Shown: one piece after another, positions 1-64,000 of the stretch | How the letters are laid out: the number at the start of each line of letters is the position of its first letter | Numbering within the stretch: the stretch's first letter is position 1 | From: Escherichia coli | Lineage (GTDB): Bacteria > Pseudomonadota > Gammaproteobacteria > Enterobacterales > Enterobacteriaceae | Length of the DNA: 64,000 nucleotides | Assembly (NCBI RefSeq): GCF_002854065.1 | Contig: NZ_CP024151.1 | Strand: one strand, 5' to 3' | Program-made: the position numbers and the translations under genes | The notes under the pieces: generated by a model | The model's input: only the letters and a program-made list of their open reading frames with translations | What the model was told of the DNA's origin: nothing | Database searches by the model: none

Positions 1-549
1 CTTACCGATTGCTGCAGTGTAATAACCATGATTCTGAAGTAATTCAGACAGGAATGTTTCTTCCAGAGGGATACCATCCTGTGCATCAGAATTTGAATAT
101 ACACCGAAGCGAGCAGGAGCTCGCGCCGTCAGGATTGCGGCACGTGAAGGGCCAGAGACACCGTGTGCAACATAGCCGTTAGTGAATTTTACACCTTCGT
201 CCATCAGGGCCGCTAATGTTGGAGTGGATTTTTTTGCAGCTTCAATTGCTTTATCAATACCTATTTTGTATGTATCAACAACATTTCGGTTATCCATCGT
301 TTTAGGGTCAAATGAACTATCATCAAAAGGCAATTGTCCATACCCTAAATCATCCATTGTTAAAACAATGATATTTGGCTTACCTTTAGTGCTGTATTCC
401 GTCGGCGTGAAGTCCGCAAAGGCAACATTGGTTTTTGTTGCTTTGAGCTTAACATCATCTGCTGCATTTGCAGTACTCATCATCAGACCAGATGCTAATA
501 TAAGTGATATTGATGAGTTAAGCAGTTTTTTATTTAACTGATGTTCCAT
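1..549 (-). CDS. Sulfatase-family protein, N-terminal part (gene runs off the left window edge)
   Basis: Reverse-strand translation from ATG at 549: MEHQLNKKLLNSSISLILASGLMMSTANA (signal peptide) ... VAHGVSGPSRAAILTARAP, i.e. the S-x-P-S-R-x-x-x-L-T-x-R sulfatase signature (Ser-type). Not in the ORF track because it is truncated. Confidence 0.6.
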   Translation of the reverse strand, partial: MEHQLNKKLLNSSISLILASGLMMSTANAADDVKLKATKTNVAFADFTPTEYSTKGKPNIIVLTMDDLGYGQLPFDDSSFDPKTMDNRNVVDTYKIGIDKAIEAAKKSTPTLAALMDEGVKFTNGYVAHGVSGPSRAAILTARAPARFGVYSNSDAQDGIPLEETFLSELLQNHGYYTAAIGK

Positions 550-644
550 ATGGTATTCCTTCTGAGTTGCATCACGAACATTTATTAATAATAAAAGCCT
601 CTGATATAAATAAAAACTATGTAAATCGTTTAAATGGATACCTG

Positions 645-1781
645 TTAAAACTGATACATCATACCAACAGCAAGTATATTATCGGTTGCAACTCCAGCCT
701 TTTTGGTAAATTCGCTTTCATCAATAAGGTTAATTTTGTAATCAATAAGAAGTGACATGTTTTTGTTCAGAAAGTAGTTTGCGCCAACATCAATATACTC
801 AACAAGAGACTGATCGCCATAGTTTACTATTCCACCTTTAACATCCATCCCTTTGGACTGAACGTAAGCCAGTGAAGGACGCAGGCCGAAATCAAACATA
901 TACTGAGCCACAACTTCAATATTCCGTGCTTTATCTGCGATGCCTGCGCTACCAAATGGAGTCATATTTCGGGTTTCAGAGTAGTCAGCTGCCAGATACA
1001 GGTCATTATCATTATACTTGACCCCAACACCTGCAAACTCCGCATGTTTTCCCCCGGCAATCCAGCGAGGCGTAATAACTTCTTTTCCTTCTGAATCTTT
1101 CGATGTCATGAAACGTTTACGGCCTTCTTTTTCCTGCAGACTGGTTCTGTCGGCATTAGTGTAAGCGGCAACGATTCCAAAACCTTCATAGTCATAGCTT
1201 ACGGAGAAACCATATCCATCACCATTAGCTTCAAGTAAATTATCACGGTCATTTTTACCCTGATATTGAGCAGAAAAAGTAAGTCCATCAACAAGCCCGA
1301 AGAAATCTGTATTGCGCCAGGTCAGAACTCCGGTTGTTCTGCCGGTCATATAGTTATCAGAGTAAGTCCAGCTGTCACCACCAAAGTCCGGAAGTACGTC
1401 AGTCAGAGCCCCCACATCATAGGCAACACCATAGTTTCGCCCATAATCAAGTGAACCGAGTATATTGTGGCGAATACCTGCAAATGCCAGACGATTTTTA
1501 TCGTTGCGTACTTCACTTTCTGTCTTAAACCCCAGGAACTGGTATTCCCACTGACCAAAGCCAGTCAGGCTCTCATTAATTTGTGTTTCGCCTTTGAAAC
1601 CAAGACGTGCAAATGTTCTGTCGCCATCCATAGAACCATCAGAGATGTAATGACGGGCTTTAACGCGACCATAAAAATCCAGTTTATTACCGTCTTTATT
1701 ATAGATTTCTGCTGCCTGTGTTGCCTCACACAGCATTAATGCAGAAACGACAGAGCACACAACCACACTTAATTTTCGCAT
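645..1781 (-). CDS. General bacterial porin (OmpC/OmpF/PhoE family)
   Basis: Track ORF 645..1802, start taken at MRKLSVVVCSVVSALMLCEATQA signal peptide; 16-strand porin-like sequence with C-terminal ...AVGMMYQF, the typical terminal aromatic motif of enterobacterial porins. Confidence 0.85.
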   Translation of the reverse strand: MRKLSVVVCSVVSALMLCEATQAAEIYNKDGNKLDFYGRVKARHYISDGSMDGDRTFARLGFKGETQINESLTGFGQWEYQFLGFKTESEVRNDKNRLAFAGIRHNILGSLDYGRNYGVAYDVGALTDVLPDFGGDSWTYSDNYMTGRTTGVLTWRNTDFFGLVDGLTFSAQYQGKNDRDNLLEANGDGYGFSVSYDYEGFGIVAAYTNADRTSLQEKEGRKRFMTSKDSEGKEVITPRWIAGGKHAEFAGVGVKYNDNDLYLAADYSETRNMTPFGSAGIADKARNIEVVAQYMFDFGLRPSLAYVQSKGMDVKGGIVNYGDQSLVEYIDVGANYFLNKNMSLLIDYKINLIDESEFTKKAGVATDNILAVGMMYQF

Positions 1782-2334
1782 AAAAAAATCCCCTGTGCAC
1801 ATTTTTAGTATGGTTTTAAAAATTAAACTATGGCGAAAAAATTATCACCATGCAAATATGTAACAAAATATTTCTCGGTGATCTATGTTGTTGTTTTTAT
1901 TTGAGGTTGTATATTTTCTAGTGTATTTGACTTTTCTTTCTTAAGTGTTATTTCTCGACCTTTATCACAGAACCATCTCCCTGGATATCCCCATAACATT
2001 GCATGAAAAGCAAGTTTTACCAATCTTGATTTTCAGTGTTAAATAAGATTAATAACTGTAATTCTGCAAAAAAAAGAACACCATATGTAGTATGACTACG
2101 TATTCCACTCTGTTCGTTCACGGACTGGCATCGAAGTCTGAGGTGTACTGGCAATAGCGGATACAGTCATTTGTTCTTTTTTTAAGCATTCATCCGATGA
2201 TACTTTTCCTGAATGCTACCGGAGTGGTATTCCCCTGCCGTGATAGACTGGCCCCCTGAATCTCCAGACAACCAATATCACTTAAATAAGTGATAGTCTT
2301 AATACTAGTTTTTAGACTAGTCATTGGAGAGCAG

Positions 2335-2700
2335 ATGATTGATGTCTTAGGACCGGAGAAACGCAGACGGCGTACTACACAGGAAAAGATCGCTATTGTT
2401 CAGCAGAGTTTTGAACCGGGAATGACGGTCTCCCTTGTAGCCCGGCAACACGGTGTGGCAGCCAGCCAGCTATTTCTCTGGCGCAAGCAATACCAGGAGG
2501 GAAGTCTTACTGCTGTGGCCGCAGGAGAACAGGTCGTTCCTGCCTCTGAACTTGCTGCTGCCATGAAGCAGATTAAAGAACTCCAGCGCCTGCTCGGCAA
2601 AAAAACGATGGAAAATGAACTCCTTAAAGAAGCCGTTGAATATGGGCGTGCAAAAAAGTGGATAGCGCACGCGCCCTTATTGCCCGGGGATGGGGAGTAA
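2335..2700 (+). CDS. insC: IS2 transposase OrfA (InsC)
   Basis: Translation [56 protein letters not shown]... matches InsC of IS2; HTH N-terminal domain. Confidence 0.85.
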
Positions 2701-3563
2701 GCTTAGTCAGCCGTTGTCTCCGGGTGTCGCGTGCGCAGTTGCACGTCATTCTCAGACGAACCGATGACTGGAAAGATGGTCGCCGCAGCCGTCACTCAGA
2801 TGATATGGATGTACTTCTCCGTATACACCATGTTATCGGAGAGCTGCCCACGTATGGTTATCGTCGGGTATGGGCGCTGCTTCGCAGACAGGCCGAACTT
2901 GATGGTATGCCTGCGATCAATGCCAAACGTGTTTACCGGATCATGTGCCAGAATGCGCTGTTGCTTGAGCGAAAAACCGCTGTACCGCCATCGAAGCGGG
3001 CACATACTGGCAAAGTGGCCGTGAAAGAAAGCAATCAACGATGGTGCTCTGACGGGTTCGAGTTCCGCTGTGATAACGGAGAAAAACTGCGAGTCACGTT
3101 CGCGCTGGACTGCTGTGACCGTGAGGCACTGTACTGGGCGGTCACTACGGGCGGCTTCGACAGTGAAACAGTACAGGACGTCATGCTGGGAGCGGTTGAA
3201 CGCCGCTTCGGCAACGAGCTTCCGGCGTCTCCAGTAGAGTGGCTGACGGATAATGGTTCATGCTACCGGGCTAATGAAACACGGCAGTTTGCCCGGATGT
3301 TGGGGCTTGAACCGAAGAACACGGCGGTGCGGAGTCCGGAGAGTAACGGCATAGCAGAGAGCTTCGTGAAAACGATAAAGCGTGACTACATCAGTGTCAT
3401 GCCTAAACCAGACGGGTTAACGGCAGCAAAGAACCTTGCAGAGGCGTTCGAGCATTATAACGAATGGCATCCGCATAGTGCACTGGGTTATCGCTCGCCA
3501 CGGGAATATCTACGGCAGCAGGCCAGTAATGGGTTAAGTGATAACAGGTGTCTGGAAATATAG
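2658..3563 (+). CDS. insD: IS2 transposase OrfB (InsD, DDE domain; expressed by -1 frameshift fusion with OrfA)
   Basis: 301-aa ORF overlapping the insC 3' end in the -1 frame; DDE integrase-like sequence (..WCSDGFEF.., ..[11 protein letters not shown].., ..[12 protein letters not shown]..). Confidence 0.85.
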
Positions 3564-3974
3564 GGGCAAATCCAGTATCCGGATGTGCTGCCAGCCTTCT
3601 CAGTTAACCGATGTTTTCCGGGCTTTTTGCCATACTGAGGACTGATAACGTATTCCTGGTCGTAAAACCCGTCAATATGCGCCGGGGCATCGACAAAACT
3701 GACACAGTACGTCCGGAAAGAACTTAACGCTGCATGGCACGACAATGCTGCCTTTGTCTTTACCAACAAGGCTCGTTCCCGCATAAAAGTTCTACGCCGG
3801 GATAAACATGGCGTATGGCTGCGTCAGGCCTTCACTACTTCACACCGGAAGTCTTCCAGCCTGACACGAATATACCGTCCGGGCTCTTTCGCAGGTGCAA
3901 ACAGTTTTTCACATTCGGCGAATGTCATTTCTGAATCCTGGTAACGCAACCACTGAACCGGCATATTACCGGGT

Positions 3975-4580
3975 TTGATTATTGTCGCAGTTATTTTATA
4001 TCGTTTCCCCATATCGCCTCTCATCCTGACAACAAAATTACCGGCTGAGCCAGGGGGCCCTCACCCCCCTATAAGGGGTCCGCTTGGAAACATATCGAAG
4101 AAAACGGCCGGCGGGAGGAATACGGCGCGCTACCTGGGTCGTTATCTGAAGAAGCCGCCGATAGCAGCCTCCCGGCTGGCACATTACAACGGAGGGGCGA
4201 GCCTGAGCCTCCGTTACCTGGACCACAAAATGGGAGAAACGGCGACGGAAACGCTGACACAGCGAGAGCTGGTCGCGAGGCTGAAACAGCACATCCCGGA
4301 GAAGTTTTTTAAGATGGTGAGGTACTTCGGGTTCCTTGCCAACCGGGTGTGTGGAGAGAAGCTGCCGCAGGTGTACCGTGCTCTGGGGATGGATAAACCG
4401 GAAGCAGTGGCGAAAGTGTGCTATGCACAAATGATGAAACAGTTCCTGAGTCGTGATCCGTTCGAATGCGTGCTGTGTGGCAACCGGATGGTATACCGCC
4501 GGTCCCTTGCGGGGCTGAATGTATCAGGGCTGAAGAAAAACGCGCGGGATATCAGTCTGCTGAGGTATATGCTGGCCTGA
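3975..4580 (+). pseudogene. C-terminal fragment of an IS91-family (HUH Y2) transposase
   Basis: ORF translation ...RYLGRYLKKPPIAASRLAHYNGG...MVRYFGFLANR...CVLCGNRM resembles the C-terminal zinc-binding region of IS91/IS801-type transposases; no N-terminal catalytic half upstream. Family assignment is from memory. Confidence 0.4.
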
Positions 4581-4846
4581 CGCAGGCTAAGTGTGCCCGG
4601 GAATTGGTGCAGGAATAAAAAACAGCCTGTTGCGGTATAAGAATCGACCATGCAGAGAGATAAAACACCGGAGTGGTGGGAAAAGCAGAAGAGCTCACGT
4701 GGCATAAGGCGTGGACAGCGGTATCGTCTGGTTTTTCAATTTCCTATACGTCAAGGATATTTAATGGAATATCAAACATTTGGCCTGATAACAATGCTCA
4801 AGGATTAATACCTGCAGGCTATGTTAAAGTTGTCCCCACACACAAT

Positions 4847-5122
4847 CTACCTGTTTTCTCGTGTGTGCCACAGGCGCAATACATAAATAGTCTGGCCAGT
4901 AAGTTCGTAACGGATTTCGTACTCGCCAGCATAAATCCGTCTGACCTCCCTGGGTTCAAACTGAAACAACTGTTCTCCCATACGTGGATGAGTTAACAGA
5001 ATGACCGGTGCCTGTGTCAGGGACTGCACCGTTCTGGCTGCAGCTGGTTTACTGGCCAGCGCCAGAAAATCATATAACCGCGCCAAATCAGAAAGCGCCT
5101 TACTGGTCCACTTCAGTTCCAT
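4847..5122 (-). CDS. RelE/ParE-superfamily type II toxin
   Basis: 91 aa; ...REVRRIYAGEYEIRYELTGQTIYVLRLWHTRE is the characteristic RelE/ParE C-terminal pattern; start overlaps the stop of the upstream antitoxin. Confidence 0.8.
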   Translation of the reverse strand: MELKWTSKALSDLARLYDFLALASKPAAARTVQSLTQAPVILLTHPRMGEQLFQFEPREVRRIYAGEYEIRYELTGQTIYVLRLWHTRENR

Positions 5123-5406
5123 CAGCGAGGCACCGGTAACGGATTGTCAGTACCGAGGCTGTCCGCCCAGGCCTGTACAGCCTGATGGTCGATAACCTGT
5201 CCGGATGTCACATCGTCCAGGGCTTCCAGCGTCAGGCGATTACGCTCCTCCTCCTGGGCAAGCCATGCAGAAAGCGCCTGTTTGATAATCCAGCCCCGGG
5301 ACCGTTCCAGTCTGGCGGCCATCTGGTCGACTTTATCAGCCATAGGTAATGGCACATGCGCAGTAATTACTTTTGTTACTTGTGCGGTATTGTTTTTCAT
5401 TTGCAT
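5122..5406 (-). CDS. Ribbon-helix-helix (CopG/ParD-like) antitoxin
   Basis: 94 aa, directly upstream of and overlapping the toxin; RHH-like N-terminal region (..RLERSRGWIIKQALSAWL..). Start codon uncertain (several in-frame Met). Confidence 0.7.
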   Translation of the reverse strand: MQMKNNTAQVTKVITAHVPLPMADKVDQMAARLERSRGWIIKQALSAWLAQEEERNRLTLEALDDVTSGQVIDHQAVQAWADSLGTDNPLPVPR

Positions 5407-5949
5407 ATCCGATTAGTTGTTAATCATATTTAATCATAGTGATTACTTTCAGACGGAACAAGACAAATAATGCGCGTCAGCGCATGTAAGGCGGCATACG
5501 GTGGTTACATGTAGCACAGGAGTAAAACCGCCGAAGCCCGGCGTAAGCCGGTACGGACTGATAGATTTCACCTTACCCATCCCCAGCCCTGCCAGACCAT
5601 ACCCGCTTTCAGCCATGAGAGAGCTTCTGTGCGCGGTCGGAGTGGTCCCGACGAGGGTTTACCCGAAGTCGGGGCGTATCTCCGCGTTAGCGGGCCGTCA
5701 GGGCCGCTTACGAGCGTGTACTGAGAACTTCCAGCCAGAAGACTGACAGCAATGATAATGTAGTTACAACATTCATAATTAAAAGCGACTCTGTTCCGGC
5801 CCGAAGGGCCGGGGCGGGGCCGCTTTTCAGTTATGAGGGAGGGGCTTTGTGGTTTCAGTTCTGCGCGGGACCGGGGTTTTCCTGGTGGTTGTATTTGAGT
5901 GTTGTAACTAAAATGGCTCCGGTCGGGGCCCGCCGCTTGCGGTGGGAGG

Positions 5950-6316
5950 TGCATATCTGTCTGTCCACAGGACAGGCAGTGAATAGGTTTTCTTTTTAAA
6001 TGAATGTAGTTAAGTAGTTTAAAGGAGATATAAACAGGTGTTTAAAAGATACATTGCACCCTGTAAGGCTGGCGGATGGCGCTTTATGACATGAACGGTT
6101 GTAACCTTATGGGGAAGTCCCTTGCAGTTAAATGTGGATAAGCAAAATTCCTCGTCTGTGAGGCGTGTTTTGTATCAAAAACAGGAGGGACCGGATGCAC
6201 CTGAAGGTGGATGATGAGGTTGTTTTTTGTATGCGGTGCTGTTTTTTTGTTCGCCGACAGGCTTCAGGCGTGCAGATGCCTCCGGTGCGGGCCGGATTAT
6301 TCAGAGGAGGTCACTT
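5950..6316. other. RepFIIA vegetative origin region (oriR) downstream of repA1
   Basis: Non-coding stretch immediately 3' of repA1 with AT-rich tract (about 5990-6050) and a consensus DnaA box TGTGGATAA at 6134..6142; position matches IncFII oriR. Boundaries approximate. Confidence 0.5.
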
Positions 6317-7174
6317 TCAGGGGGAAGCTGTGGCCAGCCGGCTGTAATTACGGTTACGTGACAGAATCATGCGCTCTTTCACACGACGCTCCACTTCGCG
6401 TTTTACCGCCTCACGATTGGCAGTGAAGCGCCCTTCCGAGATTTCACGCGTCAGCTGCCGTTTCACCAGGGTGACGATATCCTGACGTTCCCTGTTCGCA
6501 TCACGACGCGCACGGGCACGCTTTATTCCACGGGACTTAAGCTCTGTCTGGTAACTGCGGAAACGCTCACGCACAAAACGCCAGGCTTTCGCTATCAGTT
6601 CATCCATACCCAGGGTATCCAGTCCCTGCTTTTTGCGCTGTCTGTTTTCCCATTCAACACGACTGCGGCGCGCAGCAACTACTGCATCCTCAGACACATC
6701 AAGGGCGGCAAATAGCGCCGGTGTGAACGTGATATCGGTCGGAATGTAGCACCCGATAAGCGGATCATATTCCGTCTGGTAGGTAATCAGTCCCAGCTCT
6801 GCAAGGAACGTCAAGGCTCGGGTGGCCCGGGTGATGGAGAGTTTTCCGGCAGCAGACTCCGTCGCCAGTCCGCACTCAATGGCCAGCGTAGTGATGGAGC
6901 ACTGGACGCGGTTGGCCAGCGGGTCATAGTGAAAACACAGCCCCTGCAGCAGCGCATCAATAGCCCGGCGACGCAGTACCGGTGGCATGCGCCGACGCAG
7001 TCCCTTCGAACGGGCATGTGCCACATGAATGGCGAAATCAAAACGGGAGGTGAAGCCCACCGCCTTTTCCATCAGTTTTTCGCAGAACTTCAGCGTTCCG
7101 GCACCTTCACGGGGTGTGAACACCGGATTCGGGTTTTTAACCTGTGAATAGTATTTTTGAAGGAGATCAGCCAT
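6317..7174 (-). CDS. repA1: Replication initiator RepA1 (IncFII / RepFIIA)
   Basis: 285 aa from [77 protein letters not shown]..., near-identical in pattern to R100/R1 RepA1; SD GGAGGGGG before ATG at 7174. Confidence 0.92.
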
Positions 7175-7250
7175 GTCCCCCTCCAACACTATTCCCCCTC
7201 CTACGGGCGGCAACTAGCTCGTCTGGGCCGACACGTAAAGTTTCGAACAT
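7167..7250 (-). CDS. Candidate repA leader peptide (tap/repA6-like), translationally coupled to repA1
   Basis: In-frame Met 27 codons before a stop (GGACATGGCTGA) that overlaps the repA1 start; position matches the IncFII tap-repA coupling. Start codon uncertain; it is the 3' end of a longer 164-codon ORF. Confidence 0.3.
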
Positions 7251-7779
7251 ATCTGGTCTGAACCAGATGGTTCCTCCATCAAAAGCGATGAGATGAAGAT
7301 CATTATCAAGAGTTTTGAGGGCTCTCCAAACACGAGTGTATGAACCTCCACTACAAACTGAAAGCTCTTTAACAGATAAGTTAACTTTGTTCGTATCAGG
7401 GATGTAGTGTGCGCACATTACTTGTACGAGGGAAACATAAAAACTAACCATCGACGCGCTGATTTTATTTTTACGTTTGCCATGCGCTATTGCAAGAAAA
7501 CCTCTGATGAAGATCAGATGCTTGAAGGAGTCAAAATGAGCCCTTTTCTGGAGAAGGCAGCAAAACGGGTGAGGATACTTGCTGGAATCAATGTGAAGAT
7601 CTGATTCAATCCCACCCGCTATTACTGAATGTGTTTCATGATTAGCCACACCATCCTGCACTTACAATGCACAGAAGGAGTGAGCACAGAAAGAAGTCTT
7701 GAACTTTTCCGGGCATATAACTATACTCCCCGCATAGCTGAATTGTTGGCTATGCGGTTTTATGGGGCCCCGGTAATCT

Positions 7780-7890
7780 TTCTAGTCGCCAAACTTGAAG
7801 AAGATTATCGGGGTTTTCGCTTTTCTGGCTCCTGTAAATCCACATCAGAACCAGTTCCCTGCCACCTTACGGCGTGGCCAGCCACAAAAT
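7780..7890 (+). ncRNA. copA: Putative CopA/CopT antisense copy-number control region
   Basis: Located in the repA leader just downstream of copB, opposite strand to repA; contains CGCCAA and GC-rich hairpin-capable sequence I associate with R1/R100 CopA/CopT. Exact ends and strand not verifiable without alignment. Confidence 0.35.
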
Positions 7891-7947
7891 TCCTTAAACG
7901 ATCAGCAATCTACCACTCACTCCTGAGATAAGCAAGAATGTGAATAT

Positions 7948-8205
7948 TTACGAAGTCGCTCTGCGTTTCAACTCTGATTCAATCAGTTTTTCAAGCATCT
8001 GCGCCTGAGTAATACCTTCCTCATCCGCAAGTTCACTCAGCCTGTCTTTTAACCGGGCCTGAATAACCGCATGAAAAGCCTTATGAGTGTTGCTTCTGCG
8101 AGCCAGAGAAGCTCTTTGCCTCTCTCTGGCCGGAACAGGGTTACCTTTCCGGTATGTACGCTTGGTGCCTGATGAGGAAGTCACTGCATTTTCTGTCTGC
8201 GACAT
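7948..8205 (-). CDS. copB: Replication copy-number repressor CopB (RepA2)
   Basis: 85 aa, [23 protein letters not shown]...; small basic protein immediately upstream of the repA leader, as in IncFII replicons. Confidence 0.8.
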
Positions 8206-8467
8206 CTCGCCTCCTCAATTCTCAAACAGGGATCGTTTCGCAGAGAATACTACAGTTTTTTGAAATCAGCGACTTGAAAGTTGTGACGATGATCTGTGTT
8301 GGCGCACAAATCATGTCTGATTACGACCGTTTAATGTGATTTTGATAATGAAATGACTGAAAAGCTGGAAATGCCTTAGCCAGGGTGCCGGCCCCGGGCG
8401 GGACCGGCTGTTTCTGGTATATAGGATGTCTGCCCCTGAAATACCTCACACTTCCGGAAAGCGGGGA

Positions 8468-8671
8468 CTTCCGTGCTTCGTAGGCCAGAGTTACCTGCAC
8501 CACTGTATTTCCTCTGTGAATATTCAGCTCACATAACCGTTCCCTGAATATCAGTGAAAAACACAACACCATGGCGCACACGGCGAGCAACCCGATAAGG
8601 GCATATTTCGTCATAAACTTTGACCTCTCTGCAAAGAAGAGGCTACAATCAGTAGTGTTAAGGTACTTCAT
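8468..8671 (-). CDS. srnB: Hok/Gef-family type I toxin homologue (SrnB-like)
   Basis: Translation MKYLNTTDCSLFFAERSKFMTKYALIGLLAVCAMVLCFSLIFRERLCELNIHRGNTVVQVTLAYEARK matches the SrnB sequence as I remember it; single TM helix plus conserved C-E-L motif. In this sequence the frame reads on to 8321 with no stop after ...EARK. Confidence 0.7.
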
Positions 8672-9619
8672 GCAGACCTCACGAGTTAATGGATTAACGA
8701 GTGGGGTCTTCGCATTTCTGGTACCTGCGTCTTGCCTGAACCAGAAAGGCTCAGACACCCGCCGCGATAATACCACATTCCCTGTTGCTGGCTATTACCC
8801 CCATTTGCCTGTTTTTGTTACAAAAACGCCGGGAGCGGGGGAAAACTTACTTTTTCCCGTTTCCGGGGGGGACAACTGAGCATTGCGAACGCGTCAGCTA
8901 CGATGTTCCGGTGATTGCTGATCAGCCCCTGTTGTATTCATAAACTAATTAACATTCATTCCGTCTGGTGCATAAATCTGCCCGTGAACATCTGCAGACA
9001 ATACCGACCATAAAAAAATAAATAATCCCAGTAGAATATATTTCCTCATATTATTATCCATAACAAATAAATGGCACCTGTACACCTGTATTTCAGGCAA
9101 TCCTGAATATTGCAGCGCACATTGAATAAGACGTTATTTCGTGACATTAATCACAAAATATAAAATCGCGACTTAATACGGAAAAAACTCTGTGCTACTC
9201 AGAACTGACTGGTCATACTGCCCGACCGGATATTAAAAAAGCAAATCTCATAAACTCCTTTCAGCCTTCTGACTCCTGGAGTAATGAAGGCTGCTTTTTC
9301 GTTACACCCTTCCCCGGCAGCGCCGGTAGCAGTGTTCAGCCCTTTTTCGGGCAAACTGCTGCCAGTCTGTCCGGGGCGCAACACAGGCAGCCCGTCGCCA
9401 TCCTTCTGCCGCTTCCATCCAGCGTCCACTGACCTCCAGAATAACGGCCCGGCTTCCGGCACGCTGCCAGCGCCAGACCTGACCGTTCCGTGAACTGTTT
9501 CTGAATCCATTCATCTTTATCACTCCTCTTTAACCCGTCAGTATTATGGTGTTAAATAATCTACTGAATTGGCTTCCTTTCGGGTACGGAAGTTTATTTC
9601 CTTTTAAGCCTTATTTCCC

Positions 9620-9650
9620 TGCCTCCTCTCTCTGATGGAGGCTTTTTTTA
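9620..9650 (+). terminator. Hairpin plus T-run (possible bidirectional terminator at the finO 3' end)
   Basis: GCCTCCTCTCTCTGATGGAGGC stem-loop followed by TTTTTTT on the plus strand, directly abutting the finO stop. Confidence 0.35.
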
Positions 9651-10208
9651 CTTCTCATCAAGCACGGCCTGAAGTTCTGCCTTTATCCGGTTCTGGCGGC
9701 GGATTTTATCCAGACGCTCTGCCGCATACGCTTCCTCCTCCTGAGAAATATGCTCCGTCACATACCCTTCCGTGTCATACCGGCAGGCACCGGCTTTCAT
9801 GGCACACAGATAGCTTTCTGAACGGGTGATGGCCTTCAGCGCCCTGCGCAGTTTTTTATGCGAGAGCGGGATATTCCGCTGCGCCACGTCTTCCAGTAAC
9901 ACGTCCCGGATACCGCAGGCCAGAAGCCGGGGGGTGTCACCGTCAAATAATCCCGGCCACCAGGGCTTCAGGGTGTTCACGGCTTCATCCAGTGTGGGCA
10001 GGTTCAGATAAATGGACAGCGCCTGTCTGGCCTGCGCTTTTTTTGCCGCCAGCTCTGCCTCCCGAGCCGCTTTCTCCACCAGCTTCTGCTTTTTCACCTT
10101 CCATTTTGGTGGCGTGGTGACATTGATGATGGTTTTCCGGTTGCGGACAGGCGCTGTTCCCTCTGTCTTCCGCTTCAGTGTCAGTACCGGTCGCTTCTGC
10201 TCTGTCAT
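9648..10208 (-). CDS. finO: Fertility inhibition protein FinO (RNA chaperone for FinP)
   Basis: 186 aa, uninterrupted; basic N-terminal region and ...[26 protein letters not shown]...; last gene distal to traX as in R100-type plasmids. Confidence 0.9.
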
Positions 10209-10262
10209 GCTGTGTTCTGCCTCTGACGAATCATCCTCTTGCGGCCAAAGATACCATACCCG

Positions 10263-11009
10263 TCACAGCGCCAGAACGTCCAGCACAGCCAGATGACAGG
10301 CATAGAACGTCGGGAAAAAATCCCCGGGCCAGAAACGGGGTAATGATTTTCCTGCACACGACACCAGACCAACGGTCAGCACCGTCATCACAAGGCCGGC
10401 CACCGCCGCTGCATCACTGGTGGCAAGGTTAAGCGCCGGAATAACAGCCAGCAGGCAGGCGACCAGCGCCAGACGTTCCATTCTGTCTTCCGCCCGGTAC
10501 AGCCTGTGGCTGACTGCCAGCATCAGCAGCCCGGCAATGCCGTAACTGGTGCCGGAGAAAGGCAACCACATTGCCAGAAGCAACATGGTCTCTGCGGAAC
10601 GCCACCAGGTGCGCGTTTCACACCATGTCAGCACCTGTGCCGTAACTGCAAAGGCAAACAGGATATTCCCCTCATACCAGGGAAAGCCGGCCAGATAATA
10701 TGCGAACTGGGCAATCACCGCCCATCCCCACAGCCGGTTAATGGCCTCCTGCCGGATATGCGTATGACGGGACAGATTCAGCCCCCACACCAGGGCAAAC
10801 AGCGGAAAGGCCCCACGCCCGACCAGAAACATCCACGACTGGTCCAGATGCAGAATGCGGTTTGCATGGTCCAGAACCATCAGCACCAGTGCCACCGTTT
10901 TGATGATATCCCGCTGTCCGGGTGACCAGACCAGCAACGACTGCAACCAGGTATCGGTCCGGGCAGCCAGTGAATCATTACGTGTTGTGTTCGTGTTATC
11001 CGTTGTCAT
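10263..11009 (-). CDS. traX: TraX, F-pilin N-acetylase (polytopic membrane protein)
   Basis: 248 aa hydrophobic protein immediately downstream of traI; matches the TraX family. Confidence 0.88.
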   Translation of the reverse strand: MTTDNTNTTRNDSLAARTDTWLQSLLVWSPGQRDIIKTVALVLMVLDHANRILHLDQSWMFLVGRGAFPLFALVWGLNLSRHTHIRQEAINRLWGWAVIAQFAYYLAGFPWYEGNILFAFAVTAQVLTWCETRTWWRSAETMLLLAMWLPFSGTSYGIAGLLMLAVSHRLYRAEDRMERLALVACLLAVIPALNLATSDAAAVAGLVMTVLTVGLVSCAGKSLPRFWPGDFFPTFYACHLAVLDVLAL

Positions 11010-11028
11010 CAGCGTTTATCTTCCTGTA

Positions 11029-14000
11029 TCAGTCTCCGCCCAGGGTTTTCTCTTTCTGCAGGGCACGAACCATATCCCGCTCCATCTGCTGCAGTCGCTC
11101 CTGCAGCAGATTTTCCCGGGCAACATCCCGGACCGCTTCCCGCACCCGTTGTGATTCACGCAGCACACTCTCCGGCAGCGCGGCTTCCCGTTCAGATATG
11201 GCAGACCGGTCACGCTCCTGCCCGGCAATCTCCCTGACAGCCTGCTCTGTTTTGCCATCCGGCAGGTCAGGTTTGTTCTCTGCCATTTTACGGACAATTT
11301 CATCCGCACGGCGTTCCGTTTCACGGCGGATGGCCTCTTCAGCTTGCCGCTGTGCCAGTACCTCTGCCGTGACCGGTTCGCCATTTCCGGCTCCCGGCTG
11401 AACGCTGTTGTCCGGGATATCCCCCCACACGCGACCACCGGTGATGGTACCGGGATTCCACGGACGACCTTCACCGGCGATTCTTACCACCACACCGCTG
11501 TCAGGATTATCACGGGCAATCCGGACACCATCCTGCATATTATCAGCCAGCAGGCTCTCTCCGTTACGGCTGCCCTGCAGGGCCACGAACTGCGCATCCC
11601 CGCTGCCTTTCACCCGGCCTTCACCACTGAAGCCCCGCAGCCCGTTTCCGTCATCCGTGGTCAGCGGATTCAGCCAGATACCGGCGGACTTGCCGTTACG
11701 GTCAAAAGCCGGCAGTGCCACATACGGCTGCGGATATTTGCGCCCGGGTGCAATAAACCGTGCAGGATTGTCTCCCCCGGCAAGTCCCGCCTGACGGAGA
11801 ACGGCACGGCCGGCCGCCACGTCCCGCAGCTCCCGCGCCGTACTGAACAGCCGCTCTGCATTCATGACCTCCCGGTCCGATTTCGGCTCAAGCACATCGT
11901 GGGCAGTTCCTTTCTGTACGGCATTGTTAATGGCATCCGTCCAGCCCTGACGGTTATCGGTATACACCTGCACATGCTGCTTCATACGCGACAGGGCCAC
12001 GTAGGCTGACTCAAAGCCGGCCATCTGTTTCCGGCTGCCTTCCGTACCTTCAAGCGCGATGGCAAAGGTTTCACTTGCCCCCTGCGCACCGTGGGCGGTG
12101 ATGGCATAGGCCAGGTCAATATGTTGCTCTGCCCGCTCCTGACCGGGGCGAATCACCCGGGTCTGCTGTCCGTCCGACAGCGTGACACTGTCACCGGAAA
12201 CCGCTGTCACCGTCCAGACGCTGTTGGCCACATAACCGCGCTCCCGGTCACTCTTCGTGAAGCGCATCCGGTCACCGGTTCCCACCCGGATGGTGTCCGG
12301 GGTGTACAGTGTGACGCCTTCAGCCACCGCCTCCCGGGGCGAAATCAGCCGCGTGTTACCTTCAGCATCCTGCAGGGTTATCAGCCCGTCATCCCTGCTG
12401 ATACCGGCAATCCGGTGATACACATTATCCACCAGGGCAAGTGCGTCCCGATGTGTCTCCCAGGTGGAGAGACGACGCAGCTCCCCGTCGCGTATATTCG
12501 CTGTGTTCAGGACAGGCACCATGACCTGCTCTTTTCCCAGCTCACCGGCCTTTTCCCGTGCATCATGAATCATGCTGTTCAGCACGCGCCGGTCCTCATT
12601 CAGGTGCGTGACAATCAGCGTCTGCTCCCGTGCTTCCGGTGTTCTGCCGGTATAGTCGCGGACAATGGCTTCATACAGTGTCATGGGGACATCCGGGAAA
12701 GCCTCGCCTTTCAGCATCGCCTTCTGCTGCGCTTCTGCCAGTTTCGCTTCCTGGCTGTGACTGAACTCCATCACGGAGTGCTCCGGTGCCCATGCGCCCT
12801 CCAGACGTGGCACCTGAGACGGTTTCACACTCTCAAGCCCGGATAGTGCCCTTTCCACATCCCGGTTAATCAGGTTGTATACCGCCTCCCGCAGTTCCGG
12901 CGTCTGACGCACAATCTCCTTCATGATGGCCACATCGGCAGCACTGCGCGTCTGCTGGAGACGGAAAGGCTGACCGGGCGCGATGGCCTGCAGCTGGTCC
13001 GTGTCACCACTGGCCACGGCACGACCGCCACCGGCCGCAATCAGGGCGTATGCCCGTGCCATGTCGGTATTGCCCACCATTGAGCTCTCATCGAGCAGGA
13101 ACAGCGTGTTGCTGAAATCCGGCGTTTCTCCGCTGCGCTGCTGCAGCTGCGTGTCATGCAGAAAAGACGCCAATGTCTGCGCATCCACGCCGGCGCTGCG
13201 CATCTCCCCGACCGCACGGTGTGTGGGACCCAGCCCAACGACACGGGGACGCTCACTCTCCGGCAGCATGTTCACGGCTGACATCACCGCCCGGAACTGT
13301 GTGGTCTTACCCACACCGGCATAGCCCTGCACCACCGTGAAGCGGTCGGACGTTTCCAGTATCATGCGGGTGGCGGCGCGCTGTCCTGATGTCAGTTTCT
13401 CCATGAGTTCGCCAGGTACTCTCTCCATCAGCGGCGTGACCGCCTCCTTACCTTCGAGAATATGGCGAAGAATGCTCTTTTCTGCCTCATACGACGCACG
13501 GGAAACCAGCAGGCCTGTGCCATAGTCTTTTGCCACATCCACATACAGTAAATCACCCCGTTTTATCTGCGCATCGATTTCCCCTCCCAGTTCAGTAAAA
13601 CTGGTTCCTTCTGCAGCAAACGACTTCGCCTCTGTCAGCAGGTCCACCATGCTGAAGGCCAGGTTTTTACTTTCCAGCACAGGAAGGGCCAGATGAATGG
13701 CCTGCTGTGCCGGCGTGTGAAGCCCGGCTTTCTGCAGACTGATAGCGGTTTCCAGCAATGTCTCACCGGCACGCGCCTTTATCTGCTCAGAAACCACCGT
13801 AAAGGAGGGATGGCGGGCAAGTTTTTCCGCAGTACGGGTTTCATCCAGTGAGGAATACAGCCGGACATCACGACCGCTGCGGGCCAGACCGTTCAGGGTG
13901 GCGTTGTCCATTGCCATCTGTGTGACGGAGGCAAAAACCTTCGCACTGTCGCTGACGGAATGCCCGGGCGTTTCCACCCAGCCGCTCTCCAGCTTCAGTG

Positions 14001-16299
14001 CCGTGAACGGTGAATCAGCCACAGGCAGGGAGGCCGGTTCAGCCCGTCCCGGCACAACAACCGTCATCGCGTCCTCGCTGACGGATGCCACCTGCAGGAG
14101 GTCACCGCCGGAGACGCGGAGTCCGGGAATTTTCCCGGTCACCCTCAGACGCTCGCCGTCTGCCACCGGCATTTTTTCCGGCCGGAACAGCGACCAGCTG
14201 CTGTCCAGGGAGGAAATACGCACCACCTGCGTTTCACCCTGCGCATCCCGCAGGGTCAGGCTGTGACTCTGCGCCGTCACCCGGTCGATAACATAGCGGT
14301 CATGACTGCGTGTCTCCGGGTTCCACTGCTCCATCACCATCCCCGGACGGTACATATCCCGCAGATAACGGCTCCGGCTGTCCAGCCAGACCGGTGACAG
14401 TGCCGTCATGGTTACCTCCGGGTGTCCGAGCACGCCCTGTGTTTTCAGCTCACTGCGAATGGCCTGTGTCAGTATGGCCTGTTCCCGTACCCCGCTGACC
14501 TGTGCCACGCTCTCTTCTCCGGCTTTCACGCTGGCCGCAAAATCTCCTGCCAGCCGGGCATAGCGGACATTACGGTCCGGTTCACTGATGATGGTGGCCG
14601 GCCGCTGTTCTCCCCCCTGCCAGCGATATGTGTTCACCCCGGCATCTTTCATGGCCATCAGTGCACTGCCTGTACCGGTTCGCTGCCCGCTGTCGGTTAT
14701 CAGGACCTGTACGTTATGACGTGCAGCACCGTCCAGCAGGGTTAACGTCTCTTTCAGGGAGAGTTTTTCGCCCTGGTCAACGATAACAGTATTGCCCGGC
14801 GTGAAGGCCATGCCCTCCTGCAGCTGACGACGTCCGGTTATCAGCTCACCGGACAGCCGTTCATCCTGCTTCAGGTTCATCTGCGAGCGACGGTCAGCGG
14901 CGATAATCTGCACCTCCCGCCCCTGCTCCCGGGCCATCATGACCAGCTCCGCCACCCGCTCACGCTGCCCGGCTGCACCGCCCTGCCCGGACACAATAGC
15001 CAGCGACGGGCGATCCTGTGCCAGAACACTGACCGCATCGCTGTAACCGGCCGTCCGGGGGACACTTTTCTCCGGATGTACGGTCACCCGGTTCTGTTTC
15101 ATGATGTCACGACTGAGTGCCCGGACTGACAGCTCATCGAGCACATGAATCCCGGACGTGAACAGCCCCTTCTCACGATCGAGGGGGATAAGCTGCTCAC
15201 GGCTGATGGCCTCATCGATACCGGCGCGTGCCCGTTCAATCACACCATTTTCCGGCGGCAGTATGCCGACCGTTCTGGCCAGCACGTCCGTGTACGTAAA
15301 CTGCACTTTGCGTTCACTTAATCCGGCAATCGCCTGTGTCACCGCCTGCTGCACATCCGGCCCGTCCGGTGAAGCAGGCCCGGGCGCCTGCGTGCGGGTC
15401 TCCGCCCGTTGATCCGCCGCGTCACGATACGCCCGGATGTCGAACCCGGTTTCCCTCAGCGTCTGCATCCATTCAGCCATTCTGACTTCAGGATCGACGT
15501 GCTGTTTGGATTTTCGCGTATCCAGTGCCGCCACATCCCGGGATTTCAGCGAGGCATCTTCCCCGACGGCCTCCCGGATAGTCTGTGAGCGTCCGGAAAA
15601 GGCCTCCACCGGTACGCCCGGCATCTCCCACATACCGTGCTTACCCACCACTTCGGTTTCATAGCCCAGCGCCTCAACCTGCTCTTTCAGTTTTTCCCGG
15701 TAGAGCCTGCCAAAGGCAATCTGATTAGCGTACACATTCTCAATGAACCCCGTTTTCCCCACTTTGTCACTGCTCAGTGTCTTCCACTCACCGTTATGCT
15801 GCGTAACATTAGCCACCACCGCATGCGTGTGTAACTGTGGTTCCTGATCGCGACTGGTGTCGTGGTTAAACAGTGCCATCACCAGATTACCGGTCAGTAC
15901 CGTTTCTGACTGTCCGTCCGTCATCACCCGTGTGGAGGCCAGCGCCTCCACCTGACGAACAGCAAAGTCCACGGCCTGGTTATGTGCATCAATCAGGCGC
16001 TTATCGCCACCTAACATGGCCATCATGGAGACACTTTTGGGGGCGGAGAAGGTCAGGTCGTAGCCGGGACGATGCTTATTACTGCCATCCTGCATGCGGC
16101 TTAGATCCGCTCCGTCCGGCAGCCTTCCCTCCAGAAGACGGGTAAAAACATCCTTATCGACACTGCCCTGCAGTCCCAGCTGTTCAGCCCCCCTGCCGGC
16201 CCAGCGTTCTCCCATGCTGCCCAGTACATAGTAATTATCCTTGTCGGTATAATAGTTACCGGCACTTCCGGCCGATCTGACCTGCGCGATACTCATCAT
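11029..16299 (-). CDS. traI: TraI relaxase/helicase (MOBF)
   Basis: 1756 aa; N-terminal relaxase region ([24 protein letters not shown]...) and Walker A GYAGVGKT in the helicase domain; size and position classic for F-like TraI. Confidence 0.95.
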   Translation of the reverse strand: MMSIAQVRSAGSAGNYYTDKDNYYVLGSMGERWAGRGAEQLGLQGSVDKDVFTRLLEGRLPDGADLSRMQDGSNKHRPGYDLTFSAPKSVSMMAMLGGDKRLIDAHNQAVDFAVRQVEALASTRVMTDGQSETVLTGNLVMALFNHDTSRDQEPQLHTHAVVANVTQHNGEWKTLSSDKVGKTGFIENVYANQIAFGRLYREKLKEQVEALGYETEVVGKHGMWEMPGVPVEAFSGRSQTIREAVGEDASLKSRDVAALDTRKSKQHVDPEVRMAEWMQTLRETGFDIRAYRDAADQRAETRTQAPGPASPDGPDVQQAVTQAIAGLSERKVQFTYTDVLARTVGILPPENGVIERARAGIDEAISREQLIPLDREKGLFTSGIHVLDELSVRALSRDIMKQNRVTVHPEKSVPRTAGYSDAVSVLAQDRPSLAIVSGQGGAAGQRERVAELVMMAREQGREVQIIAADRRSQMNLKQDERLSGELITGRRQLQEGMAFTPGNTVIVDQGEKLSLKETLTLLDGAARHNVQVLITDSGQRTGTGSALMAMKDAGVNTYRWQGGEQRPATIISEPDRNVRYARLAGDFAASVKAGEESVAQVSGVREQAILTQAIRSELKTQGVLGHPEVTMTALSPVWLDSRSRYLRDMYRPGMVMEQWNPETRSHDRYVIDRVTAQSHSLTLRDAQGETQVVRISSLDSSWSLFRPEKMPVADGERLRVTGKIPGLRVSGGDLLQVASVSEDAMTVVVPGRAEPASLPVADSPFTALKLESGWVETPGHSVSDSAKVFASVTQMAMDNATLNGLARSGRDVRLYSSLDETRTAEKLARHPSFTVVSEQIKARAGETLLETAISLQKAGLHTPAQQAIHLALPVLESKNLAFSMVDLLTEAKSFAAEGTSFTELGGEIDAQIKRGDLLYVDVAKDYGTGLLVSRASYEAEKSILRHILEGKEAVTPLMERVPGELMEKLTSGQRAATRMILETSDRFTVVQGYAGVGKTTQFRAVMSAVNMLPESERPRVVGLGPTHRAVGEMRSAGVDAQTLASFLHDTQLQQRSGETPDFSNTLFLLDESSMVGNTDMARAYALIAAGGGRAVASGDTDQLQAIAPGQPFRLQQTRSAADVAIMKEIVRQTPELREAVYNLINRDVERALSGLESVKPSQVPRLEGAWAPEHSVMEFSHSQEAKLAEAQQKAMLKGEAFPDVPMTLYEAIVRDYTGRTPEAREQTLIVTHLNEDRRVLNSMIHDAREKAGELGKEQVMVPVLNTANIRDGELRRLSTWETHRDALALVDNVYHRIAGISRDDGLITLQDAEGNTRLISPREAVAEGVTLYTPDTIRVGTGDRMRFTKSDRERGYVANSVWTVTAVSGDSVTLSDGQQTRVIRPGQERAEQHIDLAYAITAHGAQGASETFAIALEGTEGSRKQMAGFESAYVALSRMKQHVQVYTDNRQGWTDAINNAVQKGTAHDVLEPKSDREVMNAERLFSTARELRDVAAGRAVLRQAGLAGGDNPARFIAPGRKYPQPYVALPAFDRNGKSAGIWLNPLTTDDGNGLRGFSGEGRVKGSGDAQFVALQGSRNGESLLADNMQDGVRIARDNPDSGVVVRIAGEGRPWNPGTITGGRVWGDIPDNSVQPGAGNGEPVTAEVLAQRQAEEAIRRETERRADEIVRKMAENKPDLPDGKTEQAVREIAGQERDRSAISEREAALPESVLRESQRVREAVRDVARENLLQERLQQMERDMVRALQKEKTLGGD

Positions 16300-18461
16300 C
16301 AGAAATCATCTCCCGGCTCAACATCCTCCCCACGCTCCCGGTGCACATTAATGTTCACCTCTTCACGACGCTGCATCTGCTGCTGGATGTCCGGATGATT
16401 TTCCTGTTGCCATGCCTCATAAGCGGCCATATCCACCACTTCACCGGATTCACTGATCCCGGGTGGCAGTTGCTGTTCCATCTCTTCTTCCGGTTTCATT
16501 TTCAGCTCCTGCTCGATCCCCCCTGCCGGAACATTCACACCTGAATCTGACTTCTTATCGTTTATGGCAGGAGACACCGGCTGTTGCGGCTGTTGCGGCT
16601 GTTCAGCCTGAGTCACGTCTTCTCCGGAAACAACTTCCGGCACATCCGGTTCGAAGAGGCTGGCCATCTGACGACCTTCTGCTTCCCTTGCGGCAAGTAC
16701 GGCACTCAGACGGTTCTCCATTTCCGGGTTGATGTCACGCGGAATAAACTCAGGGGCAACCTTCGGACGTGCCTGATATTTCAGTGAGAGTTTTACTGCC
16801 GGATACGGTCCGGGCAGGGTGACATAACAAGTCAGATCCGGCAGAGACTGAATGTCGGAATAACTGACCAGCGTCTGGCGCTCCATATCCTTACCGGTCG
16901 ATACCCCGTCACGTACCGGATCAGCACCGTAGGAATACTGCTCGCTGGCTTTCAGGTGCTCTTTCTCACCAATCTCACCGGCAGCGAACTCTGCAATCTT
17001 ATGGCTGGGAGAACGGAAAAAGGCACGAGTGTTCATGACGTCAAACAGCGTGGCAGCCGCTTTCTCACCGTAGATATCTTCCAGCTGGGCATAGGACTGG
17101 ATACCAAACACATAACAGCCACCGAACTTACGGGCTTCCGGCAGGATCTCCACCAGGTCCGGCAGTTTGTGTAACGTGGGTAGCTCATCACAGAAAAACC
17201 ACACACGACGGTTACGGTTTTCTCCCATTGCCAGCAGACCACGAATGGCAATGGACAGCCACATGGAGATCACCGGCTTCAGGGAGGCATGGGTGTCGGC
17301 ATTCGACGAGATAAACAGCCAGCCGTTTTTCTGATCTTCCCGGACACCCCGCATCCAGTCACGGATGGTAAAAGACTCACCGTTATGCTCAATCCCCTGC
17401 AGGTAACGGATGGCTTTCACGTAGTTGGTCAGCACAGCACGGATGGAAATCGCCGTTTTCTCAATTTTCTCTTCCACCAGGTTGGCCGCCGGTGAATTAC
17501 GCAGGAAGGTACGCAGTTTTTCGATTTTGATGGAAAGCAGTGTGTCCACCAGTTTGCTGTAGCTGCGGTTGGGGTCATTACGCATCAGGTACGCCGCTTC
17601 CGCAAAAATGGTACGTCCTGAACCCTGCCAGAACGGGTCCTCTTTTGTGCCCATCGGGATCAGAGTATTTGCGGTATTATCAAAATCCGGCTGTGTCAGG
17701 CACTCCTTCCACAAATCCCAGGCGGCACAACGGGCATCCAGCGGATTCAGGATTTTATCGATGGAGGGATCATAGTAACTTTTAACAAATTCCCCTGAAC
17801 GGTCATAAATCACCACCATATCTCCACGCTGACGGGCGTAGTTGGCCAGACGACGGATAACTTCCGACTTACCGGCCCCGACCGTGCCGTGCAGACAGAA
17901 GTTCTGGATTTCGGAATCCCGGATAATCGGCAGGTCGCCAATCCGTATATCGGAGTCCTTGCCGTCTTTTTTCAGCATCCGGGCAACGTCTTTCGGGTTC
18001 TCCGTCAGCTGACGACCACCTGTGACTTCATTTTCGCTCTGTTGTTTACCCTGACGCCCCAGAATCCAGGAGACAACAAAGAAGGTAATCAGGCAAATAA
18101 CCAGTGCCACAACTGTAGCCAGAACGAATGCGGACCATAGCTGCTCTCCGCACCAGATCATATATTTATCATGCAGTACCTGAGCAGCGTTCATCCGGAA
18201 GGTTTTGCCGTAATACTGGATCTCATAGACCGGCTGGGACTTGATTAAATCCCGCATGCCTTCCAGCGTGGTACACCACCAGTAAATACAGCCGTTCACA
18301 AACGTCTGCCAGCTTATTTTTACCCATAAAACCAGACCAACGAGTATCCAGAAAAAAATAAACAGGCAGTAAAGCATGATATTGGCGATCTGGCTGAACA
18401 TGCGGATACGCATGGACGCAATCTGACCGCCCTGGGTCATATCCTTTGCGTTAAAACTCAT
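16299..18461 (-). CDS. traD: TraD type IV coupling protein
   Basis: 720 aa; N-terminal TM segments, Walker [12 protein letters not shown]; C-terminal Q/P-rich repeat (QPQQPQQP) and acidic tail typical of F-like TraD. Confidence 0.95.
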
Positions 18462-18712
18462 GATGATATTCCGAAGAAAAAAGTCAGTCGGACTGATTAT
18501 TAATGATGAAAAGATTAATAACCGTTAAATTCCGGCTTCGCCGGCAACACTTCACGGTCGCACAAAGAATTTGCACAACCGCTCAGTGTTTTCATATTTA
18601 TTTCGGAAACGCCGGGGAGAAATAAAATTTATTTTATTTCTTTCCGGGGTTGGACAACGAGCAAAGCGAGGCGTCAGTCAGGAGGCCGGTCAGACCAGCC
18701 TCCGGAAGATAA

Positions 18713-19444
18713 TCAGAGAATATTTGCGATTGATTTGGCCAGCTGGTCTTCGAGAACAGGCTTCGCCTCTTCAAATTTCAGGTTAACCTTGTTCGCATTT
18801 GAGACCACACGGGTCTGGTATTTATGCTGGTTACCTGTTTCAGTACTGGTCTGAATTTTCGCACCTGATGTGCCCTGACGCAGGGCGGCAACATTATCCG
18901 TTGTCACCGTTGCCTTAGTACGCTCTGCAATCTGCACATCCGTGATCATGGTATAGTTCACATCTTCCACCATCGCATCTGCAGCCATACCCACCAGACC
19001 GGCAGCAAGGCCCACACCGAGTGTGGCACCGGCAGAACTGGAATTATATCCGGTGATACCGGCACCTAACGCTGCACCAACTGCTGCGCCCTCATAACCA
19101 CGGTTCAGCCATCCCTGAGACTCCCGCAGATCCATCTTATCGGCCTTCAGCACATTCGCCTGAATCCAGTAGTAGGCTTTATCCGGAGAAGTCACCACCT
19201 GATATCCTTTTGCTTTCACAGCATCAGCAATTTTGCCCTGCAGCCCACTCATGTCTTTATCAGACGTGTTTTTGATCTGCAGAAATACCGTGCGTTCGCT
19301 GGCGGGTTCAAGCCAGATGGTCTCACTCATCTGAGTCTTCACCTCAAGGTTACGCTTCTTGATTGCTGTGCTCATCGCACCACACCCTGAAAGGGCCAGA
19401 GTGGAACTGACCAGTGCAACCATCATCAATTTTTTTGTTTTCAT
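18713..19444 (-). CDS. traT: TraT surface-exclusion outer-membrane lipoprotein
   Basis: 243 aa; lipobox LALSGC; sequence closely matches F/R100 TraT. Confidence 0.93.
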
Positions 19445-19457
19445 CCAAAATATCCTT

Positions 19458-19967
19458 TTAACTAACAGACTCTTTTTTGAACAGTCCTATTACTGAGGCT
19501 ATAGCTGAGAGATTATAACGATTTATATCTATGGTATACACCAAGAAAAATAATATGAATGTAATCATTAGTGCAAAAACATATAAGATAGAATGCATAA
19601 ACGAAACCATAGAAAAAACAATCAAAAACAACAAAATATATGTCTTACTCTTAGAATACATAAAATTTATTATTTTTGAATCCTTTCTGAAACTATCAGG
19701 AATCGCAAGGTATAACATCATTCCATTTGTAATAGCCACAAAAAGCAGGAACCCCATCATTCCACTAGCACATATATCAAAGCCAACATCCCTGACATCA
19801 CTTTTAACCGATACTAAACGCAGAAAAGTTGGCCATAATAAAACCCATAAAAACACATAAGTTCCCGGCTTTATGACTTGTAATAATGATGGGATATTAA
19901 CACCCTCTACAGAGAGTACCTCCTTTAGTTTTTGCATCTCCATTCTTATATCATAGTGAGTGATCAT
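19458..19967 (-). CDS. traS: TraS entry-exclusion inner-membrane protein
   Basis: 169 aa, very hydrophobic, AT-rich gene located between traG and traT (conserved position of the variable traS). Confidence 0.75.
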
Positions 19968-22789
19968 AATGGCCCCTTCAATCGTTCTTTCTTATCATCC
20001 ACCATCTGTTTTAACGCATCTTCAGACGGTGTTGGCATTAATTTCTGTCGTTTATTTTCTTCATTATATCTGTTGTTTTGTTGAATTTCTTCCTGTTTGT
20101 GATTATTTTTTAACTCTGAATATTGTCTGTCTACAATATTTTCTTCGCCATGAATACTATTCTGAGTATCTCCGATATTCCCTTTATATTCTGTGACCAT
20201 ATTATCAACCTGATGTTTTACATCATTACGGATATTACTGTCCTGCGTTCTTTGATCAATAATGGCCTGATGCCCCTGATGGTCAGCAATAATATCCTGG
20301 CTGCCACCACCCGAAGGTACGCTCTCCATTCCTTTACCAATATCCCCACGGGATTCACGCCAGGCATTATCAACACCAGGCTGCACCTGTTCCTGAACAA
20401 AAGACCATGCCATCGCCCGACGGCGTTCTGCAATCTCCGGTGAACTGGTGTTTGTCAGAATAGCTTCGGCATCCTGCGGTGCGTGTTTCATCACATACTG
20501 TGCAAACTGTTGCGACAAATCTTCGCTCATCTGCCCACTCATGCTTTCAGTACGGGATGCCATTTCAGCATATTCATGGCTGCGGGTCATATTCGTCGTG
20601 TACTGGTCGTAACTCTGTTTCGCTGAGTTCAGGGCTGCAGACAACTGGTCCACGCGGGAATCGGCATTATTGTCAGTATGGCTGCCGGATTCACTGACTT
20701 TGCGACTGGTAAAGTAATCGCTGGCCTCTTTAAAGTCCTTACTGGCTTTAGCATCGATATCATGGCGAGCATCATGGGTAGCCCTGCTGCCACTACTTGC
20801 TGAATGTGAGTCATCATCCGTTGCATCCAGGCTCCCCTTAAATCCACCTCTGATGCCTACCCCACCACCAACACCAAGAATTTTAGGTTTAACCCCCCAT
20901 TCAGCATGAGCATCAGCATACATTCCACCAGATAGCCTGGTACTTGTTGATGCCAGTTCCTGAGTCGCCTGCTCATTACTGATATTATGCGCCTTCGCAT
21001 AGCTTTCCACTGCACTGCGCATACGGCTGGCCATCATGGAGTCCTGAGCACTCATCGTGCTGTCAGCACCACCGGTGACAGAATCACTGCTCCCCCGGTT
21101 AGAACCAAACTGACTGAGCGTGTTCCAGGCACTGGCAATACTGCTGCTGAACCCATGCAGGGCACTTTCTGCTCTGTTCGATGCTTCCCGGGCCATTTCC
21201 TGTTGTGCCGCCGCAATCTGACGCGTTGCATTGATGCCGACCGGTAACCGGGACATCGCTCCGCTTGCATCCATCACCATATTACCGTCACGGGTCTGTG
21301 TGGCGGTTGCGCCACTGCCGGTCTGGTACATCATCTGACCAAACGACGTGGTGCTGTTGGTGCTCCAGCTGAAGCCGTTAACATTCTCCGTCTGCATGTT
21401 GCCGTAGGAGTAATTACCGTCAACCACACTGCCTGCTGCACTGGCGGTCGGGCTGATAGCAGAGGAAGCGAAATGGCTGTACACACTGGAAAATCCTGCC
21501 CCGAGCCCCCTGACCATCATCCAGGATAATGGCGGGATCATCATGGAAAGATACCCGGCAGTGGAAGCCAGATCGGAGTATTTCAGCTGTATCTGTGAAA
21601 TTTCCGAGAGCACCACCGGTGCACCATTCTGCTTTGCATAAAATGTCATGGCGCTGTTCAGAATGGCGTACAACATTGGCCATGACTGCAACCACATCAG
21701 GGCAAACACATAGCCTTTCAGGACGGACAGCGTCAGTTTGTTGAAGACAGCCGCCAGTACCAGGAGCGGGAAAATACCGATGGCGATCCCCGTCAGGATG
21801 GTCTGCGTCATGGGCAGTGTCCGCATCGCCACATGACCGATGGAGACATGTGCCAGACGTTGCTTCTCCATCGATGATGTGGTGGCCAGATTCACCAGGC
21901 TGGCCGAATCACCATTACGTGCGGCATAACTGGTGATCCCCTCCTTCAGCGCATTGATGGTGACATTCTGGCGGATGATCTGGCTGGCTGATTTACTTGA
22001 GCCATAGAAGTAACTGTAACTGTCGCCAATCAGCGTACTGAACAACAGGTTCGGATCAGGGCGTCCACCAAATAGCTGCTGGGCATAATAATGCCATGTT
22101 TTTCCGCCACTCTGTGTGTCCAGATTCAGCTTGTCTTTCAGCGAAACCGACGCGTCCTTACAGGTCACGAAATTATTATTGCTGTCATAAACGCCCCGCA
22201 GCGGACTGGGGCGGGAAAAAATCAGCGTGTAAGGATCAGCGGAGGCCATCAGTTCCTCCAGCGTGTATTTGTGGTTCAGGTAAATATCCCCCATCACGCA
22301 GTTCTGCACATAATCCTGGAAAAGATTGGCGATTTCCGGATTACGGGACAAAAAGTCGGTGCTTTTTGATACCAGTTCTGCGCCAAACAGCATCCCCGTT
22401 TTGCTGTAGGTGACACTGTCCGGTTGCGTGAAGATCATCTCGTAACTGGCCACCATTGCATGCCCGATACGGGTCGTCAGTGAAAGTGGCATCGCCAGTC
22501 CGACCGGCACATTATCCACCCGGTGAACTTTGACCAGGTCACTGTTATCAATAATCTGCACCGATGTGCGGACATTAACCAGCAGGCTGATAAGCACAAA
22601 CACGGCCACCCAGCCCAGCAAATCCATCACGTTGTGCCGCTGTACCCACATTACGGCCACCGCGAGAACAGACAATGTGAGCGCAATTTTTTCAATGGAA
22701 TCCCACGTCCGGGTCCCCATAAAGGCGGCAATGGCATTCAGGTTATTCCGCAACCACTCACCACCGGCAATCACATAAACTTCATTCAC
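19964..22789 (-). CDS. traG: TraG (mating-pair stabilisation / entry-exclusion partner; VirB6-like N-terminal domain)
   Basis: 941 aa; multi-TM N-terminus and large periplasmic C-terminal domain; position after traH. Confidence 0.92.
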   Translation of the reverse strand: MNEVYVIAGGEWLRNNLNAIAAFMGTRTWDSIEKIALTLSVLAVAVMWVQRHNVMDLLGWVAVFVLISLLVNVRTSVQIIDNSDLVKVHRVDNVPVGLAMPLSLTTRIGHAMVASYEMIFTQPDSVTYSKTGMLFGAELVSKSTDFLSRNPEIANLFQDYVQNCVMGDIYLNHKYTLEELMASADPYTLIFSRPSPLRGVYDSNNNFVTCKDASVSLKDKLNLDTQSGGKTWHYYAQQLFGGRPDPNLLFSTLIGDSYSYFYGSSKSASQIIRQNVTINALKEGITSYAARNGDSASLVNLATTSSMEKQRLAHVSIGHVAMRTLPMTQTILTGIAIGIFPLLVLAAVFNKLTLSVLKGYVFALMWLQSWPMLYAILNSAMTFYAKQNGAPVVLSEISQIQLKYSDLASTAGYLSMMIPPLSWMMVRGLGAGFSSVYSHFASSAISPTASAAGSVVDGNYSYGNMQTENVNGFSWSTNSTTSFGQMMYQTGSGATATQTRDGNMVMDASGAMSRLPVGINATRQIAAAQQEMAREASNRAESALHGFSSSIASAWNTLSQFGSNRGSSDSVTGGADSTMSAQDSMMASRMRSAVESYAKAHNISNEQATQELASTSTRLSGGMYADAHAEWGVKPKILGVGGGVGIRGGFKGSLDATDDDSHSASSGSRATHDARHDIDAKASKDFKEASDYFTSRKVSESGSHTDNNADSRVDQLSAALNSAKQSYDQYTTNMTRSHEYAEMASRTESMSGQMSEDLSQQFAQYVMKHAPQDAEAILTNTSSPEIAERRRAMAWSFVQEQVQPGVDNAWRESRGDIGKGMESVPSGGGSQDIIADHQGHQAIIDQRTQDSNIRNDVKHQVDNMVTEYKGNIGDTQNSIHGEENIVDRQYSELKNNHKQEEIQQNNRYNEENKRQKLMPTPSEDALKQMVDDKKERLKGPL

Positions 22790-24162
22790 AGCGTGCTCCC
22801 TCCGAAGTGATAGTTGTTCTGGTAACGACTGAGCATGCGGGCGGAAAGCTGCTGACGCATGTAGCTCATCTGACGATCGACAACCAGCAGCGCATCCTGC
22901 TGTACCTGCACCTGTGACTGAAACGCCGCAATCTGCCGGGTGGCATCATTCATGTTGTCGTTAATATGTTCGATAACTGCTTCGTCATAATTTCCTGTGG
23001 CCACCATCGCCCGGGCCTGCTGTATCAGCTCCTGAATGTACTGCAGCAGGATGTCGTAACCGATATAGTCCGTCAGCTGGTAAATCATACTGTTGGAAAC
23101 ACCGAGCATTTGCGGGTCAACCAGGTATTTGAAGACGGGGATGGTGGTACTGGAAATAAAGCCTTTTTCCTTGTCATCCAGAGGCGTGTCACTGACCGCC
23201 TTGTTCTGAATGCTGGCCAGAAGTTTAGTAATCTGAGACTTCAGTGCATTATCCCGGCTGATGGTCACCGGTGTGTCTGCCACCACTTTCAGGCATTTAT
23301 CAGAATCGTTGCAGTGATAAATTTTTGCTGTGCCGCCTTCCATCATGGCCCGGATAATTGAGCGGTCAGTGGTTCTGGCTGATAGCGGTGTGATTTCGCC
23401 GTTGGGACCAAACACCAGTGAGCCGGTCAGCGTCATCACAAATTCTTTCAGCTCTTTGTTGCCATCAAACATTCTGTTTTTGGAAAGCGCATTCCACATG
23501 ATGTTGATGTTTTTGGTCACCCGCTCCTTATCCTTGTCGCTGGCTTTATCCCTGACGCTGTCAGATTTCCCGCCAACGGTACATCCCTGCCGGGAAGCCG
23601 CCCAGTCAGCAAAAATATTGCTCTCACCGGCAATGTCCTGACAGACTTTCTGCTGGGACACCTGCGTCCGGGGGAAAAGCCCGCCGATAATCCCCTGTGC
23701 AGCCTGGCAGGAACTGAGGTTCATACTGTTAATGTCGCTTGCCATTTTCTGCAGGAAGTCTTTTGCGGTTTTGATTTCCGGCACCGTTGTCTGCAGGGCA
23801 AGGTCAAAAAAGTAACCGGCAGCATTGCTCATAATCTGCTTAACAAAACGCTGCAGCTGCTCGCCATTAATAAAACTGAACGAACCGAGGTAGGCGTCGA
23901 TGCCGCCACATCCGGCATTGATATCCGGCAGCGTCATGGAAATCAGCTGAACATTTTTGACCTGAGTACGGGCATACAGGGAGCCACCGTAAGCATAACC
24001 GGCGGCCTGCCCCTGCCAGACGCCCGGCTGTGTGGTATTGGAGGCGAAGCCCAGCTTGTTAAAGAACTGATTCATGTCGCTGTTCACATCCGCTGACGCT
24101 GCGGGTGTGACCGTCAGTAAAGCAGCACAAAGAACCAGAAGAGGTTTAATGCGTGGCATCAT
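22786..24162 (-). CDS. traH: TraH pilus assembly protein
   Basis: 458 aa with signal peptide MMPRIKPLLVLCAALLTVTPAASA; F-like TraH family by sequence and synteny. Confidence 0.92.
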   Translation of the reverse strand: MMPRIKPLLVLCAALLTVTPAASADVNSDMNQFFNKLGFASNTTQPGVWQGQAAGYAYGGSLYARTQVKNVQLISMTLPDINAGCGGIDAYLGSFSFINGEQLQRFVKQIMSNAAGYFFDLALQTTVPEIKTAKDFLQKMASDINSMNLSSCQAAQGIIGGLFPRTQVSQQKVCQDIAGESNIFADWAASRQGCTVGGKSDSVRDKASDKDKERVTKNINIMWNALSKNRMFDGNKELKEFVMTLTGSLVFGPNGEITPLSARTTDRSIIRAMMEGGTAKIYHCNDSDKCLKVVADTPVTISRDNALKSQITKLLASIQNKAVSDTPLDDKEKGFISSTTIPVFKYLVDPQMLGVSNSMIYQLTDYIGYDILLQYIQELIQQARAMVATGNYDEAVIEHINDNMNDATRQIAAFQSQVQVQQDALLVVDRQMSYMRQQLSARMLSRYQNNYHFGGSTL

Positions 24163-24461
24163 TCTTGCCCTCCCTTAATTTGTTCTCCCGGCGCATACGA
24201 CATTTCAGCAGGAATATCCTGATATTTCCGTCCAGTCCTGCGGCTGTAATATATTTCAGACACCGAAATCCATCCCACAATTGCCCCCACAAAAAACACA
24301 ACAGAAACAGAAAAGGTAAGGCACAGCGAAACGACAATTTCTACAGGGCTGGCGGGATAAAAAAGCCCCTGACGGATAAAGGGGATATTCAGGCTGACGA
24401 TTATTCCCGTCGCGATGCCGGATATTCCGGCAATGAGTAACACCACCTGCTTATTTCGCAC
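24159..24461 (-). CDS. trbF: TrbF (small membrane protein)
   Basis: Hydrophobic ...NKQVVLLIAGISGIATGIIVSLNIPFIRQ...; proposed GTG start at 24461 preceded by GGAGGA; position between trbB and traH. Start uncertain. Confidence 0.5.
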   Translation of the reverse strand: MRNKQVVLLIAGISGIATGIIVSLNIPFIRQGLFYPASPVEIVVSLCLTFSVSVVFFVGAIVGWISVSEIYYSRRTGRKYQDIPAEMSYAPGEQIKGGQE

Positions 24462-24996
24462 CTTTTTTTCCTCCGTACATCTGCAGAACGGTATCCATCC
24501 GCGCCATAAAACCGGCGGCATCCGTTGCCCCCTGTAAAAGCGGTAATGCCTCAAGCGTGTTGACGTTGACCAGGAAGGTGGTCGGTGTGGCCACCGGGAT
24601 ATTCGGGAAGAAGGTCTGCATCACGTCCGGTGGCACCGGTAATGCTTCCGGAAAGGCGGTATCCCCCTGACCATCCAGGGTGTAGGGAAAAACGGAAAAG
24701 CCGTACTGCTGTGCCAACTGCTTCAGTACCGGGTCAAACTGGTGACAGTAAGGGCAATGCCCCTGCATAAACAGCACCACCTTCCAGTCGGCCAGGTTAA
24801 CCTGCCTGCCGTTGCTGAGGCGGAACCAGCGGGGAGCCGGCTTTTCTGTCCTGGCTGATGTGTCTGCTGCCGGTTGTGCAGGCTGCGCGGCCATGCCCTG
24901 CGGATTCCAGAGTCGTTCAATTTCATCCCGGGTGGAGGCCTGCACGGCAGCGGCTGCCAGCAACAGGGTGAACAACAGTGATTTAATGAGAGACAT
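24451..24996 (-). CDS. trbB: TrbB periplasmic thiol:disulfide isomerase (thioredoxin fold)
   Basis: 181 aa; signal peptide and CPYC active-site motif (..FMQGHCPYCHQFDP..). Confidence 0.9.
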   Translation of the reverse strand: MSLIKSLLFTLLLAAAAVQASTRDEIERLWNPQGMAAQPAQPAADTSARTEKPAPRWFRLSNGRQVNLADWKVVLFMQGHCPYCHQFDPVLKQLAQQYGFSVFPYTLDGQGDTAFPEALPVPPDVMQTFFPNIPVATPTTFLVNVNTLEALPLLQGATDAAGFMARMDTVLQMYGGKKGAK

Positions 24997-25267
24997 GTCT
25001 GCCCTCCTGCTGCCCTTCCATCATGGCCTGTTGTCTTGCTTCCAGCGCCTCACGCTCTTCCCGGCTGACACGGGCAATCCATGCATCCAGCACCTGGTAT
25101 GCGCCGAACAGCACGAGAATGGCCGCAATCAACTCCGCCAGAAAAAAAGCCATCCAGGGTTTGCTGTAAACAAGACGGGCGACGATATGAAACCAGACAC
25201 CCAGGGAAAATACCCACATTCCCGTAATATCAAGCCGGGGTAAAGAGAATCTGCGTTTACTTATCAT
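24983..25267 (-). CDS. traQ: TraQ pilin chaperone
   Basis: 94 aa inner-membrane protein, MISKRRFSLPRLDITGMWVFSLGVWFHIVA...; position and size match F TraQ. Confidence 0.85.
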   Translation of the reverse strand: MISKRRFSLPRLDITGMWVFSLGVWFHIVARLVYSKPWMAFFLAELIAAILVLFGAYQVLDAWIARVSREEREALEARQQAMMEGQQEGRHVSH

Positions 25268-25385
25268 GTTAAACTCCGGTTATTATTTACATGAGAGTAT
25301 TTATGTCTGTAATATTCGCGTTTGTGTGATATTAATCAGATCAACCTCATTATTTTGTATGGTTTTTATTACCGTTTTATATGAC

Positions 25386-25733
25386 TTAGCCTGTCATAAG
25401 CCCCCTTATAAAAAACCACATCACTCCGGACCATACTGATGACAACATAATACAGATAAATATTCTTCTGAACCCGTCGAAGCTCGTAACATTCGGTAAT
25501 GAGCCAATAACCATTGGAACAACCATTGCTGCGCCCTGATTCATAATTGCACCACACAGAAACCAGAGACTGGCAGTCAGCACATATAAACACGCGATAT
25601 TAATAACAAGGAAAACCAGTGAGCTCAGGAGAAACATTTTCCTGTCATTACGCTCAGAAAAAAAATAACCGGCAATAATGACAAATATTAACAGAACAAC
25701 ACCTGTAAACAGTTTCAAATAATCTTCACTCAT
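25386..25733 (-). CDS. trbA: TrbA (membrane protein)
   Basis: 115 aa, multi-TM; position between traF and traQ. Confidence 0.75.
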   Translation of the reverse strand: MSEDYLKLFTGVVLLIFVIIAGYFFSERNDRKMFLLSSLVFLVINIACLYVLTASLWFLCGAIMNQGAAMVVPMVIGSLPNVTSFDGFRRIFICIMLSSVWSGVMWFFIRGLMTG

Positions 25734-25748
25734 AAATCAAATCCGCGA

Positions 25749-26492
25749 TTAAAAATTGGGTTTAAAATCTTCAGAAACGTTTAGGAATTGTTTTGCCAGG
25801 TCGTCCTGCGAAATAAAGCCGTATGATAACGGGCGAACACTGCCCTGTTTCGGGTCAACCAGCATCATGGCCGGGAAATATTTCACGCCGAGGCGCTGCG
25901 CCTGCCCCTGGTCAGTCCGGGAATCCGGCAACAGCGGATTAATCACACCATCCACGGAAACGGGAATAACACTCAGACCATAGGTATCCCTGAAGCCATT
26001 AATGACCTGCGCCAGCTGCCCGTCGATGGGGTCCTGCCCCCGGTAAAAGAACATGATGCCGTAGTGTTCAGCCAGTTTCGCAATGGCCTGTCGCTGCTGC
26101 ACCTGGTCTGCCGCCAGCTGGTTCCGGACCGTGCCGTTGTAATGGCTGTACTGCAGGTTATAGTCCAGTTCGGGATGCGCCAGCATGGATTTTTTGGCGC
26201 TCATGGTGAAAAGCCCGGCCTGCTGAGTCCAGTAATTCTGCAGCCGGAAATATTTCACAAAATTATCCACGCCGGGATACAGAATAGCTTCGTACAGCGC
26301 CCGCTTTGTTGCCGTCTGCAGTGCGGCCAGTTTCTGCATAATGTCCGGCTCCTGACGGGGGGCTGCAGGTACTGGTTTATTTTCTTTTTCCTTCGGATTT
26401 ATTTTCTCGTTATACCACTGCCAGCCTGCATCTTTTCCTGACGCCGGAAAAATAAAGCAGCAGAGTAACAGTGGCAGTAATGCTTTATTCAT
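25749..26492 (-). CDS. traF: TraF pilus assembly protein (thioredoxin-like, lacks CxxC)
   Basis: 247 aa from MNKALLPLLLCCFIFPASG (signal peptide); F-like TraF family. Track ORF extends 10 codons upstream. Confidence 0.9.
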   Translation of the reverse strand: MNKALLPLLLCCFIFPASGKDAGWQWYNEKINPKEKENKPVPAAPRQEPDIMQKLAALQTATKRALYEAILYPGVDNFVKYFRLQNYWTQQAGLFTMSAKKSMLAHPELDYNLQYSHYNGTVRNQLAADQVQQRQAIAKLAEHYGIMFFYRGQDPIDGQLAQVINGFRDTYGLSVIPVSVDGVINPLLPDSRTDQGQAQRLGVKYFPAMMLVDPKQGSVRPLSYGFISQDDLAKQFLNVSEDFKPNF

Positions 26493-26745
26493 CTTCATTC
26501 CTTTCATCACTTTTTCTTTCATCAGGTTTCTGCAGGTCAGTCAGGGCAGAAAAACAAAAATACAGAATAAACAGGAGCACACCGGAGTAAAAAATAACGA
26601 AAGCAGCAGCAAGTATCTCACCTGCAGTGGTTTCTTTTACCGTATCCCACGACCAGATAATTACCGGGGAAATGACAATCGCTGTAATCAAAAGCCGGAT
26701 AAGAAAATCAATAAAACGGTTCGACGTGAATATGACTTTCATCAT
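26485..26745 (-). CDS. trbE: TrbE (small membrane protein)
   Basis: 86 aa hydrophobic protein between traN and traF. Confidence 0.7.
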   Translation of the reverse strand: MMKVIFTSNRFIDFLIRLLITAIVISPVIIWSWDTVKETTAGEILAAAFVIFYSGVLLFILYFCFSALTDLQKPDERKSDERNEDE

Positions 26746-26768
26746 TTTCCCCGGTTATTTTCCCTACC

Positions 26769-28577
26769 TTACTGTCCTGCCTGTTTCAGCTGGTCAGCAA
26801 TCTGCTCTTTCACTTTCTGCGTCAGAACACCACTGTCCGGGATTTTCTGGTTATTCATCAGGTCTTCGTAGAAGTTAGTGAAATCCAGTCTGTCGAACTG
26901 AATTTTCTGCAGCTCATCAACCGTAATCCCCCGACAGTCAGGATGCTTCGCACTGCCAAAACTGATACGCAGCTGTCCGTTGCGCCCCTGCTGCTGGACT
27001 ATCTGCGCCAGCTTCGAATCAAACTGACAGTAACTGCGTTTTTTCTCCAGGCAGACACCCAGCACTTTCTTCGAACAGAACTCTCCGACACTGACGGTCA
27101 GTTTGTTTGATTTTGCTTTAGCCAGGGCTTTTTCATCACTGCTGCATTTGGCCAGCCCGATATCCTGTCCCCAGCCGCTGTCCTTACAGCAGTTGCTGTA
27201 TCCGGCTGCAGCCTTCTTACAAAATTTCGCCTGACCGGTGAAAGCACGGACATCCACCCCGTTCAGCGCCGCAACATCCTTACCTGCTGCGGCCAGTGCC
27301 GCCAGCTGAGAAACGGCTTCGGCAAAATCATTACTCTTCCCGCTCTGAGCCTTATCGCATTCGCCATCGAGACAGAAGACGTCTCCCCCACAGACCATCA
27401 TTTTCCCGGATGTTTTTGACTCACAGGAGTACGTGGCATATTCATGCAGACAGGCACCTTCTTCGGAGTAAAAGGCGCACTGGTGTGACACCAGGGTACA
27501 GGCAGGATTGTCGGTGTAGGTCTGACAGGTTCCCTTGTCTGCTGACTGTGTGACATACGTGTCCCGGTATGCCCAGCAGCTCTGGTACATGCTGTATGAC
27601 TGACCGTCTTTCACCAGCGTCCTGTTCCCGCCAGCCTCCGTACATTCTGTTTTTGTCAGTTTCCCCAGCTCCTTGCTGAACGGGCAGCTTTCAGACCAGA
27701 CAACATACGGGGTGTACGAGGCTTTTTTTACCCTGACAACCAGACGCAGCTTCATTGCCGTATGACGTCTGAATTTTGTATTCCCGACCCGGACGGGGTG
27801 AGATGACGTAAAAGCCACACCGGCAGTCAGTGTTTTCTGTACTGGTGTAAATGAGGCATCTGCTGAGTATTTGGCATTCCAGCTCAGTGGGGTTCCCAGT
27901 ACTGTAATTGTCATAGGTACACTCTTCTGCAGGTAAGTACGACTCCAGCTGTAATGCGCATCGACAATTTCACCGGTAACGGGAGAGGTAATGGAGACAA
28001 CATACTGACCATTCACTTCACGTGCAGGTAGCTGACTCATTTCATACTCCAGCGTCCGGGTTTCCCATGTGGTACTCCCCTGCAGCTCCATACGGGCAGT
28101 TCGTGTGCAGTACTGCTCCACCTGTAAATCCCGCTCACAGGAGTAATTCGTGTATTCACTCCGGCTAATCTCCTGCGCACTGCACTGCTGCCCGGTGTTT
28201 CCCACAATGCTGTCAGCCCGGTTCACCACATCCCTGCCGGTCTGGATAAACGGTGCATCCGGTGAAAGAATGTCTTTCGGCTTGTTCATGAATGACTCTG
28301 TGATGGTTTTTCCGGTTTCACCGGTCGCCCATTCCGTGGTGCCGTCATTTTTCAGGCCGCCATCCCCGCCGGCAGTCACGCCACCGTAGTATTTTGTCTC
28401 GTCCGGATTCGCGTTATAGCCGGGGATACTCTCCTGTGGCTTAAAGCCCTGAATACTGCTGCTTCCCTGTCCTTTGATCTGGTGAGCAAAATCAGAGCCG
28501 GCCCGGTAATCACTGTTGCTGTCAGCCTGTGCCATGCCGGCAACCAGAGCCAGTATCAGAGGTAAAATACGTTTCAT
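26769..28577 (-). CDS. traN: TraN mating-pair stabilisation outer-membrane adhesin
   Basis: 602 aa, signal peptide, cysteine-rich C-terminal region (numerous C-x-C spacings) typical of TraN. Confidence 0.93.
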   Translation of the reverse strand: MKRILPLILALVAGMAQADSNSDYRAGSDFAHQIKGQGSSSIQGFKPQESIPGYNANPDETKYYGGVTAGGDGGLKNDGTTEWATGETGKTITESFMNKPKDILSPDAPFIQTGRDVVNRADSIVGNTGQQCSAQEISRSEYTNYSCERDLQVEQYCTRTARMELQGSTTWETRTLEYEMSQLPAREVNGQYVVSITSPVTGEIVDAHYSWSRTYLQKSVPMTITVLGTPLSWNAKYSADASFTPVQKTLTAGVAFTSSHPVRVGNTKFRRHTAMKLRLVVRVKKASYTPYVVWSESCPFSKELGKLTKTECTEAGGNRTLVKDGQSYSMYQSCWAYRDTYVTQSADKGTCQTYTDNPACTLVSHQCAFYSEEGACLHEYATYSCESKTSGKMMVCGGDVFCLDGECDKAQSGKSNDFAEAVSQLAALAAAGKDVAALNGVDVRAFTGQAKFCKKAAAGYSNCCKDSGWGQDIGLAKCSSDEKALAKAKSNKLTVSVGEFCSKKVLGVCLEKKRSYCQFDSKLAQIVQQQGRNGQLRISFGSAKHPDCRGITVDELQKIQFDRLDFTNFYEDLMNNQKIPDSGVLTQKVKEQIADQLKQAGQ

Positions 28578-29215
28578 TTCCCGGAATCTCCTTTCCCTGC
28601 CAGTAAATCATGAGCCACCTGCCGGCAGTCACCCGTGGCGGCCACTTTCTCCAGCGCCTGGCCGACCCGCAGGTTTCCCCGGATGATGTCGTATCCCTGA
28701 CTGCAGAACACCACCAGTGCCGGTACACTGCGAATGCCGTACTGTGAAAACAGCGTCGGGTCGATCTGAACACCATCAGTCGCGCCGTCTTTCACCAGGG
28801 ACAGTACGGCTTCAGCGGTGGTCTTCAGGTCATTGTTCACCATGCCCCGCAGTGTGGCGGGTATACCGTAGTGCCGGGTTTCGCCCAGCATTCGTTTCAG
28901 CCCCTCTTCGGGAATGGAAAACGACACAAAATACAGGGCACCCTGCCGGGGTTTCCCGTCCTGCGAAGCCTGCTGTTTACGAACCAGCTCATCCAGGAAA
29001 TGGTTATCTGAACGCTGAAGGGGGTTTTCCAGCACCTGCTTCTCCGCCCAGGCTTTCAGCTGATGGTCAGGTTTTTCACGCAGTTGTCTGCTTAAATTTT
29101 CCTGCTGCTTCAGGAACTGGCGGTTTTCAGGAGTGTTCACGTTTTCTGACGCCATAACCGCCCCGTTCAGCATCATCAGCAGTGCTGCCAGAGATTTCAT
29201 ACTCAGCTTCATCAT
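28574..29215 (-). CDS. trbC: TrbC pilus assembly periplasmic protein
   Basis: 213 aa with signal peptide; position between traU and traN. Confidence 0.88.
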   Translation of the reverse strand: MMKLSMKSLAALLMMLNGAVMASENVNTPENRQFLKQQENLSRQLREKPDHQLKAWAEKQVLENPLQRSDNHFLDELVRKQQASQDGKPRQGALYFVSFSIPEEGLKRMLGETRHYGIPATLRGMVNNDLKTTAEAVLSLVKDGATDGVQIDPTLFSQYGIRSVPALVVFCSQGYDIIRGNLRVGQALEKVAATGDCRQVAHDLLAGKGDSGK

Positions 29216-29220
29216 TCACC

Positions 29221-30213
29221 TCACAGGAAGACACAGTTACGTTTACGCCACATCAGGTAGCCGAAGTTTTTCTTTGTATTGGGCGGATTTTTCCCGGTTT
29301 CCCAGCGGGTCACACTGCGCCCGAACGGGTGGCACTGTCCGCTGTCCGGGTACATATTCACCATCTGATAACGCCAGCGTTCTTTGGGCAGGATTGGGGA
29401 CGGATATTCATTACAGACGGCGTTATTTTTCCCGATGGTTTCCATAATCATGCCCTGACGGTGCAGCTTGAACGCCATGCGTTCACTGACCAGCAGGGAG
29501 GACTGCAACGGACTGGACTCATTACTCACCCAGCCATTGAACGGGTACATACTGCCCTGCGAACCGGCACACCAGAACAGAACATCGAGAGGCATATTAA
29601 AGGCGCTGGCAATGGCATCTGCTGCACAGGCCCCCTGTGCTATCGGATTGGCAAAGATGACAGCTTCCGGATTGAGAATGGTGGTCAGGCTGCTGTCCGT
29701 CCAGGTGGGGTCAATTTCAGAAAGATAAGCGATATCCAGGTCACCACCTTCCAGACAGCCCAGCGATGTGATGATGTTAAGCCAGTACGTCAGCGGGTAT
29801 TTGTACCAGTGAACGTGATAGAACGCCCCGTTCACCTGCTTCTCATCTTTTTTCGCCGTTCCCTGTGCCGTTTTACCAAAAGCCGGCAGGCTGAAGCCCA
29901 GGTTAACCATGCATCCCGGTGACCGGGTGACGTCCGTCAGCGCCATCGGCTCCCAGTAACCAATGGCCAGCCCGATACGCCTGAACAGCGGCGGCGGTGC
30001 CGGACAAATCTGAATGGGCATCGACGGGTTCGCCGTGTCGGGGACCTTACCCTGACTGACTTTGATACTGCCCAGCGAGAGCGGGAAAATACAGCTCCAG
30101 CAGATATCCGTGATCGGGTTTACAAAACGCCCCTCACAGGCAGAATCCGCAGACGCTGCAGGGACATGACCGGCGAGAAGGAATAACATCAGCAGCCACA
30201 GGCTTCGCTTCAT
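29221..30213 (-). CDS. traU: TraU pilus assembly/DNA transfer protein
   Basis: 330 aa, signal peptide MKRSLWLLMLFLLAGHVPAASA; conserved TraU family sequence. Confidence 0.92.
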   Translation of the reverse strand: MKRSLWLLMLFLLAGHVPAASADSACEGRFVNPITDICWSCIFPLSLGSIKVSQGKVPDTANPSMPIQICPAPPPLFRRIGLAIGYWEPMALTDVTRSPGCMVNLGFSLPAFGKTAQGTAKKDEKQVNGAFYHVHWYKYPLTYWLNIITSLGCLEGGDLDIAYLSEIDPTWTDSSLTTILNPEAVIFANPIAQGACAADAIASAFNMPLDVLFWCAGSQGSMYPFNGWVSNESSPLQSSLLVSERMAFKLHRQGMIMETIGKNNAVCNEYPSPILPKERWRYQMVNMYPDSGQCHPFGRSVTRWETGKNPPNTKKNFGYLMWRKRNCVFL

Positions 30214-30842
30214 TTTCTGCCCTCCTCTGCCGGAATAAATTCCACCTTCAGGAAGCGATCGCCGGGAACGGCGCTCACCCGTGCCGGGACCTGATCAATG
30301 CCGAGGCGCTGGCAGAGCACACCGTTCTGGTCAAAGTAAACACGGCTGTCCAGAGACTTCTGCATCTCCGGGATACTGCCCTGCACGAGGATAATTTTGC
30401 TCTCCAGTGTGGGCGGCGTCTGGCGTTTCATCCAGGCCACCTGCGCCGGATCATCGCCATTGATGAAATACAGCGTCTGGTTAAAAGGAACATACTGCAG
30501 CGGATTCATCACTTCACCCTGACGGGCAAACACCCGCCCTTCGTTATCCCGGATATCCGCAGCCAGTCTGACGGACGGGTCAAACAACCGGCTACCGTAT
30601 TTCTCCGTGCGTCCGATACCGGGCACGGCAGGGGGCCGCAGACTGTTGCGGATCACCCGCTCCTTAAAGGCATCCATTTTCCGGCCCATCTCACCGGACT
30701 GCTCCAGTGCCGTCAGGCGCTGCATGATCACCGTCAGCATGTCCGGCTCCTTTACCGGCCACAGATCGCCCCAGGTACCAAGATCGGCGGCGGCCACACT
30801 CTGCCCCCATATCAGCAGGGCAATCAGCCCCCGGCATCTCAT
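30210..30842 (-). CDS. traW: TraW pilus assembly protein
   Basis: About 210 aa from MRCRGLIALLIWGQSVAA (signal peptide); start overlaps trbI stop (ATGA). Confidence 0.88.
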   Translation of the reverse strand: MRCRGLIALLIWGQSVAAADLGTWGDLWPVKEPDMLTVIMQRLTALEQSGEMGRKMDAFKERVIRNSLRPPAVPGIGRTEKYGSRLFDPSVRLAADIRDNEGRVFARQGEVMNPLQYVPFNQTLYFINGDDPAQVAWMKRQTPPTLESKIILVQGSIPEMQKSLDSRVYFDQNGVLCQRLGIDQVPARVSAVPGDRFLKVEFIPAEEGRK

Positions 30843-31225
30843 GGTTCCGCCCTCATTCGCCGGGCAATATCCTGCTGGATTTCCCGGGTGATATCCGGAG
30901 CCCCCTGTACCACGGCAGGCGACACCAGAATGACCGCGTGGTGTTTCTGCTGCCACGCCTGCAGGCTGGCTTCCAGTGCCGTGTTAAAACGCGCTGAAAG
31001 GGCTTTTGACTGTGCTTCTGACAGTTGTTTCTGACTGGCGCTGTCAAAAAACGCATCCACGGTCTGTTTCATGTTGAAGGCGGCAGTCACCGGTGCGTTC
31101 AGTCTGACAATGCCGTAACTGATGGCTGCGTTCAGTAACACCATTGCCAGGTATCCCGGCACCGTCCACCACCAGTGGCTGCGTCGAGGGGCTGTAACGT
31201 CAGTCGTTTTTTGCGTTGTGGTCAT
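30839..31225 (-). CDS. trbI: TrbI
   Basis: 128 aa, single TM; located between traC and traW. Confidence 0.85.
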   Translation of the reverse strand: MTTTQKTTDVTAPRRSHWWWTVPGYLAMVLLNAAISYGIVRLNAPVTAAFNMKQTVDAFFDSASQKQLSEAQSKALSARFNTALEASLQAWQQKHHAVILVSPAVVQGAPDITREIQQDIARRMRAEP

Positions 31226-33849
31226 GCAACACTCCTGTATTTCTCATGCTCTTCAAGCCAGGCTTCCAGCGAAGCCATCTCCGGCCCTGATTTCTTCCAC
31301 GCCAGCTGCCACACCGCCTCATGAATACTCAGCCCCTCTTTACGCTTCTGCTGTACAAACTCAAAGTCCGGGCCGTCAGAGCTGTACATGGCACGGCTTA
31401 ACGGGTCCACAAACAGACGGTGCCAGGAGGAATGGTTTTCCACCTGCAGCAGGAAGGAACTGAACCACTGGTCTTTGGCCGCACCAAACTTGCCAATCAT
31501 GTCGCGCTGCAGTGGCAGGAACTGGTCCGGATACAGCTGGTTGTATTTCGCGAACTCCTTCGCACTCTGTTTGAGGATAATTTTGTAGGAGGAGTTACCC
31601 CATGCCGCACGGGCAGCACTGGATGCCTTGTCAGAGTCAAAGTCGACGATGTTCTGTGTGATGGTGATATAGGCACCGGTATGACGGCGGGCGGTACGGT
31701 AACCTTTCTCAATAAACTCACCGACCTTGTGATTTTTGAAGTCCAGCAGACGCCAGCCTTCATCAATAACGTTCAGTTTTTTGAGATTACGCGGCGTGCG
31801 GTACATCCTGTTCTCGATGTAGATAATCAGGGAGAACATCACCGCAACCAGCAGTGACGGACGGTCTTCCAGTCCGCCCAGCTCCAGCACCACCATTTTT
31901 GCGTCATCCCGCAGGGACGGCTCATCAGAGTTAAAATACTGGCCGTAAGTGCCGTTGGCAGTGTACTGGTCAAGCAGCACAATCATTTCGTCCAGACGGC
32001 TGCGGATAGTCGGTGACTCGGCATACTGCTCGCTGTCACTGGCGTTTTTCAGGAAATCCACCACGTCATCAATACGTGCCCTGTTCTCTTTGGTCCGCCA
32101 TGATGCCCTGACGGCCTGCAGCAGCAGACCTTCATGCACTTCATCCAGGTTACCGTTGGGGCTGGCCATCACCGACAGCTGGTCGCGGACACGCTCCGCT
32201 GACTGGTCAATATCGGTGATGTTCGCAAACGGGTTAAAGCGCAGGGTTTCACCGTCCAGATATACGCCCCCCATGTTCTCACACAGGGACTTGTAGCCAT
32301 CCCCCATGTCGAACACCACGGCAAAGCCCCCGGAGTCCAGCACGCTGCGGATAAGTGGCTGTATCAGCCCGGTTTTACCGGCCCCGGAGGTGCCACAGAC
32401 CGCCATGTTGTAGTTGGTGTTATTCATCCCCCGGAAGAAAATATCGATAAACGCCAGCTGGTTACGGTAGGTGGGTGCCAGCAGACCTGCCGGTGTCAGG
32501 GGGTTATCCGCCACTAACGGCATCAGGTTGGCCACATTAAAGCTCTCTGCGCGCTGTACCACTCCGGCCTCTTTCAGCTGTTTAAACAACCCTTTCCCGG
32601 CCATAAAGGGCAGACAGGTCAGGAAATTGCGCATGTGGTTAAAGCGCGGTGAAATCAGCTCAAAACCGTTTTTACGGAAGCTGTTCAGGATGTCCTGCTC
32701 CACTTCCAGCGCCGTTTCATTATTGTCCTTGCAGAAGGCTGTGATGTTGAGGAAGTAGGACACCACGGAGGACTGACCGGAGCCCAGCCGCTGACGCAGT
32801 TCCCCCCACTCCTTCGCCTCTTTCTCCACGGACGGAAACCATTTGGCATAGGAGGTCTTCGACTTTTTCTCCAGGTCCATGTACTTCAGGTTGGCTTCGC
32901 TGTGGGTTTTCACCTGGTCTTCCACCACCAGAGTCAGCGTCAGGATGAACGGACAGGAGATGGACAGTTCCGGGTTCAGCAGGTTGCTGTAGTTGTCAGC
33001 CATGTTCCACAGGAAGGCGATTTCCGGGTTACGGGCCAGATGGAAATTCAGGATGCGGGCCGTGCTGTTCCTGCCGTTCTCACGCAGGCCCAGCGTCAGG
33101 TAATCAGCCCGGACTTTCAGATCAAAACTGTCCTCCACACACTGATAATTCAGATCAGAATACGGGTCCAGCTGACGTCTTTTCGGGTACAGGGAGTCCG
33201 GGTTATGGTTAATCATCTCCCCGACAATATCGATAAAGGCCTGTGCATCCACCGTCTGTGTGGTGATACTGGCCCCCTGTAACGACGCCCGGATGATTTT
33301 CACCAGGTTTTCCATTTCCAGAATGTCGGCCCGGCTTTTTTTCTTCGAAGGAGAACAGTACGAGATAAACACCCGGTAATGGCGCAGGGTCAGGGGCAGA
33401 TTCATCCCCTCCGGCAGCGGAAACTGTGTCGCTGCCGCTTTCATATAATAGGCCCGGGTAATGGCGTTAAACCGTTCAGCCTGTTCACCTGACCAGGAGA
33501 ACTCACGCAGCCCGTATTCAATCCTGTCACCAACCAGCTGACTGGACATCAGATGGATACACAACGGAATACCGCGCGGCAGTTTGGTGCGCAGCATGTG
33601 ATCGAGGGCCTCCACAATGGACTCATTCGCCCCATTGATGGGGATGGCTTCCAGCATAAAGCCCATCGTGGTGTCATTCATGAACAGACCGGATTCCTGG
33701 TTGTAATCACGGTACGGCAGCAGACGGCTGAACTGCGGGAAGCTCATTTCGCCCAGAACTTCATTGGCCTTTGCGGATTCGTCAGGCAGTTTCAGTGCTG
33801 TGACGAGGGAGTTAACCGCCTGAGTGACGGCCTCAAGTGGGTTATTCAC
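31222..33849 (-). CDS. traC: TraC (VirB4-family ATPase)
   Basis: 875 aa; Walker A GTSGAGKT; F-like TraC. Confidence 0.95.
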   Translation of the reverse strand: MNNPLEAVTQAVNSLVTALKLPDESAKANEVLGEMSFPQFSRLLPYRDYNQESGLFMNDTTMGFMLEAIPINGANESIVEALDHMLRTKLPRGIPLCIHLMSSQLVGDRIEYGLREFSWSGEQAERFNAITRAYYMKAAATQFPLPEGMNLPLTLRHYRVFISYCSPSKKKSRADILEMENLVKIIRASLQGASITTQTVDAQAFIDIVGEMINHNPDSLYPKRRQLDPYSDLNYQCVEDSFDLKVRADYLTLGLRENGRNSTARILNFHLARNPEIAFLWNMADNYSNLLNPELSISCPFILTLTLVVEDQVKTHSEANLKYMDLEKKSKTSYAKWFPSVEKEAKEWGELRQRLGSGQSSVVSYFLNITAFCKDNNETALEVEQDILNSFRKNGFELISPRFNHMRNFLTCLPFMAGKGLFKQLKEAGVVQRAESFNVANLMPLVADNPLTPAGLLAPTYRNQLAFIDIFFRGMNNTNYNMAVCGTSGAGKTGLIQPLIRSVLDSGGFAVVFDMGDGYKSLCENMGGVYLDGETLRFNPFANITDIDQSAERVRDQLSVMASPNGNLDEVHEGLLLQAVRASWRTKENRARIDDVVDFLKNASDSEQYAESPTIRSRLDEMIVLLDQYTANGTYGQYFNSDEPSLRDDAKMVVLELGGLEDRPSLLVAVMFSLIIYIENRMYRTPRNLKKLNVIDEGWRLLDFKNHKVGEFIEKGYRTARRHTGAYITITQNIVDFDSDKASSAARAAWGNSSYKIILKQSAKEFAKYNQLYPDQFLPLQRDMIGKFGAAKDQWFSSFLLQVENHSSWHRLFVDPLSRAMYSSDGPDFEFVQQKRKEGLSIHEAVWQLAWKKSGPEMASLEAWLEEHEKYRSVA

Positions 33850-34007
33850 ATGAATTCCTTAGTTGAAAATAAAGCGAGAAATGCGGTAGCCATGAAGGGA
33901 ATACCTGTAATTAACGCGCCATTTCCCGGCGCATATACAAAGATTTCTGTTTTCTGAATATCCACTCATGTTCATCCGGAATTAAATCACTATGTTCTGC
34001 GACTGAC

Positions 34008-34229
34008 TTATGCATAATGTTTTCTCTGTCTTTCCTGATACGCCTGACATTCAACGCACAACGTCACACCGGGAAATATTTTCCGCCGGGCTTCCGGAAT
34101 AGGATTTCCGCATGCTTCACAGAGATAAACAGGAATACCATGAGCATTTATTTTCTGGCGTATCCGGTTTATTCCTGTCATGGTCAGTTGTTCTGTCACT
34201 GAATATGCTTCATCGGCTTCATCACTCAC
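34008..34229 (-). CDS. traR: TraR (DksA/TraR-family zinc-finger protein)
   Basis: 73 aa with C-x2-C-x17-C-x2-C (CEACGNPIPEARRKIFPGVTLCVECQ). Confidence 0.88.
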   Translation of the reverse strand: MSDEADEAYSVTEQLTMTGINRIRQKINAHGIPVYLCEACGNPIPEARRKIFPGVTLCVECQAYQERQRKHYA

Positions 34230-34363
34230 GGAATATTCCTCCCGACATGTTCTGACACGCTACCGCCCATCCCTTTTCACGCACAGGGCACTCGTTTTAC
34301 AGGCAGATTTTGAATACAGAAAGCCCGCCGGCATTGCCGGCTGATATACAACTTCAGGGCCAG

Positions 34364-34879
34364 TTAATTAATACGTGGTTTTCCCCACGCAGACGGTTTA
34401 ATAACAAAAAACACGCTGGATGGCTGATGATAAACATCCTGGTTATCAATATAAGGCGCTATCCATAATGCTGCCGTCTGCTCACCCGTTCTTAGCGGAC
34501 GAGGAGGTGTTACCGGCGTAACTGAACTGACCGGAACAACCGTTTTCACTTCCCGGGCAGCGGTAAACAGCGGGCGAGGTGCCAGCAGTTTCTGCTCCGG
34601 ATGTGCTGTCACCGCAGGTCTGCTGCCGGACGGAGTGGTCGCGGTGACGGTCTGCACCGGCATTGTCCGGAAGTTCCCTTCAGCCAGGCGCGGCAGTGAT
34701 GCCGCAACCGGCTTTGCTTCTGAGGACTGCTCCAGTTTTTTGGCCTTCTCATTGGCCTGCTCCATCGTCATACAGGTATCTGATGTGGTGGCGTTACACT
34801 CAAATTCCGTATTAGTTCCGGCACAGCCAGAAAGTAATAACGTCCCCAGCAGAGGAATAAATAAAGAAATCTTTTTCAT
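34364..34879 (-). CDS. traV: TraV outer-membrane lipoprotein (secretin-like core component)
   Basis: 171 aa; lipobox LLLSGC; Pro/Thr-rich middle region. Confidence 0.9.
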   Translation of the reverse strand: MKKISLFIPLLGTLLLSGCAGTNTEFECNATTSDTCMTMEQANEKAKKLEQSSEAKPVAASLPRLAEGNFRTMPVQTVTATTPSGSRPAVTAHPEQKLLAPRPLFTAAREVKTVVPVSSVTPVTPPRPLRTGEQTAALWIAPYIDNQDVYHQPSSVFFVIKPSAWGKPRIN

Positions 34880-35196
34880 TACCCTTCTCCTTTTTTATTA
34901 TTCTCCACAACAGCAGAAATTAACTCTGCTGTCAGATTTGTTTTCCCTGCACAGGGTTGTCCGAAGACTACTGTATTTCCCGGAGAAGAAAATAAGCTCA
35001 TCGACATACCCTTCTTCATCACACCGACAGCTGCCATATTAAAATTGTGCGGCAATGATTCAGAACCGAATTCCTTCAGTGCAGGAAGTACGATTCTTGT
35101 GGTGCAGTTACTGAGAACAGCATTCATAAAATCATCTGATACGCTTTTATCCGGTACAGAGCGTGCAGTAATAATATTAATATTACGCATGTTCAT
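34879..35196 (-). CDS. trbG: TrbG-like small protein (trbD/trbG region)
   Basis: ORF between traP and traV; product MNMRNINIITARSVPDK...; boundaries and identity uncertain (by synteny only). Confidence 0.4.
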   Translation of the reverse strand: MNMRNINIITARSVPDKSVSDDFMNAVLSNCTTRIVLPALKEFGSESLPHNFNMAAVGVMKKGMSMSLFSSPGNTVVFGQPCAGKTNLTAELISAVVENNKKGEG

Positions 35197-35770
35197 TTTT
35201 ATCTCCGTTGCTTCTGTTTGTTCGGTCATCAGGGAAATAAACATGGCATTTCCTGATTTTTTCCGGCAGGGAAGCATCTTCCGTAAGAACTTCCTTCAGA
35301 TGTTCATCTGCAGTTGCGACCCGGACACATTTCATTTTTCCGGGTCGCATCGGATATTTTCCGGAGATCACCGCCAGCGAGACATACATCAGTGCCAGCG
35401 TTGCCCATAATGCGGTGAACAGTTGCATCAGAAACTGGTCAGTCTCCCTGGCATATTCTGCAGCATCCCCCCGGCGAAAACCGCACGTTACAGACGGAGG
35501 CATCGCTAAATCGGAACCAAAACTGTTCGAGCAGTATCGGACTGGATACAGCCCGGCTGGCGTTCTGCCCCTTACAAACTCGATCTCCTGAACCAGCAAT
35601 TTCCCCGGTGTGGTGTTGTCCTTCCATAAAACCAGTAACGCCAGCAGAGCCATTGTGGCCAGCGGCAGAATGACGGCGTATTTCAGACACCAGAACAACC
35701 AACACAGGCCCTGGGCAACAACATACCGGGTGGCATGGCATATCTGACGGAGTGACATATTATTTGCCAT
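35183..35770 (-). CDS. traP: TraP
   Basis: 195 aa membrane protein downstream of traB; F-like TraP by synteny and sequence. Confidence 0.8.
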   Translation of the reverse strand: MANNMSLRQICHATRYVVAQGLCWLFWCLKYAVILPLATMALLALLVLWKDNTTPGKLLVQEIEFVRGRTPAGLYPVRYCSNSFGSDLAMPPSVTCGFRRGDAAEYARETDQFLMQLFTALWATLALMYVSLAVISGKYPMRPGKMKCVRVATADEHLKEVLTEDASLPEKIRKCHVYFPDDRTNRSNGDKNEHA

Positions 35771-37187
35771 CGTTGCCCCCTCCCTGGCTGCCGGACATAA
35801 ACTGCTGCGGATTCAGGTTGCCCAGCTGCTTCAGCATCTGGTCAGTATTAAAGCCGTTAAGATGACTTTCAGCCGATGGCGGAACAGAAACCGGACTTTC
35901 CGGATTGTCTTCTTCCGCTCTGCTCTGCGTGCGTTCCAGCGCCATCTCTTCCACGGTTTTCAGCTGGAAGCCGTCCTGGAACACCACGGTCACTTCGTTG
36001 CCCGCACCAATCGGTATCACCGGGTGATACTGTTCGGCACGTTTGATGTAGTAGTCACTGAGCGTCTGTGCGGCTTTCGATGCGCCGCCACCGATACCCA
36101 TTTTAAGGACATCGCCGGCCCCGTAAGCAGCGGTGGCACCCAGCCCGACAGCCGGCTGGGAGGCGCGCTCCATTCCCTGACCGATACCGTCAACAAATCC
36201 CGCGCCCCATGCCCAGCCGAGGATTTTGCCGTTACGCATCACCACTTCGCCCTTGATACCGTTTTTACCCCGGAAGCTGACATGCCCCTTAATCGGCATA
36301 TCAATGGTTTTGCCGTCCTTCAGGCAGCTGATATTGCGGGTGCGTACAATGGCACGCTCACTGGAGACATCCCCCCAGGCTTCCAGCCCCACAAAACATC
36401 CCGTTGCGTCATACGTTTTGCTGTTCGGCATTTCCACCAGGCCGGTGATACGCAGCTGCATCGGCACCGTGGATTCATTACCGGTGACCGACGCATTGGC
36501 ATCCGCCCCTTCAATCAGCATGGCTTTCGCAAAACTTCCTGACGGAATGTACGGCAGTGATGGTCCCTGTTTTCCCTCATTACGGGTAAACACCTTACGC
36601 TGTATCCGGTTAGGCACCGGCACAGACTGGTACGTCACCTGTGGTGGTGGCGTGACACCATTCCCGGGATAAAACGCCGTCGGCGGTGGAACAGCAACGC
36701 TGCCCTGCGGCGGGAAGGATACGGGGGTGTTTCCTGGCTGTGGTTCGCCTTCCGGGCCGGGCGGTGAGGCAGGCATCTGCGGTACAGGCTCACCGGTCGC
36801 CGTGACGGGATTAGCACCCAGGGCTTTCACCTGCTCTGCCAGGGCGGCATTATCCTGTCCCAGCTTTTCAATACGACGCTGGTCATCACCGCGCTGTTTG
36901 TTCAGGACATCCAGCTCGCGACGGATTTCCTCATACTGCTTCTGCATCTGCGCTGCCGTCACCTGCATCTCTGTGGTGGCATGCTGACGCACCTTGTCAT
37001 CAAAGGTCGTATCCACCACACCGGTCATATCCGGCACGGGTTCCTGTTCAGCCACGGCCTCACCGTTACCGGACATGTCCACATCAGACAGATACAGTGC
37101 ACCACCAATCGCGGAGGCTGCACCGACAACCACAATCCCCAGCCACAGGTACTGCTTGCGTTTCACAATGGTATTGATACTGGCCAT
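35760..37187 (-). CDS. traB: TraB (VirB10-like)
   Basis: 475 aa; N-terminal TM, Pro-rich linker (PQMPASPPGPEGEPQPG), conserved C-terminal beta-barrel region. Confidence 0.93.
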   Translation of the reverse strand: MASINTIVKRKQYLWLGIVVVGAASAIGGALYLSDVDMSGNGEAVAEQEPVPDMTGVVDTTFDDKVRQHATTEMQVTAAQMQKQYEEIRRELDVLNKQRGDDQRRIEKLGQDNAALAEQVKALGANPVTATGEPVPQMPASPPGPEGEPQPGNTPVSFPPQGSVAVPPPTAFYPGNGVTPPPQVTYQSVPVPNRIQRKVFTRNEGKQGPSLPYIPSGSFAKAMLIEGADANASVTGNESTVPMQLRITGLVEMPNSKTYDATGCFVGLEAWGDVSSERAIVRTRNISCLKDGKTIDMPIKGHVSFRGKNGIKGEVVMRNGKILGWAWGAGFVDGIGQGMERASQPAVGLGATAAYGAGDVLKMGIGGGASKAAQTLSDYYIKRAEQYHPVIPIGAGNEVTVVFQDGFQLKTVEEMALERTQSRAEEDNPESPVSVPPSAESHLNGFNTDQMLKQLGNLNPQQFMSGSQGGGNDGK

Positions 37188-37915
37188 CAGTTGCCCTCCC
37201 CGTCACGGATGACATACACATCCATGCGCGCACCTGCCAGTAACTGGCTGGCAGGCTGGCTGAACATCACGGCACGGGTTCCCGGCTGCCAGAAATCACT
37301 TTCCCGGATATTCAGGGCAGACAGCGTTTTATTTTCCACGGCAAAGCGGACCATCTTCAGGTGATTCCCCGTCCATACGGCATCTGCCACTGAAGACAGC
37401 CCCGCCGGGGCCTGCAGGGTTTCCTTTGTCACCGGGACCTGATACCAGCCTGCGGGTAATTTTCCGCCACGGACGGCCTGGCTGATGGTCACAAGCAGGG
37501 ATTCGTAAGGCGTGGACGTTTCCCACGCACCGGCTTCTTCTCCGGTTCCGCGCAGGTCACTGACCAGCTGAATGGTACGCCCCGCGCCTTCACGGGGAAC
37601 GGCCTGAATGGAAAGATTCAGACCACGTTCTGTTTCCAGAATGAACGTAAAGGGCTTTTTGTTGACGGTGGCCACCACCACACCGCCGGAGGCGGTCTGC
37701 TCATTATTGGTCAGGGCACCATCCAGACTGTTCACGGCGATAATCCGGTCACCGGGAACGGTAAACAGATTCGGGCTGGTATTGCTGATGGCAATACTGG
37801 CCTGACCACCGTTCACCATTGGCACCACGGTGGGGGCCAGCGTACCGTTTGCGGCCATCACGCTGCAGGAAAAAAACAGGCTGCCGAATATTATTGCCGT
37901 ATTATTTTTTCTCAT
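37187..37915 (-). CDS. traK: TraK (VirB9-like)
   Basis: 242 aa with signal peptide; position between traE and traB. Confidence 0.9.
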
Positions 37916-38468
37916 CGTCTGTTTCCCCGAAATTATCCAGCCAGGTCACCCCGTTTTCCCGCTTCAGAATAAGGATGTAATGTTTGATATCAGTGAAAGG
38001 TTTTGAATCACCAATCCAGGTTTTAAGCACACCACGAATTTCCACACGGCCATACTGAGGCCAGACACGAACACTGGTCTGGAAAAAGGCTGAGTTCACG
38101 TTATCGTTTTTAATACGCTTCGCTTCTTCAGCCAGAATAACTTTCATCTGGTTCTGTGCGCCCGGGCGGATATATTGCAGAAGCGCCTGATGTGAGGCAT
38201 CGACGGTTTCTGATGAAACATTCAGACGGAGGGCAATAAATGACAGCGCCATCTGCTGTAAATAAGAGGCGTCGGCACTGTTCTGTGACACGGCAAAGGG
38301 AGCATTAAATGCCATTGGCGTCACGGCAGTGCGTTGCTCATTCTGAAGACGGTAGTTATTCACTCCCTGAATGACGTTAACAGAGAGGCTGAGAACAATA
38401 AGCACTGACATAAATATAAAGGCGATGGCCATTACACGACTGGTACTTAAACGGGCACCGTGTTCCAT
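37902..38468 (-). CDS. traE: TraE (VirB5/VirB8-like pilus assembly protein)
   Basis: 188 aa, N-terminal TM anchor; F-like TraE. Confidence 0.9.
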
Positions 38469-38489
38469 ATAACAATCCTGGTATCAGTT

Positions 38490-38801
38490 CTATTTAATCC
38501 ACTGCCGGAAACACGAATCGGGAACATTATGAAAAATACCGCGCAGCAGGGCTGTTGGCATATACCAGTAAATCAGGTCTCGTAACCAGGAACTGCCCCG
38601 CCCTTTTTTCAGTTTTTTAATCCCGAAATAAACCAGAACCGCTGCACCAATACCGAACAGATATTTCGATGTTGTGATACCCCAGCCAATACAGATTGCT
38701 GCGGGGATCAGTTCATCCAGTGGCAGGCCAAACCAGCGGCTCTGGTTGGTCAGTGTTTCCGGGAAACGATATTTCTTAAGTTTATTCTCGTCTCCCGACA
38801 T
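38490..38801 (-). CDS. traL: TraL (VirB3-like)
   Basis: 103-aa [33 protein letters not shown]...; matches F TraL family. Confidence 0.85.
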
Positions 38802-38815
38802 CGTTTTATTTCCTG

Positions 38816-39181
38816 TCAGAGGCCAACGACGGCCATACCCACAGCAATAAATACAGAGATGATGGCGAAACCGGCCAGGAACTTGACGTTTTTGGTCATC
38901 ATGTACATGACCGCACCGACCAGAACTTCAGCCAGAACAACCCATTTAACAATACTGGAGTCCTTACCGAAGGTCGCCTTAACCGTGTTGTTACCACTTG
39001 CCATCAGGTCCTGACCACTGCTGCTAGCGGCCATCGCCAGTTGCGGGAAGAACATCATCAGAACAGCAGCCGGGATCACAGCGCGAGCCAGGCGAAGCAT
39101 ATTCAGACGAGTGAATTTGGAAAAAAACGACTTCTTTTTGACGGGCGCAGAAGCACCCTGAACACTTAAAACGGCGTCCAT
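38816..39181 (-). CDS. traA: TraA propilin (F-pilin precursor)
   Basis: 121 aa; ...[94 protein letters not shown], near-identical to F/R100 pilin with leader peptide. Confidence 0.95.
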
Positions 39182-39214
39182 ATGATTCCTCTGTTTAATA
39201 TTGATAGATAAAAA

Positions 39215-39442
39215 CTAAAGTTCTTTAAATGTTGACTCGCTCTCTTCGGTCACCTCCCTGAATATTTCTTCGTTATAGAAATCAGGAAATCGTTTCAGAT
39301 GATCTCTGAGACGGATCTGGACTTCTATCGTTTTACTTCTTCCACTACGATCTTTGGCCTTAATAAGTCGGTTATTTGTATCTTCATCGAGATACACCGA
39401 GACTGTTCTGCTTATACCGCCTCTCGCGTTACGCCTCCTCAC
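39215..39442 (-). CDS. traY: TraY (RHH oriT-binding relaxosome accessory protein)
   Basis: 75 aa basic protein between traA and traJ; R100-type short TraY. Confidence 0.85.
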   Translation of the reverse strand: MRRRNARGGISRTVSVYLDEDTNNRLIKAKDRSGRSKTIEVQIRLRDHLKRFPDFYNEEIFREVTEESESTFKEL

Positions 39443-39536
39443 TCAATTCACCTCTGTTTCCCGACTAATAAAATTATGATTGCACAGAAACCGACGAAAA
39501 AAAAACACGCCAAAATTGGCGTGCCTTATTTAACAT

Positions 39537-40223
39537 TTACTTAACGCTATAAAATTCACGAATTATATTTAATAGCAAATCTATTTTCCCTTTATAGATA
39601 CATGACACTCTGAATAAATCAAAGTGTTCAAAAAATTCTTTTATTTTCCGTTTAACTGGTTTAATTCGATCCTCAGATGCTCTGTCTGTAATACCCAATT
39701 CTCTGGCAATTGTTGCATGACCAACACCCAGCATATAAAAAGAGAAAACAAGCAATGTCCCGGGGGAAAGATCATTCCATATCGTTAATTTATCAGAAGT
39801 ATTTGTATTACTTCCACTCTGACTTAACGCAAAAAATGGATAATCAGGAAACGGATTAATTTGCCATAAAACAACAGATTCGTCATTATAAAAAGAAACA
39901 TTCTCCATCCTTATCTGATAGATTTCGCCATGAAAATTAAAACGACGACAAAATGCAGAGCCATGTCCAAGAGCCTGGCATTCCAATTCAAGTGATGAAA
40001 GAAAAATTTCAACCTGCAGACGTATATAACTCTCTCCGGATAAGGGTTTATCTTCTCTGGAAAAGAGTTCAATAAAAGCCCCATTGGCATAAAGGATTTT
40101 CCGGTTTTTGTTACGGACACAAACCGGAACGGGAGAATTTCTGTAGATATTCTGAACGTTAAGGATGTACTTATTTACAGATTGACTGTTAAGTGGCCTT
40201 TCTCTACGATCCAGCGCACACAT
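39537..40223 (-). CDS. traJ: TraJ transfer operon activator
   Basis: 228 aa from [14 protein letters not shown]...; C-terminal HTH; start at 40223 preceded by GGAGG and embedded in the FinP-complementary leader. Confidence 0.85.
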
Positions 40224-40296
40224 AGGAACCTCCGTTAAGGATTCTATGGACAGTCGATGCAGGGAGTTCAGACCTCCCTGCATCGGCGATTTTCAG
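40217..40296 (+). ncRNA. finP: FinP antisense RNA (complementary to traJ 5' UTR/start)
   Basis: Two stem-loops on the plus strand opposite the traJ RBS/start: CATAGGAACCTCCGTTAAGGATTCTATG and GATGCAGGGAGTTCAGACCTCCCTGCATC followed by GGCGATTTT (intrinsic terminator). Ends approximate. Confidence 0.6.
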
Positions 40297-40413
40297 TTTC
40301 AATTTTTAACGTGGCATTAACCACGTAATTAATATACTAATTATCTGACGTATTGTCATCTTTTTGAATCATAAAAATTCTTATATTTGAACCAACTCAA
40401 ACTTCATTTTCAT

Positions 40414-40797
40414 TTATTCATCATCATTTTTTGGAAAAAACCGGTCCATCTCAACAGACACTTTCTCTCTGATATCGTCAACCATACTGGCATATTCAAA
40501 CTTCGGGTTTCCGGAGACATGAGGACTGAGAGACTCAATACCTAAAATCTTTGCCACCGTTGACTGTGTTTTTACAACACATTCAAGAAGAAGTTTATTA
40601 AACTCTGTCTGGTTAAACGCAGACTCTTTACGCTCCATCTGTGCATCATATACGCGAAGCCCCAATTCAAGAAGCATTGAAGCAGTTCCTGAAAGGCTTA
40701 TATCTTTATCTCTTGCTCCCTCCTGACGACGCTTTTCAACAATCATGTTAATTTTTTCATGAACCTCATTACTGATATACAGATTTACTCTGGCCAT
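40414..40797 (-). CDS. traM: TraM relaxosome accessory protein
   Basis: 127 aa, MARVNLYISNEVHEKINMIVEKRRQEGARDKDISLSGTASMLLELGLRVY...; first gene distal to oriT. Confidence 0.92.
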   Translation of the reverse strand: MARVNLYISNEVHEKINMIVEKRRQEGARDKDISLSGTASMLLELGLRVYDAQMERKESAFNQTEFNKLLLECVVKTQSTVAKILGIESLSPHVSGNPKFEYASMVDDIREKVSVEMDRFFPKNDDE

Positions 40798-40829
40798 AAG
40801 ACAGTACCTTTTATATTCTGAAACAAGTG

Positions 40830-41200
40830 TTTTATTTCATTTACTAATAGTTTGGTCTGAAAAAAGAAGAGCACCCCTAGCAGCGCCCCTAGGGGCATAC
40901 TATAAAAAAACGCACGGCGCTGCTAGGGGCGGCCCTAATATATCCAAATGTTTTTCATAAAATTTGTCAGTACTGACCCTAACAAGGGTCGCCATAGGGT
41001 CGCCATAGGGTCGTCAACGCCCCTATTTAATAATGTAAAATAAATTAAAATACATTATTTAAAACATAAGCTAATGATTCAAAAAGCAAATCAGCAAAAA
41101 CTTGTTTTTGCGTGGGGTGTGGTGCTTTTGGTGGTGAGAACCACCAACCTGTTGAGCCTTTTTGTGGAGTGGGTTAAATTATTTACGGATAAAGTCACCA
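40830..41200 (+). other. oriT: oriT (origin of transfer); nic predicted between 41120 and 41121 on the plus strand
   Basis: F-type nick-region sequence TTTGCGTGGGGTGT|GGTGCTTTTGGTGGTGAGAACCACCAAC on the plus strand; upstream direct repeats GGGTCGCCATAGGGTCGCCATAGGGTCG and inverted repeats GCACCCCTAGCAGCGCCCCTAGGGGC (TraM/TraY-site-like). Confidence 0.8.
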
Positions 41201-41211
41201 GAGGTGGGAAA

Positions 41212-41721
41212 ATGAAAAAATGGATGTTAGCCATCTGCCTGATGTTTATAAATGAGATCTGTCTGGCCACTGATTGCTTTGATCTTGCAGGCAGGGATTA
41301 CAAAATAGATCCTGATTTACTGAGAGCAATATCATGGAAAGAATCCCGTTACCGGGTTAATGCCATCGGTATTAATCCGGTAACGGGATATGGCAGCGGA
41401 CTGATGCAGGTAGATTCCCAGCATTTTAACGAACTGGCCCGCTATGGAATTAAGCCGGAACATCTGACAACAGATCCCTGCATGAACATTTATACCGGTG
41501 CTTATTATCTGGCAATAGCCTTTAAAAAATGGGGCGTCTCCTGGGAGGCCGTTGGTGCATACAATGCCGGATTCAGGAAAACCGAACGCCAGAACCAGAG
41601 ACGTCTTGCCTACGCATCAGATGTTTACCGGATTTATACCGGGATAAAAAGCAGTAAAGGTATCCGGCTTCCGGCCACGAAGAAATCACTTCCGGAAATT
41701 AACAGCGAGCAGAACAATTAA
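41212..41721 (+). CDS. Lytic transglycosylase (orf169/geneX/P19 type), first gene of the leading region
   Basis: 169 aa from [12 protein letters not shown] (signal peptide) with SLT-like core ...[14 protein letters not shown]...GLMQV...AYNAG; SD GAGGTGGG before ATG 41212. Confidence 0.85.
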
Positions 41722-41974
41722 TCTTACAGACATTGTCAGATACCGGTTATGCCGCAAAAGCGGCATGGAAGGCCACACACAAAAATATCATATGAGTGAC
41801 AATACTGACTGGCCGAAGCCCCGCGAAGCGGGAACCCATCTTATATATACCCGGTAACTGCGCAGCCTCCTGCCAGACCATTTTTCGCGGGCACAATATT
41901 TACAGACAACCGGAAAGCCGGTTGATGAAATCGAGGTATATCAGACGACACAGCAATGCCGAAAAATGATAATA

Positions 41975-42003
41975 TAAGTAAAGCCCCGAAAATTTTTTCG
42001 GGG
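41975..42003. terminator. Bidirectional hairpin terminator
   Basis: AAAGCCCCGAAAATTTTTTCGGGGCTTT perfect inverted repeat flanked by A/T runs, between convergent orf169 and the DUF932-like gene. Confidence 0.55.
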
Positions 42004-42017
42004 CTTTACTTATATTA

Positions 42018-42839
42018 TCATGACTTCCACTTTCTGAACTGTTCGGCAATCACCCATAACGCCTTGTTGATTCTTATATCACCATCAATACCTGTAATGG
42101 CTCTTGTCATGGTATTTTTCCCGGAGGCACTTCGCCCCGATAATCCACCTTTTATCATATTCTCCTGAACCCGCTGCCAGGTCGTCCAGAGATCGTTCTG
42201 TTTATCCTCCCGACGACGGGGAGTAATTATCTGTTCAGGCGTCACTGGCGTTTTATTTTCATCTTCATACCTGACCATCAGTGCAGCTCTGCCAAATAAA
42301 TGTTGCTCGTCACTGTTAAGATGAATTTCTTTCATCGCCTCCATATTATCAGTGACCTTATCAAAGACACCGAGTACTTCATACGCTCCCTCGATAACCT
42401 GCCCGACAATATCACCTTTATGTGGAACGCGGATTTCGCCAAAATTATTTCCGCACACCAGGCCATTTGTGCAGACAAAACGAAAAATTCCGGGGATCAT
42501 CTGATAACTGGATGAACCATCATGTGAATTAAGCAGGATAATTTCAGGAACTTCCTGCCCGTTAATATGCCCTTCCCTGCGAAGACGTAACATATGTTTA
42601 CTGTATTCGCGACGTCCCAAATCACGAACCCGACTCTGACAGGCAAAGAATGGCTGGAAACCTTCATCACGTAACTTATTGATGATATTGATTGTTGGAA
42701 TATACGTATAACGTTCACTCCGGGACTTATGTTTATCACCGGAAAATACCGAAGGCACGAACTGCATTAATTCATCATCCGTTAAAGGACGTTCACGGCG
42801 GATGGAATTATACCGACCAAAACGGGAAGTTAATCGCAT
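42018..42839 (-). CDS. Leading-region protein, DUF932-like (function unknown)
   Basis: 273 aa from MRLTSRFGRYNSIRRERPLTDDEL...; SD AAGGAG before ATG at 42839. Family name from memory. Confidence 0.7.
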   Translation of the reverse strand: MRLTSRFGRYNSIRRERPLTDDELMQFVPSVFSGDKHKSRSERYTYIPTINIINKLRDEGFQPFFACQSRVRDLGRREYSKHMLRLRREGHINGQEVPEIILLNSHDGSSSYQMIPGIFRFVCTNGLVCGNNFGEIRVPHKGDIVGQVIEGAYEVLGVFDKVTDNMEAMKEIHLNSDEQHLFGRAALMVRYEDENKTPVTPEQIITPRRREDKQNDLWTTWQRVQENMIKGGLSGRSASGKNTMTRAITGIDGDIRINKALWVIAEQFRKWKS

Positions 42840-42957
42840 AACAGCTACTCCTTTATGAAAGAATAAATTTAATAAAAAATTTTTCCGCTTAATATAATCC
42901 CCCCCGATCTCCATTAACAAGATTGCAACAATCAGGAGGGGTATTCATCACATCCGG

Positions 42958-43245
42958 TCAGCAGATCGCCCGGATATCGAGGCCGGCACGCTTAATCTGA
43001 CGCAGGAACTGTTTGAAGTGATCGGCTTCCGCAATGTTGATATGGCGGAACTGCTTATCCACACCCTGACTGAGCGCGTAGCTATAACTGAAGGCCATCT
43101 TTTCCGGGTGGCTTTTGCGATATTTTTTCAGCTCAGTCAGGCTGCTGAATTCCAGGACGTCCCACTCTTCCCCGGTGTTTTTTTTCTTCCCGGCAACAAG
43201 AAGCGTGTACGACGCGGTGTTAACGTGGATATTTCGGGTACTCAT
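42958..43245 (-). CDS. Small leading-region protein (DUF905-like), unknown function
   Basis: 95-aa ORF directly downstream (in transcription sense) of Frpo-like repeat copy 1. Confidence 0.6.
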   Translation of the reverse strand: MSTRNIHVNTASYTLLVAGKKKNTGEEWDVLEFSSLTELKKYRKSHPEKMAFSYSYALSQGVDKQFRHINIAEADHFKQFLRQIKRAGLDIRAIC

Positions 43246-43261
43246 CCTGCTTTCTCCTCTC

Positions 43262-43885
43262 TCTGGTTTTCAGCCCCCATCATCTGTTGAGTTTCGGGAG
43301 CCGCGGTTTTGACGTTTTGCGGGGACCTGCCTTTTGTTCCCTCCGGTATTCACCATCACCTTTTTGAGAACCTTCGCCGCAAGGGGCATCACTGCCACGG
43401 CCGGAAACGACTGTCCGGGGGCAGACCGCAAAAGTTTTTGCCTGCTTTTGAGCAAAAAGTTTTGCGGGATGTGCATTTCACCCCTGGACTGGCGGAGACG
43501 GTTGTGGCTGTCTATGCCCCCGGCGACAGGGGCTTAAACAGGTGAATGGCACCGGACACAACAACGGGCAGGGACCCGCCGCAACGACGTGAAGCGCGGT
43601 TTGCGAAACGGCGTTGCCCCTTACATCCCGGCGGCCTTTTGCCGGGATGCCGGGAGCGCAGGCCACGGCGCGACAGAGGCGGCGCGACCGGAACGGTCGC
43701 TGCAAGCCCGGGGTTTTCACGCATCGGACCGTAGCGACAGCCCGAAACCGCGCCAGCGGGTTCGGCGGAGACTGGCAGGTGCGCCAGCAGCTGCCTGTCG
43801 GAGTCGGGTCTGACGACCGGATGCCGCCAGGCAGCCGGGAGCCGAAGGTGCGCCCGGCAGACAGGACAACACTGCAGTAGTCAGA
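43262..43885 (+). repeat. Dispersed leading-region repeat, copy 1 (Frpo/ssi-like candidate single-strand promoter)
   Basis: About 620 bp, roughly 98% identical to 48604..49220 by eye; GC-rich with many inverted repeats; non-coding despite multiple track ORFs on both strands. Confidence 0.6.
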
Positions 43886-44166
43886 ATCAGAGCAGGAAGA
43901 AAAAGAGAATAATCACAGGGAAGGTGATGTGATTTCTGACAGGCCATAACCAGAGAAGGCGGGGGAAAAGAACGGGCGCCGCAGGCGCGCGTTCATCCCC
44001 GTTCCTGAAGGGAAACGACCTTCCTGAAGTCAGGTTGTTCATGCCCGTACAACATCAGCAAGGAGAAAGGGGCTACCGGCGAACCAGCAGCCCCTTTATA
44101 AAGGCGCTTCAGTAGTCAGACCAGCATCAGTCCTGAAAAGGCGGGCCTGCGCCCGCCTCCAGGTTG

Positions 44167-44325
44167 CTACTTACCGGATTCGTAAGCCATGAAAGCCGCC
44201 ACCTCCCTGTGTCCGTCTCTGTAACGAATCTCGCACAGCGATTTTCGTGTCAGATAAGTGAATATCAACAGTGTGAGACACACGATCAACACACACCAGA
44301 CAAGGGAACTTCGTGGTAGTTTCAT
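44167..44325 (-). CDS. hok: Hok-family type I toxin (flmA/hok-like)
   Basis: Reverse translation [52 protein letters not shown], a 52-aa Hok; below the 60-aa track cut-off, found by reading the overlapping mok frame. Confidence 0.9.
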
Positions 44326-44383
44326 GGCCTTCTTCTCCTTGCGCAAAGCGCGGTAAGAGGCTATCCTGATGTGGACTAGACAT
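44171..44383 (-). CDS. mok: Mok (modulator of killing), overlapping reading frame of the hok locus
   Basis: 70-aa track ORF overlapping hok in an alternative frame and starting upstream, as in hok/mok/sok loci. Confidence 0.7.
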
Positions 44384-44400
44384 AGGGATGCCTCGTGGTG
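44325..44400 (+). ncRNA. sok: Predicted Sok-type antisense RNA
   Basis: Inferred from locus architecture (antisense to the mok translation-initiation region); no sequence-level confirmation, coordinates approximate. Confidence 0.35.
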
Positions 44401-44604
44401 GTTAATGAAAATTAACTTACTACGGGGCTATCTTCTTTCTGTCACACAACACGGCAACAAACCACCTTCACGTCATGAGGCAGAAAGCCTCAAGCGCCGG
44501 GCACATCATAGCCCATATACCTGCACGCTGACCACACTCACTTTCCCTGAAAATAATCCGCTCATTCAGACCGTTCACGGGAAATCCGTGTGATTGTTGC
44601 CGCA

Positions 44605-45324
44605 TCACGCCGCCTCCCGGAGTTTGTTCGGCACCATCCATCGCTCCATCTCACGGACGGCATGACCGGCCTCCCTTGCCGCCATACCAGCCTCTGCGAT
44701 GACCTGCCAGAATGGCATATCCTGCCACTGCCAGCGTTCCATTCCGGCCAGTGACGGAAAACGCTCGCCCCACTGCCAGAACAGGGTTTCCAGGTCATGC
44801 TCTGCCACCCGGTCACTCCAGCGTGCATGCCAGCTTCCGACTGTTTCCGGTGAATGAAATGCCAGTTCGATTTCAGCCTGAGCGACCAGCGCCTGGTACG
44901 CACGGGCTTTCTGCTCTGTCTCCCTCGCCTGCTGGCGGCTGTACTTCTGCATGACCAGCGCGGATTTATGGCGACTGCGTTCCCTGACACGAAACCGCAC
45001 CGACGGGAACAAGCGCTCTGCTGCATCACCGGGAAGGGGAAGGAGGCAGACCTCGCCCTGTGTTTCAATCAGCACATCGATGGCATACAGCCACTGAAGA
45101 CGGTTGCCGTGCAGTTCTTCTGCGGTCAGGGACGGCATGAAAAATCGCAGGTCAGACAGCGATATCCTGCGGCTTCCGTTCAGACAGCGGAAAAACGCCC
45201 CCGCATACGGATATTCAGCCAGCGTGTTACCCTGATGGCGGCGTTTTTCGGTCTCCGCCACCGCCCGCCATGCGGCCTGTTGCTCTGTGCTGAGAGGAAC
45301 CAGTGCCTGTGAACGTGCGCTCAT
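44605..45324 (-). CDS. psiA: PsiA (plasmid SOS inhibition protein A)
   Basis: 239 aa; sequence pattern and position directly downstream of psiB, as in F/R100. Confidence 0.88.
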
Positions 45325-45755
45325 GCCTGACCTCCTTCCGCCATCAGGATATGGATGATGTCGTTAACGCTGTATCCCTGCGTATCCAGTGACGCCGCCA
45401 GTGCCAGTGAATGGCTGACGGCTTCCGGTGCAAACCGCCGCTGTACCTGAACCACCGCAAACGGCTCACCACCGGCATTCACCAGAACCAGCACCCAGAC
45501 CTGGGAGACATCGCCCGGTGAACATAACGCCAGGTGAAAACGTTCGTGGGCAGGCGTGAAACGGACCTGGACGGGGAAAAAGCCGCCAAACTCGCTGCCG
45601 TACTCGCCGTTCATCGTCCAGTTGTCCGGCGCATCCAGCTCCCGCATCACGGCGTGTGTCAGCTCACGGCGTGCATCACTTCCGGCAGCCCGGATATCTT
45701 CATATTCCTGTGCGTTCATGGTATGTAATACATTCAGAGTCAGTTCAGTTTTCAT
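45321..45755 (-). CDS. psiB: PsiB (anti-SOS, RecA inhibitor)
   Basis: 144 aa from [73 protein letters not shown]...; near-identical to F PsiB. Confidence 0.93.
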
Positions 45756-45809
45756 CACGGTATCTCCCTTGCTGCCGCCCCGTCTCCGGCGGGGCGGTGT
45801 GGTTGTTCA

Positions 45810-47768
45810 TCAGGCGGCATCAGCCAGGTTATCGGTGCGTTCAGTGGCATCCGTCTGTGGGCGTGGTGCACACATCCAGCCAGGCACCCAGCGGTTGTCT
45901 TTCATATGGTGCTCTGCATGTTCAGCCGCATCGCCTTTCTTCATCTTCTCCGCGTCCCGTGCGGCACCGGATAGTCCTGCCTCATTCAGGGCTGCGATAA
46001 TCTGCGGCTTTTTCAGGTGTCCGAAAAAGTTTGCTTTCGTCGGCTGCCACCAGTCGCGCATGTGAAAGCCGATGGCGCTCTCCAGCGTGTCCAGCGGACT
46101 GCGTGACGTGTGACCATACTCACGGGTCTGGACACCGTGGATACTGCACGCGGTGCAGAAACTGAGCAGTGATAACAGCACCTCCTGACTGAGTGACAGG
46201 AACGTCGTCATATCCCGTGCCCATCCATCCGGCAGCAGGGCGGCAAGACGGGCTTTTTCTGCCATCATCGTCATGAATGCGGCACCTTCCTTCCCTGACG
46301 GCGCATCGCTGGTCAGCGAATAATGCTCACATTCCAGGCGGATTCTGGCGGGATTGCTGTAAGCTCCGCTGCCAAATACATTCAGACAGAGTGTCCATGC
46401 CAGAAGTGCCAGGGATTTGTCCGGCTGCTGCATCAGTGCTGCCTGGACTGCCAGCGTGCGCTCTGAGGACATTTTCGTCAGCAGTGGCAGACTGATTTCC
46501 TCCACGGAGGCTTTCTCCTGCACCTGTTCCGTGTGGTCAGCGTCGTCAGCCACATCATCCTCACTGCGTAACTGCACACCACGCTGGACACATACGTTTC
46601 CATAACGCCAGGACACCACCACGCCACTTCCGGCACGCATCTCCGGCGTCCACGCCCTGACCTTCGCCATGCAGTCAATCAGCTTCATTTCTGCTTCCAG
46701 CAGGTCGGATTCCTCACACTGGTTTTCCAGCGCATCGTAACGTGCCATCAGTTTGTTCAGGCGTTCTTCTTCTGCCTCCGTCAGCACCGCTTCCGGCTCC
46801 GGCAGACTGCGGTATGTTCCGGCATCCTCACGGCACTCACCAACGGCCTCCATGCGTCCGGCACACCATCCCCAGCCCTCGGCTTCCCGAAGGTGTTCAG
46901 CAACAGCCTGGAGTTTTTCCAGCAGGGCAGCATCGAGCGCAACACAGTCCACATAGCCACCCTCGTCGTCGCTGAACAAATCGGTGCGCAGTTCATCTGG
47001 CGAGAAGGCATCAGCCCCCACAAAGCGGAATTTAGTGTTCCCCGCCACCGCCACTTCACTTTCGGTCACCAGACGACGAATGGTCTGTACTTCCGGTTTT
47101 CCGCCCCATCCCGACTGACAGGCAGCTTCAAACACCTGCACCTGACGCGCGGTGTCGTTCTCCAGCGCCAGCGCCTGACAGTGCTCTGTGGTGATGCGGT
47201 CTTCTGCCAGCGCATCGAGGATGACAGGCGCAAGGTCTGCCAGTTTCAGCATTCGCTGAACGTGGCGGGGTGAATAGCCCAGCAAATCACCGATTTGTGC
47301 AGGCGTTTTGCCTTCCTGCGCCATTGCACGGAATCCGGCAATCTGTTCGGCAGGGTGCATATCCCGACGATGACCGTTTTCAGTCATTGATGCGGCAGTC
47401 GCCAGTTCCTGCGGAATAACCTTCACGCGGACAGGCCAGTCAGCCGGAAGGATGTTGCGCTCTGCCAGCATGTTGAGTGCTGCCAGTCGGCGACCGCCTG
47501 CGGCGACACCGTAACGGTCACCTGGCAGGGCATGAACAACCAGATTCTGCAGCAGGCCGACGCCCTTAATGGACTCTGCCAGTTCGCTGACAGACTCCGC
47601 AGAATACGGCACCGTGCGCACATTCAGCGGTGACTTAATCAGCGAGGCCAGCGGCACGCTCACTTCAGCCGTCTCCGCCAGCAGGGCCGACAGGACTGTT
47701 TCCTGCGTTTTTGCAGGTTTACGGCTGGATTTACGCTCCGTTTTTACCTTAGACTCTGTAACTGACAT
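45810..47768 (-). CDS. Large ParB/Srx-like nuclease-domain protein of the leading region
   Basis: About 652 aa from MSVTESKVKTERKSSRK...; N-terminal ParB-like region (..GLLQNLVVHALPGDRYGVAAGGRRLAAL..); SD AAGGAG before ATG at 47768. Confidence 0.8.
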   Translation of the reverse strand: MSVTESKVKTERKSSRKPAKTQETVLSALLAETAEVSVPLASLIKSPLNVRTVPYSAESVSELAESIKGVGLLQNLVVHALPGDRYGVAAGGRRLAALNMLAERNILPADWPVRVKVIPQELATAASMTENGHRRDMHPAEQIAGFRAMAQEGKTPAQIGDLLGYSPRHVQRMLKLADLAPVILDALAEDRITTEHCQALALENDTARQVQVFEAACQSGWGGKPEVQTIRRLVTESEVAVAGNTKFRFVGADAFSPDELRTDLFSDDEGGYVDCVALDAALLEKLQAVAEHLREAEGWGWCAGRMEAVGECREDAGTYRSLPEPEAVLTEAEEERLNKLMARYDALENQCEESDLLEAEMKLIDCMAKVRAWTPEMRAGSGVVVSWRYGNVCVQRGVQLRSEDDVADDADHTEQVQEKASVEEISLPLLTKMSSERTLAVQAALMQQPDKSLALLAWTLCLNVFGSGAYSNPARIRLECEHYSLTSDAPSGKEGAAFMTMMAEKARLAALLPDGWARDMTTFLSLSQEVLLSLLSFCTACSIHGVQTREYGHTSRSPLDTLESAIGFHMRDWWQPTKANFFGHLKKPQIIAALNEAGLSGAARDAEKMKKGDAAEHAEHHMKDNRWVPGWMCAPRPQTDATERTDNLADAA

Positions 47769-47832
47769 ATATTTCTCCTTTGACCGGGGTGGTTGTATGT
47801 CTGCCGGACGTGATCCCCGTCCGGCACCTCTC

Positions 47833-48580
<748 letters not shown>

Positions 48581-48603
48581 GATGTGCCTCCTTCTGTTGA
48601 TGT

Positions 48604-49220
48604 TTTCAGCCCCCATCATCTTTTGAGTTTCGGGAGCCGCGGTTTTGACGTTTTGCGGGGACCTGCCTTTTGTTCCCTCCGGTATTCACCATCACCTTTT
48701 TGAGAACCTTCGCCGCAAGGGGCATCACTGCCACGGACGGAAACGACTGTCCGGGGGCAGACCGCAAAAGTTTTTGCCTGCTTTTGGGCAAAAAGTTTTG
48801 CGGGATGTACATTTCACCCCTGGACTGGCGGAGACGGTTGTGGCTGTCTTTGCCCCCGGCGACAGGGGCTTAAACAGGTGAATGGCACCGGACAGAACAA
48901 CGGGCAGGGACCCGCCGCAACGACGTGAAGCGCGGTTTGCGAAACGGCGTTGCCCCTTACATCCCGGCGGTCTTTTGCCGGGATGCCAGGAGCGCAGGCC
49001 ACGGCGCGACAGAGGCGGCGCGACCGGAACGGTCGCTGCAAGCCAGGGGTTTTCACGCATCGGACCGTAGCGACAGCCCGAAACCGCGCCAGCGGGTTCG
49101 GCGGAGACTGGCAGGTGCGCCAGCAGCTGCCTGTCGGAGTCGGGCCTGACGACCGGATGCCGCCAGGCAGCCGGGAGCCGAAGGTGCGCCCGGCAGACAG
49201 GACAACACTGCAGTAGTCAG
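48604..49220 (+). repeat. Dispersed leading-region repeat, copy 2 (Frpo/ssi-like), upstream of ssb
   Basis: Near-identical to copy 1; immediately 5' (in minus-sense) of ssb, the classical position of the F Frpo element. Confidence 0.6.
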
Positions 49221-49246
49221 AATCAGAGCAGCAGGAAAAAGAAGAA

Positions 49247-49294
49247 CAGTAGCAGTAGCAGTAGCAGTAGCAGTAGCAGTAGCAGTAGCAGTAG
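49247..49294. repeat. Hexanucleotide microsatellite (CAGTAG)x8
   Basis: Perfect tandem array adjacent to repeat copy 2; the homologous positions after copies 1 and 3 lack the array. Confidence 0.9.
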
Positions 49295-49472
49295 CAGGAA
49301 CAACAACATCAGTAACAGACAAATGACAGGCATGAAGAAACAGAAGCCCCCATCAGAACGTCCGCGTAATGAAAGGGGCGGCGCGTGAGCGCGGCCCCTT
49401 TCAGCACCACCGGCGCGCGTTTTTTCCCGGCGCGGGCAGACAGGCATTTATCCTCCCGCCGGCCCTGTGTCA

Positions 49473-50036
49473 TCAGGCACGCAGACGAATAATCATCGTC
49501 GGGACATCGGTATAAGCAAACGTGCCGCGCGGCAGCTCCTCGCGGACGTCAGAAAACGGTAACAGCTTCTCCTGCTGGCGTGGTCCGTTGAGACAGACGG
49601 CGACCAGCACGCCACCCGGACGCAACAGGGAAAAGGCCCGCAGGATATGCCGGATATCCTGCCCGTGGCTGAACGGCGGATTCATGATAACCCGGCTGTA
49701 ATACTGCACCGGCTGCCATTCCATGAAGTCGCCACACTGAACCCTGACACCGTTAAAATTTTCCCGCAGATACCGGACCAGCCCGCTGTTGATTTCCACC
49801 GCATCACACATGGCCCCCGGCGCGGTATCCCGAATCGCCCGCAGTATGGCCCCGGTGCCGGCAGAGGGTTCCAGAATGTGATCACGGTTGCTGATCTCCG
49901 CCAGCATCACCAGGCGATCACAGACCGGGGCAGGAGTCACAAAAAGCTGAGATTCAGCCCGGATTTCAGCAACCGGCGCGGCGTTATCCAGCCTTGCGCG
50001 CATCAGCCGGATACGTTCTCTTAACTGACTGTGCAT
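49473..50036 (-). CDS. Small class I SAM-dependent methyltransferase (N6-adenine/N4-cytosine-type motifs)
   Basis: 187 aa; motif I ILEPSAGTGAI and motif IV VIMNPPF; substrate (DNA, RNA or protein) cannot be decided from sequence. Confidence 0.7.
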   Translation of the reverse strand: MHSQLRERIRLMRARLDNAAPVAEIRAESQLFVTPAPVCDRLVMLAEISNRDHILEPSAGTGAILRAIRDTAPGAMCDAVEINSGLVRYLRENFNGVRVQCGDFMEWQPVQYYSRVIMNPPFSHGQDIRHILRAFSLLRPGGVLVAVCLNGPRQQEKLLPFSDVREELPRGTFAYTDVPTMIIRLRA

Positions 50037-50083
50037 ATCATTATCTCCGTCATCCCCCGGGGATTTTCCCGGGGGGATATACC

Positions 50084-51445
50084 TTATTTCTGTGGGATTT
50101 CCGTGATTTTCATGTCGGAGATATACACATTCACCAGGCGGAAATTATTGTCCATTGTGCGGCGGTACCGGTATGCCCCGTGGTCTTCTGCTTCTGCCAC
50201 ACTGCGCACGGCCTTACAGTCCCGGGGCAGGGCGGCCCACTGTGCCTTTGTCATTTCCCGGAAACCTTCCCCCGGATAGTTGACTACCGGCGGACGCTTC
50301 GCGGCCTGACTGGCGACGGCAGCCTCTTCTGCCGATGGTGCTTTGTAGTCCGTGATGCGATCGGGCGTCACTTTCATCGTGCCGCTGTACCCGAGAAAAC
50401 TGTAATTTGGCGTTGTGACTGAACTCACCGCCCCGTTGCTTTTGTTCACACGGATGATGGTCAGCCACTCGCCCCGGCTGAAAACCTGTCCGCCCGGCTC
50501 AAAATCCTGTGTCCGGGTAACCACGCCGCCGCTTTCGTCCAGCATGGCACGCTCATAGATCAGGCGGTTCTGATAGTGGTTAACCCAGCGTTGTTGATGC
50601 TGAATCTGCCGTTCATGACAGCGGATCGCAATTTCGCGGGCCTGCTCCGTGGTGATGATGTCATCATCCAGGGCCGACCATAACGATCGACTTCCTTCAT
50701 ACTGGCTTTTTTCTGCCGGGCGCGGATACGTATCCAGCGGGAAACAGGCGCTGATATGGTCATGACTGCTGATGAGTTTTGCCATATTCAGATCCAGCGA
50801 TTCAGCCCGCCACATCGTCAGATATTTCTGCGACTGCGCGATGGTCTTTTCAGCCTTGCGCAAATCAGCTTCGATTTTTTTGATACGACGCCAGCGAACG
50901 TCCGGACGTTCTTTATACTTCGCGTGAAGCAGTGCCGACCGCGCCCGCTCTTCCCAGTATTCCGCACGTTCAAAGAGCATCACGGCTCGTTTCATGCCGT
51001 TTTCAATACGCTGCGCATCACGACGGGCGCGGCGTTCGCTGTGATGCCCCACAAGAATGGGCTGACCGGGCGGGATCATCGCGGCCAGTCTTTCCACTTC
51101 ATCAAGTGCCTGTGCGGATTCACTGGCCCGCTTTCCGCTGTATCCGGTAAACCGCTCCGCCCGTGCTTCCTGACGTTCAGCGAGCGTGCTGTCTTCATCC
51201 TCAATCTCTCCGGCAAGTGAGAGGAGCACGTCTTCCCGGCCCGGTGTCCAGGCTGGCGCGACAAACAGCGCCTGTTTGGGTGCCCAGCGAAAACCGGCAT
51301 CATGCACTTTTTTATACGTCTCCGGGTCGAGGCGTGACGCGGCATACAGGCGCAGTTTGTTGTCATCCGGTGAGTAGGTCGCGCGGTACATCTGCACAGG
51401 GCTGGCGGCTTCCGGGGCGGTCATGGTGATTGCTGCTAATGTCAT
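50084..51445 (-). CDS. Hypothetical protein, 453 aa (leading region)
   Basis: Long ORF with coiled-coil-like basic/acidic middle region; no motif recognised by inspection; co-directional and tightly spaced with flanking genes. Confidence 0.65.
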   Translation of the reverse strand: MTLAAITMTAPEAASPVQMYRATYSPDDNKLRLYAASRLDPETYKKVHDAGFRWAPKQALFVAPAWTPGREDVLLSLAGEIEDEDSTLAERQEARAERFTGYSGKRASESAQALDEVERLAAMIPPGQPILVGHHSERRARRDAQRIENGMKRAVMLFERAEYWEERARSALLHAKYKERPDVRWRRIKKIEADLRKAEKTIAQSQKYLTMWRAESLDLNMAKLISSHDHISACFPLDTYPRPAEKSQYEGSRSLWSALDDDIITTEQAREIAIRCHERQIQHQQRWVNHYQNRLIYERAMLDESGGVVTRTQDFEPGGQVFSRGEWLTIIRVNKSNGAVSSVTTPNYSFLGYSGTMKVTPDRITDYKAPSAEEAAVASQAAKRPPVVNYPGEGFREMTKAQWAALPRDCKAVRSVAEAEDHGAYRYRRTMDNNFRLVNVYISDMKITEIPQK

Positions 51446-51496
51446 AAAATGTTCTCCTTCCGTCTGTTGCCGCCCCTCGCGGGGCGGCTCACCTCA

Positions 51497-51727
51497 TCAG
51501 TTAAAAGCGCGTTTCAGTTCGAGTGTGCGGAGCACCTGCCCGAAGGCCGTGTTTTTCATGGCGGGGATGTGTACACCACGCCCCCGGTGAAAACTCCGGG
51601 CAATGTGTCGCCCGAAGGCTTTCAGCACGGGGTCAATTTCCGGCGCGGGGATGTCTTCGCGTCTGAAACGGGGATGACGGCGGGGCTTTACAGCCGCTGC
51701 GGAAGGTGAAACAATACTTACTGTCAT
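51497..51727 (-). CDS. Hypothetical small basic protein, 76 aa
   Basis: First ORF downstream (minus-sense) of repeat copy 3; Arg/Lys-rich. Confidence 0.45.
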   Translation of the reverse strand: MTVSIVSPSAAAVKPRRHPRFRREDIPAPEIDPVLKAFGRHIARSFHRGRGVHIPAMKNTAFGQVLRTLELKRAFN

Positions 51728-51964
51728 AAATGAAACTCCTTATGACAAATTGGTTAACAATGCCGTCAAAATTGGTTGTGCAATTCTTACGGCGTGGATT
51801 AAGCAGGTCCCTGACCTGCTTTTTTCATATCTGCGTCTGACGTTCTACGGTGTTTTCCTCCTTCTGTTCCTGCGTTCTCATTACCTGCCAGCCGGATGAC
51901 TGACAGAACAAATAAATGCATATTGCCGGAGCCTGAAATAAATCCTGATTTTTAAAGAACATCA

Positions 51965-52575
51965 CCCGTTGAGTTTCGGGAGCCGCGGTTTTGACGTTTC
52001 GCGGGAACCTGCTGCTGTATTCCCTGTGGTATGAACTTCACCCGTTTGAGAACCTTCGCCGCAAGGGGCATCACTGCCACGGCCTGACGCACCTGTCCTG
52101 GGCAGAACGCAAAATTTTTTACCGGGTTTTGGGTAAAAAATTTTGTGGGCTGTTCATTTACCCTGGACAGTCAGTGCGGCAGGTTGTGGCTGTATCAGCC
52201 CCCGGCGACAGGGACTCATACGGGTGTGTGGCACCGGCAGGCAATGAGCAGGGACCCGCCGCAACGACGGAGAGCGCGTGCGCGAAACGGCGTTGCCCCT
52301 TACATCCCGGCGGCCTTTTGCCGGGATGCCGGGAGCGCAGGCCACGGCGCGACAAGGGTGGCGCGACCGGAACGGTCGCTGCAAGCCCGGGGTTTTCACG
52401 CATCGGACCGTAGCGACAGCCCGAAACCGCGCCAGCGGGTTCGGCGGAGACTGGCGGGTGCGCCAGCAGCTGCCTGTCGGAGTCGGGCCTGACGACCGGA
52501 TGCCGCCAGGCAGCCGGGAGCCGAAGGTGCGCCCGGCAGACAGAACAACACTGCAGTAGTCAGAATCAGAGCAGC
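51965..52575 (+). repeat. Dispersed leading-region repeat, copy 3 (Frpo/ssi-like), 5' half diverged
   Basis: 3' about 330 bp near-identical to copies 1 and 2 (CCCGCCGCAACGAC...GCAGTAGTCAGAATCAGAGCAG); 5' half recognisably related but diverged. Confidence 0.6.
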
Positions 52576-52764
52576 AGATAAAGGAACAACAACATCAGGA
52601 ACAGTTCCATAACATAAGAAAGAAACACTCCTGAGTCAGACACATCACAGACGGGAAGGGTAACGGGCGACGCGCCAGCGTGGCCCGCTTCCCTTCCGGC
52701 AGGCGTCAGCCTGCCAGGGGTTTTCGCGCGGACTGACAGGCGGCCTCCACCGCCTGCCCCTGTA

Positions 52765-52956
52765 TCACCTGTTTCTGCTACCCTGTAAGATGTAGTGACC
52801 GCCCAGGAAAACCGCCTGCTGATTCGCCACAAAATCGCAGATTTCATCAACAATCTGCGCGGTGGTGAGCGGTTTCTGCCCCATTTCACGACGCCGCGCA
52901 TTAATCACGGCCCTGTAATTACGCAGAATTTCGCGGGTTTCTGTGCTGATATTCAT
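52765..52956 (-). CDS. Hypothetical small protein, 63 aa
   Basis: Start overlaps the stop of the upstream 144-aa gene by 4 nt (translational coupling). Confidence 0.4.
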   Translation of the reverse strand: MNISTETREILRNYRAVINARRREMGQKPLTTAQIVDEICDFVANQQAVFLGGHYILQGSRNR

Positions 52957-53387
52957 GACATCGTCTCCCCGTCCAGCGCCTGTAACACAACGTCCATTGC
53001 TTCGCGTTCCTCCCTGACGAATGCGTCACCGTCGCCCCCGTTCTCACTCCCGACGGCATACAGGCGCTTCATTTCACTGCCTGCCAGCGCCATCACTTTT
53101 TCCAGCATCACCGCCGGGACTGTCACCTGACGGCTGGCGCGCTTTTCTTCCATCAGTTCATGAACAACGCCGTGAACAACGCCGTGAACAACGCTGACAT
53201 CCGCACCATATTCAAAGGCATCGTCCAGCCGCTGCATGACGGTTTCCAGCTCATCGTCTGTCAGACTCCAGTCCTGGGCTATGTGACGCACATCCCCACG
53301 GGTCAGCACCACGGCAAAAACGCATTCACTGTCCGGCACGTCTGTATCCAGCACTTCGCGGATAATTTCTTTAACAGTACAGTACAT
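52953..53387 (-). CDS. Hypothetical acidic protein, 144 aa (paralogue A)
   Basis: Shares ends and central motif (RQVTVPA) with the 55103..55537 product; SD AAGGAG before ATG 53387; contains an in-frame 12-bp x3 tandem repeat. Confidence 0.65.
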   Translation of the reverse strand: MYCTVKEIIREVLDTDVPDSECVFAVVLTRGDVRHIAQDWSLTDDELETVMQRLDDAFEYGADVSVVHGVVHGVVHELMEEKRASRQVTVPAVMLEKVMALAGSEMKRLYAVGSENGGDGDAFVREEREAMDVVLQALDGETMS

Positions 53388-53433
53388 GTTCTCGTCTCCT
53401 TTACAGGGGCGGCATTGCCGCCCCGTCCGTTAA

Positions 53434-53859
53434 TCAGTCCAGAGCCGCGTAAATCGCGTTGCATTCGGGGTGAAATTCGATGTGACGCCACAACTGCGCA
53501 TCGCGCATCCGGTAAAGCTGGGTCAGTCCTGCATCCCCGCTGTCGTGGTACAGCCACAACTGGCGGTTAATCACAAGGGAGGTCAGGATGATGCCTGCGG
53601 CATCAGCACTCACGGTACGGTCAAACCAGTTTGCACCGTTCACCATGTGGAAACGGTCGCCATCCGGCATCATGTAACCGCCACCGTCCGGCAGGCGGAT
53701 GAAGTGCCAGAAGCCTCCCTGATATTCCGGCATCATTTTTTGCGCCAGCGCGTACACATACGCCTCGGCATACAGAAAATCGTTGCCAAACAGATACGGC
53801 AGAAAGGAGAGACGGTCGCACTCTTCAACATTCAGAGTGACAGGTTTCGCATATTGCAT
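53434..53859 (-). CDS. klcA: KlcA/ArdB-family antirestriction protein
   Basis: 141 aa; ...[21 protein letters not shown]...[18 protein letters not shown]...[27 protein letters not shown]...[12 protein letters not shown], the conserved KlcA/ArdB pattern as I remember it. Confidence 0.85.
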
Positions 53860-54275
53860 GATGTTTTCCTCCGTTGTTCACATATTCCGCGACACCGGGC
53901 GGTGCCGTGCCTCCATAAAAGCCGGGCGAACAGGCGGGGATGCAGGGGCGCAAGGGAAGCCGCAGCCTGACGCACACGGCTGACGGGAGTTGCAGGGTGA
54001 GACCGCGAAATCTGAGCGGGTGAACGACCGGAAAATCACGGCAGACGGGAAGGAGGGACCGGGTGACCGCAGCGGCGAAGCGTACCCTTGCATCAACGCC
54101 AGCCCGGCTAAGATGGAGGCACGGCACAGCCCGCACACGACGCTGAGGCCACATAACTGAAAAACCACAAGGCCATGCCCTGCATGGCCGGGTAAAGCGG
54201 AGCCGGCGGCGACTTCCTTTGTGCTCTGTCCGGGGACCGGCAGGAAAAAGGCGGGGATTTACCCCGCCAGTGTCA

Positions 54276-55103
54276 TCATTTCCGGATTTTTGCCAGGGCA
54301 TCCGCCATGCTGCGGATTTCGGTCCGGGCTTCCCGGACCACCTCCCGCAGAACACCACGGTCAAACCAGCGGCGGGGCGGTTCATCCGGTATACGCAGCA
54401 CATCGCAGGCCAGCCCACTGGACAGGATATGCTCAATACACTCACTGACCAGATACATTTCCACCGACGAAAAACGTGCTCCCCGGTTCACGATGGCATC
54501 GAGCACCACGGGCAGGTTTTCGTCATCTTCATCGAGCCAGCAGGGGTGATCGCTTTCCTTCACGACCAGGCGAAAGCGGCGCGTCTGGCGGGTCAGCAAC
54601 GTCTGACCGGTGGTGGTCAGCGCCGCACGGATACGCCGCGCATCTTCTGCCACCTGGTAACAGATGCTTCGTACCGCATCGTGCACCGCATCAAGAACAG
54701 CCTTGATTTCGTCTTCGGTCAGCCATTCTCCGGCATACGGGAAAGACACCTGCGTTCCGTCTGCCGGAAGTACCGGCAGCGACTGCCACTGACTGCCGGA
54801 CAGTACCAGTTCCGCCCCGGTTCCGGTCAGTCTCTGAATGGCGGAGGCCAGGAGCGGCGGCAGTACGCCGCCGTGACGGTTGATAAGTAACGTCGCCAGC
54901 CGGGGCGCATCCAGCCGCACGTAAATGCTGATCCAGCCCGGATAGTTCGGATTTCGCTGGTCAACATCCGTCTCTTCCGGCCAGTCCTGCGCCAGCAGCA
55001 GGTTACGGGCGTGACGACAAATCAGTGCGTTCAGCGTGCTGTTTTCGTTCATGATTAAGCGTTCTCCCTGTATCGCCGCCCGCAGGGCAGGCGGCGATAA
55101 CAT
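54276..55103 (-). CDS. Hypothetical protein, about 258-275 aa (leading region)
   Basis: Track ORF; alternative start at 55052 ([10 protein letters not shown]...). Stop/start abuts the upstream paralogue-B gene. Confidence 0.6.
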
Positions 55104-55537
55104 CAGTTGTTTTCGTGTGTGTTGTTTTTCAGCAGGGTGCGGGCCTGATTAACCACCGCCTGACGGCGGGTAACGCATTCCGGGACGGCGAGGCCGTTAT
55201 CACGGGCGGCCCACTCACGTTTCCACAGTGCCTGTTCAGCGGTCTGAATCAGGGACGCCAGCAGTTCAGCAGGGACGGTCACCTGGCGGTTTTCGCTCAC
55301 GTTGCTGATAATCTCCATCACCGCGGCGGAAGAAATACCGGATTCAGTCCGCTGGTCTTCCGGGATGTCCTCCATGCGCGCCAGGACGGTCCTGATTTCA
55401 TGATCGGTCAGAGAAATTTCCATACCGTCAGCCAGTGCCTGAATCTCTTCCGGGGACCAGATAACCAGCATCAGCGGCGCGTCTCCCGGATACTTTGCTG
55501 CCAGCTCCCGGCATAGCGTTTCGCATGTTCCGTACAT
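55103..55537 (-). CDS. Hypothetical acidic protein, 144 aa (paralogue B)
   Basis: Paralogous to 52953..53387 (same length, MY.T..E..RE N-terminus, ...LTD.E..TV..R..D..., RQVTVPA core); near-identical RBS context (AAGGAGACGAGAA-ATG). Confidence 0.65.
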
Positions 55538-55550
55538 TCTCGTCTCCTTC

Positions 55551-55772
55551 TCAATCTTTGAAGCAGGAATCCAGTTCCAGAATTTCGGTATACGCCTCCA
55601 TAAACAGGCGATTGGCGCGATACAGCGTCTGGCGTGTCAGGCGTTCAACAAGCACATCGGAATCAAAGCGACAGCGATGCTCCATATCGTTCAGCCTAGC
55701 CCGAAGGTCACACATGGTGTTGGCCACCTCCGCCACGTCGGCGCGAAGTTTTTCGTGTCCGGCATAGTTCAT
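55551..55772 (-). CDS. Hypothetical small protein, 73 aa
   Basis: ORF immediately downstream of the methyltransferase gene (adjacent stop/start). Confidence 0.45.
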   Translation of the reverse strand: MNYAGHEKLRADVAEVANTMCDLRARLNDMEHRCRFDSDVLVERLTRQTLYRANRLFMEAYTEILELDSCFKD

Positions 55773-56456
55773 TTACGCAGCCTCCGGTTCAAACCAGTTA
55801 TCATTCGCGGCCCCCTGCTGCATGGCCCGTTGCACGGCGGCCAGTCGTTGCTGTCCGGCACGGTGATACTGTTCAAGCAGCTCGATACCGATATACCGGC
55901 GTCCGGACTGGAGGGCGGCCACGCAGGTTGAGCCGCTGCCTGCAAACGGGTCCAGCACAATCGCGTTCGGATGTGTGAAGCTCTCAATCAGTGGTTGCAG
56001 GCTGGTAACGGGCTTTTCCGTCGGGTGATGGCGGTTGCCCGAATATTTCCAGCCCAGCACGTCGGGTAATGGCTTCGGAGGCAGCGCCGGACGGCCTTTT
56101 GCCAGGATATAGGCGCATTCGTGACGGTACGCGACATACGCAGATTTGGATGTGTAGCTTTTGGTGAACACAAGGTGCCCTACAACGCTGAATCCGGCGC
56201 GTTTCCAGGCTGCCATAAAGCGGTCAATACGGTTCCAGCCATAGAAACTCACCATCAGCGCATCTTTTTTTAGTACGCGGTACATCTCATTACTGGCAGG
56301 TTGCAGCCAGTCATCGTTAACGTCACCGGCAATGGTGCGCCCGGAACGGTCACGAAAACCAACGAGATATGGTGGGTCGGTTAAGATGAAATCAATGGCG
56401 TTATCAGGAATCGTGGCCATAACACGCACGCAGTCACCCAGGATAAAACGGGACAT
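55773..56456 (-). CDS. Orphan DNA methyltransferase, beta class (N6-adenine or N4-cytosine; YhdJ-like)
   Basis: 227 aa; motif IV DPPY near the N-terminus (..DFILTDPPYLVGF..), HPTEKP, and motif I DPFAGSGST near the C-terminus, the circularly permuted beta-class order; no adjacent restriction endonuclease candidate. Confidence 0.85.
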   Translation of the reverse strand: MSRFILGDCVRVMATIPDNAIDFILTDPPYLVGFRDRSGRTIAGDVNDDWLQPASNEMYRVLKKDALMVSFYGWNRIDRFMAAWKRAGFSVVGHLVFTKSYTSKSAYVAYRHECAYILAKGRPALPPKPLPDVLGWKYSGNRHHPTEKPVTSLQPLIESFTHPNAIVLDPFAGSGSTCVAALQSGRRYIGIELLEQYHRAGQQRLAAVQRAMQQGAANDNWFEPEAA

Positions 56457-56841
56457 AACAGCACTCCTCCTCTTACAGAGGGCACCGGGAGGGCGCCCCT
56501 GTGGCGCCCGTTCTCCGCTGCCTGTGGGCTGTTCACCGCGTCCGGTAACGGGTCAGGCCGACCGTGGAATACCGCAGCCGTCGTCTTTCTGACGGCGAGG
56601 ATATGCCGCGAAAGCGGCTTGAAGGGCATTCATCAGAAAAGGGCGACAGGCTGGCGTACACTGTCACCGACGCCAGCCAGGAGCGGTAAAAGCGCCCGTC
56701 CCGTGCCCGGCCGGACACGGGACACTGACCACAGGCAGCGTTCCTGCCGCGCCGCGTCAGCCGGCGCAGTAAAAAGAGGAGCACGGCGACATCCTTTGTC
56801 GGAAAAGAAACGGGCGGTTGCCCGCCCGTCTCCGTCATACT

Positions 56842-57768
56842 TCATCCGCCATAATGCGCCACCTTGTCGACTATCCACGCAGGTCCGGTGACTTCCGGCA
56901 GCTCATCGTCATCTGTCGGGGAAGACCATTCAAGTTCCCCCCACAGCACATCAACGAGCTCTCCACGCTCATACAACTGCCAGCCACAGAAATTGCAGCC
57001 TTGTTCGGCGTACCAGTGCTCCAGCGTGCAGCTGAAACGGCGGCTTAATTCTGCAACAACGTCGCTTTCCGGCTGACACCACGGCGTGTCGAAATCCACC
57101 TGAATGAAGTTTTCTCCCTGACTGCTGATATTCAGGTCATACCCACAAGGCCACTTCACGCCATACCGTTCGGTATACCAGTGATATGCAGAAGGAACAC
57201 CGTTCAGAACACCACCGTTAAAGCCATTCACTTCAACATCCAGGCGGGTCGGCAGAACCGTCAGCAGGTCAAACGGCATGGTTTTTTCCGGCAGCACGTT
57301 GTCACACAGACGGTTCCACCACACCGATACATCCTCGTTACCCCAGATGTCACACCAGTCACCTCTTTTTGCGGTGAAATGCACAGTGATGATTTCCCTG
57401 ACATCATCCGGTAATCCTTCCCAGCGACGCTGTCCAGTACCGCTCTGCAGCCAGAGTTTATGCAGCATCAGGCAGTTTTGCTCATCCAGCAGTACACCGT
57501 CCTGCAGGTATGTCAGCCAGCGGGTGAACGCGATATTCTCCGGCGATACAACGCCACGCCCGGCAGCCGTCAGTCCGGGGCATGGTTCAAACCGCACATC
57601 TTCAGTGGTCTGCAGAAGTCCGGCACTTCCGGCCAGAAACAGCTGAATACCTTCATTTGTGGCGCGGCGATAAAGCGGTGTGACTGCACCGCTGGCCAGT
57701 CGTTTAATCTCAGCAATCTGTGCCGGTTCACCAGAAAAATGCATACGATTTGAGCACCAGTTTGGCAT
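56842..57768 (-). CDS. Conserved leading-region protein (DUF1281-like), unknown function
   Basis: 309 aa from MPNWCSNRMHFSGEPAQIAEIKRL...; SD AGGAGA before ATG 57768; Trp/Cys-rich. Family name from memory. Confidence 0.7.
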   Translation of the reverse strand: MPNWCSNRMHFSGEPAQIAEIKRLASGAVTPLYRRATNEGIQLFLAGSAGLLQTTEDVRFEPCPGLTAAGRGVVSPENIAFTRWLTYLQDGVLLDEQNCLMLHKLWLQSGTGQRRWEGLPDDVREIITVHFTAKRGDWCDIWGNEDVSVWWNRLCDNVLPEKTMPFDLLTVLPTRLDVEVNGFNGGVLNGVPSAYHWYTERYGVKWPCGYDLNISSQGENFIQVDFDTPWCQPESDVVAELSRRFSCTLEHWYAEQGCNFCGWQLYERGELVDVLWGELEWSSPTDDDELPEVTGPAWIVDKVAHYGG

Positions 57769-58122
57769 GGGAATTCTCCTCTCACATGCGGCCTCTATCA
57801 GGCCGTGCCGCACCTGTAACCGGGCGACCGCATACGAATGCAGGTGCGGCCCCGAAGCCGCAGCGCGTGGAGGAGGAACGACGAAACGTGACCGGGTGAG
57901 GAGGCCGGCGACAGCGACACACTTGCATCGGATGCAGCCCGGTTAACGTGCCGGCACGGCCTGGGTAACCAGGTATTTTATTCACAGAACCGTGCGCAAA
58001 ATGCTGTGGATAAGCTGGACACAGCAGTCCACAGCAGGCATACAGCCACACCCTCAGAGAATTGAGCGTTTTTTAGTCACAATAATGACATTTGACTGTG
58101 TGTGGATTCAGTTATTAGAATG

Positions 58123-58138
58123 CTGTATATACATACAG
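58123..58138 (+). promoter_or_regulatory. LexA (SOS) box overlapping the promoter of the dinI/umuDC-like operon
   Basis: CTGTATATACATACAG (CTGT-N8-ACAG) immediately downstream of TTGACT (58092..58097) and TAGAAT (58116..58121) with 18-bp spacing. Confidence 0.8.
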
Positions 58139-58161
58139 CAATAGAAAAGGGAGATGAGAAC

Positions 58162-58410
58162 ATGATCCGCATTGAAATTCTTTTCGACCGCCAGAGCACA
58201 AAAAACCTCAAATCAGGCACACTTCAGGCGCTACAGAATGAAATCGAACAACGTCTGAAACCACACTCCCCGGAAATCTGGCTGCGTATAGACCAGGGCA
58301 GCGCCCCGTCTGTATCTGTCACAGGAGCCCGCAACGACAAGGATAAAGAACGTATCATGTCTCTGCTGGAAGAAATCTGGCAGGACGACAGCTGGCTGCC
58401 TGCAGCATGA
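58162..58410 (+). CDS. DinI-family protein (ImpC-like)
   Basis: 82 aa from MIRIEILFDRQ...; resembles DinI; SD AAGGGAG before ATG 58162; first gene of the SOS-box operon. Confidence 0.75.
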   Translation: MIRIEILFDRQSTKNLKSGTLQALQNEIEQRLKPHSPEIWLRIDQGSAPSVSVTGARNDKDKERIMSLLEEIWQDDSWLPAA

Positions 58411-58844
58411 GTACCGTTTATCACCGTCCGGCTGACCCTTCAGGCGATGACAGTTACGTGCGACCGTTGTTTGCCGATCGTTGCCAGGCCGGTTTTCCTT
58501 CGCCTGCCACTGATTATGCTGAGCAGGAACTGGATCTGAACAGCTATTGCATCAGCAGACCTGCAGCCACCTTCTTTCTGCGCGCCAGCGGTGAATCGAT
58601 GAACCAGGCTGGCGTGCAGAATGGTGATCTGCTGGTAGTGGACAGGGCCGAGAAACCACAACACGGGGACATCGTTATCGCTGAGATCGACGGTGAGTTC
58701 ACCGTCAAACGACTGCTGTTGCGCCCACGCCCGGCACTGGAGCCGGTTTCAGACAGCCCGGAATTTCGCACACTGTATCCGGAAAACATCTGTATTTTTG
58801 GTGTTGTCACTCACGTGATACACAGGACGCGGGAGTTACGCTGA
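58407..58844 (+). CDS. UmuD/ImpA/MucA-family protein (LexA-like S24 peptidase, Pol V accessory subunit)
   Basis: 145 aa; C-terminal peptidase-S24 region with ...RASGESMNQAGVQNGDLLVVDRAEKPQHGDIVIAEIDGEFTVKRL...; overlaps dinI-like stop. Confidence 0.88.
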   Translation: MSTVYHRPADPSGDDSYVRPLFADRCQAGFPSPATDYAEQELDLNSYCISRPAATFFLRASGESMNQAGVQNGDLLVVDRAEKPQHGDIVIAEIDGEFTVKRLLLRPRPALEPVSDSPEFRTLYPENICIFGVVTHVIHRTRELR

Positions 58845-60114
58845 TGTTTGCACTGGCTGATATCAACAGTTTCTACGCCTCATGTGAAAAAGTTTTCCGC
58901 CCGGACCTTCGCAACGAACCGGTCATCGTACTCAGCAATAACGATGGCTGTGTGATCGCGCGCAGCCGGAGGCAAAAGCCCTTGGCATCAGAATGGGGCA
59001 GCCCTGGTTTCAGGTGAGACAGATGCGCCTGGAGAAGAAAATACATGTATTTTCCAGCAATTATGCGCTGTACCACAGCATGAGCCAACGGGTCATGGCT
59101 GTTCTGGAGTCGCTTTCTCCCGCAGTTGAGCCCTACTCAATTGATGAAATGTTCATTGATTTGCGGGGGATAAATCATTGCATCTCTCCGGAGGTTTTTG
59201 GTCATCAGCTCAGGGAACAGGTAAAGAGCTGGACAGGACTCACCATGGGGGTGGGCATTGCGCCTACAAAAACGCTGGCTAAAAGTGCACAGTGGGCAAC
59301 AAAGCAATGGCCACAGTTTTCCGGTGTGGTCGCGCTGGAGGCAGAAAACCGTAATCGGATCTTGAAGCTACTGGGGCTGCAGCCAGTTGGTGAGGTCTGG
59401 GGAGTAGGACGCAGACTGACGGAAAAGCTGAATGCGCTGGGTATTAACACAGCACTGCAGCTGGCGCAGGCTAACACGGCATTCATCCGGAAAAACTTCA
59501 GCGTCATTCTTGAGCGTACGGTACGCGAACTCAACGGCGAGTCCTGCATATCCCTGGAAGAAGCACCACCGGCAAAACAGCAGATTGTCTGTAGTCGCAG
59601 TTTTGGTGAACGAATCACAGACAAAGATGCCATGCACCAGGCTGTTGTTCAGTATGCAGAGCGGGCCGCAGAGAAACTACGTGGGGAGCGTCAGTATTGC
59701 CGGCAGGTGACGACATTTGTACGGACATCCCCCTTTGCAGTAAAAGAACCCTGTTACAGCAATGCCGCTGTGGAAAAGCTTCCATTACCCACACAGGACA
59801 GCCGGGACATTATTGCCGCAGCATGCAGAGCGTTAAACCATGTCTGGCGTGAAGGGTACCGCTATATGAAGGCAGGAGTCATGCTGGCTGATTTCACACC
59901 ATCGGGTATAGCGCAGCCGGGATTATTTGATGAGATCCAGCCCCGTAAAAACAGCGAAAAGTTAATGAAAACACTCGATGAACTGAACCAGTCTGGAAAA
60001 GGGAAAGTGTGGTTTGCGGGGCGAGGAACCGCCCCTGAATGGCAAATGAAACGGGAAATGCTCTCGCCTTCGTATACAACACAATGGACTGAGATCCCCA
60101 TTGCTTCATTCTGA
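58844..60114 (+). pseudogene. UmuC/ImpB/MucB-family Y-family DNA polymerase gene interrupted by a -1 frameshift near 58960
   Basis: N-terminus MFALADINSFYASCEKVFRPDLRNEPVIVLSNNDGCVIAR is in one frame (58844 onward, stops at 59017); the rest (AQPEAKALGIRMGQPWFQ... to ...TQWTEIPIASF) continues in another frame from about 58960 (track ORF 58993..60114). Confidence 0.7.
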
Positions 60115-60118
60115 TATA

Positions 60119-60547
60119 TCAGAATAATTTTTGCATTTTAAGGCGCACATCATTCATTGCCTCCTGCACCGAATCAGTAGCAGAAGGAGGCATTTTTTCA
60201 GCAGATTGCAAAGCACCGAGTTCAGTCAACACAGCTCTGATATCGGCCTGAGAAGGCTTCCATCCTGTCGTCTGACTGAGTAAGGTTACAACCTGATCTG
60301 CTGAAAACTCCTCGCTCAAAATGGCAGTCAGCAATACAGGCAGGCGAGGATCAAGTTGGTGTAACGCCATTCCAGAAATAAATGCATTCCGGAACAGCTC
60401 ACCACGCTCAGAACGCGGAACGGACTCTATCGCTTCCAAAGCTTGAAAGTCTGCAGCTTTTTCCGGATGCAGATAAAGTGTGAATTTTTTCCTTTTCCGT
60501 TCATCGTCCACAATATTACTCCTCTTTGAAAGCCGCGATAGCTTCAA
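60119..60547 (-). CDS. parR: ParR-like centromere-binding protein (StbB; type II partition)
   Basis: 142-aa ORF downstream of the actin-like ATPase; central region NAFISGMALHQLDPRLPVLLTAILSEEFSADQVVTLL aligns with R1 ParR as recalled. Confidence 0.7.
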   Translation of the reverse strand: MKLSRLSKRSNIVDDERKRKKFTLYLHPEKAADFQALEAIESVPRSERGELFRNAFISGMALHQLDPRLPVLLTAILSEEFSADQVVTLLSQTTGWKPSQADIRAVLTELGALQSAEKMPPSATDSVQEAMNDVRLKMQKLF

Positions 60548-61487
60548 CCAGTGCTGTCTGTGGCGACTCCATCATCACTACTTTTTGCCCAAGATGGTGC
60601 CATGCCGTTTTTATCGAATCATAGATCAACGGGGCCCCACCACCGACAACATAAACACGATTCACATGATGAAAATCACCGAGCTCATTGACTACTTGCT
60701 CCCCCAGACTGGCAATAGCCCCCTCAATGGTATTAAGGACCAGATCAGTTTTTGTTTCGTCATTTATAACCTGCCGAACAAAGTCCGGGTCATTACGACG
60801 TTTAATCAATTCATCTGCAACGAGGAAACTGGTATCACTGGATGCCATGCGCAATGCACTCATTGCAGCTTTCGTAACTGAAGACACACCAATGCCAGAA
60901 TTACCATGAATGGCACTTACAGAGTCAAATTGACCAACGATAACACCAACATCAAGCGTAGTGCCGCCAATATCAACTACCAGCGATTTTTCGAACTGAC
61001 CAACTTTATCCATGACCAGACGAGAAAACACAGCTGGCAATGATTCAGGCATCACATCAACGTGTTCAATGGTGAAAACATCGCCTTTATTAAGACGAAT
61101 CGGCCTCATTAAATTCTCAATTTTACGCTGAATGTTGAGTTCATTTTTTTGACACTCTTTCGTGTAGAACTCACTGATAGGCAAAGTCACAGTCAATGAT
61201 ACAGGCTGAGGCGCTAATCCACTATTCAGTAAAGCGTGATGCACAGCTAACAGGTTAACATCCGTATATTGATACTCAATATGAGTCGTAAGAATAGATT
61301 GGTTGCTAACTTCATCATACGTGTATTTTTTACCATCCAGTTCATAGTTAAATGTCTGGCGAATCCCTAACCCGTCAACCTTCCATCCATGACGAAATGA
61401 GTTTTGCGACAACGACTTACAGATTTTCCCATTGTCATTCCATGCCAACTTGATTGTTGTTGAACCATCATCGCAGTATACGTTCAT
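60516..61487 (-). CDS. parM: ParM-like actin-type partition ATPase (StbA)
   Basis: 323 aa; MNVYCDDGSTTIKLAW... N-terminal phosphate-1 motif, ...VDIGGTTLDV... and ...VYVVGGGA... actin-fold motifs. Confidence 0.88.
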   Translation of the reverse strand: MNVYCDDGSTTIKLAWNDNGKICKSLSQNSFRHGWKVDGLGIRQTFNYELDGKKYTYDEVSNQSILTTHIEYQYTDVNLLAVHHALLNSGLAPQPVSLTVTLPISEFYTKECQKNELNIQRKIENLMRPIRLNKGDVFTIEHVDVMPESLPAVFSRLVMDKVGQFEKSLVVDIGGTTLDVGVIVGQFDSVSAIHGNSGIGVSSVTKAAMSALRMASSDTSFLVADELIKRRNDPDFVRQVINDETKTDLVLNTIEGAIASLGEQVVNELGDFHHVNRVYVVGGGAPLIYDSIKTAWHHLGQKVVMMESPQTALVEAIAAFKEE

Positions 61488-61715
61488 CTATAGCCCCTTA
61501 AATACTCAATCTGAGTAAATCACTGTTTCTGGTTGCAAGGTAATACTCAATTTGAGCACTATCATAGTTATGAAATCACAAAACACAAGTAATATTTATT
61601 ACATCATATGACATACTTCATATTTCATACTTCATAAATATGAATGCATGTTGACACATCAGGTTACCGTGTCAAAATATCATCATACTTCACACATCAC
61701 ATTTATGAGGTTGCA
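61488..61715. promoter_or_regulatory. Divergent promoter/centromere region between the parMR-like and parAB-like operons
   Basis: AT-rich intergenic region with short direct repeats (CATACTTCATATTTCATACTTCATAAATATGAA; TGAAATCACA motifs) between divergently transcribed partition operons. Confidence 0.55.
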
Positions 61716-62360
61716 ATGATTACTGTAGTTGGTGGGAACAAAGGTGGTTCAGGGAAAACTACCATTGCATCAAACCTGGCTATTGCTCTCGCAAATAAAG
61801 GAAGGGAAGTCTGCCTGTTAAACGGAGATCTACAACGAACAGCCGCAAAACATCATGCGGAACGAGAAGCTGCAGGACTGTTACCAGCAATAACCCTTGT
61901 TGAGAAATTTGATAACCTGACACAAACACTACAGGCTCTGAATGAAAAGTTCGATGATGTAATAGTGGATGTCGCAGGAAGAAACTCAAAGGAATTCATA
62001 ACGAGTGGAGTTGTCGCACATCAAATAATTGCGCCACTACAGTGTTCTCAACCAGATCTGGATACTCTTACAGAACTAGAACAACAGATAGACGCAATGC
62101 GTAACCTTAACCCGGAACTTAAGGTTTATTGTTTACAAAGTATGGCAACAACCAATCCGGTTTTGAGGGGAAATGAGAGAAAAGAATTCCTTGAATATCT
62201 TGAAGAATTCCCAACAATTCAAGTCCTGGATTCAGTTATTTGTTTCAGAAAAGTCTATCGCGATTGCATGAGCAACGGCACCGGTGTAGTAGAAACGAAC
62301 AATACAGCAGCCAGAGCAGAAATTGAACATTTAATGAATGAGGTATTTGGCCCATGGTGA
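61716..62360 (+). CDS. parA: ParA-family partition ATPase (small type Ib)
   Basis: 214 aa from MITVVGGNKGGSGKTTIASNLA (deviant Walker A); SD GAGG before ATG 61716. Confidence 0.88.
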   Translation: MITVVGGNKGGSGKTTIASNLAIALANKGREVCLLNGDLQRTAAKHHAEREAAGLLPAITLVEKFDNLTQTLQALNEKFDDVIVDVAGRNSKEFITSGVVAHQIIAPLQCSQPDLDTLTELEQQIDAMRNLNPELKVYCLQSMATTNPVLRGNERKEFLEYLEEFPTIQVLDSVICFRKVYRDCMSNGTGVVETNNTAARAEIEHLMNEVFGPW

Positions 62361-62629
62361 AGAAACCCAGCCAGCAAGCATTAAACAGAGCTGCAGTTAC
62401 GGTAGAACAAGCAGAGGCTCTGGCTCAGCGCCTTGCGGATAAACCATACGGCGCGCCGGAAAAACTCGAACCAGAAAAACAATGTCGGACGACAATCTCT
62501 CTTGGTGAAAGCATGCTTGTCACAATAGAAGATCTGGCATTGAGGAATAAACGCAATGGTAAAGATCCAAAAAATGTAAGTGCCATCGTCAGAGTAGCCC
62601 TTGAGCAATACTTAAAAACACTAACGTAA
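62354..62629 (+). CDS. parB: Small partition adaptor / centromere-binding protein (ParG/ParB-like, predicted RHH C-terminus)
   Basis: 91 aa immediately downstream of and overlapping parA; C-terminal ...VSAIVRVALEQYLK RHH-like. Confidence 0.65.
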   Translation: MVKKPSQQALNRAAVTVEQAEALAQRLADKPYGAPEKLEPEKQCRTTISLGESMLVTIEDLALRNKRNGKDPKNVSAIVRVALEQYLKTLT

Positions 62630-62639
62630 TAATCAAGAA

Positions 62640-62700
62640 GTTATTACTTATGAAATCACACTTATGAAATCACACTTGTGAATTCACACTGTTTAAGCAC
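62640..62700. repeat. Direct repeats downstream of the parAB-like operon (candidate second centromere site)
   Basis: CTTATGAAATCACACTTATGAAATCACACTTGTGAATTCACACT: three copies of a roughly 12-bp unit; the same TGAAATCACA motif occurs in the 61488..61715 region. Confidence 0.5.
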
Positions 62701-62780
62701 CCTTGCATACAAGAGATCACATATTGCAGTGGTCTCTTCTTTTATAGAATAAATCACAATTCATAATTATGATTTGTGAC

Positions 62781-63572
62781 TTATGCGTGTCTGTTTTTCA
62801 GCATTGTGACAGCATCGGACTCAGGCATCGAAAACTGCACCCGGTGCCGTGCAGCCACATCCAGCGCAAACACCTTCGTGTACACCTCTGTCGAACTAAT
62901 CGACTTGTGCCCCATCAGGCTCTGCAGCACCTTCAGCGGAATACCAGCATACAGCATATGCATCGCGTAGGAATGGCGGAAAGTATGTGGGGTAACCGGA
63001 ACAGAGAACGTCACGCCGTCGGCCGCAGCGGCCTCTACAGCTTCATTCAGCCAGGTGCGAACTGTGCGGTCGGTGATTCCCCAGATGCGCGCCTTCTCCA
63101 TTCTTCCGGTTCGTTTGTTTCTGCGCTCCAGTGGGATTTTCAGCGTGGCCACCATCATCTGCAGTTGGCTGACGTATTGTGTATCGGACAGGGGAACCAG
63201 GCGATGCACCTGACTGCCAGCAGGGACACGGCCTGCCGTTCTGGTCGCTTTTTCAGTCCGTTGTTTGAGCGTGGCCAGCTGTACGAACGGATATGGCGGC
63301 GCCAGAGAAAAATCTCCCCGCGTCAGCGCCAGCACTTCGTTTATACGTGCGCCCGTGTTCCACAGGGTGGCCAGCAACATTTTGCGGTGCAGATCCGGTA
63401 CATAGTGGAGCAGGGCGCTGATCTCCGGCGCCAACAGATATTTTGGTAATTCGTCCTGCACAAGTGCCATCTGACGTAGTGCCAGCGCAGCCGGGTAATC
63501 AATGGCAACAGGTAATGTTGCCGGAGGCGTTAAAAAAGAACCTGGCAGGGAAAGCAATTGTGGGCCACTCAT
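62781..63572 (-). CDS. resD: Tyrosine site-specific recombinase (ResD-like multimer resolvase)
   Basis: 263 aa; C-terminal catalytic signature ...HTFRHSYAMHMLYAGIPLKVLQSLMGHKSISSTEVYTKV (R..H-x-x-R..Y). Confidence 0.85.
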   Translation of the reverse strand: MSGPQLLSLPGSFLTPPATLPVAIDYPAALALRQMALVQDELPKYLLAPEISALLHYVPDLHRKMLLATLWNTGARINEVLALTRGDFSLAPPYPFVQLATLKQRTEKATRTAGRVPAGSQVHRLVPLSDTQYVSQLQMMVATLKIPLERRNKRTGRMEKARIWGITDRTVRTWLNEAVEAAAADGVTFSVPVTPHTFRHSYAMHMLYAGIPLKVLQSLMGHKSISSTEVYTKVFALDVAARHRVQFSMPESDAVTMLKNRHA

Positions 63573-64000
63573 GATGTCCCCTTTATGAAATCCTCAATCT
63601 CTTGCTCGGTCTTTTTAGACTTCTTTACCATTTCGTACTCCTTTTGGAGTGTTTTACCTCTGGCTTTCAACAATACCAACCTCGTTGGCGATAGTGTATC
63701 GGAAAGGCCGTGCAGAGGGAGGCCACATAACATTCTCAGTTCTCGTGATAACCGCAGTGCTTTTACTCCCAACATAGCTGCGTTTTTATGCAAACTATAT
63801 TCACCCGCTCCACCATAAGGAGTATCTTCAACAAACACATTATCTACACACACGACAGCTTCGTAGCTGAGAACAGAGAGTTCGCTGAGCCTATACATCA
63901 GGCCAGAAGGAAGGGAGCGCCAGTTACCAGATACCGGGGAATAATCGATTTCCGGTAATAAGAACTCAGCTTCTCCTCTGCCATCCTGATCGTGCTCCAC
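63569..64000 (-). CDS. Hypothetical protein, C-terminal part (gene starts beyond the right window edge)
   Basis: Open frame running to the window end, stop overlapping the resD-like start; no recognisable motif. Confidence 0.4.
   Translation of the reverse strand: MEHDQDGRGEAEFLLPEIDYSPVSGNWRSLPSGLMYRLSELSVLSYEAVVCVDNVFVEDTPYGGAGEYSLHKNAAMLGVKALRLSRELRMLCGLPLHGLSDTLSPTRLVLLKARGKTLQKEYEMVKKSKKTEQEIEDFIKGTS

Follow-up and report, generated by a model that had tools for sequence, protein, structure and literature searches.

The window, a 64-kb stretch of Escherichia coli DNA, carries on its + strand an operon of a DinI-like, a UmuD-like and a UmuC-like gene, in that order and with overlapping stop and start codons, as in impCAB (Table 1). 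The locus is very probably impCAB, a plasmid-borne, LexA-repressed homologue of dinI and umuDC, with an impB pseudogene. Its first two products are nearly identical to the reference Imp proteins of ColIb-P9 (ImpA 100%, ImpC 98%), and its DNA is 98.9% identical to that of pN581 (LC567078.1), where the genes are annotated impC, impA and impB. An intact Y-family polymerase of about 424 aa, which belongs to the definition of impCAB, is missing from this copy. The original prediction, an SOS-controlled dinI/umuD-like operon at 58092-58844, had all of its elements at the right coordinates, but its end is merely the stop codon of impA, whereas the operon runs on to 60114 through the frameshifted impB; the impCAB identity and a second, weak LexA-like site at 58094-58113 are additions to it.

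Table 1. The imp operon, its control region and context features of the plasmid leading region (positions within the window)
Feature	Position	Strand	Remarks
traM	40414-40797	-	context
F-type oriT nic-site sequence GCGTGGGGTGTGGTGCTTT	41110-41128	+	exact match; 0.02 expected by chance
psiA	44605-45324	-	context
psiB, SOS inhibitor	45321-45758	-	NCBIfam PsiB equivalog, 277 bits (cut-off 100)
ssb	48128-48619	-	context
DUF1281 gene	56842-57813	-	last leading-region gene before imp
-35 hexamer TTGACT, imp promoter	58092-58097	+	promoter scan; invariant in ColIb-P9, R64, pN581 and two IncF plasmids
Second, weak LexA-like site GACTGTGTGTGGATTCAGTT (CTG-N10-CAG)	58094-58113	.	inside -35/spacer; putative
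-10 hexamer TAGAAT	58116-58121	+	18-nt spacer to -35; TAAAAT in one relative
Main LexA operator, 20-mer TGCTGTATATACATACAGCA	58121-58140	.	core CTGTATATACATACAG at 58123-58138
Shine-Dalgarno-like GGGAG	58149-58153	+	8 nt 5' of impC ATG; read in CAATAGAAAAGGGAGATGAGAACATG
impC, DinI-like, 82 aa	58162-58410	+	Pfam DinI, E=1.1e-16
impA, UmuD-like self-cleaving S24 peptidase (predicted), 145 aa	58407-58844	+	start overlaps impC stop (ATGA)
impB, UmuC-like Y-family polymerase pseudogene	58844-60114	+	start overlaps impA stop (TGATG)
impB 1-bp deletion, GCAGCCCGG to GCAGCCGG	58964-58967	+	impB nt 123

In a promoter scan of positions 57700-60400, TTGACT-18-TAGAAT (58092-58121) was the top sigma70-like site, with 10/12 positions matched. 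The main operator next to it has the palindrome and AT-rich spacer of a LexA site: its core CTGTATATACATACAG agrees with the palindromic consensus CTGT(AT)4ACAG at 15/16 positions, and the complete 20-mer TGCTGTATATACATACAGCA agrees with the E. coli LexA consensus TACTGTATATATATACAGTA at 17/20, i.e., within three mismatches. The core begins 2 nt past the -10 hexamer, with one intervening nucleotide (G), and the 20-mer shares the last base of the -10 and spans the expected transcription start, the start site being predicted. The weak site also overlaps the promoter, at the -35 and spacer, and its reverse complement is AACTGAATCCACACACAGTC, identical to the second impCAB site of plasmid pTF2. 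The promoter scan, the uniqueness of the 20-mer in the window and the Pfam matches to DinI and Peptidase_S24 thus bear out the prediction of an SOS box and promoter ahead of dinI-like and umuD-like genes, and the predicted overlap of box and promoter holds in that the 20-mer takes in the last -10 base and covers the expected start.

Copies of imp from IncI1, IncI-gamma/K and IncF plasmids have almost the same promoter and operator. We considered reading this conservation of the LexA box as a sign of selection and dropped the idea: the retrievable imp promoters are all about 98% identical, and because imp copies have diverged by only about 2%, conservation of the box is uninformative on selection. 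The intergenic region at the imp promoter folds unusually well as single-stranded DNA. An Frpo repeat beside the promoter was rejected, the three large leading-region repeats being located elsewhere, and an Rfam search of 52-64 kb returned no described RNA element at the imp locus.

Independent evidence on LexA control comes from the IncI1 plasmid pTF2, whose impCAB operator TACTGTATATACATACAGCA shares its 16-nt core with that of the window and is assigned a heterology index of 1.60 (PMC12211044), while its second impCAB site, AACTGAATCCACACACAGTC, has an index of 13.49 (PMC12211044, Table 1 therein). In a LexA-defective, SOS-constitutive strain carrying pTF2, ImpC rose 21-fold, ImpA 9-fold and ImpB 2-fold, and ImpC and ImpA were the most SOS-induced of the pTF2 proteins (PMC12211044). 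The sole difference between the two operator 20-mers is G58122, at flank position 2, where pTF2 has A; the index of 1.60 is that of the pTF2 site, and G58122 puts the window 20-mer one step farther from consensus. This allele is rare, occurring in 11 of 1,536 promoter-bearing plasmids. LexA control of imp has thus been demonstrated by experiment for the pTF2 promoter, with a main 20-mer that differs by one flank base from the window's, and by analogy would apply to the window promoter.

The contrary reading, in which the palindrome matches by chance or is a vestige and LexA does not control the promoter, draws on the minimal motif CTGT-N8-ACAG, which occurs once in the window against 0.81 expected per window, appears at least once in 55/100 shuffled sequences and by itself has no significance; moreover, binding at the exact window allele, with G58122, is a prediction. 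The complete site behaves differently, since only one sequence within three mismatches of TACTGTATATATATACAGTA, namely TGCTGTATATACATACAGCA, occurs in the entire window and none in 100 shuffles, its core CTGTATATACATACAG is placed 1 nt past the -10, and in pTF2 the identical 16-nt core governs an SOS-dependent rise of ImpA and ImpC by 9- to 21-fold. We regard a chance or vestigial palindrome as very improbable, and take the site to be a LexA operator in what follows.

The first gene product, ImpC, belongs to the DinI family by its score against Pfam PF06183 (61.4 bits, cut-off 24.2) and matches the DinI structure PDB 1GHH (E=2.4e-5). It is 98% identical to ImpC of ColIb-P9, is annotated by name in LC567078.1 and shares 35% identity with E. 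coli DinI, falling well below the threshold of the DinI equivalog NCBIfam NF007893 (38.1 bits, cut-off 111). By these profile scores ImpC is DinI-like and not an orthologue of DinI. The C-terminal acidic helix of DinI is partially conserved in ImpC, and the earlier suggestion that the DinI-like protein alone could modulate RecA filaments would follow from the 35% identity to DinI. We found no test of ImpC action on RecA or on ImpA cleavage in the accessible literature, and a single paper in the open literature on ImpC with DinI and RecA.

ImpA has the features of UmuD and of peptidase family S24, namely a Ser-Lys dyad and an Ala/Cys-Gly cleavage site. It matches Peptidase_S24 in Pfam (E=3.3e-24), the NCBIfam model of the Pol V autoproteolytic subunit (143 bits, cut-off 110) and the UmuD chain 8GMT_B (E=3e-36). 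In the alignment, Ala28-Gly29 stands opposite the UmuD cleavage site Cys24-Gly25, and Ser64 (in GESM) and Lys101 (in TVKR) stand opposite the catalytic Ser60 and Lys97. The protein is identical to ImpA of ColIb-P9, its gene is intact in the window, as is impC, and from the aligned residues it looks competent for RecA-stimulated self-cleavage.

The third gene is broken. Two open reading frames, 58844-59017 (57 aa) and 58993-60114 (373 aa), divide the Pfam IMS domain into an N-terminal and a C-terminal portion, and the lesion is evident from comparison with the closest intact relative, p1046-3E9: over 2.3 kb there are four differences, among them a CCC run that is one C shorter in the window. 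When one C is restored, the reading frame encodes a 423-aa protein that is identical to ImpB of p1046-3E9 and matches the UmuC model with 791 bits. In the window sequence as it stands, the catalytic Asp6 and the steric-gate Tyr11 belong to the 57-aa product, whereas the SIDE motif (Asp101/Glu102) is encoded in a separate reading frame. Because the frameshift parts these residues, polymerase activity of the window ImpB should be lost, and loss of UV protection and SOS mutagenesis by this operon is likewise expected from the impB frameshift. The 1-bp deletion that splits the UmuC-like gene, and the label "frameshifted" given to the same impB allele by NCBI's PGAP, agree with the original view that the module is probably non-functional for Pol V. 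A programmed frameshift in impB can probably be dismissed, as few copies carry the deletion, most being intact, and the sequence offers no sign of a slippery site.

A different possibility is that the deletion is a homopolymer sequencing or assembly error, and that the operon is fully functional and supplies a working translesion polymerase, ImpA'2B. Dropping one C of CCC is a typical error of this class, and adding one C yields a protein identical to that of an intact relative. The deletion is also found on more than one promoter background, sharing only four records with G58122, a distribution that recurrent artefacts could explain. Nevertheless, the same allele is present in 9 of 2,302 plasmids in PLSDB and in 7 of 1,668 RefSeq records of complete E. 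coli genomes, from varied laboratories, hosts and countries; four PLSDB records, among the matches listed, match the window at 100% identity across 2.3 kb; a run of three bases is short for systematic homopolymer errors; and different, clearly inherited impB frameshifts exist in other lineages. We consider a sequencing error improbable and take the deletion as real, given its recurrence in assemblies made by separate laboratories. Co-inheritance of G58122 and the impB deletion, which might have pointed to weaker repression as a force selecting for loss of impB, was rejected on the counts of the two alleles (11 records with the promoter allele, 9 with the deletion and 4 with both).

Decay of impB is not confined to the lineage of the window. 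Independent 1-bp deletions lie at nt 123 (window lineage), nt 887 (pAA of O104:H4) and nt 946 (pO113 and pS21EC_B). The window lineage, pO113 and pS21EC_B retain intact impC and impA, whereas the O104:H4 pAA copy lacks impC and has a truncated impA. Among 60 matches sampled at even steps, no CDS is annotated for 5 of the 34 full-length impB copies, which are probably pseudogenes, and about 1,310 of 3,593 records contain just part of impB. Previous work places impCAB in the leading transfer region, describes it as toxic on overexpression and gives a median dN/dS of 0.001 for impC and impA vs. 0.11 for impB (PMC10286972), whereas deletion of impC, impA, impB or the complete impCAB from pTF2 left SOS levels and conjugation unchanged (PMC12211044).

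These observations raise the possibility that ImpC and ImpA are retained for a polymerase-independent task, such as damping or timing of the RecA filament or a checkpoint, with impB loss tolerated or favored. The independent frameshifts at nt 123, 887 and 946, the intact impC and impA of the window lineage, pO113 and pS21EC_B, and the roughly 5 in 34 unannotated full-length impB copies would all be consistent with such a task, as would the difference in dN/dS (0.001 vs. 0.11) together with the toxicity of overexpressed impCAB (PMC10286972) and the position of ImpC and ImpA at the top of the SOS-induced pTF2 proteins (PMC12211044). However, impB makes up 65% of the coding length, such that three of three lesions would fall in it by chance with a probability of about 0.27, and the frameshifts are recent, as judged from near-identical flanks, leaving little time for upstream decay. 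Furthermore, O104:H4 pAA has lost impC and truncated impA, some 1,300 plasmids hold impB fragments only, and the pTF2 imp deletions changed neither SOS nor conjugation (PMC12211044). Retention for a polymerase-independent task is in our judgment unlikely, and that ImpC-ImpA is kept after impB loss specifically as a modulator of RecA filaments or a DNA-damage checkpoint is a long shot; if true, such a role would explain the repeated decay of impB beside intact impC and impA, for which far stronger purifying selection is reported. The decay of impB is a modest lead and not a discovery, and we continue with the reading of the locus as a LexA-repressed impCAB whose polymerase gene has been lost.

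The plasmid that carries the operon is F-like, as indicated by CopA, FinP, the traJ 5' UTR, two sok RNAs, traM and the exact F nic-site sequence, and over 45956-64000 it shares 99.96% identity with p886Rt_hybrid, an IncFIB/IncFIC plasmid by typing. Between 44605 (psiA) and 57813 (DUF1281 gene) every leading-region gene is encoded on the - strand, but imp is encoded on the +, so that the predicted placement of the operon on the strand opposite to the leading region is correct; partition genes follow from 60119. It is established that GCGTGGGGTGTGGTGCTTT represents the nicked strand of the F oriT. Since the nic sequence lies on the + strand, this strand, by the established polarity of F transfer, is the transferred one and the template for the - strand leading genes; imp is encoded on the transferred strand itself and therefore cannot be transcribed until the complement has been made. 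The leading-region island has the operon at its distal end, in an orientation unsuited to transcription from the T-strand. Its association with psiB was overstated in one respect, as psiB belongs to the same leading region but lies 12.4 kb from the LexA box and is not next to it. Umu-like operons have been described at the boundary of leading-region islands, oriented against T-strand transcription, and co-occurring with islands that contain psiB (Samuel et al., 2024, PMC11541004). Our literature search found no paper that treats the leading region, psiB and impB together.

A course of events compatible with these features can be proposed. In an established host, LexA bound at 58121-58140, and possibly at the weak site 58094-58113, would shut off the promoter (58092-58121), the evidence being sequence for both elements and, for repression, the behavior of the pTF2 promoter with its one flank-base difference. 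DNA damage would activate RecA and lead to self-cleavage of LexA, releasing a single transcript from which ImpC, ImpA and ImpB would be translated via the stop/start overlaps. Judging from the UmuD alignment and the known imp phenotype, ImpA would cleave itself at Ala28-Gly29, using Ser64/Lys101, to yield ImpA', which together with intact ImpB would make up a translesion polymerase of the Pol V type. The window copy, in which the impB lesion is present, would provide ImpC and ImpA only, with the polymerase absent, and ImpC, by analogy with DinI, probably tunes the RecA-dependent processing of ImpA.

During conjugative entry, psiB and ssb could be transcribed from the incoming single-stranded DNA and imp could not. 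PsiB would thus act first, LexA would stay intact, and imp would then become double-stranded in an already repressed state, a timing that agrees with published work on leading regions (PMC11541004). The original prediction pointed out that the plasmid encodes both an SOS-induced module and an SOS suppressor; most likely, PsiB and imp act in sequence, at different times, and not in opposition.

The operon is widespread, with more than 2,000 plasmids carrying it at 95% identity or higher. A 2.3-kb operon query matched at least 5,000 plasmid records, at least 2,063 of them with 80% query coverage or more, and the impB segment is present in 1,513 of 5,426 complete E. coli genomes. In the window, the correct labels are impC, impA and an impB pseudogene, under a LexA operator, and this plasmid is unlikely to supply its host with error-prone polymerase activity. 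Knowing which imp copies are intact matters because widespread Pol V-type operons on plasmids could raise rates of stress-induced mutation in the hosts of resistance plasmids.

Like imp, the mucAB (pKM101/R46) and samAB operons are plasmid-borne, LexA-regulated analogues of umuDC. At the DNA level, matches of the window operon to other plasmid umuD genes are confined to the umuD-like core, at about 70% identity, and none of these matches includes a DinI-like gene. The closest known system is impCAB of IncI1 plasmids, which was reportedly characterized by Lodwick, Owen and Strike in 1990 (TP110, ColIb-P9, R64), and which Runyen-Janecky and colleagues are said to have found in 1999 on the Shigella virulence plasmid as well. 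The window operon resembles that of ColIb-P9 (NC_002122.1) and R64 (NC_005014.1) in gene order, in the sizes of impC and impA (82 and 145 aa), in the stop/start overlaps, promoter and LexA box, and also in its neighbors, a DUF1281 gene upstream and partition genes downstream. It differs in its replicon, which is F-like where ColIb-P9, R64 and TP110 are IncI1; in one operator-flank substitution, G58122; and in the 1-bp deletion in impB, whose repaired product has 423 aa vs. 424 aa in ColIb-P9, with divergence from the latter after about 60061. With the chromosomal umuDC and dinI of E. coli it shares a LexA box over the promoter, the UmuD cleavage site and Ser/Lys dyad, a UmuC-like protein that, once repaired, fits the UmuC model, and membership of ImpC in the DinI fold family, whereas its dinI-like gene is joined into the operon, upstream of the umuD-like gene. 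Finally, as in the islands of Samuel et al. (2024), imp lies at the far boundary of an island with psiB, psiA, ssb, methylases and anti-restriction genes, and we see no material difference between those islands and that of the window. The feature and its genomic arrangement are already known, and the window is an ordinary instance.

Independently of the 1-bp deletion at nt 123 that inactivates impB, the UmuC-like gene of impCAB, in the window, related plasmids carry other 1-bp deletions in the same gene, at nt 887 in the O104:H4 pAA plasmid and at nt 946 in both pO113 and pS21EC_B, and thus impB pseudogenisation is recurrent. The genes for the DinI-like ImpC and the UmuD-like ImpA are intact in pO113 and pS21EC_B. 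Moreover, in pS21EC_B (L009) the LexA box is cut by a rearrangement breakpoint (L009 540-600). Upstream of impC, ATACATACAG (the right half) is all that survives of the box, along with the ribosome-binding site, and a ClbS/DfsB gene adjoins it; this imp copy is without its native promoter and operator.

The window's own deletion allele (58964-58967) is rare, occurring in nine plasmids, and G58122, a rare base at the flank of the main LexA operator, occurs in 11. The two are found together in four records only, which implies recombination or recurrent mutation inside the very young lineage of the window. The impB segment as such is widespread: a 61-mer query (58936-58996) matched 1,513 of the 5,426 complete E. 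coli genomes searched, and 24 of its 1,682 matches were chromosomal instead of plasmid-borne.

A weak second LexA-like site, GACTGTGTGTGGATTCAGTT, absent from the original prediction, lies at the imp promoter, and its reverse complement is an exact copy of the site of HI (heterology index) 13.49 listed for impCAB of the IncI1 plasmid pTF2 (PMC12211044).

The intergenic region that separates the imp promoter from the DUF1281 gene (57814-58090) is predicted to form an exceptionally stable single-stranded fold on the transferred (+) strand (-61.4 kcal/mol; z = -4.6; none of 200 shuffles equally good). This region may provide the island's first gene with a promoter or a priming signal in ssDNA, and it is unrelated in copy to the three large leading-region repeats. 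Those repeats, composed of two 300-nt families with 97-98% identity (67% in one arm), stand upstream, on the minus strand, of blocks of genes, psiB/psiA and ssb among them, and are probably Frpo/ssi-type single-strand promoter regions. Two sok-type antitoxin RNAs mark hok/sok-like loci.

Features of the leading region, replicon and imp surroundings (window coordinates)
Feature	Coordinates	Strand	Setting
Direct repeat, ~640 nt, three copies	43266-43902, 48602-49238, 51948-52581		leading region
AS-pc01 (Rfam)	51722-51824		close to the ~640-nt repeats
sok-type antitoxin RNA	8602-8760	-	near CopA replicon (7734-7822)
sok-type antitoxin RNA	44323-44499	-	leading region, directly beside psiA
Weak second LexA-like site (sequence match)	58094-58113		-35/spacer of imp promoter
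Partition genes	60119-61487	-	downstream of imp

At the other end of the operon, the module junction where imp meets the partition genes downstream is marked by a collapse of identity to ColIb-P9 from about the last 50 nt of impB onward (~60061-60250); the ImpB C-termini differ, with 423 aa for the window's frame-repaired protein versus 424 aa in ColIb-P9.

Follow-up and report, generated by a model that had tools for sequence, protein, structure and literature searches.

In the stretch of Escherichia coli DNA analysed here (64,000 nt of contig NZ_CP024151.1; hereafter the window), the plasmid gene impB, which encodes the catalytic UmuC-like subunit of the LexA-controlled ImpCAB system, very probably represents a recent, vertically inherited loss-of-function allele. 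The gene (58844-60114, + strand) is one C short of the intact allele encoding WP_000457518.1, to which it is otherwise identical, nucleotide for nucleotide. According to an initial annotation, a umuC/impB-type Pol V gene in this region has lost one nucleotide close to its 5′ end and is thereby broken. The list of open reading frames (ORFs), the Pfam searches and the alignment to intact alleles all agree with this reading. Comparison with intact homologues leaves one C missing from a CCC run as the sole lesion.

The affected gene is the last of an impC-impA-impB (dinI/umuD/umuC-like) operon, which occupies positions 58162-60114 in the leading region of an F-type plasmid. Based on the ORF list for 57000-61500 and on the raw sequence, the three genes lie on the + strand in the same orientation. 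The first, impC (58162-58410, + strand), encodes an intact DinI-like protein of 82 aa (Pfam PF06183 DinI, E=1.1e-16), annotated as WP_001775014.1 in records that are 100% identical to the window. It is followed by impA (58407-58844, + strand), which encodes an intact, UmuD-like self-cleaving subunit of the S24 type with 145 aa (Pfam PF00717, E=3.3e-24) and scores 143 bits against the NCBIfam model NF007621 of the UmuD subfamily, whose cut-off is 110. Its product corresponds to WP_000109071.1 in the window-identical records, and the same protein is found in R64 and ColIb-P9. The annotation of both genes in these identical records bears out the earlier statement that the dinI-like and umuD-like genes upstream of the lesion are intact. 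The stop codon of impC overlaps the impA start in ATGA (58407-58410), and that of impA overlaps the start of impB in TGATG (58842-58846), an arrangement to be expected if the operon is translationally coupled. Both the gene order (dinI-like, umuD-like, umuC-like) and this coupled arrangement are those of an impCAB-type SOS operon.

Positions 39001-64000 of the window match pDETEC81 (NZ_CP116170), a conjugative plasmid of the IncFIA/FIB/FIC type from Guangzhou, at 100% identity, and are also nearly identical to the Shenzhen plasmid p886Rt_hybrid (NZ_CP080082). The annotation of these 25 kb is that of a classical F-type leading region, with traA, traY, traM, hok, psiB, a parB-like gene and ssb, together with methyltransferases, ardA-type antirestriction, a DUF1281 gene, impCAB, stbB/parM and an integrase. 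The plasmid ssb (48128-48580, − strand) encodes an SSB of 150 aa, whereas that of a related F plasmid has 179 aa; the 29-aa in-frame deletion lies between PQ-rich repeats in the disordered linker and affects neither the OB fold nor the acidic DDIPF tail. The absence of psiA from the PLSDB gene table of an identical plasmid had raised the suspicion of a second pseudogene, which was rejected, as the psiA ORF (44605-45324, − strand, 239 aa) is intact and ~99% identical to annotated psiA. The gap in the table arises because the table is incomplete.

The regulatory region of the operon also appears to be preserved. A sigma-70-type promoter-like site (TTGACT, 18-nt spacer, TAGAAT; 58092-58121, + strand), recognized by a consensus scan with 10/12 matches, precedes the impC ATG by ~40 nt and presumably acts as a promoter. 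The predicted primary LexA (SOS) box, TGCTGTATATACATACAGCA (58121-58140, + strand), abuts its −10 hexamer, the box overlapping the promoter as in impCAB-type operons. Its core, CTGTATATACATACAG at 58123-58138, is the sole match to CTGT-N8-ACAG within the 64-kb window. The box is the same as the published impCAB LexA site of pTF2, TACTGTATATACATACAGCA, which has a heterology index of 1.60 (PMC12211044), except for an A to G change at position 2. A second, weaker LexA-box-like site, AACTGAATCCACACACAGTC, was read from the sequence at 58094-58113 on the − strand, where it overlaps the −35 hexamer and the spacer; the identical 20-mer was given a heterology index of 13.49 in the impCAB operon of pTF2 (PMC12211044), and both pTF2-type LexA sites are found in the window. 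In the same work, impCAB was reported to be LexA-controlled, with ImpA and ImpC induced 9- to 21-fold under SOS conditions (PMC12211044).

Position 58122, directly after the −10 hexamer, is G in the window and A in nearly all relatives (TGCTGT versus TACTGT). Among the frameshift carriers, the G is limited to a subset (the window, CP080082, CP116170, CP101797, CP045999 and L016), and is thus a later change inside the pseudogene lineage. It might slightly shift LexA binding or promoter strength.

The alignment and the codon table place the lesion at positions 58966-58967 (+ strand), where CC is left of an ancestral CCC in codons Ser41-Pro42 (AGC CCG). The nucleotides around it read GCAGCCCGGAGG in the intact allele and GCAGCCGGAGG in the window. 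Alignment to the intact gene of NZ_CP128593 shows one gap (intact ...GCGCGCAGCCCGGAGG..., window ...GCGCGCAGCCGGAGG...), and when this allele and a second frameshifted record, NZ_CP080082, were aligned to the window, nothing but one gap was found in the first 218 nt. The intact impB of NZ_CP128593 encodes 423 aa, reading ...VIARSPEAKALGIRMGQPWFQ.... The remaining CC falls inside the range 58960-58968 to which the nucleotide loss had originally been assigned, while some details of that assignment need correction. The lesion affects codon 42 (Pro42, CCG) and does not lie within the first 40 codons; the deleted base belonged to a short C run, reduced from C3 to C2, where no homopolymer had been recognized; and the true local peptide is ...VIARSPEAKALGIRMG..., with SPEAK rather than the N-AEAK of the expected ...IAR-N-AEAKALG....

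The division of the gene between two frames, with the N-terminus in one frame to 59017 and the remainder in another, was correctly described at the outset. The 5′ ORF (58844-59017, + strand) encodes the 57-aa product MFALADINSFYASCEKVFRPDLRNEPVIVLSNNDGCVIARSRRQKPLASEWGSPGFR, composed of native residues 1-41 and 16 out-of-frame residues before the TGA, and contains Asp6 and Tyr11. The rest of the protein is encoded in the −1 frame to 60114. The first in-frame ATG after the stop opens the 3′ fragment in the native frame, which extends from Met61 and comprises 363 aa (59023-60114, + strand). An earlier in-frame ATG at 58993 (Met51) defines an ORF of 373 aa in the −1 frame (58993-60114, starting with MGQPWFQ). 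The putative product of the 3′ fragment keeps Asp101/Glu102 and a sequence resembling the QPGLF clamp motif, and is devoid of Asp6 and Tyr11.

Domain searches treat the two pieces as parts of one protein. Pfam PF00817 (IMS) matches the first piece with profile positions 2-40 and the second with positions 49-146; the second piece also carries IMS_HHH, IMS_C and DUF4113, and the domains of the UmuC/ImpB/MucB subfamily (PF00817, PF11798, PF11799, PF13438) are found across both fragments. Positions 62-421 of the NCBIfam profile NF002955 (Pol V subunit UmuC) match the 3′ fragment, and the repaired or intact ImpB reaches 790.9 bits with this model over its full length, with a cut-off of 431. Given these collinear IMS and UmuC matches, the two pieces are a single Y-family polymerase gene split in two, and not ORFs that arose by chance. 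Asp6 and the SIDE sequence (Asp101/Glu102) align with the conserved DxD/F aspartate and the SIDE of solved Pol IV structures. No single uninterrupted frame holds all of the catalytic residues, since D6 and Y11 are encoded in the 57-aa ORF and D101 and E102 in the −1 frame. Judged by its sequence, the locus is a UmuC-family gene by membership, but a pseudogene. In NZ_CP080082, the PGAP/RefSeq label is “Y-family DNA polymerase”, pseudo, “frameshifted”. The impB pseudogene is, in other words, already flagged by public annotation and is an ordinary one, with no new biological feature.

The lesion would have arisen by loss of one C from the CCC run at codons 41-42, most simply via replication slippage. 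Translation from the native start would then go out of frame after residue 41 and halt at codon 58, cutting off Asp6 and the steric-gate Tyr11 from the remainder of the palm (Asp101/Glu102), the thumb, the little finger and the C-terminal domain. Products initiated at Met51 (58993) or Met61 (59023) would be devoid of Asp6 and Tyr11, and hence of a complete active site. From established Y-family enzymology, we infer that no polymerase-competent ImpB can be made, as no single polypeptide would contain the full active site. With impC, impA, the promoter and both SOS boxes still in place, ImpC and ImpA should continue to be produced under SOS conditions, but the locus should confer neither UV protection nor mutagenesis. 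A plasmid-borne Pol V, with the associated UV protection and SOS mutagenesis, should not be attributed to carriers of this plasmid lineage. Likewise, gene calls that present the 57-aa and 363-aa ORFs as separate proteins mis-annotate one pseudogene.

A residual function of the downstream fragment deserves consideration. Ribosomes could re-initiate at Met61 and produce a catalytically dead ImpB comprising residues 61-423, retained as a binder or modulator, although we regard this as unlikely. Such a truncated ImpB might bind ImpA′/UmuD′, RecA or the beta clamp and modulate the host Pol V in a checkpoint-like or dominant-negative manner. The layout is favourable, as the TGA at 59015-59017 is overlapped by AGGTGA (59012-59017) and followed five nucleotides on by the ATG at 59023. 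Moreover, the 363-aa ORF is predicted by gene callers, the little-finger domain, DUF4113 and the QPGLF clamp-like motif are kept, and very few substitutions occur in the 3′ part across carriers. However, low divergence is equally expected of a very young pseudogene, and the Shine–Dalgarno-like sequence and the ATG are native codons (FQVRQM) in all intact alleles. In addition, ~60 residues are missing, including the first catalytic Asp, and the fragment may well misfold. A more specific proposal is that the dead Met61 fragment, together with SOS-induced ImpA and ImpC, could sequester UmuD′, RecA or the beta clamp, dampening the mutagenesis or toxicity of the host Pol V and aiding the lineage; this we consider quite improbable. 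If it were true, the dampened Pol V would be advantageous for the plasmid lineage and would account for the hundreds of samples in which the lineage has come to occur.

Long-read assemblies err most commonly by single-base indels, and the lesion site is a homopolymer, though of 3 nt only. It could be argued that the plasmid in reality carries CCC with impB intact, and that the missing C is a homopolymer miscall or an assembly artefact. The distribution of the allele in public data makes this very improbable. A megablast search with positions 58100-60150 against PLSDB retrieved 3,803 plasmid records. In the seven best of these, the match spans 2,051 nt and no polymerase CDS is listed, whereas in all those ranked below it spans 2,052 nt and a “Y-family DNA polymerase” is listed. 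Allele counts were obtained with an 80-nt probe centred on the lesion. In PLSDB, 9 of 2,327 records matched this probe at 100% and carry the frameshift, and the other 2,318 have the extra C; in complete RefSeq E. coli genomes, the match was 100% in 6 of 1,679 matching replicon records, with ~1,672 of the 1,679 being single-frame. The nine carrier plasmids were sequenced in different projects and originate from human, swine and caecal isolates and from Hong Kong wastewater, so the same deletion has been found in complete plasmids from different laboratories and sources.

The allele is not restricted to complete plasmids. In a collection of 15 billion proteins, the exact 57-aa product was found on 304 contigs (421 index blocks), derived from NCBI drafts, Logan assemblies of SRA runs and ENA assemblies, one of them with a SPAdes-style NODE contig name. 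An exact look-up of the 373-aa downstream ORF in the protein collection gave no match, because gene callers start at Met61; the resulting 363-aa ORF is called by them in public assemblies. All eight of the loci that were fetched show the same two-ORF layout. These eight independent loci also share one frameshift haplotype, including the linked T58766, which is synonymous in impA. Close intact F-type alleles have C at this position, and among F-type haplotypes T58766 occurs only together with the deletion. Four PLSDB records that combine T58766 with an intact CCC were considered as a possible ancestor and rejected, as they represent a distant haplotype with ~27 differences.

A deletion tied to a specific SNP haplotype is unlike a random miscall, and the lesion site, as read from the sequence, is neither a Dam (GATC) nor a Dcm (CCWGG) motif. 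The explanation by sequencing error was rejected on the grounds that the allele is haplotype-linked and recurs in independent assemblies of complete, draft, short-read and metagenome type. Read-level data with an extra base that restores a single frame, the outcome that the initial annotation had named as contradicting its claim, are very unlikely, because the identical allele is present in nine complete plasmids and on ~300 contigs of independent assemblies.

Recoding by the ribosome is extremely improbable. A programmed or leaky −1 frameshift on CAA_AAG (58973-58978) would restore a 423-aa ImpB in which SPEAK is changed to SRRQK at residues 41-45; a −1 slip at any point from 58967 to 59014 would have this effect on the frame, and A_AAG is the best candidate. 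The A_AA.G tetramer, which is the most shift-prone in E. coli (PMC4066793), does lie past the lesion and ahead of the stop, in the phase required. However, a bare tetramer shifts at ~0.15% without a stimulator, compared with a background of 0.11%, and rates of a few per cent require a strong pseudoknot downstream of the tetramer (PMC4066793). In the window, the predicted folding of the 72 nt downstream is no better than that of shuffled sequences (z=+0.64), and GGAGG is directly adjacent to the motif instead of ~10 nt upstream. Unlike programmed −1 frameshift genes of the dnaX or IS3 type, the locus has no X_XXZ_ZZN heptamer, its A_AAG being bare. The motif is ordinary coding sequence in every intact allele, and so has not been selected for recoding; nor is the two-frame arrangement conserved, as more than 99% of relatives, including the 2,318 of 2,327 PLSDB records counted above, have a single frame. 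With no heptamer, no structure and no conservation of the arrangement, a programmed frameshift was rejected. Phase variation is likewise at odds with a tract of only C3 and with the finding of no “on” allele on the marked F-type haplotype, all sampled “off” alleles belonging to one haplotype except for one mosaic strain.

The preferred reading, a recent and inherited loss of impB function, is also consistent with the age and distribution of the allele. A search for further decay of impB revealed no extra substitutions in the window and two variable impB sites among eight other carriers, indicating that the pseudogene is young. Over 25 kb, the closest relatives (at least 99.6% identity) are all frameshifted and those at ~97% are intact, a pattern consistent with the allele having originated once, in an IncFIB/IncFIC sublineage. 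The allele would have arisen once on an F-type impCAB haplotype and then spread with the IncFIB/IncFIC plasmid lineage, and recombination would also have carried it onto I-complex backbones. According to PLSDB metadata, all nine complete carriers come from China or Hong Kong (Guangzhou, Shenzhen, Hong Kong, Nanjing, Zhejiang, Henan and Wenling), which suggests a regionally circulating plasmid lineage.

Two mosaics among the carriers indicate recombination after the allele arose. In strain PM4-5, both an IncFIB/FIC plasmid (NZ_CP096835, L007) and an IncI-gamma/K1 plasmid with NDM-5 (NZ_CP096831, L006) are frameshifted. Here the frameshift lies inside an identical I-type patch of ~1.3 kb (58052-59360), which is without T58766 and has the private SNP C58837; outside this impC-impA-impB patch, each plasmid follows its own backbone. 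The patch could result from gene conversion between the co-resident plasmids or from a consensus-polishing artefact. A single origin is thus not proven for every carrier, PM4-5 needing recombination, a second event or a polishing artefact. The second mosaic, L023 (a Logan contig of SRR12935221), joins the F-type frameshift haplotype to an I-type impB 3′ end and I-type stbB/parM, with a recombination breakpoint at 59955-59994, inside the pseudogene. The deletion at codon 42, combined with T58766, may serve as a clonal marker for the IncFIB/IncFIC lineage and for its recombination with the I-complex.

The inactivation of impB is not unique to this lineage. A second frameshift allele (P0002, P0003 and P0007) encodes 288 aa and loses the frame near residue 197 (...TEKLQGWVLTQ...), which, being distinct, indicates that impB has been inactivated independently more than once. 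Many other partial impB proteins exist in public data, and in 1,599 of the 3,803 PLSDB records (~42%) the match extends over less than 80% of the query operon. In I-complex plasmids, impCAB has been reported to be under purifying selection, with a dN/dS of ~0.11 for impB; over-expression of impCAB is toxic, and an impB knockout had no effect on conjugation (PMC10286972). The decay of impB fits this reported toxicity. The allele described here adds to the examples which suggest that the gene can be dispensed with and decays often.

With regard to known systems, the closest are the impCAB loci of TP110 and the IncI1 plasmids R64 and ColIb-P9 and that of the Shigella flexneri virulence plasmid, which share with the window the gene order, the overlapping codons and the LexA box (Lodwick et al. 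1990 and Runyen-Janecky et al. 1999, as cited in PMC12211044). Their neighbours are also the same, with the DUF1281 gene upstream and stbB/parM downstream. Between R64 and the window, 24 differences were counted over 58100-60055 (~99% identity). Unlike the TP110/R64 type, the window has an impB with a one-nucleotide deletion at codon 42 on an F-type (IncFIA/FIB/FIC) backbone, and its impB 3′ end and stbB are F-type alleles, whereas those of the R64 type are I-type. The intact F plasmids that encode WP_000457518.1 (NZ_CP128593, NZ_CP116407 and NZ_CP082101) differ from the window within impB only by CCC versus CC, and outside it by three to four SNPs, including T58766 and G58122. Compared with other decayed impB genes, the codon-42 allele has a different lesion and is clonally spreading. 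The chromosomal umuDC (Pol V) shares the UmuC and UmuD subfamily models and the LexA control with impAB; in contrast to umuDC, the operon of the window is plasmid-borne, begins with an extra dinI-like gene and has a pseudogene in place of its catalytic subunit.

Follow-up and report, generated by a model that had tools for sequence, protein, structure and literature searches.

Do two mechanistically different segregation systems, transcribed away from each other out of one short intergenic region, also draw on the same centromere-like sites? We addressed this question for positions 60119-62790 of the window, that is, of the whole 64-kb stretch of DNA that was analyzed. This part of the window is almost certainly a pB171-type double partition locus on an F-like (IncFII/FIB/FIC-type) conjugative plasmid. 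It consists of parR and parM on the minus strand (par1), the region parC1, parA and parB on the plus strand (par2), and the parC2 repeat block 3' of these. Both the ORF map and the annotation show parMR and parAB diverging from a single common intergenic region.

60119..60511, minus strand: parR, par1 adaptor, a ribbon-helix-helix (RHH) centromere-binding protein of 130 aa with a GTG start
60516..61487, minus strand: parM, actin-type segregation ATPase, 323 aa
61488..61715, no strand: parC1, predicted common control and centromere region, 228 bp, 32% GC (window average, 52%)
61716..62360, plus strand: parA, small type Ib Walker/ParF-like ATPase, 214 aa
62354..62629, plus strand: parB, 91-aa type Ib adaptor with a putative C-terminal RHH
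62641..62696, plus strand: parC2 core of 8 heptads, among them three 14-bp units that each pair two inverted hexamers

An earlier note on this DNA had pointed to pB171, and this identification was borne out. ParR is identical in 125 of 130 residues (about 96%) to the chain in PDB entry 2JD3, named as the crystallized pB171 ParR in PMC3074162, and the published layout is the same. Indeed, the literature describes adjacent type I and type II loci with a single regulatory region common to both (PMC6519299), parAB flanked by parC1 and parC2 (PMC4270457), and repeat arrays on both sides of the operon (PMC7602700). ParR is the single protein on which orthology to pB171 is based, and the layout was compared via published descriptions. 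The note had also placed parM, parA, and parB correctly, but its parR started 36 nt too far upstream. The maximal parR ORF does span 60119..60547, with a TTG at 60547; this TTG is most likely an over-extension and the GTG at 60511 the true start, yielding 130 aa. A GAGGAG Shine-Dalgarno sequence lies 7 nt upstream of the GTG, and this start agrees with the 130-aa chain of 2JD3 as well as with the CP101797 annotation (60119-60511). The pB171 "double par" locus is already known and well studied, and the copy described here is real but ordinary, because about a thousand sequenced plasmids have it.

We found in par1 what is expected of a type II system, namely, an actin-fold ATPase with intact nucleotide-binding motifs, an RHH adaptor gene 3' of parM, and repeated predicted sites upstream of parM. 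ParM matched Pfam StbA_N (1.6e-64) and the ParM C-terminal domain (4.3e-44) as well as the structures of R1 ParM (E value of 2.8e-76), with both phosphate-binding motifs, DDGST and DIGGTTLD, preserved. ParR matched Pfam Plasmid_stab_B (5.9e-30). In a consensus scan for the parMR promoter, the minus strand of parC1 yielded no sigma-70-like site.

To assign par2 to type Ib, we used size ranges of 192 to 308 aa for the Walker ATPase and 46 to 131 aa for the adaptor. [quoted passage not shown] It matched Pfam MipZ, AAA_31, and CbiA, resembled TP228 ParF (4dzz, 3e-7), and matched NCBIfam ParA_partition at 1e-33, a score under the curated cut-off of that model (116.6 versus 180 bits). The parB ATG overlaps the parA stop in ATGGTGA. 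ParB scored just above the threshold for Pfam RHH_1 (21.8 bits versus a cut-off of 20.5), and its AF2 monomer, with a mean pLDDT of only 66, shows an extended segment followed by helices at residues 52 to 67 and 75 to 90, which is the order expected for an RHH fold. The RTTISL stretch and the helices are kept in six homologues. Searches against PDB sequences, with the single protein or a six-sequence profile, gave no meaningful match for ParB, and Foldseek comparison of the moderate-confidence model with the PDB returned only noise. Database records still name ParA "division plane positioning ATPase MipZ" and ParB "hypothetical protein".

A rival reading is that one operon is a decaying passenger in this copy, leaving a single working system. 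The neighboring umuC is frameshifted, and gene decay therefore occurs in this region; furthermore, according to PMC13245405, plasmids with dual systems often have one dominant system. However, none of the four ORFs is disrupted, the catalytic and DNA-binding motifs are all in place, and each of the four proteins recurs in its exact sequence on 368 to more than 1,000 public contigs. Both operons occur together in about 1,030 to 1,060 PLSDB plasmids, which fits the 971 plasmids with type I-RHH plus type II systems counted in the 2026 survey (PMC13245405). They are also linked across genera at 59 to 86% protein identity, and this linkage and cross-genus conservation indicate purifying selection on both operons. 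We thus consider decay of either operon very unlikely.

We then turned to the DNA between and behind the operons, where the following elements were recognized.

61501..61515, minus strand: ParR-type box R1, AATACTCAATCTGAG, with the palindromic core CTCAnnnTGAG, 14 nt upstream of the parM ATG
61542..61556, minus strand: ParR-type box R2, AATACTCAATTTGAG, 41 bp from R1
61561..61658, plus strand: ParB-type repeat block A, 14 heptads in one phase, reaching into the -35 of the parA promoter
61651..61678, plus strand: putative parAB promoter P2 (TTGACA, 16 nt, TG-CAAAAT), a consensus match of 10/12
61682..61709, plus strand: ParB-type repeat block B, 4 heptads (ATCATAC TTCACAC ATCACAT TTATGAG)
62631..62643, plus strand: exact match to the IHF consensus, AATCAAGAAGTTA, lying between the end of parB and parC2, a candidate site

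The consensus hexamer of block A is WTCAYA or its complement, and block B sits between the -10 and the parA Shine-Dalgarno sequence. As in type Ib loci, short-repeat arrays overlap the parA promoter, where they would serve autoregulation and act as a centromere. We counted 11 WTCAYA hexamers in 61558-61712 (0.32 expected) and 6 in 62641-62700 (0.13 expected), and none of 5,000 composition-preserving shuffles reached either count. Repeat autocorrelation at lags 7 and 14 gave z values of 3 to 6.5. In parC2, the 14-bp units read TTATGAA ATCACAC twice and TTGTGAA TTCACAC once. The number of these units varies, with three here versus two in pUMNK88, a plasmid in which parC1 is 100% identical.

The repeats are also conserved. 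Counterparts of R1 and R2 were found at equivalent positions in relatives and across the ParM clade; block A is kept in Enterobacter, Kosakonia, Photorhabdus, and Hafnia relatives, as is the TTGAC of the P2 -35 in relatives; and block B differs by only 0 to 4 substitutions in 28 nt across all par2 relatives examined. Heptad arrays occupy the same place as parC2 in relatives. Only two exact WATCAANNNNTTR matches were found in the window, one of them at 62631..62643; this match is not conserved in distant relatives, and exact consensus matching found no IHF site in parC1.

These data confirm two further statements of the earlier note, a repeat-bearing, AT-rich divergent region of about 230 bp and related repeats 3' of the second operon. 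Indeed, exact TGAAATCACA occurs three times in the 64-kb window, once in parC1 and twice in parC2, where it lies among the WTCAYA heptads. The note had further proposed centromere-like sites shared by the two systems. This was right insofar as the region is common to both operons, but two unrelated repeat classes lie inside it: palindromic ParR-type boxes adjoin parM only, while the WTCAYA heptads surround the parA promoter, and only heptads recur in parC2. From the repeats themselves, we conclude that parC1 holds two sequence-unrelated classes and that the predicted ParR and ParB sites are separate.

The opposite reading, in which ParR and ParB use identical repeats and the two machines compete for or share centromere sites, draws on the one region that both operons have in common. 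Ringgaard et al. reportedly found in 2007 that ParB also represses the par1 promoter, and there would therefore be some functional overlap. However, WTCAYA hexamers are absent from the R-box half of parC1 (61488-61557), the R-box 14-mer pattern is found nowhere in parC2, and relatives with another ParA/ParB family retain the R boxes while their second repeats differ (TGCAGCAA type). In addition, PMC9426499 gives the ParR target as two 10-bp repeats upstream of parM. Identical sites thus appear very unlikely, even more so than decay of one operon. Least credible of all, to the point of being negligible, is the idea that the repeats are plain AT-rich promoter DNA without a specific role: short AT-rich words do recur easily at 32% GC, but the shuffles, the 7- and 14-bp phasing, the reappearance of parC1 motifs 1 kb away in parC2, and the conservation of the heptads in diverged relatives, or their exchange for other heptad arrays (about 13 AGTAATA units in Hafnia), all speak against it.

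The R-box pattern occurred three times in 64 kb (0.07 expected), the third time inside parM.

61272..61285, minus strand: ParR-type box R3, CTCATATTGAGTAT, at codons 68 to 72 of parM, a candidate site

R3 is separated from the promoter-proximal box by 230 bp, or about 22 helical turns. In a sample of 11 non-redundant parM genes, supplemented by a few loci that were truncated or nearly duplicate, R3 was present in every retrieved member of the ParM clade, and sister clades were without it. Among 152 columns compared in the 11 diverged genes, five were codon-invariant, and four of these five fell in R3 (permutation P of about 2e-5). In the retrieved clade, R3 thus appears to be held fixed by selection at the nucleotide level, and it may represent a third, hitherto unnoticed cis element of par1. 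By looping or wrapping, ParR bound to R3 could draw the start of parM into a partition or repression complex.

Two further elements lie to the right of the parC2 core.

62711..62745, plus strand: terminator-like hairpin and T run after parC2
62749..62784, no strand: 36-bp palindrome with ATCACA/TTCATA-like heptads at the 3' end of the integrase gene, of doubtful par2 membership

A hairpin directly follows the parC2 heptads in relatives as well, and the 62711..62745 stretch is common to ColBM plasmids without par2. The palindrome contains three hexamers (P of 2e-4); plasmids without par2 also have it together with the integrase gene, some of them in a shortened form. We had considered it as a second parC2 block but dropped it as a secure part, given that ColBM plasmids without par2 share this DNA. 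From 62707 onward, the DNA moves together with the integrase gene, and we therefore restrict the secure parC2 to 62641-62696; what lies beyond 62707 is part of the integrase module and not clearly of par2.

The same architecture was found in Enterobacter (74% DNA identity), Photorhabdus, and Hafnia relatives, with R boxes by parM, heptads around the conserved -35, a four-heptad block before parA, and a heptad array and terminator after parB. Beyond these, all retrieved members of the ParM clade have a type Ib ParA as the immediate upstream neighbor of parM. These Walker ATPases fall mostly into two families unrelated to each other, of which one is divergent and the other in tandem. The constancy of the type Ib neighbor suggests that the actin system is co-adapted to work beside a Walker system, i.e., that this ParMR clade is adapted to function next to such a system and not alone. 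That R3 is a third cis element of par1 and that the clade is co-adapted to its Walker neighbor is, as a joint proposal, tentative, and we rate it as possible rather than probable.

How the two machines would work can be outlined by analogy. The window provides gene identities, intact catalytic motifs, and two repeat classes with their statistics and conservation; for protein binding, repression, cross-talk, and segregation we rely on the pB171 literature, largely as cited in later papers. In par1, ParR dimers would bind the palindromic boxes by parM, forming a partition complex and repressing the parMR promoter, and ParM-ATP filaments capped by ParR-DNA would push sister plasmids apart. In par2, ParB, a small putative RHH protein, would bind cooperatively to the 7-bp-phased hexamers of parC1, which lie on either side of the parA promoter and extend into it, and to those of parC2; ParB bound in this way would repress parAB and build partition complexes, and these would stimulate nucleoid-bound ParA-ATP, leading to even positioning of the plasmid over the nucleoid.

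There is nothing new in the locus as such. It is the textbook case of a plasmid that carries two segregation machines of different mechanism, and it ranks among the commonest partition modules on the F-like plasmids of Enterobacteriaceae. In practice, it is useful for the annotation of the ParA and ParB records. The intragenic box, the Walker pairing, and the number of parC2 units would, if confirmed, be of modest interest to plasmid biologists, and these side observations bear on the nucleation of the ParR complex by a two-box centromere and on the lasting linkage of both systems.

We finally compared the locus with known systems. It resembles pB171 in gene order, divergent orientation, the sizes of ParA (214 aa) and ParB (91 aa), a common region of about 200 to 230 bp, and a second cis site downstream of parB with repeats as in parC1; the five substitutions in ParR set it apart, with no functional difference evident. 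With R1 ParMRC it shares the actin-fold ParM, the RHH adaptor gene downstream, and a centromere upstream of parM that overlaps the promoter region. However, R1 parC consists of ten 11-bp iterons, while two upstream palindromic boxes and one intragenic box are found here, in a region shared with a second system. The par2 half is similar to TP228 ParF/ParG/parH and pSM19035 delta/omega in its small adaptor, predicted to combine an RHH with a flexible tail at the N terminus, but sequence identity is low and both the repeat sequence and its arrangement differ. Furthermore, unlike in the locus described here, neither the TP228 nor the pSM19035 system is coupled with one of type II. The pESBL octamer system was considered as the tandem variant seen at locus L010 and set aside, since its GATAACAA repeats differ. 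The tandem ParA/ParB-parM/parR loci (IncK2/Z, IncI-gamma, and Providencia; L009-L011) belong to the same ParM/ParR clade, with R boxes, the intragenic box, and a type Ib pair immediately upstream across a common intergenic region of roughly 237 bp. Their Walker pair, however, is of another family (about 29% identity to the ParA described here), is transcribed in the direction of parMR, and is associated with different repeats.

All four ORFs that the earlier note had read as a divergent double partition locus are present in the window sequence. The double-locus reading is supported, with three amendments, which concern where parR starts, the separateness of the two sets of repeats, and the extent of parC2. 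For parM, parA, and parB, we recorded the following features:

60516-61487, minus strand: parM, 323 aa; Pfam StbA_N (1.6e-64) and ParM C-terminal domain (4.3e-44)
61716-62360, plus strand: parA, 214 aa; deviant Walker A motif KGGSGKT at residues 9-15
62354-62629, plus strand: parB, 91 aa; ATG overlapping the parA stop codon in ATGGTGA

ParM matched crystal structures of R1 ParM (E 2.8e-76) and retains intact DDGST and DIGGTTLD, the phosphate motifs of the actin fold. The parR ORF can be read from TTG 60547, as had been proposed, but a start at GTG 60511 is preferable. This codon is located 4 nt past the parM stop codon and 7 nt past GAGGAG, yields the 130-aa ParR annotated in public records, and corresponds to the first residue of PDB chain 2JD3 (identity to ParR, 125 of 130 residues). 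ParA matched NCBIfam ParA_partition (1e-33), yet remained under the curated cut-off of this model (116.6 versus 180 bits); it also matched TP228 ParF. ParB narrowly passed the Pfam RHH_1 threshold (21.8 versus 20.5 bits), and PDB sequence searches and a PDB fold search returned nothing useful for this protein. In its AlphaFold model (six homologues), the N-terminal part is disordered and is followed by RTTISL as an extended segment and by helices at 52-67 and 75-90, an order of elements that, with moderate confidence, would be as expected for a ribbon-helix-helix monomer. RefSeq names the products of 61716-62629 "division plane positioning ATPase MipZ" (ParA) and "hypothetical protein" (ParB); both names mislead, as the two form a characterised partition pair.

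In the umuC/impB-like gene just upstream (58844-60114), a C-run near 58965 has been shortened by one C compared to pUMNK88. The resulting frameshift splits this Y-family polymerase gene into ORFs of 57 and 373 aa, and it is therefore likely a pseudogene.

The intergenic region (parC1, 61488-61715) spans 228 bp and has a GC content of 32%, versus 52% for the window. It contains the following elements:

61501-61515 and 61542-61556: ParR-type boxes R1 and R2, two copies of AATACTCAATYTGAG adjoining parM, 41 bp apart, each with a palindromic core CTCAnnnTGAG
61561-61658: 14 ParB-type heptads in one phase, reaching into the -35 of the promoter-like site
61651-61678: promoter-like site before parA (TTGACA, 16 nt, TG-CAAAAT)
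61682-61709: four more heptads, occupying the gap from the -10 to the parA ribosome-binding site

The parA-side half is made of 7-bp-phased hexamers, WTCAYA or its complement, while the R-box half harbors zero WTCAYA hexamers. We counted 11 hexamers in parC1 (0.32 expected) and 6 in parC2, the repeat block 3' of parB (0.13 expected), counts matched in 0 of 5,000 shuffles. Autocorrelation at lag-7 and lag-14 gave z values of 3 to 6.5, and the three exact copies of TGAAATCACA in the 64-kb window all fall in the parC1 and parC2 regions. The repeats are thus real and belong to two unrelated classes. Of the shared centromere-like sites suggested earlier, the region is indeed shared, but the sites are separate. 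Within parC1, the direct repeats bound by ParR and those bound by ParB are reportedly unrelated, and ParB is also said to repress the par1 (parMR) promoter.

Downstream of parB, we delineated the right-hand boundary of the locus:

62641-62696: secure part of parC2, three 14-bp units, each of two inverted WTCAYA-class hexamers
62711-62745: terminator-like hairpin with a T run, following the parC2 heptads
62749-62784: 36-bp palindrome ATAAATCACAATTCATAA/TTATGATTTGTGACTTAT with ATCACA/TTCATA-like heptads, at the 3' end of the tyrosine-recombinase gene
62781-63572: tyrosine-recombinase (integrase) gene

ColBM-type plasmids without par2 (parAB) carry the DNA from 62707 on, at 88 to 100% identity, behind the same integrase gene, and several lineages have a junction at about 62707. 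These ColBM plasmids share the hairpin and the palindrome and carry colicin M immunity in place of par2. In diverged relatives, parC2 is a plain heptad array with a hairpin directly after it. Because of the ColBM sharing and this simple layout, we consider 62641-62696 secure and the palindrome doubtful as part of parC2; a role as recombinase site or an origin as parC2 remnant is conceivable. The 14-bp units number three in this plasmid and two in pUMNK88 and in an Escherichia sp. contig (L012), so that the centromere repeat number is polymorphic, and the parC2 of a Hafnia relative (L017) consists of about 13 perfect AGTAATA heptads. parC2 is evolutionarily labile. IHF reportedly contributes to par2 function. 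The 64-kb window contains only two exact IHF consensus matches, one of which (AATCAAGAAGTTA, 62631-62643) is situated between the parB stop codon and the first parC2 heptad; this site was not conserved in the distant relatives examined.

One additional ParR-type box was found within parM:

61272-61285, minus strand: third box (R3), CTCATATTGAGTAT, parM codons 68-72, 230 bp from R1

Within 64 kb, the ParR-box 14-mer is present three times (0.07 expected), always at this locus. Among 11 non-redundant parM genes of the clade (mean pairwise nucleotide identity, 69%), 152 degenerate codons are amino-acid-invariant; just 5 of them are also codon-invariant, and four of these five lie inside the box (permutation P of about 2e-5). 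The box is absent from sister ParM clades, in which these codons vary freely; some of these clades also use CTCAnnnTGAG boxes upstream. The codon invariance points to the DNA or RNA sequence as the target of selection, and the box would most simply be a putative third ParR site, potentially a new point.

In an Enterobacter plasmid, the order umuC-parR-parM-parC1-parA-parB-parC2-recombinase is the same, with 74% identity at the DNA level (protein identities: ParM, 80%; ParR, 59%; ParA, 86%; ParB, 85%). This plasmid and the relatives in Photorhabdus, Hafnia, and Providencia keep the R boxes adjoining parM, the heptads surrounding a conserved TTGAC, a closely conserved block of four heptads preceding parA (0 to 4 substitutions in 28 nt), and the heptad array 3' of parB. 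The heptad layout is the same in a Kosakonia plasmid harboring par2 without par1. These comparisons provide evidence that the repeats are functional cis elements, as judged from sequence.

A type Ib ParA gene lies directly upstream of parM in all retrieved members of this ParM clade, mostly with a recognisable small ParB-like gene. This ParA belongs either to a divergent pB171-type par2 or to another ParA/ParB family arranged in tandem, except at one locus, where the ParA is of a third, distant kind and no ParB homologue was detected. The tandem form, with the same ParM/ParR clade, occurs on IncK2/Z, IncI-gamma, and Providencia plasmids, among others, and places a different ParA and small-protein pair directly upstream, with a shared region of roughly 237 bp containing TGCAGCAA-type repeats and R boxes:

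L009, 3252-3488: tandem shared region
L010 and L011, 3029-3266: tandem shared region

Comparison loci L014, L015, L019, L020, L039, and L041 also have this form. Sister ParM clades had no ParA within 1.5 kb and have two ParR-like ORFs. This consistent coupling of type Ib and type II systems is potentially a new point.

The sequence analysis shows which genes these are, that their motifs are intact, how the repeats are laid out, and how far they are conserved. From the literature, we infer binding, repression, and segregation at this locus, which most likely works as established for pB171. In par1, ParR on the R boxes would form the partition complex and repress parMR, while ParM filaments would push plasmids apart. 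In par2, ParB would bind the heptads cooperatively and thereby switch parAB off, given that heptads overlap the -35 and also sit between the -10 and the start codon. Partition complexes containing ParB would assemble at both parC1 and parC2 and stimulate nucleoid-bound ParA-ATP, leading to even plasmid spacing (PMC4270457).

The window is an F-like conjugative plasmid, collinear with CP101797 in FII repA, finO, the tra operon, and the leading region. The leading region of CP101797 (L008) carries a group II intron (ltrA, 42510-44853) that is absent from the window at 43853. Seven PLSDB plasmids matched the 2.8-kb locus query at 100%; at least 80% query coverage was reached by 1,059 records for the par1 half and 1,034 for the par2 half, and the exact proteins are found on 368 to more than 1,000 contigs. 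A 2026 survey using pB171 proteins as queries found 971 PLSDB plasmids with type I-RHH and type II systems (PMC13245405), and pUTI89 also carries both locus types (PMC9800825). The double par system is already known and widespread. Its assignment to the pB171 type is supported by ParR, since 2JD3 is pB171 ParR, so named in PMC3074162, and by the published layout, in which par2 comprises parC1, parA, parB, and parC2 (PMC4270457); published descriptions of pB171-type double par fit this locus point by point.
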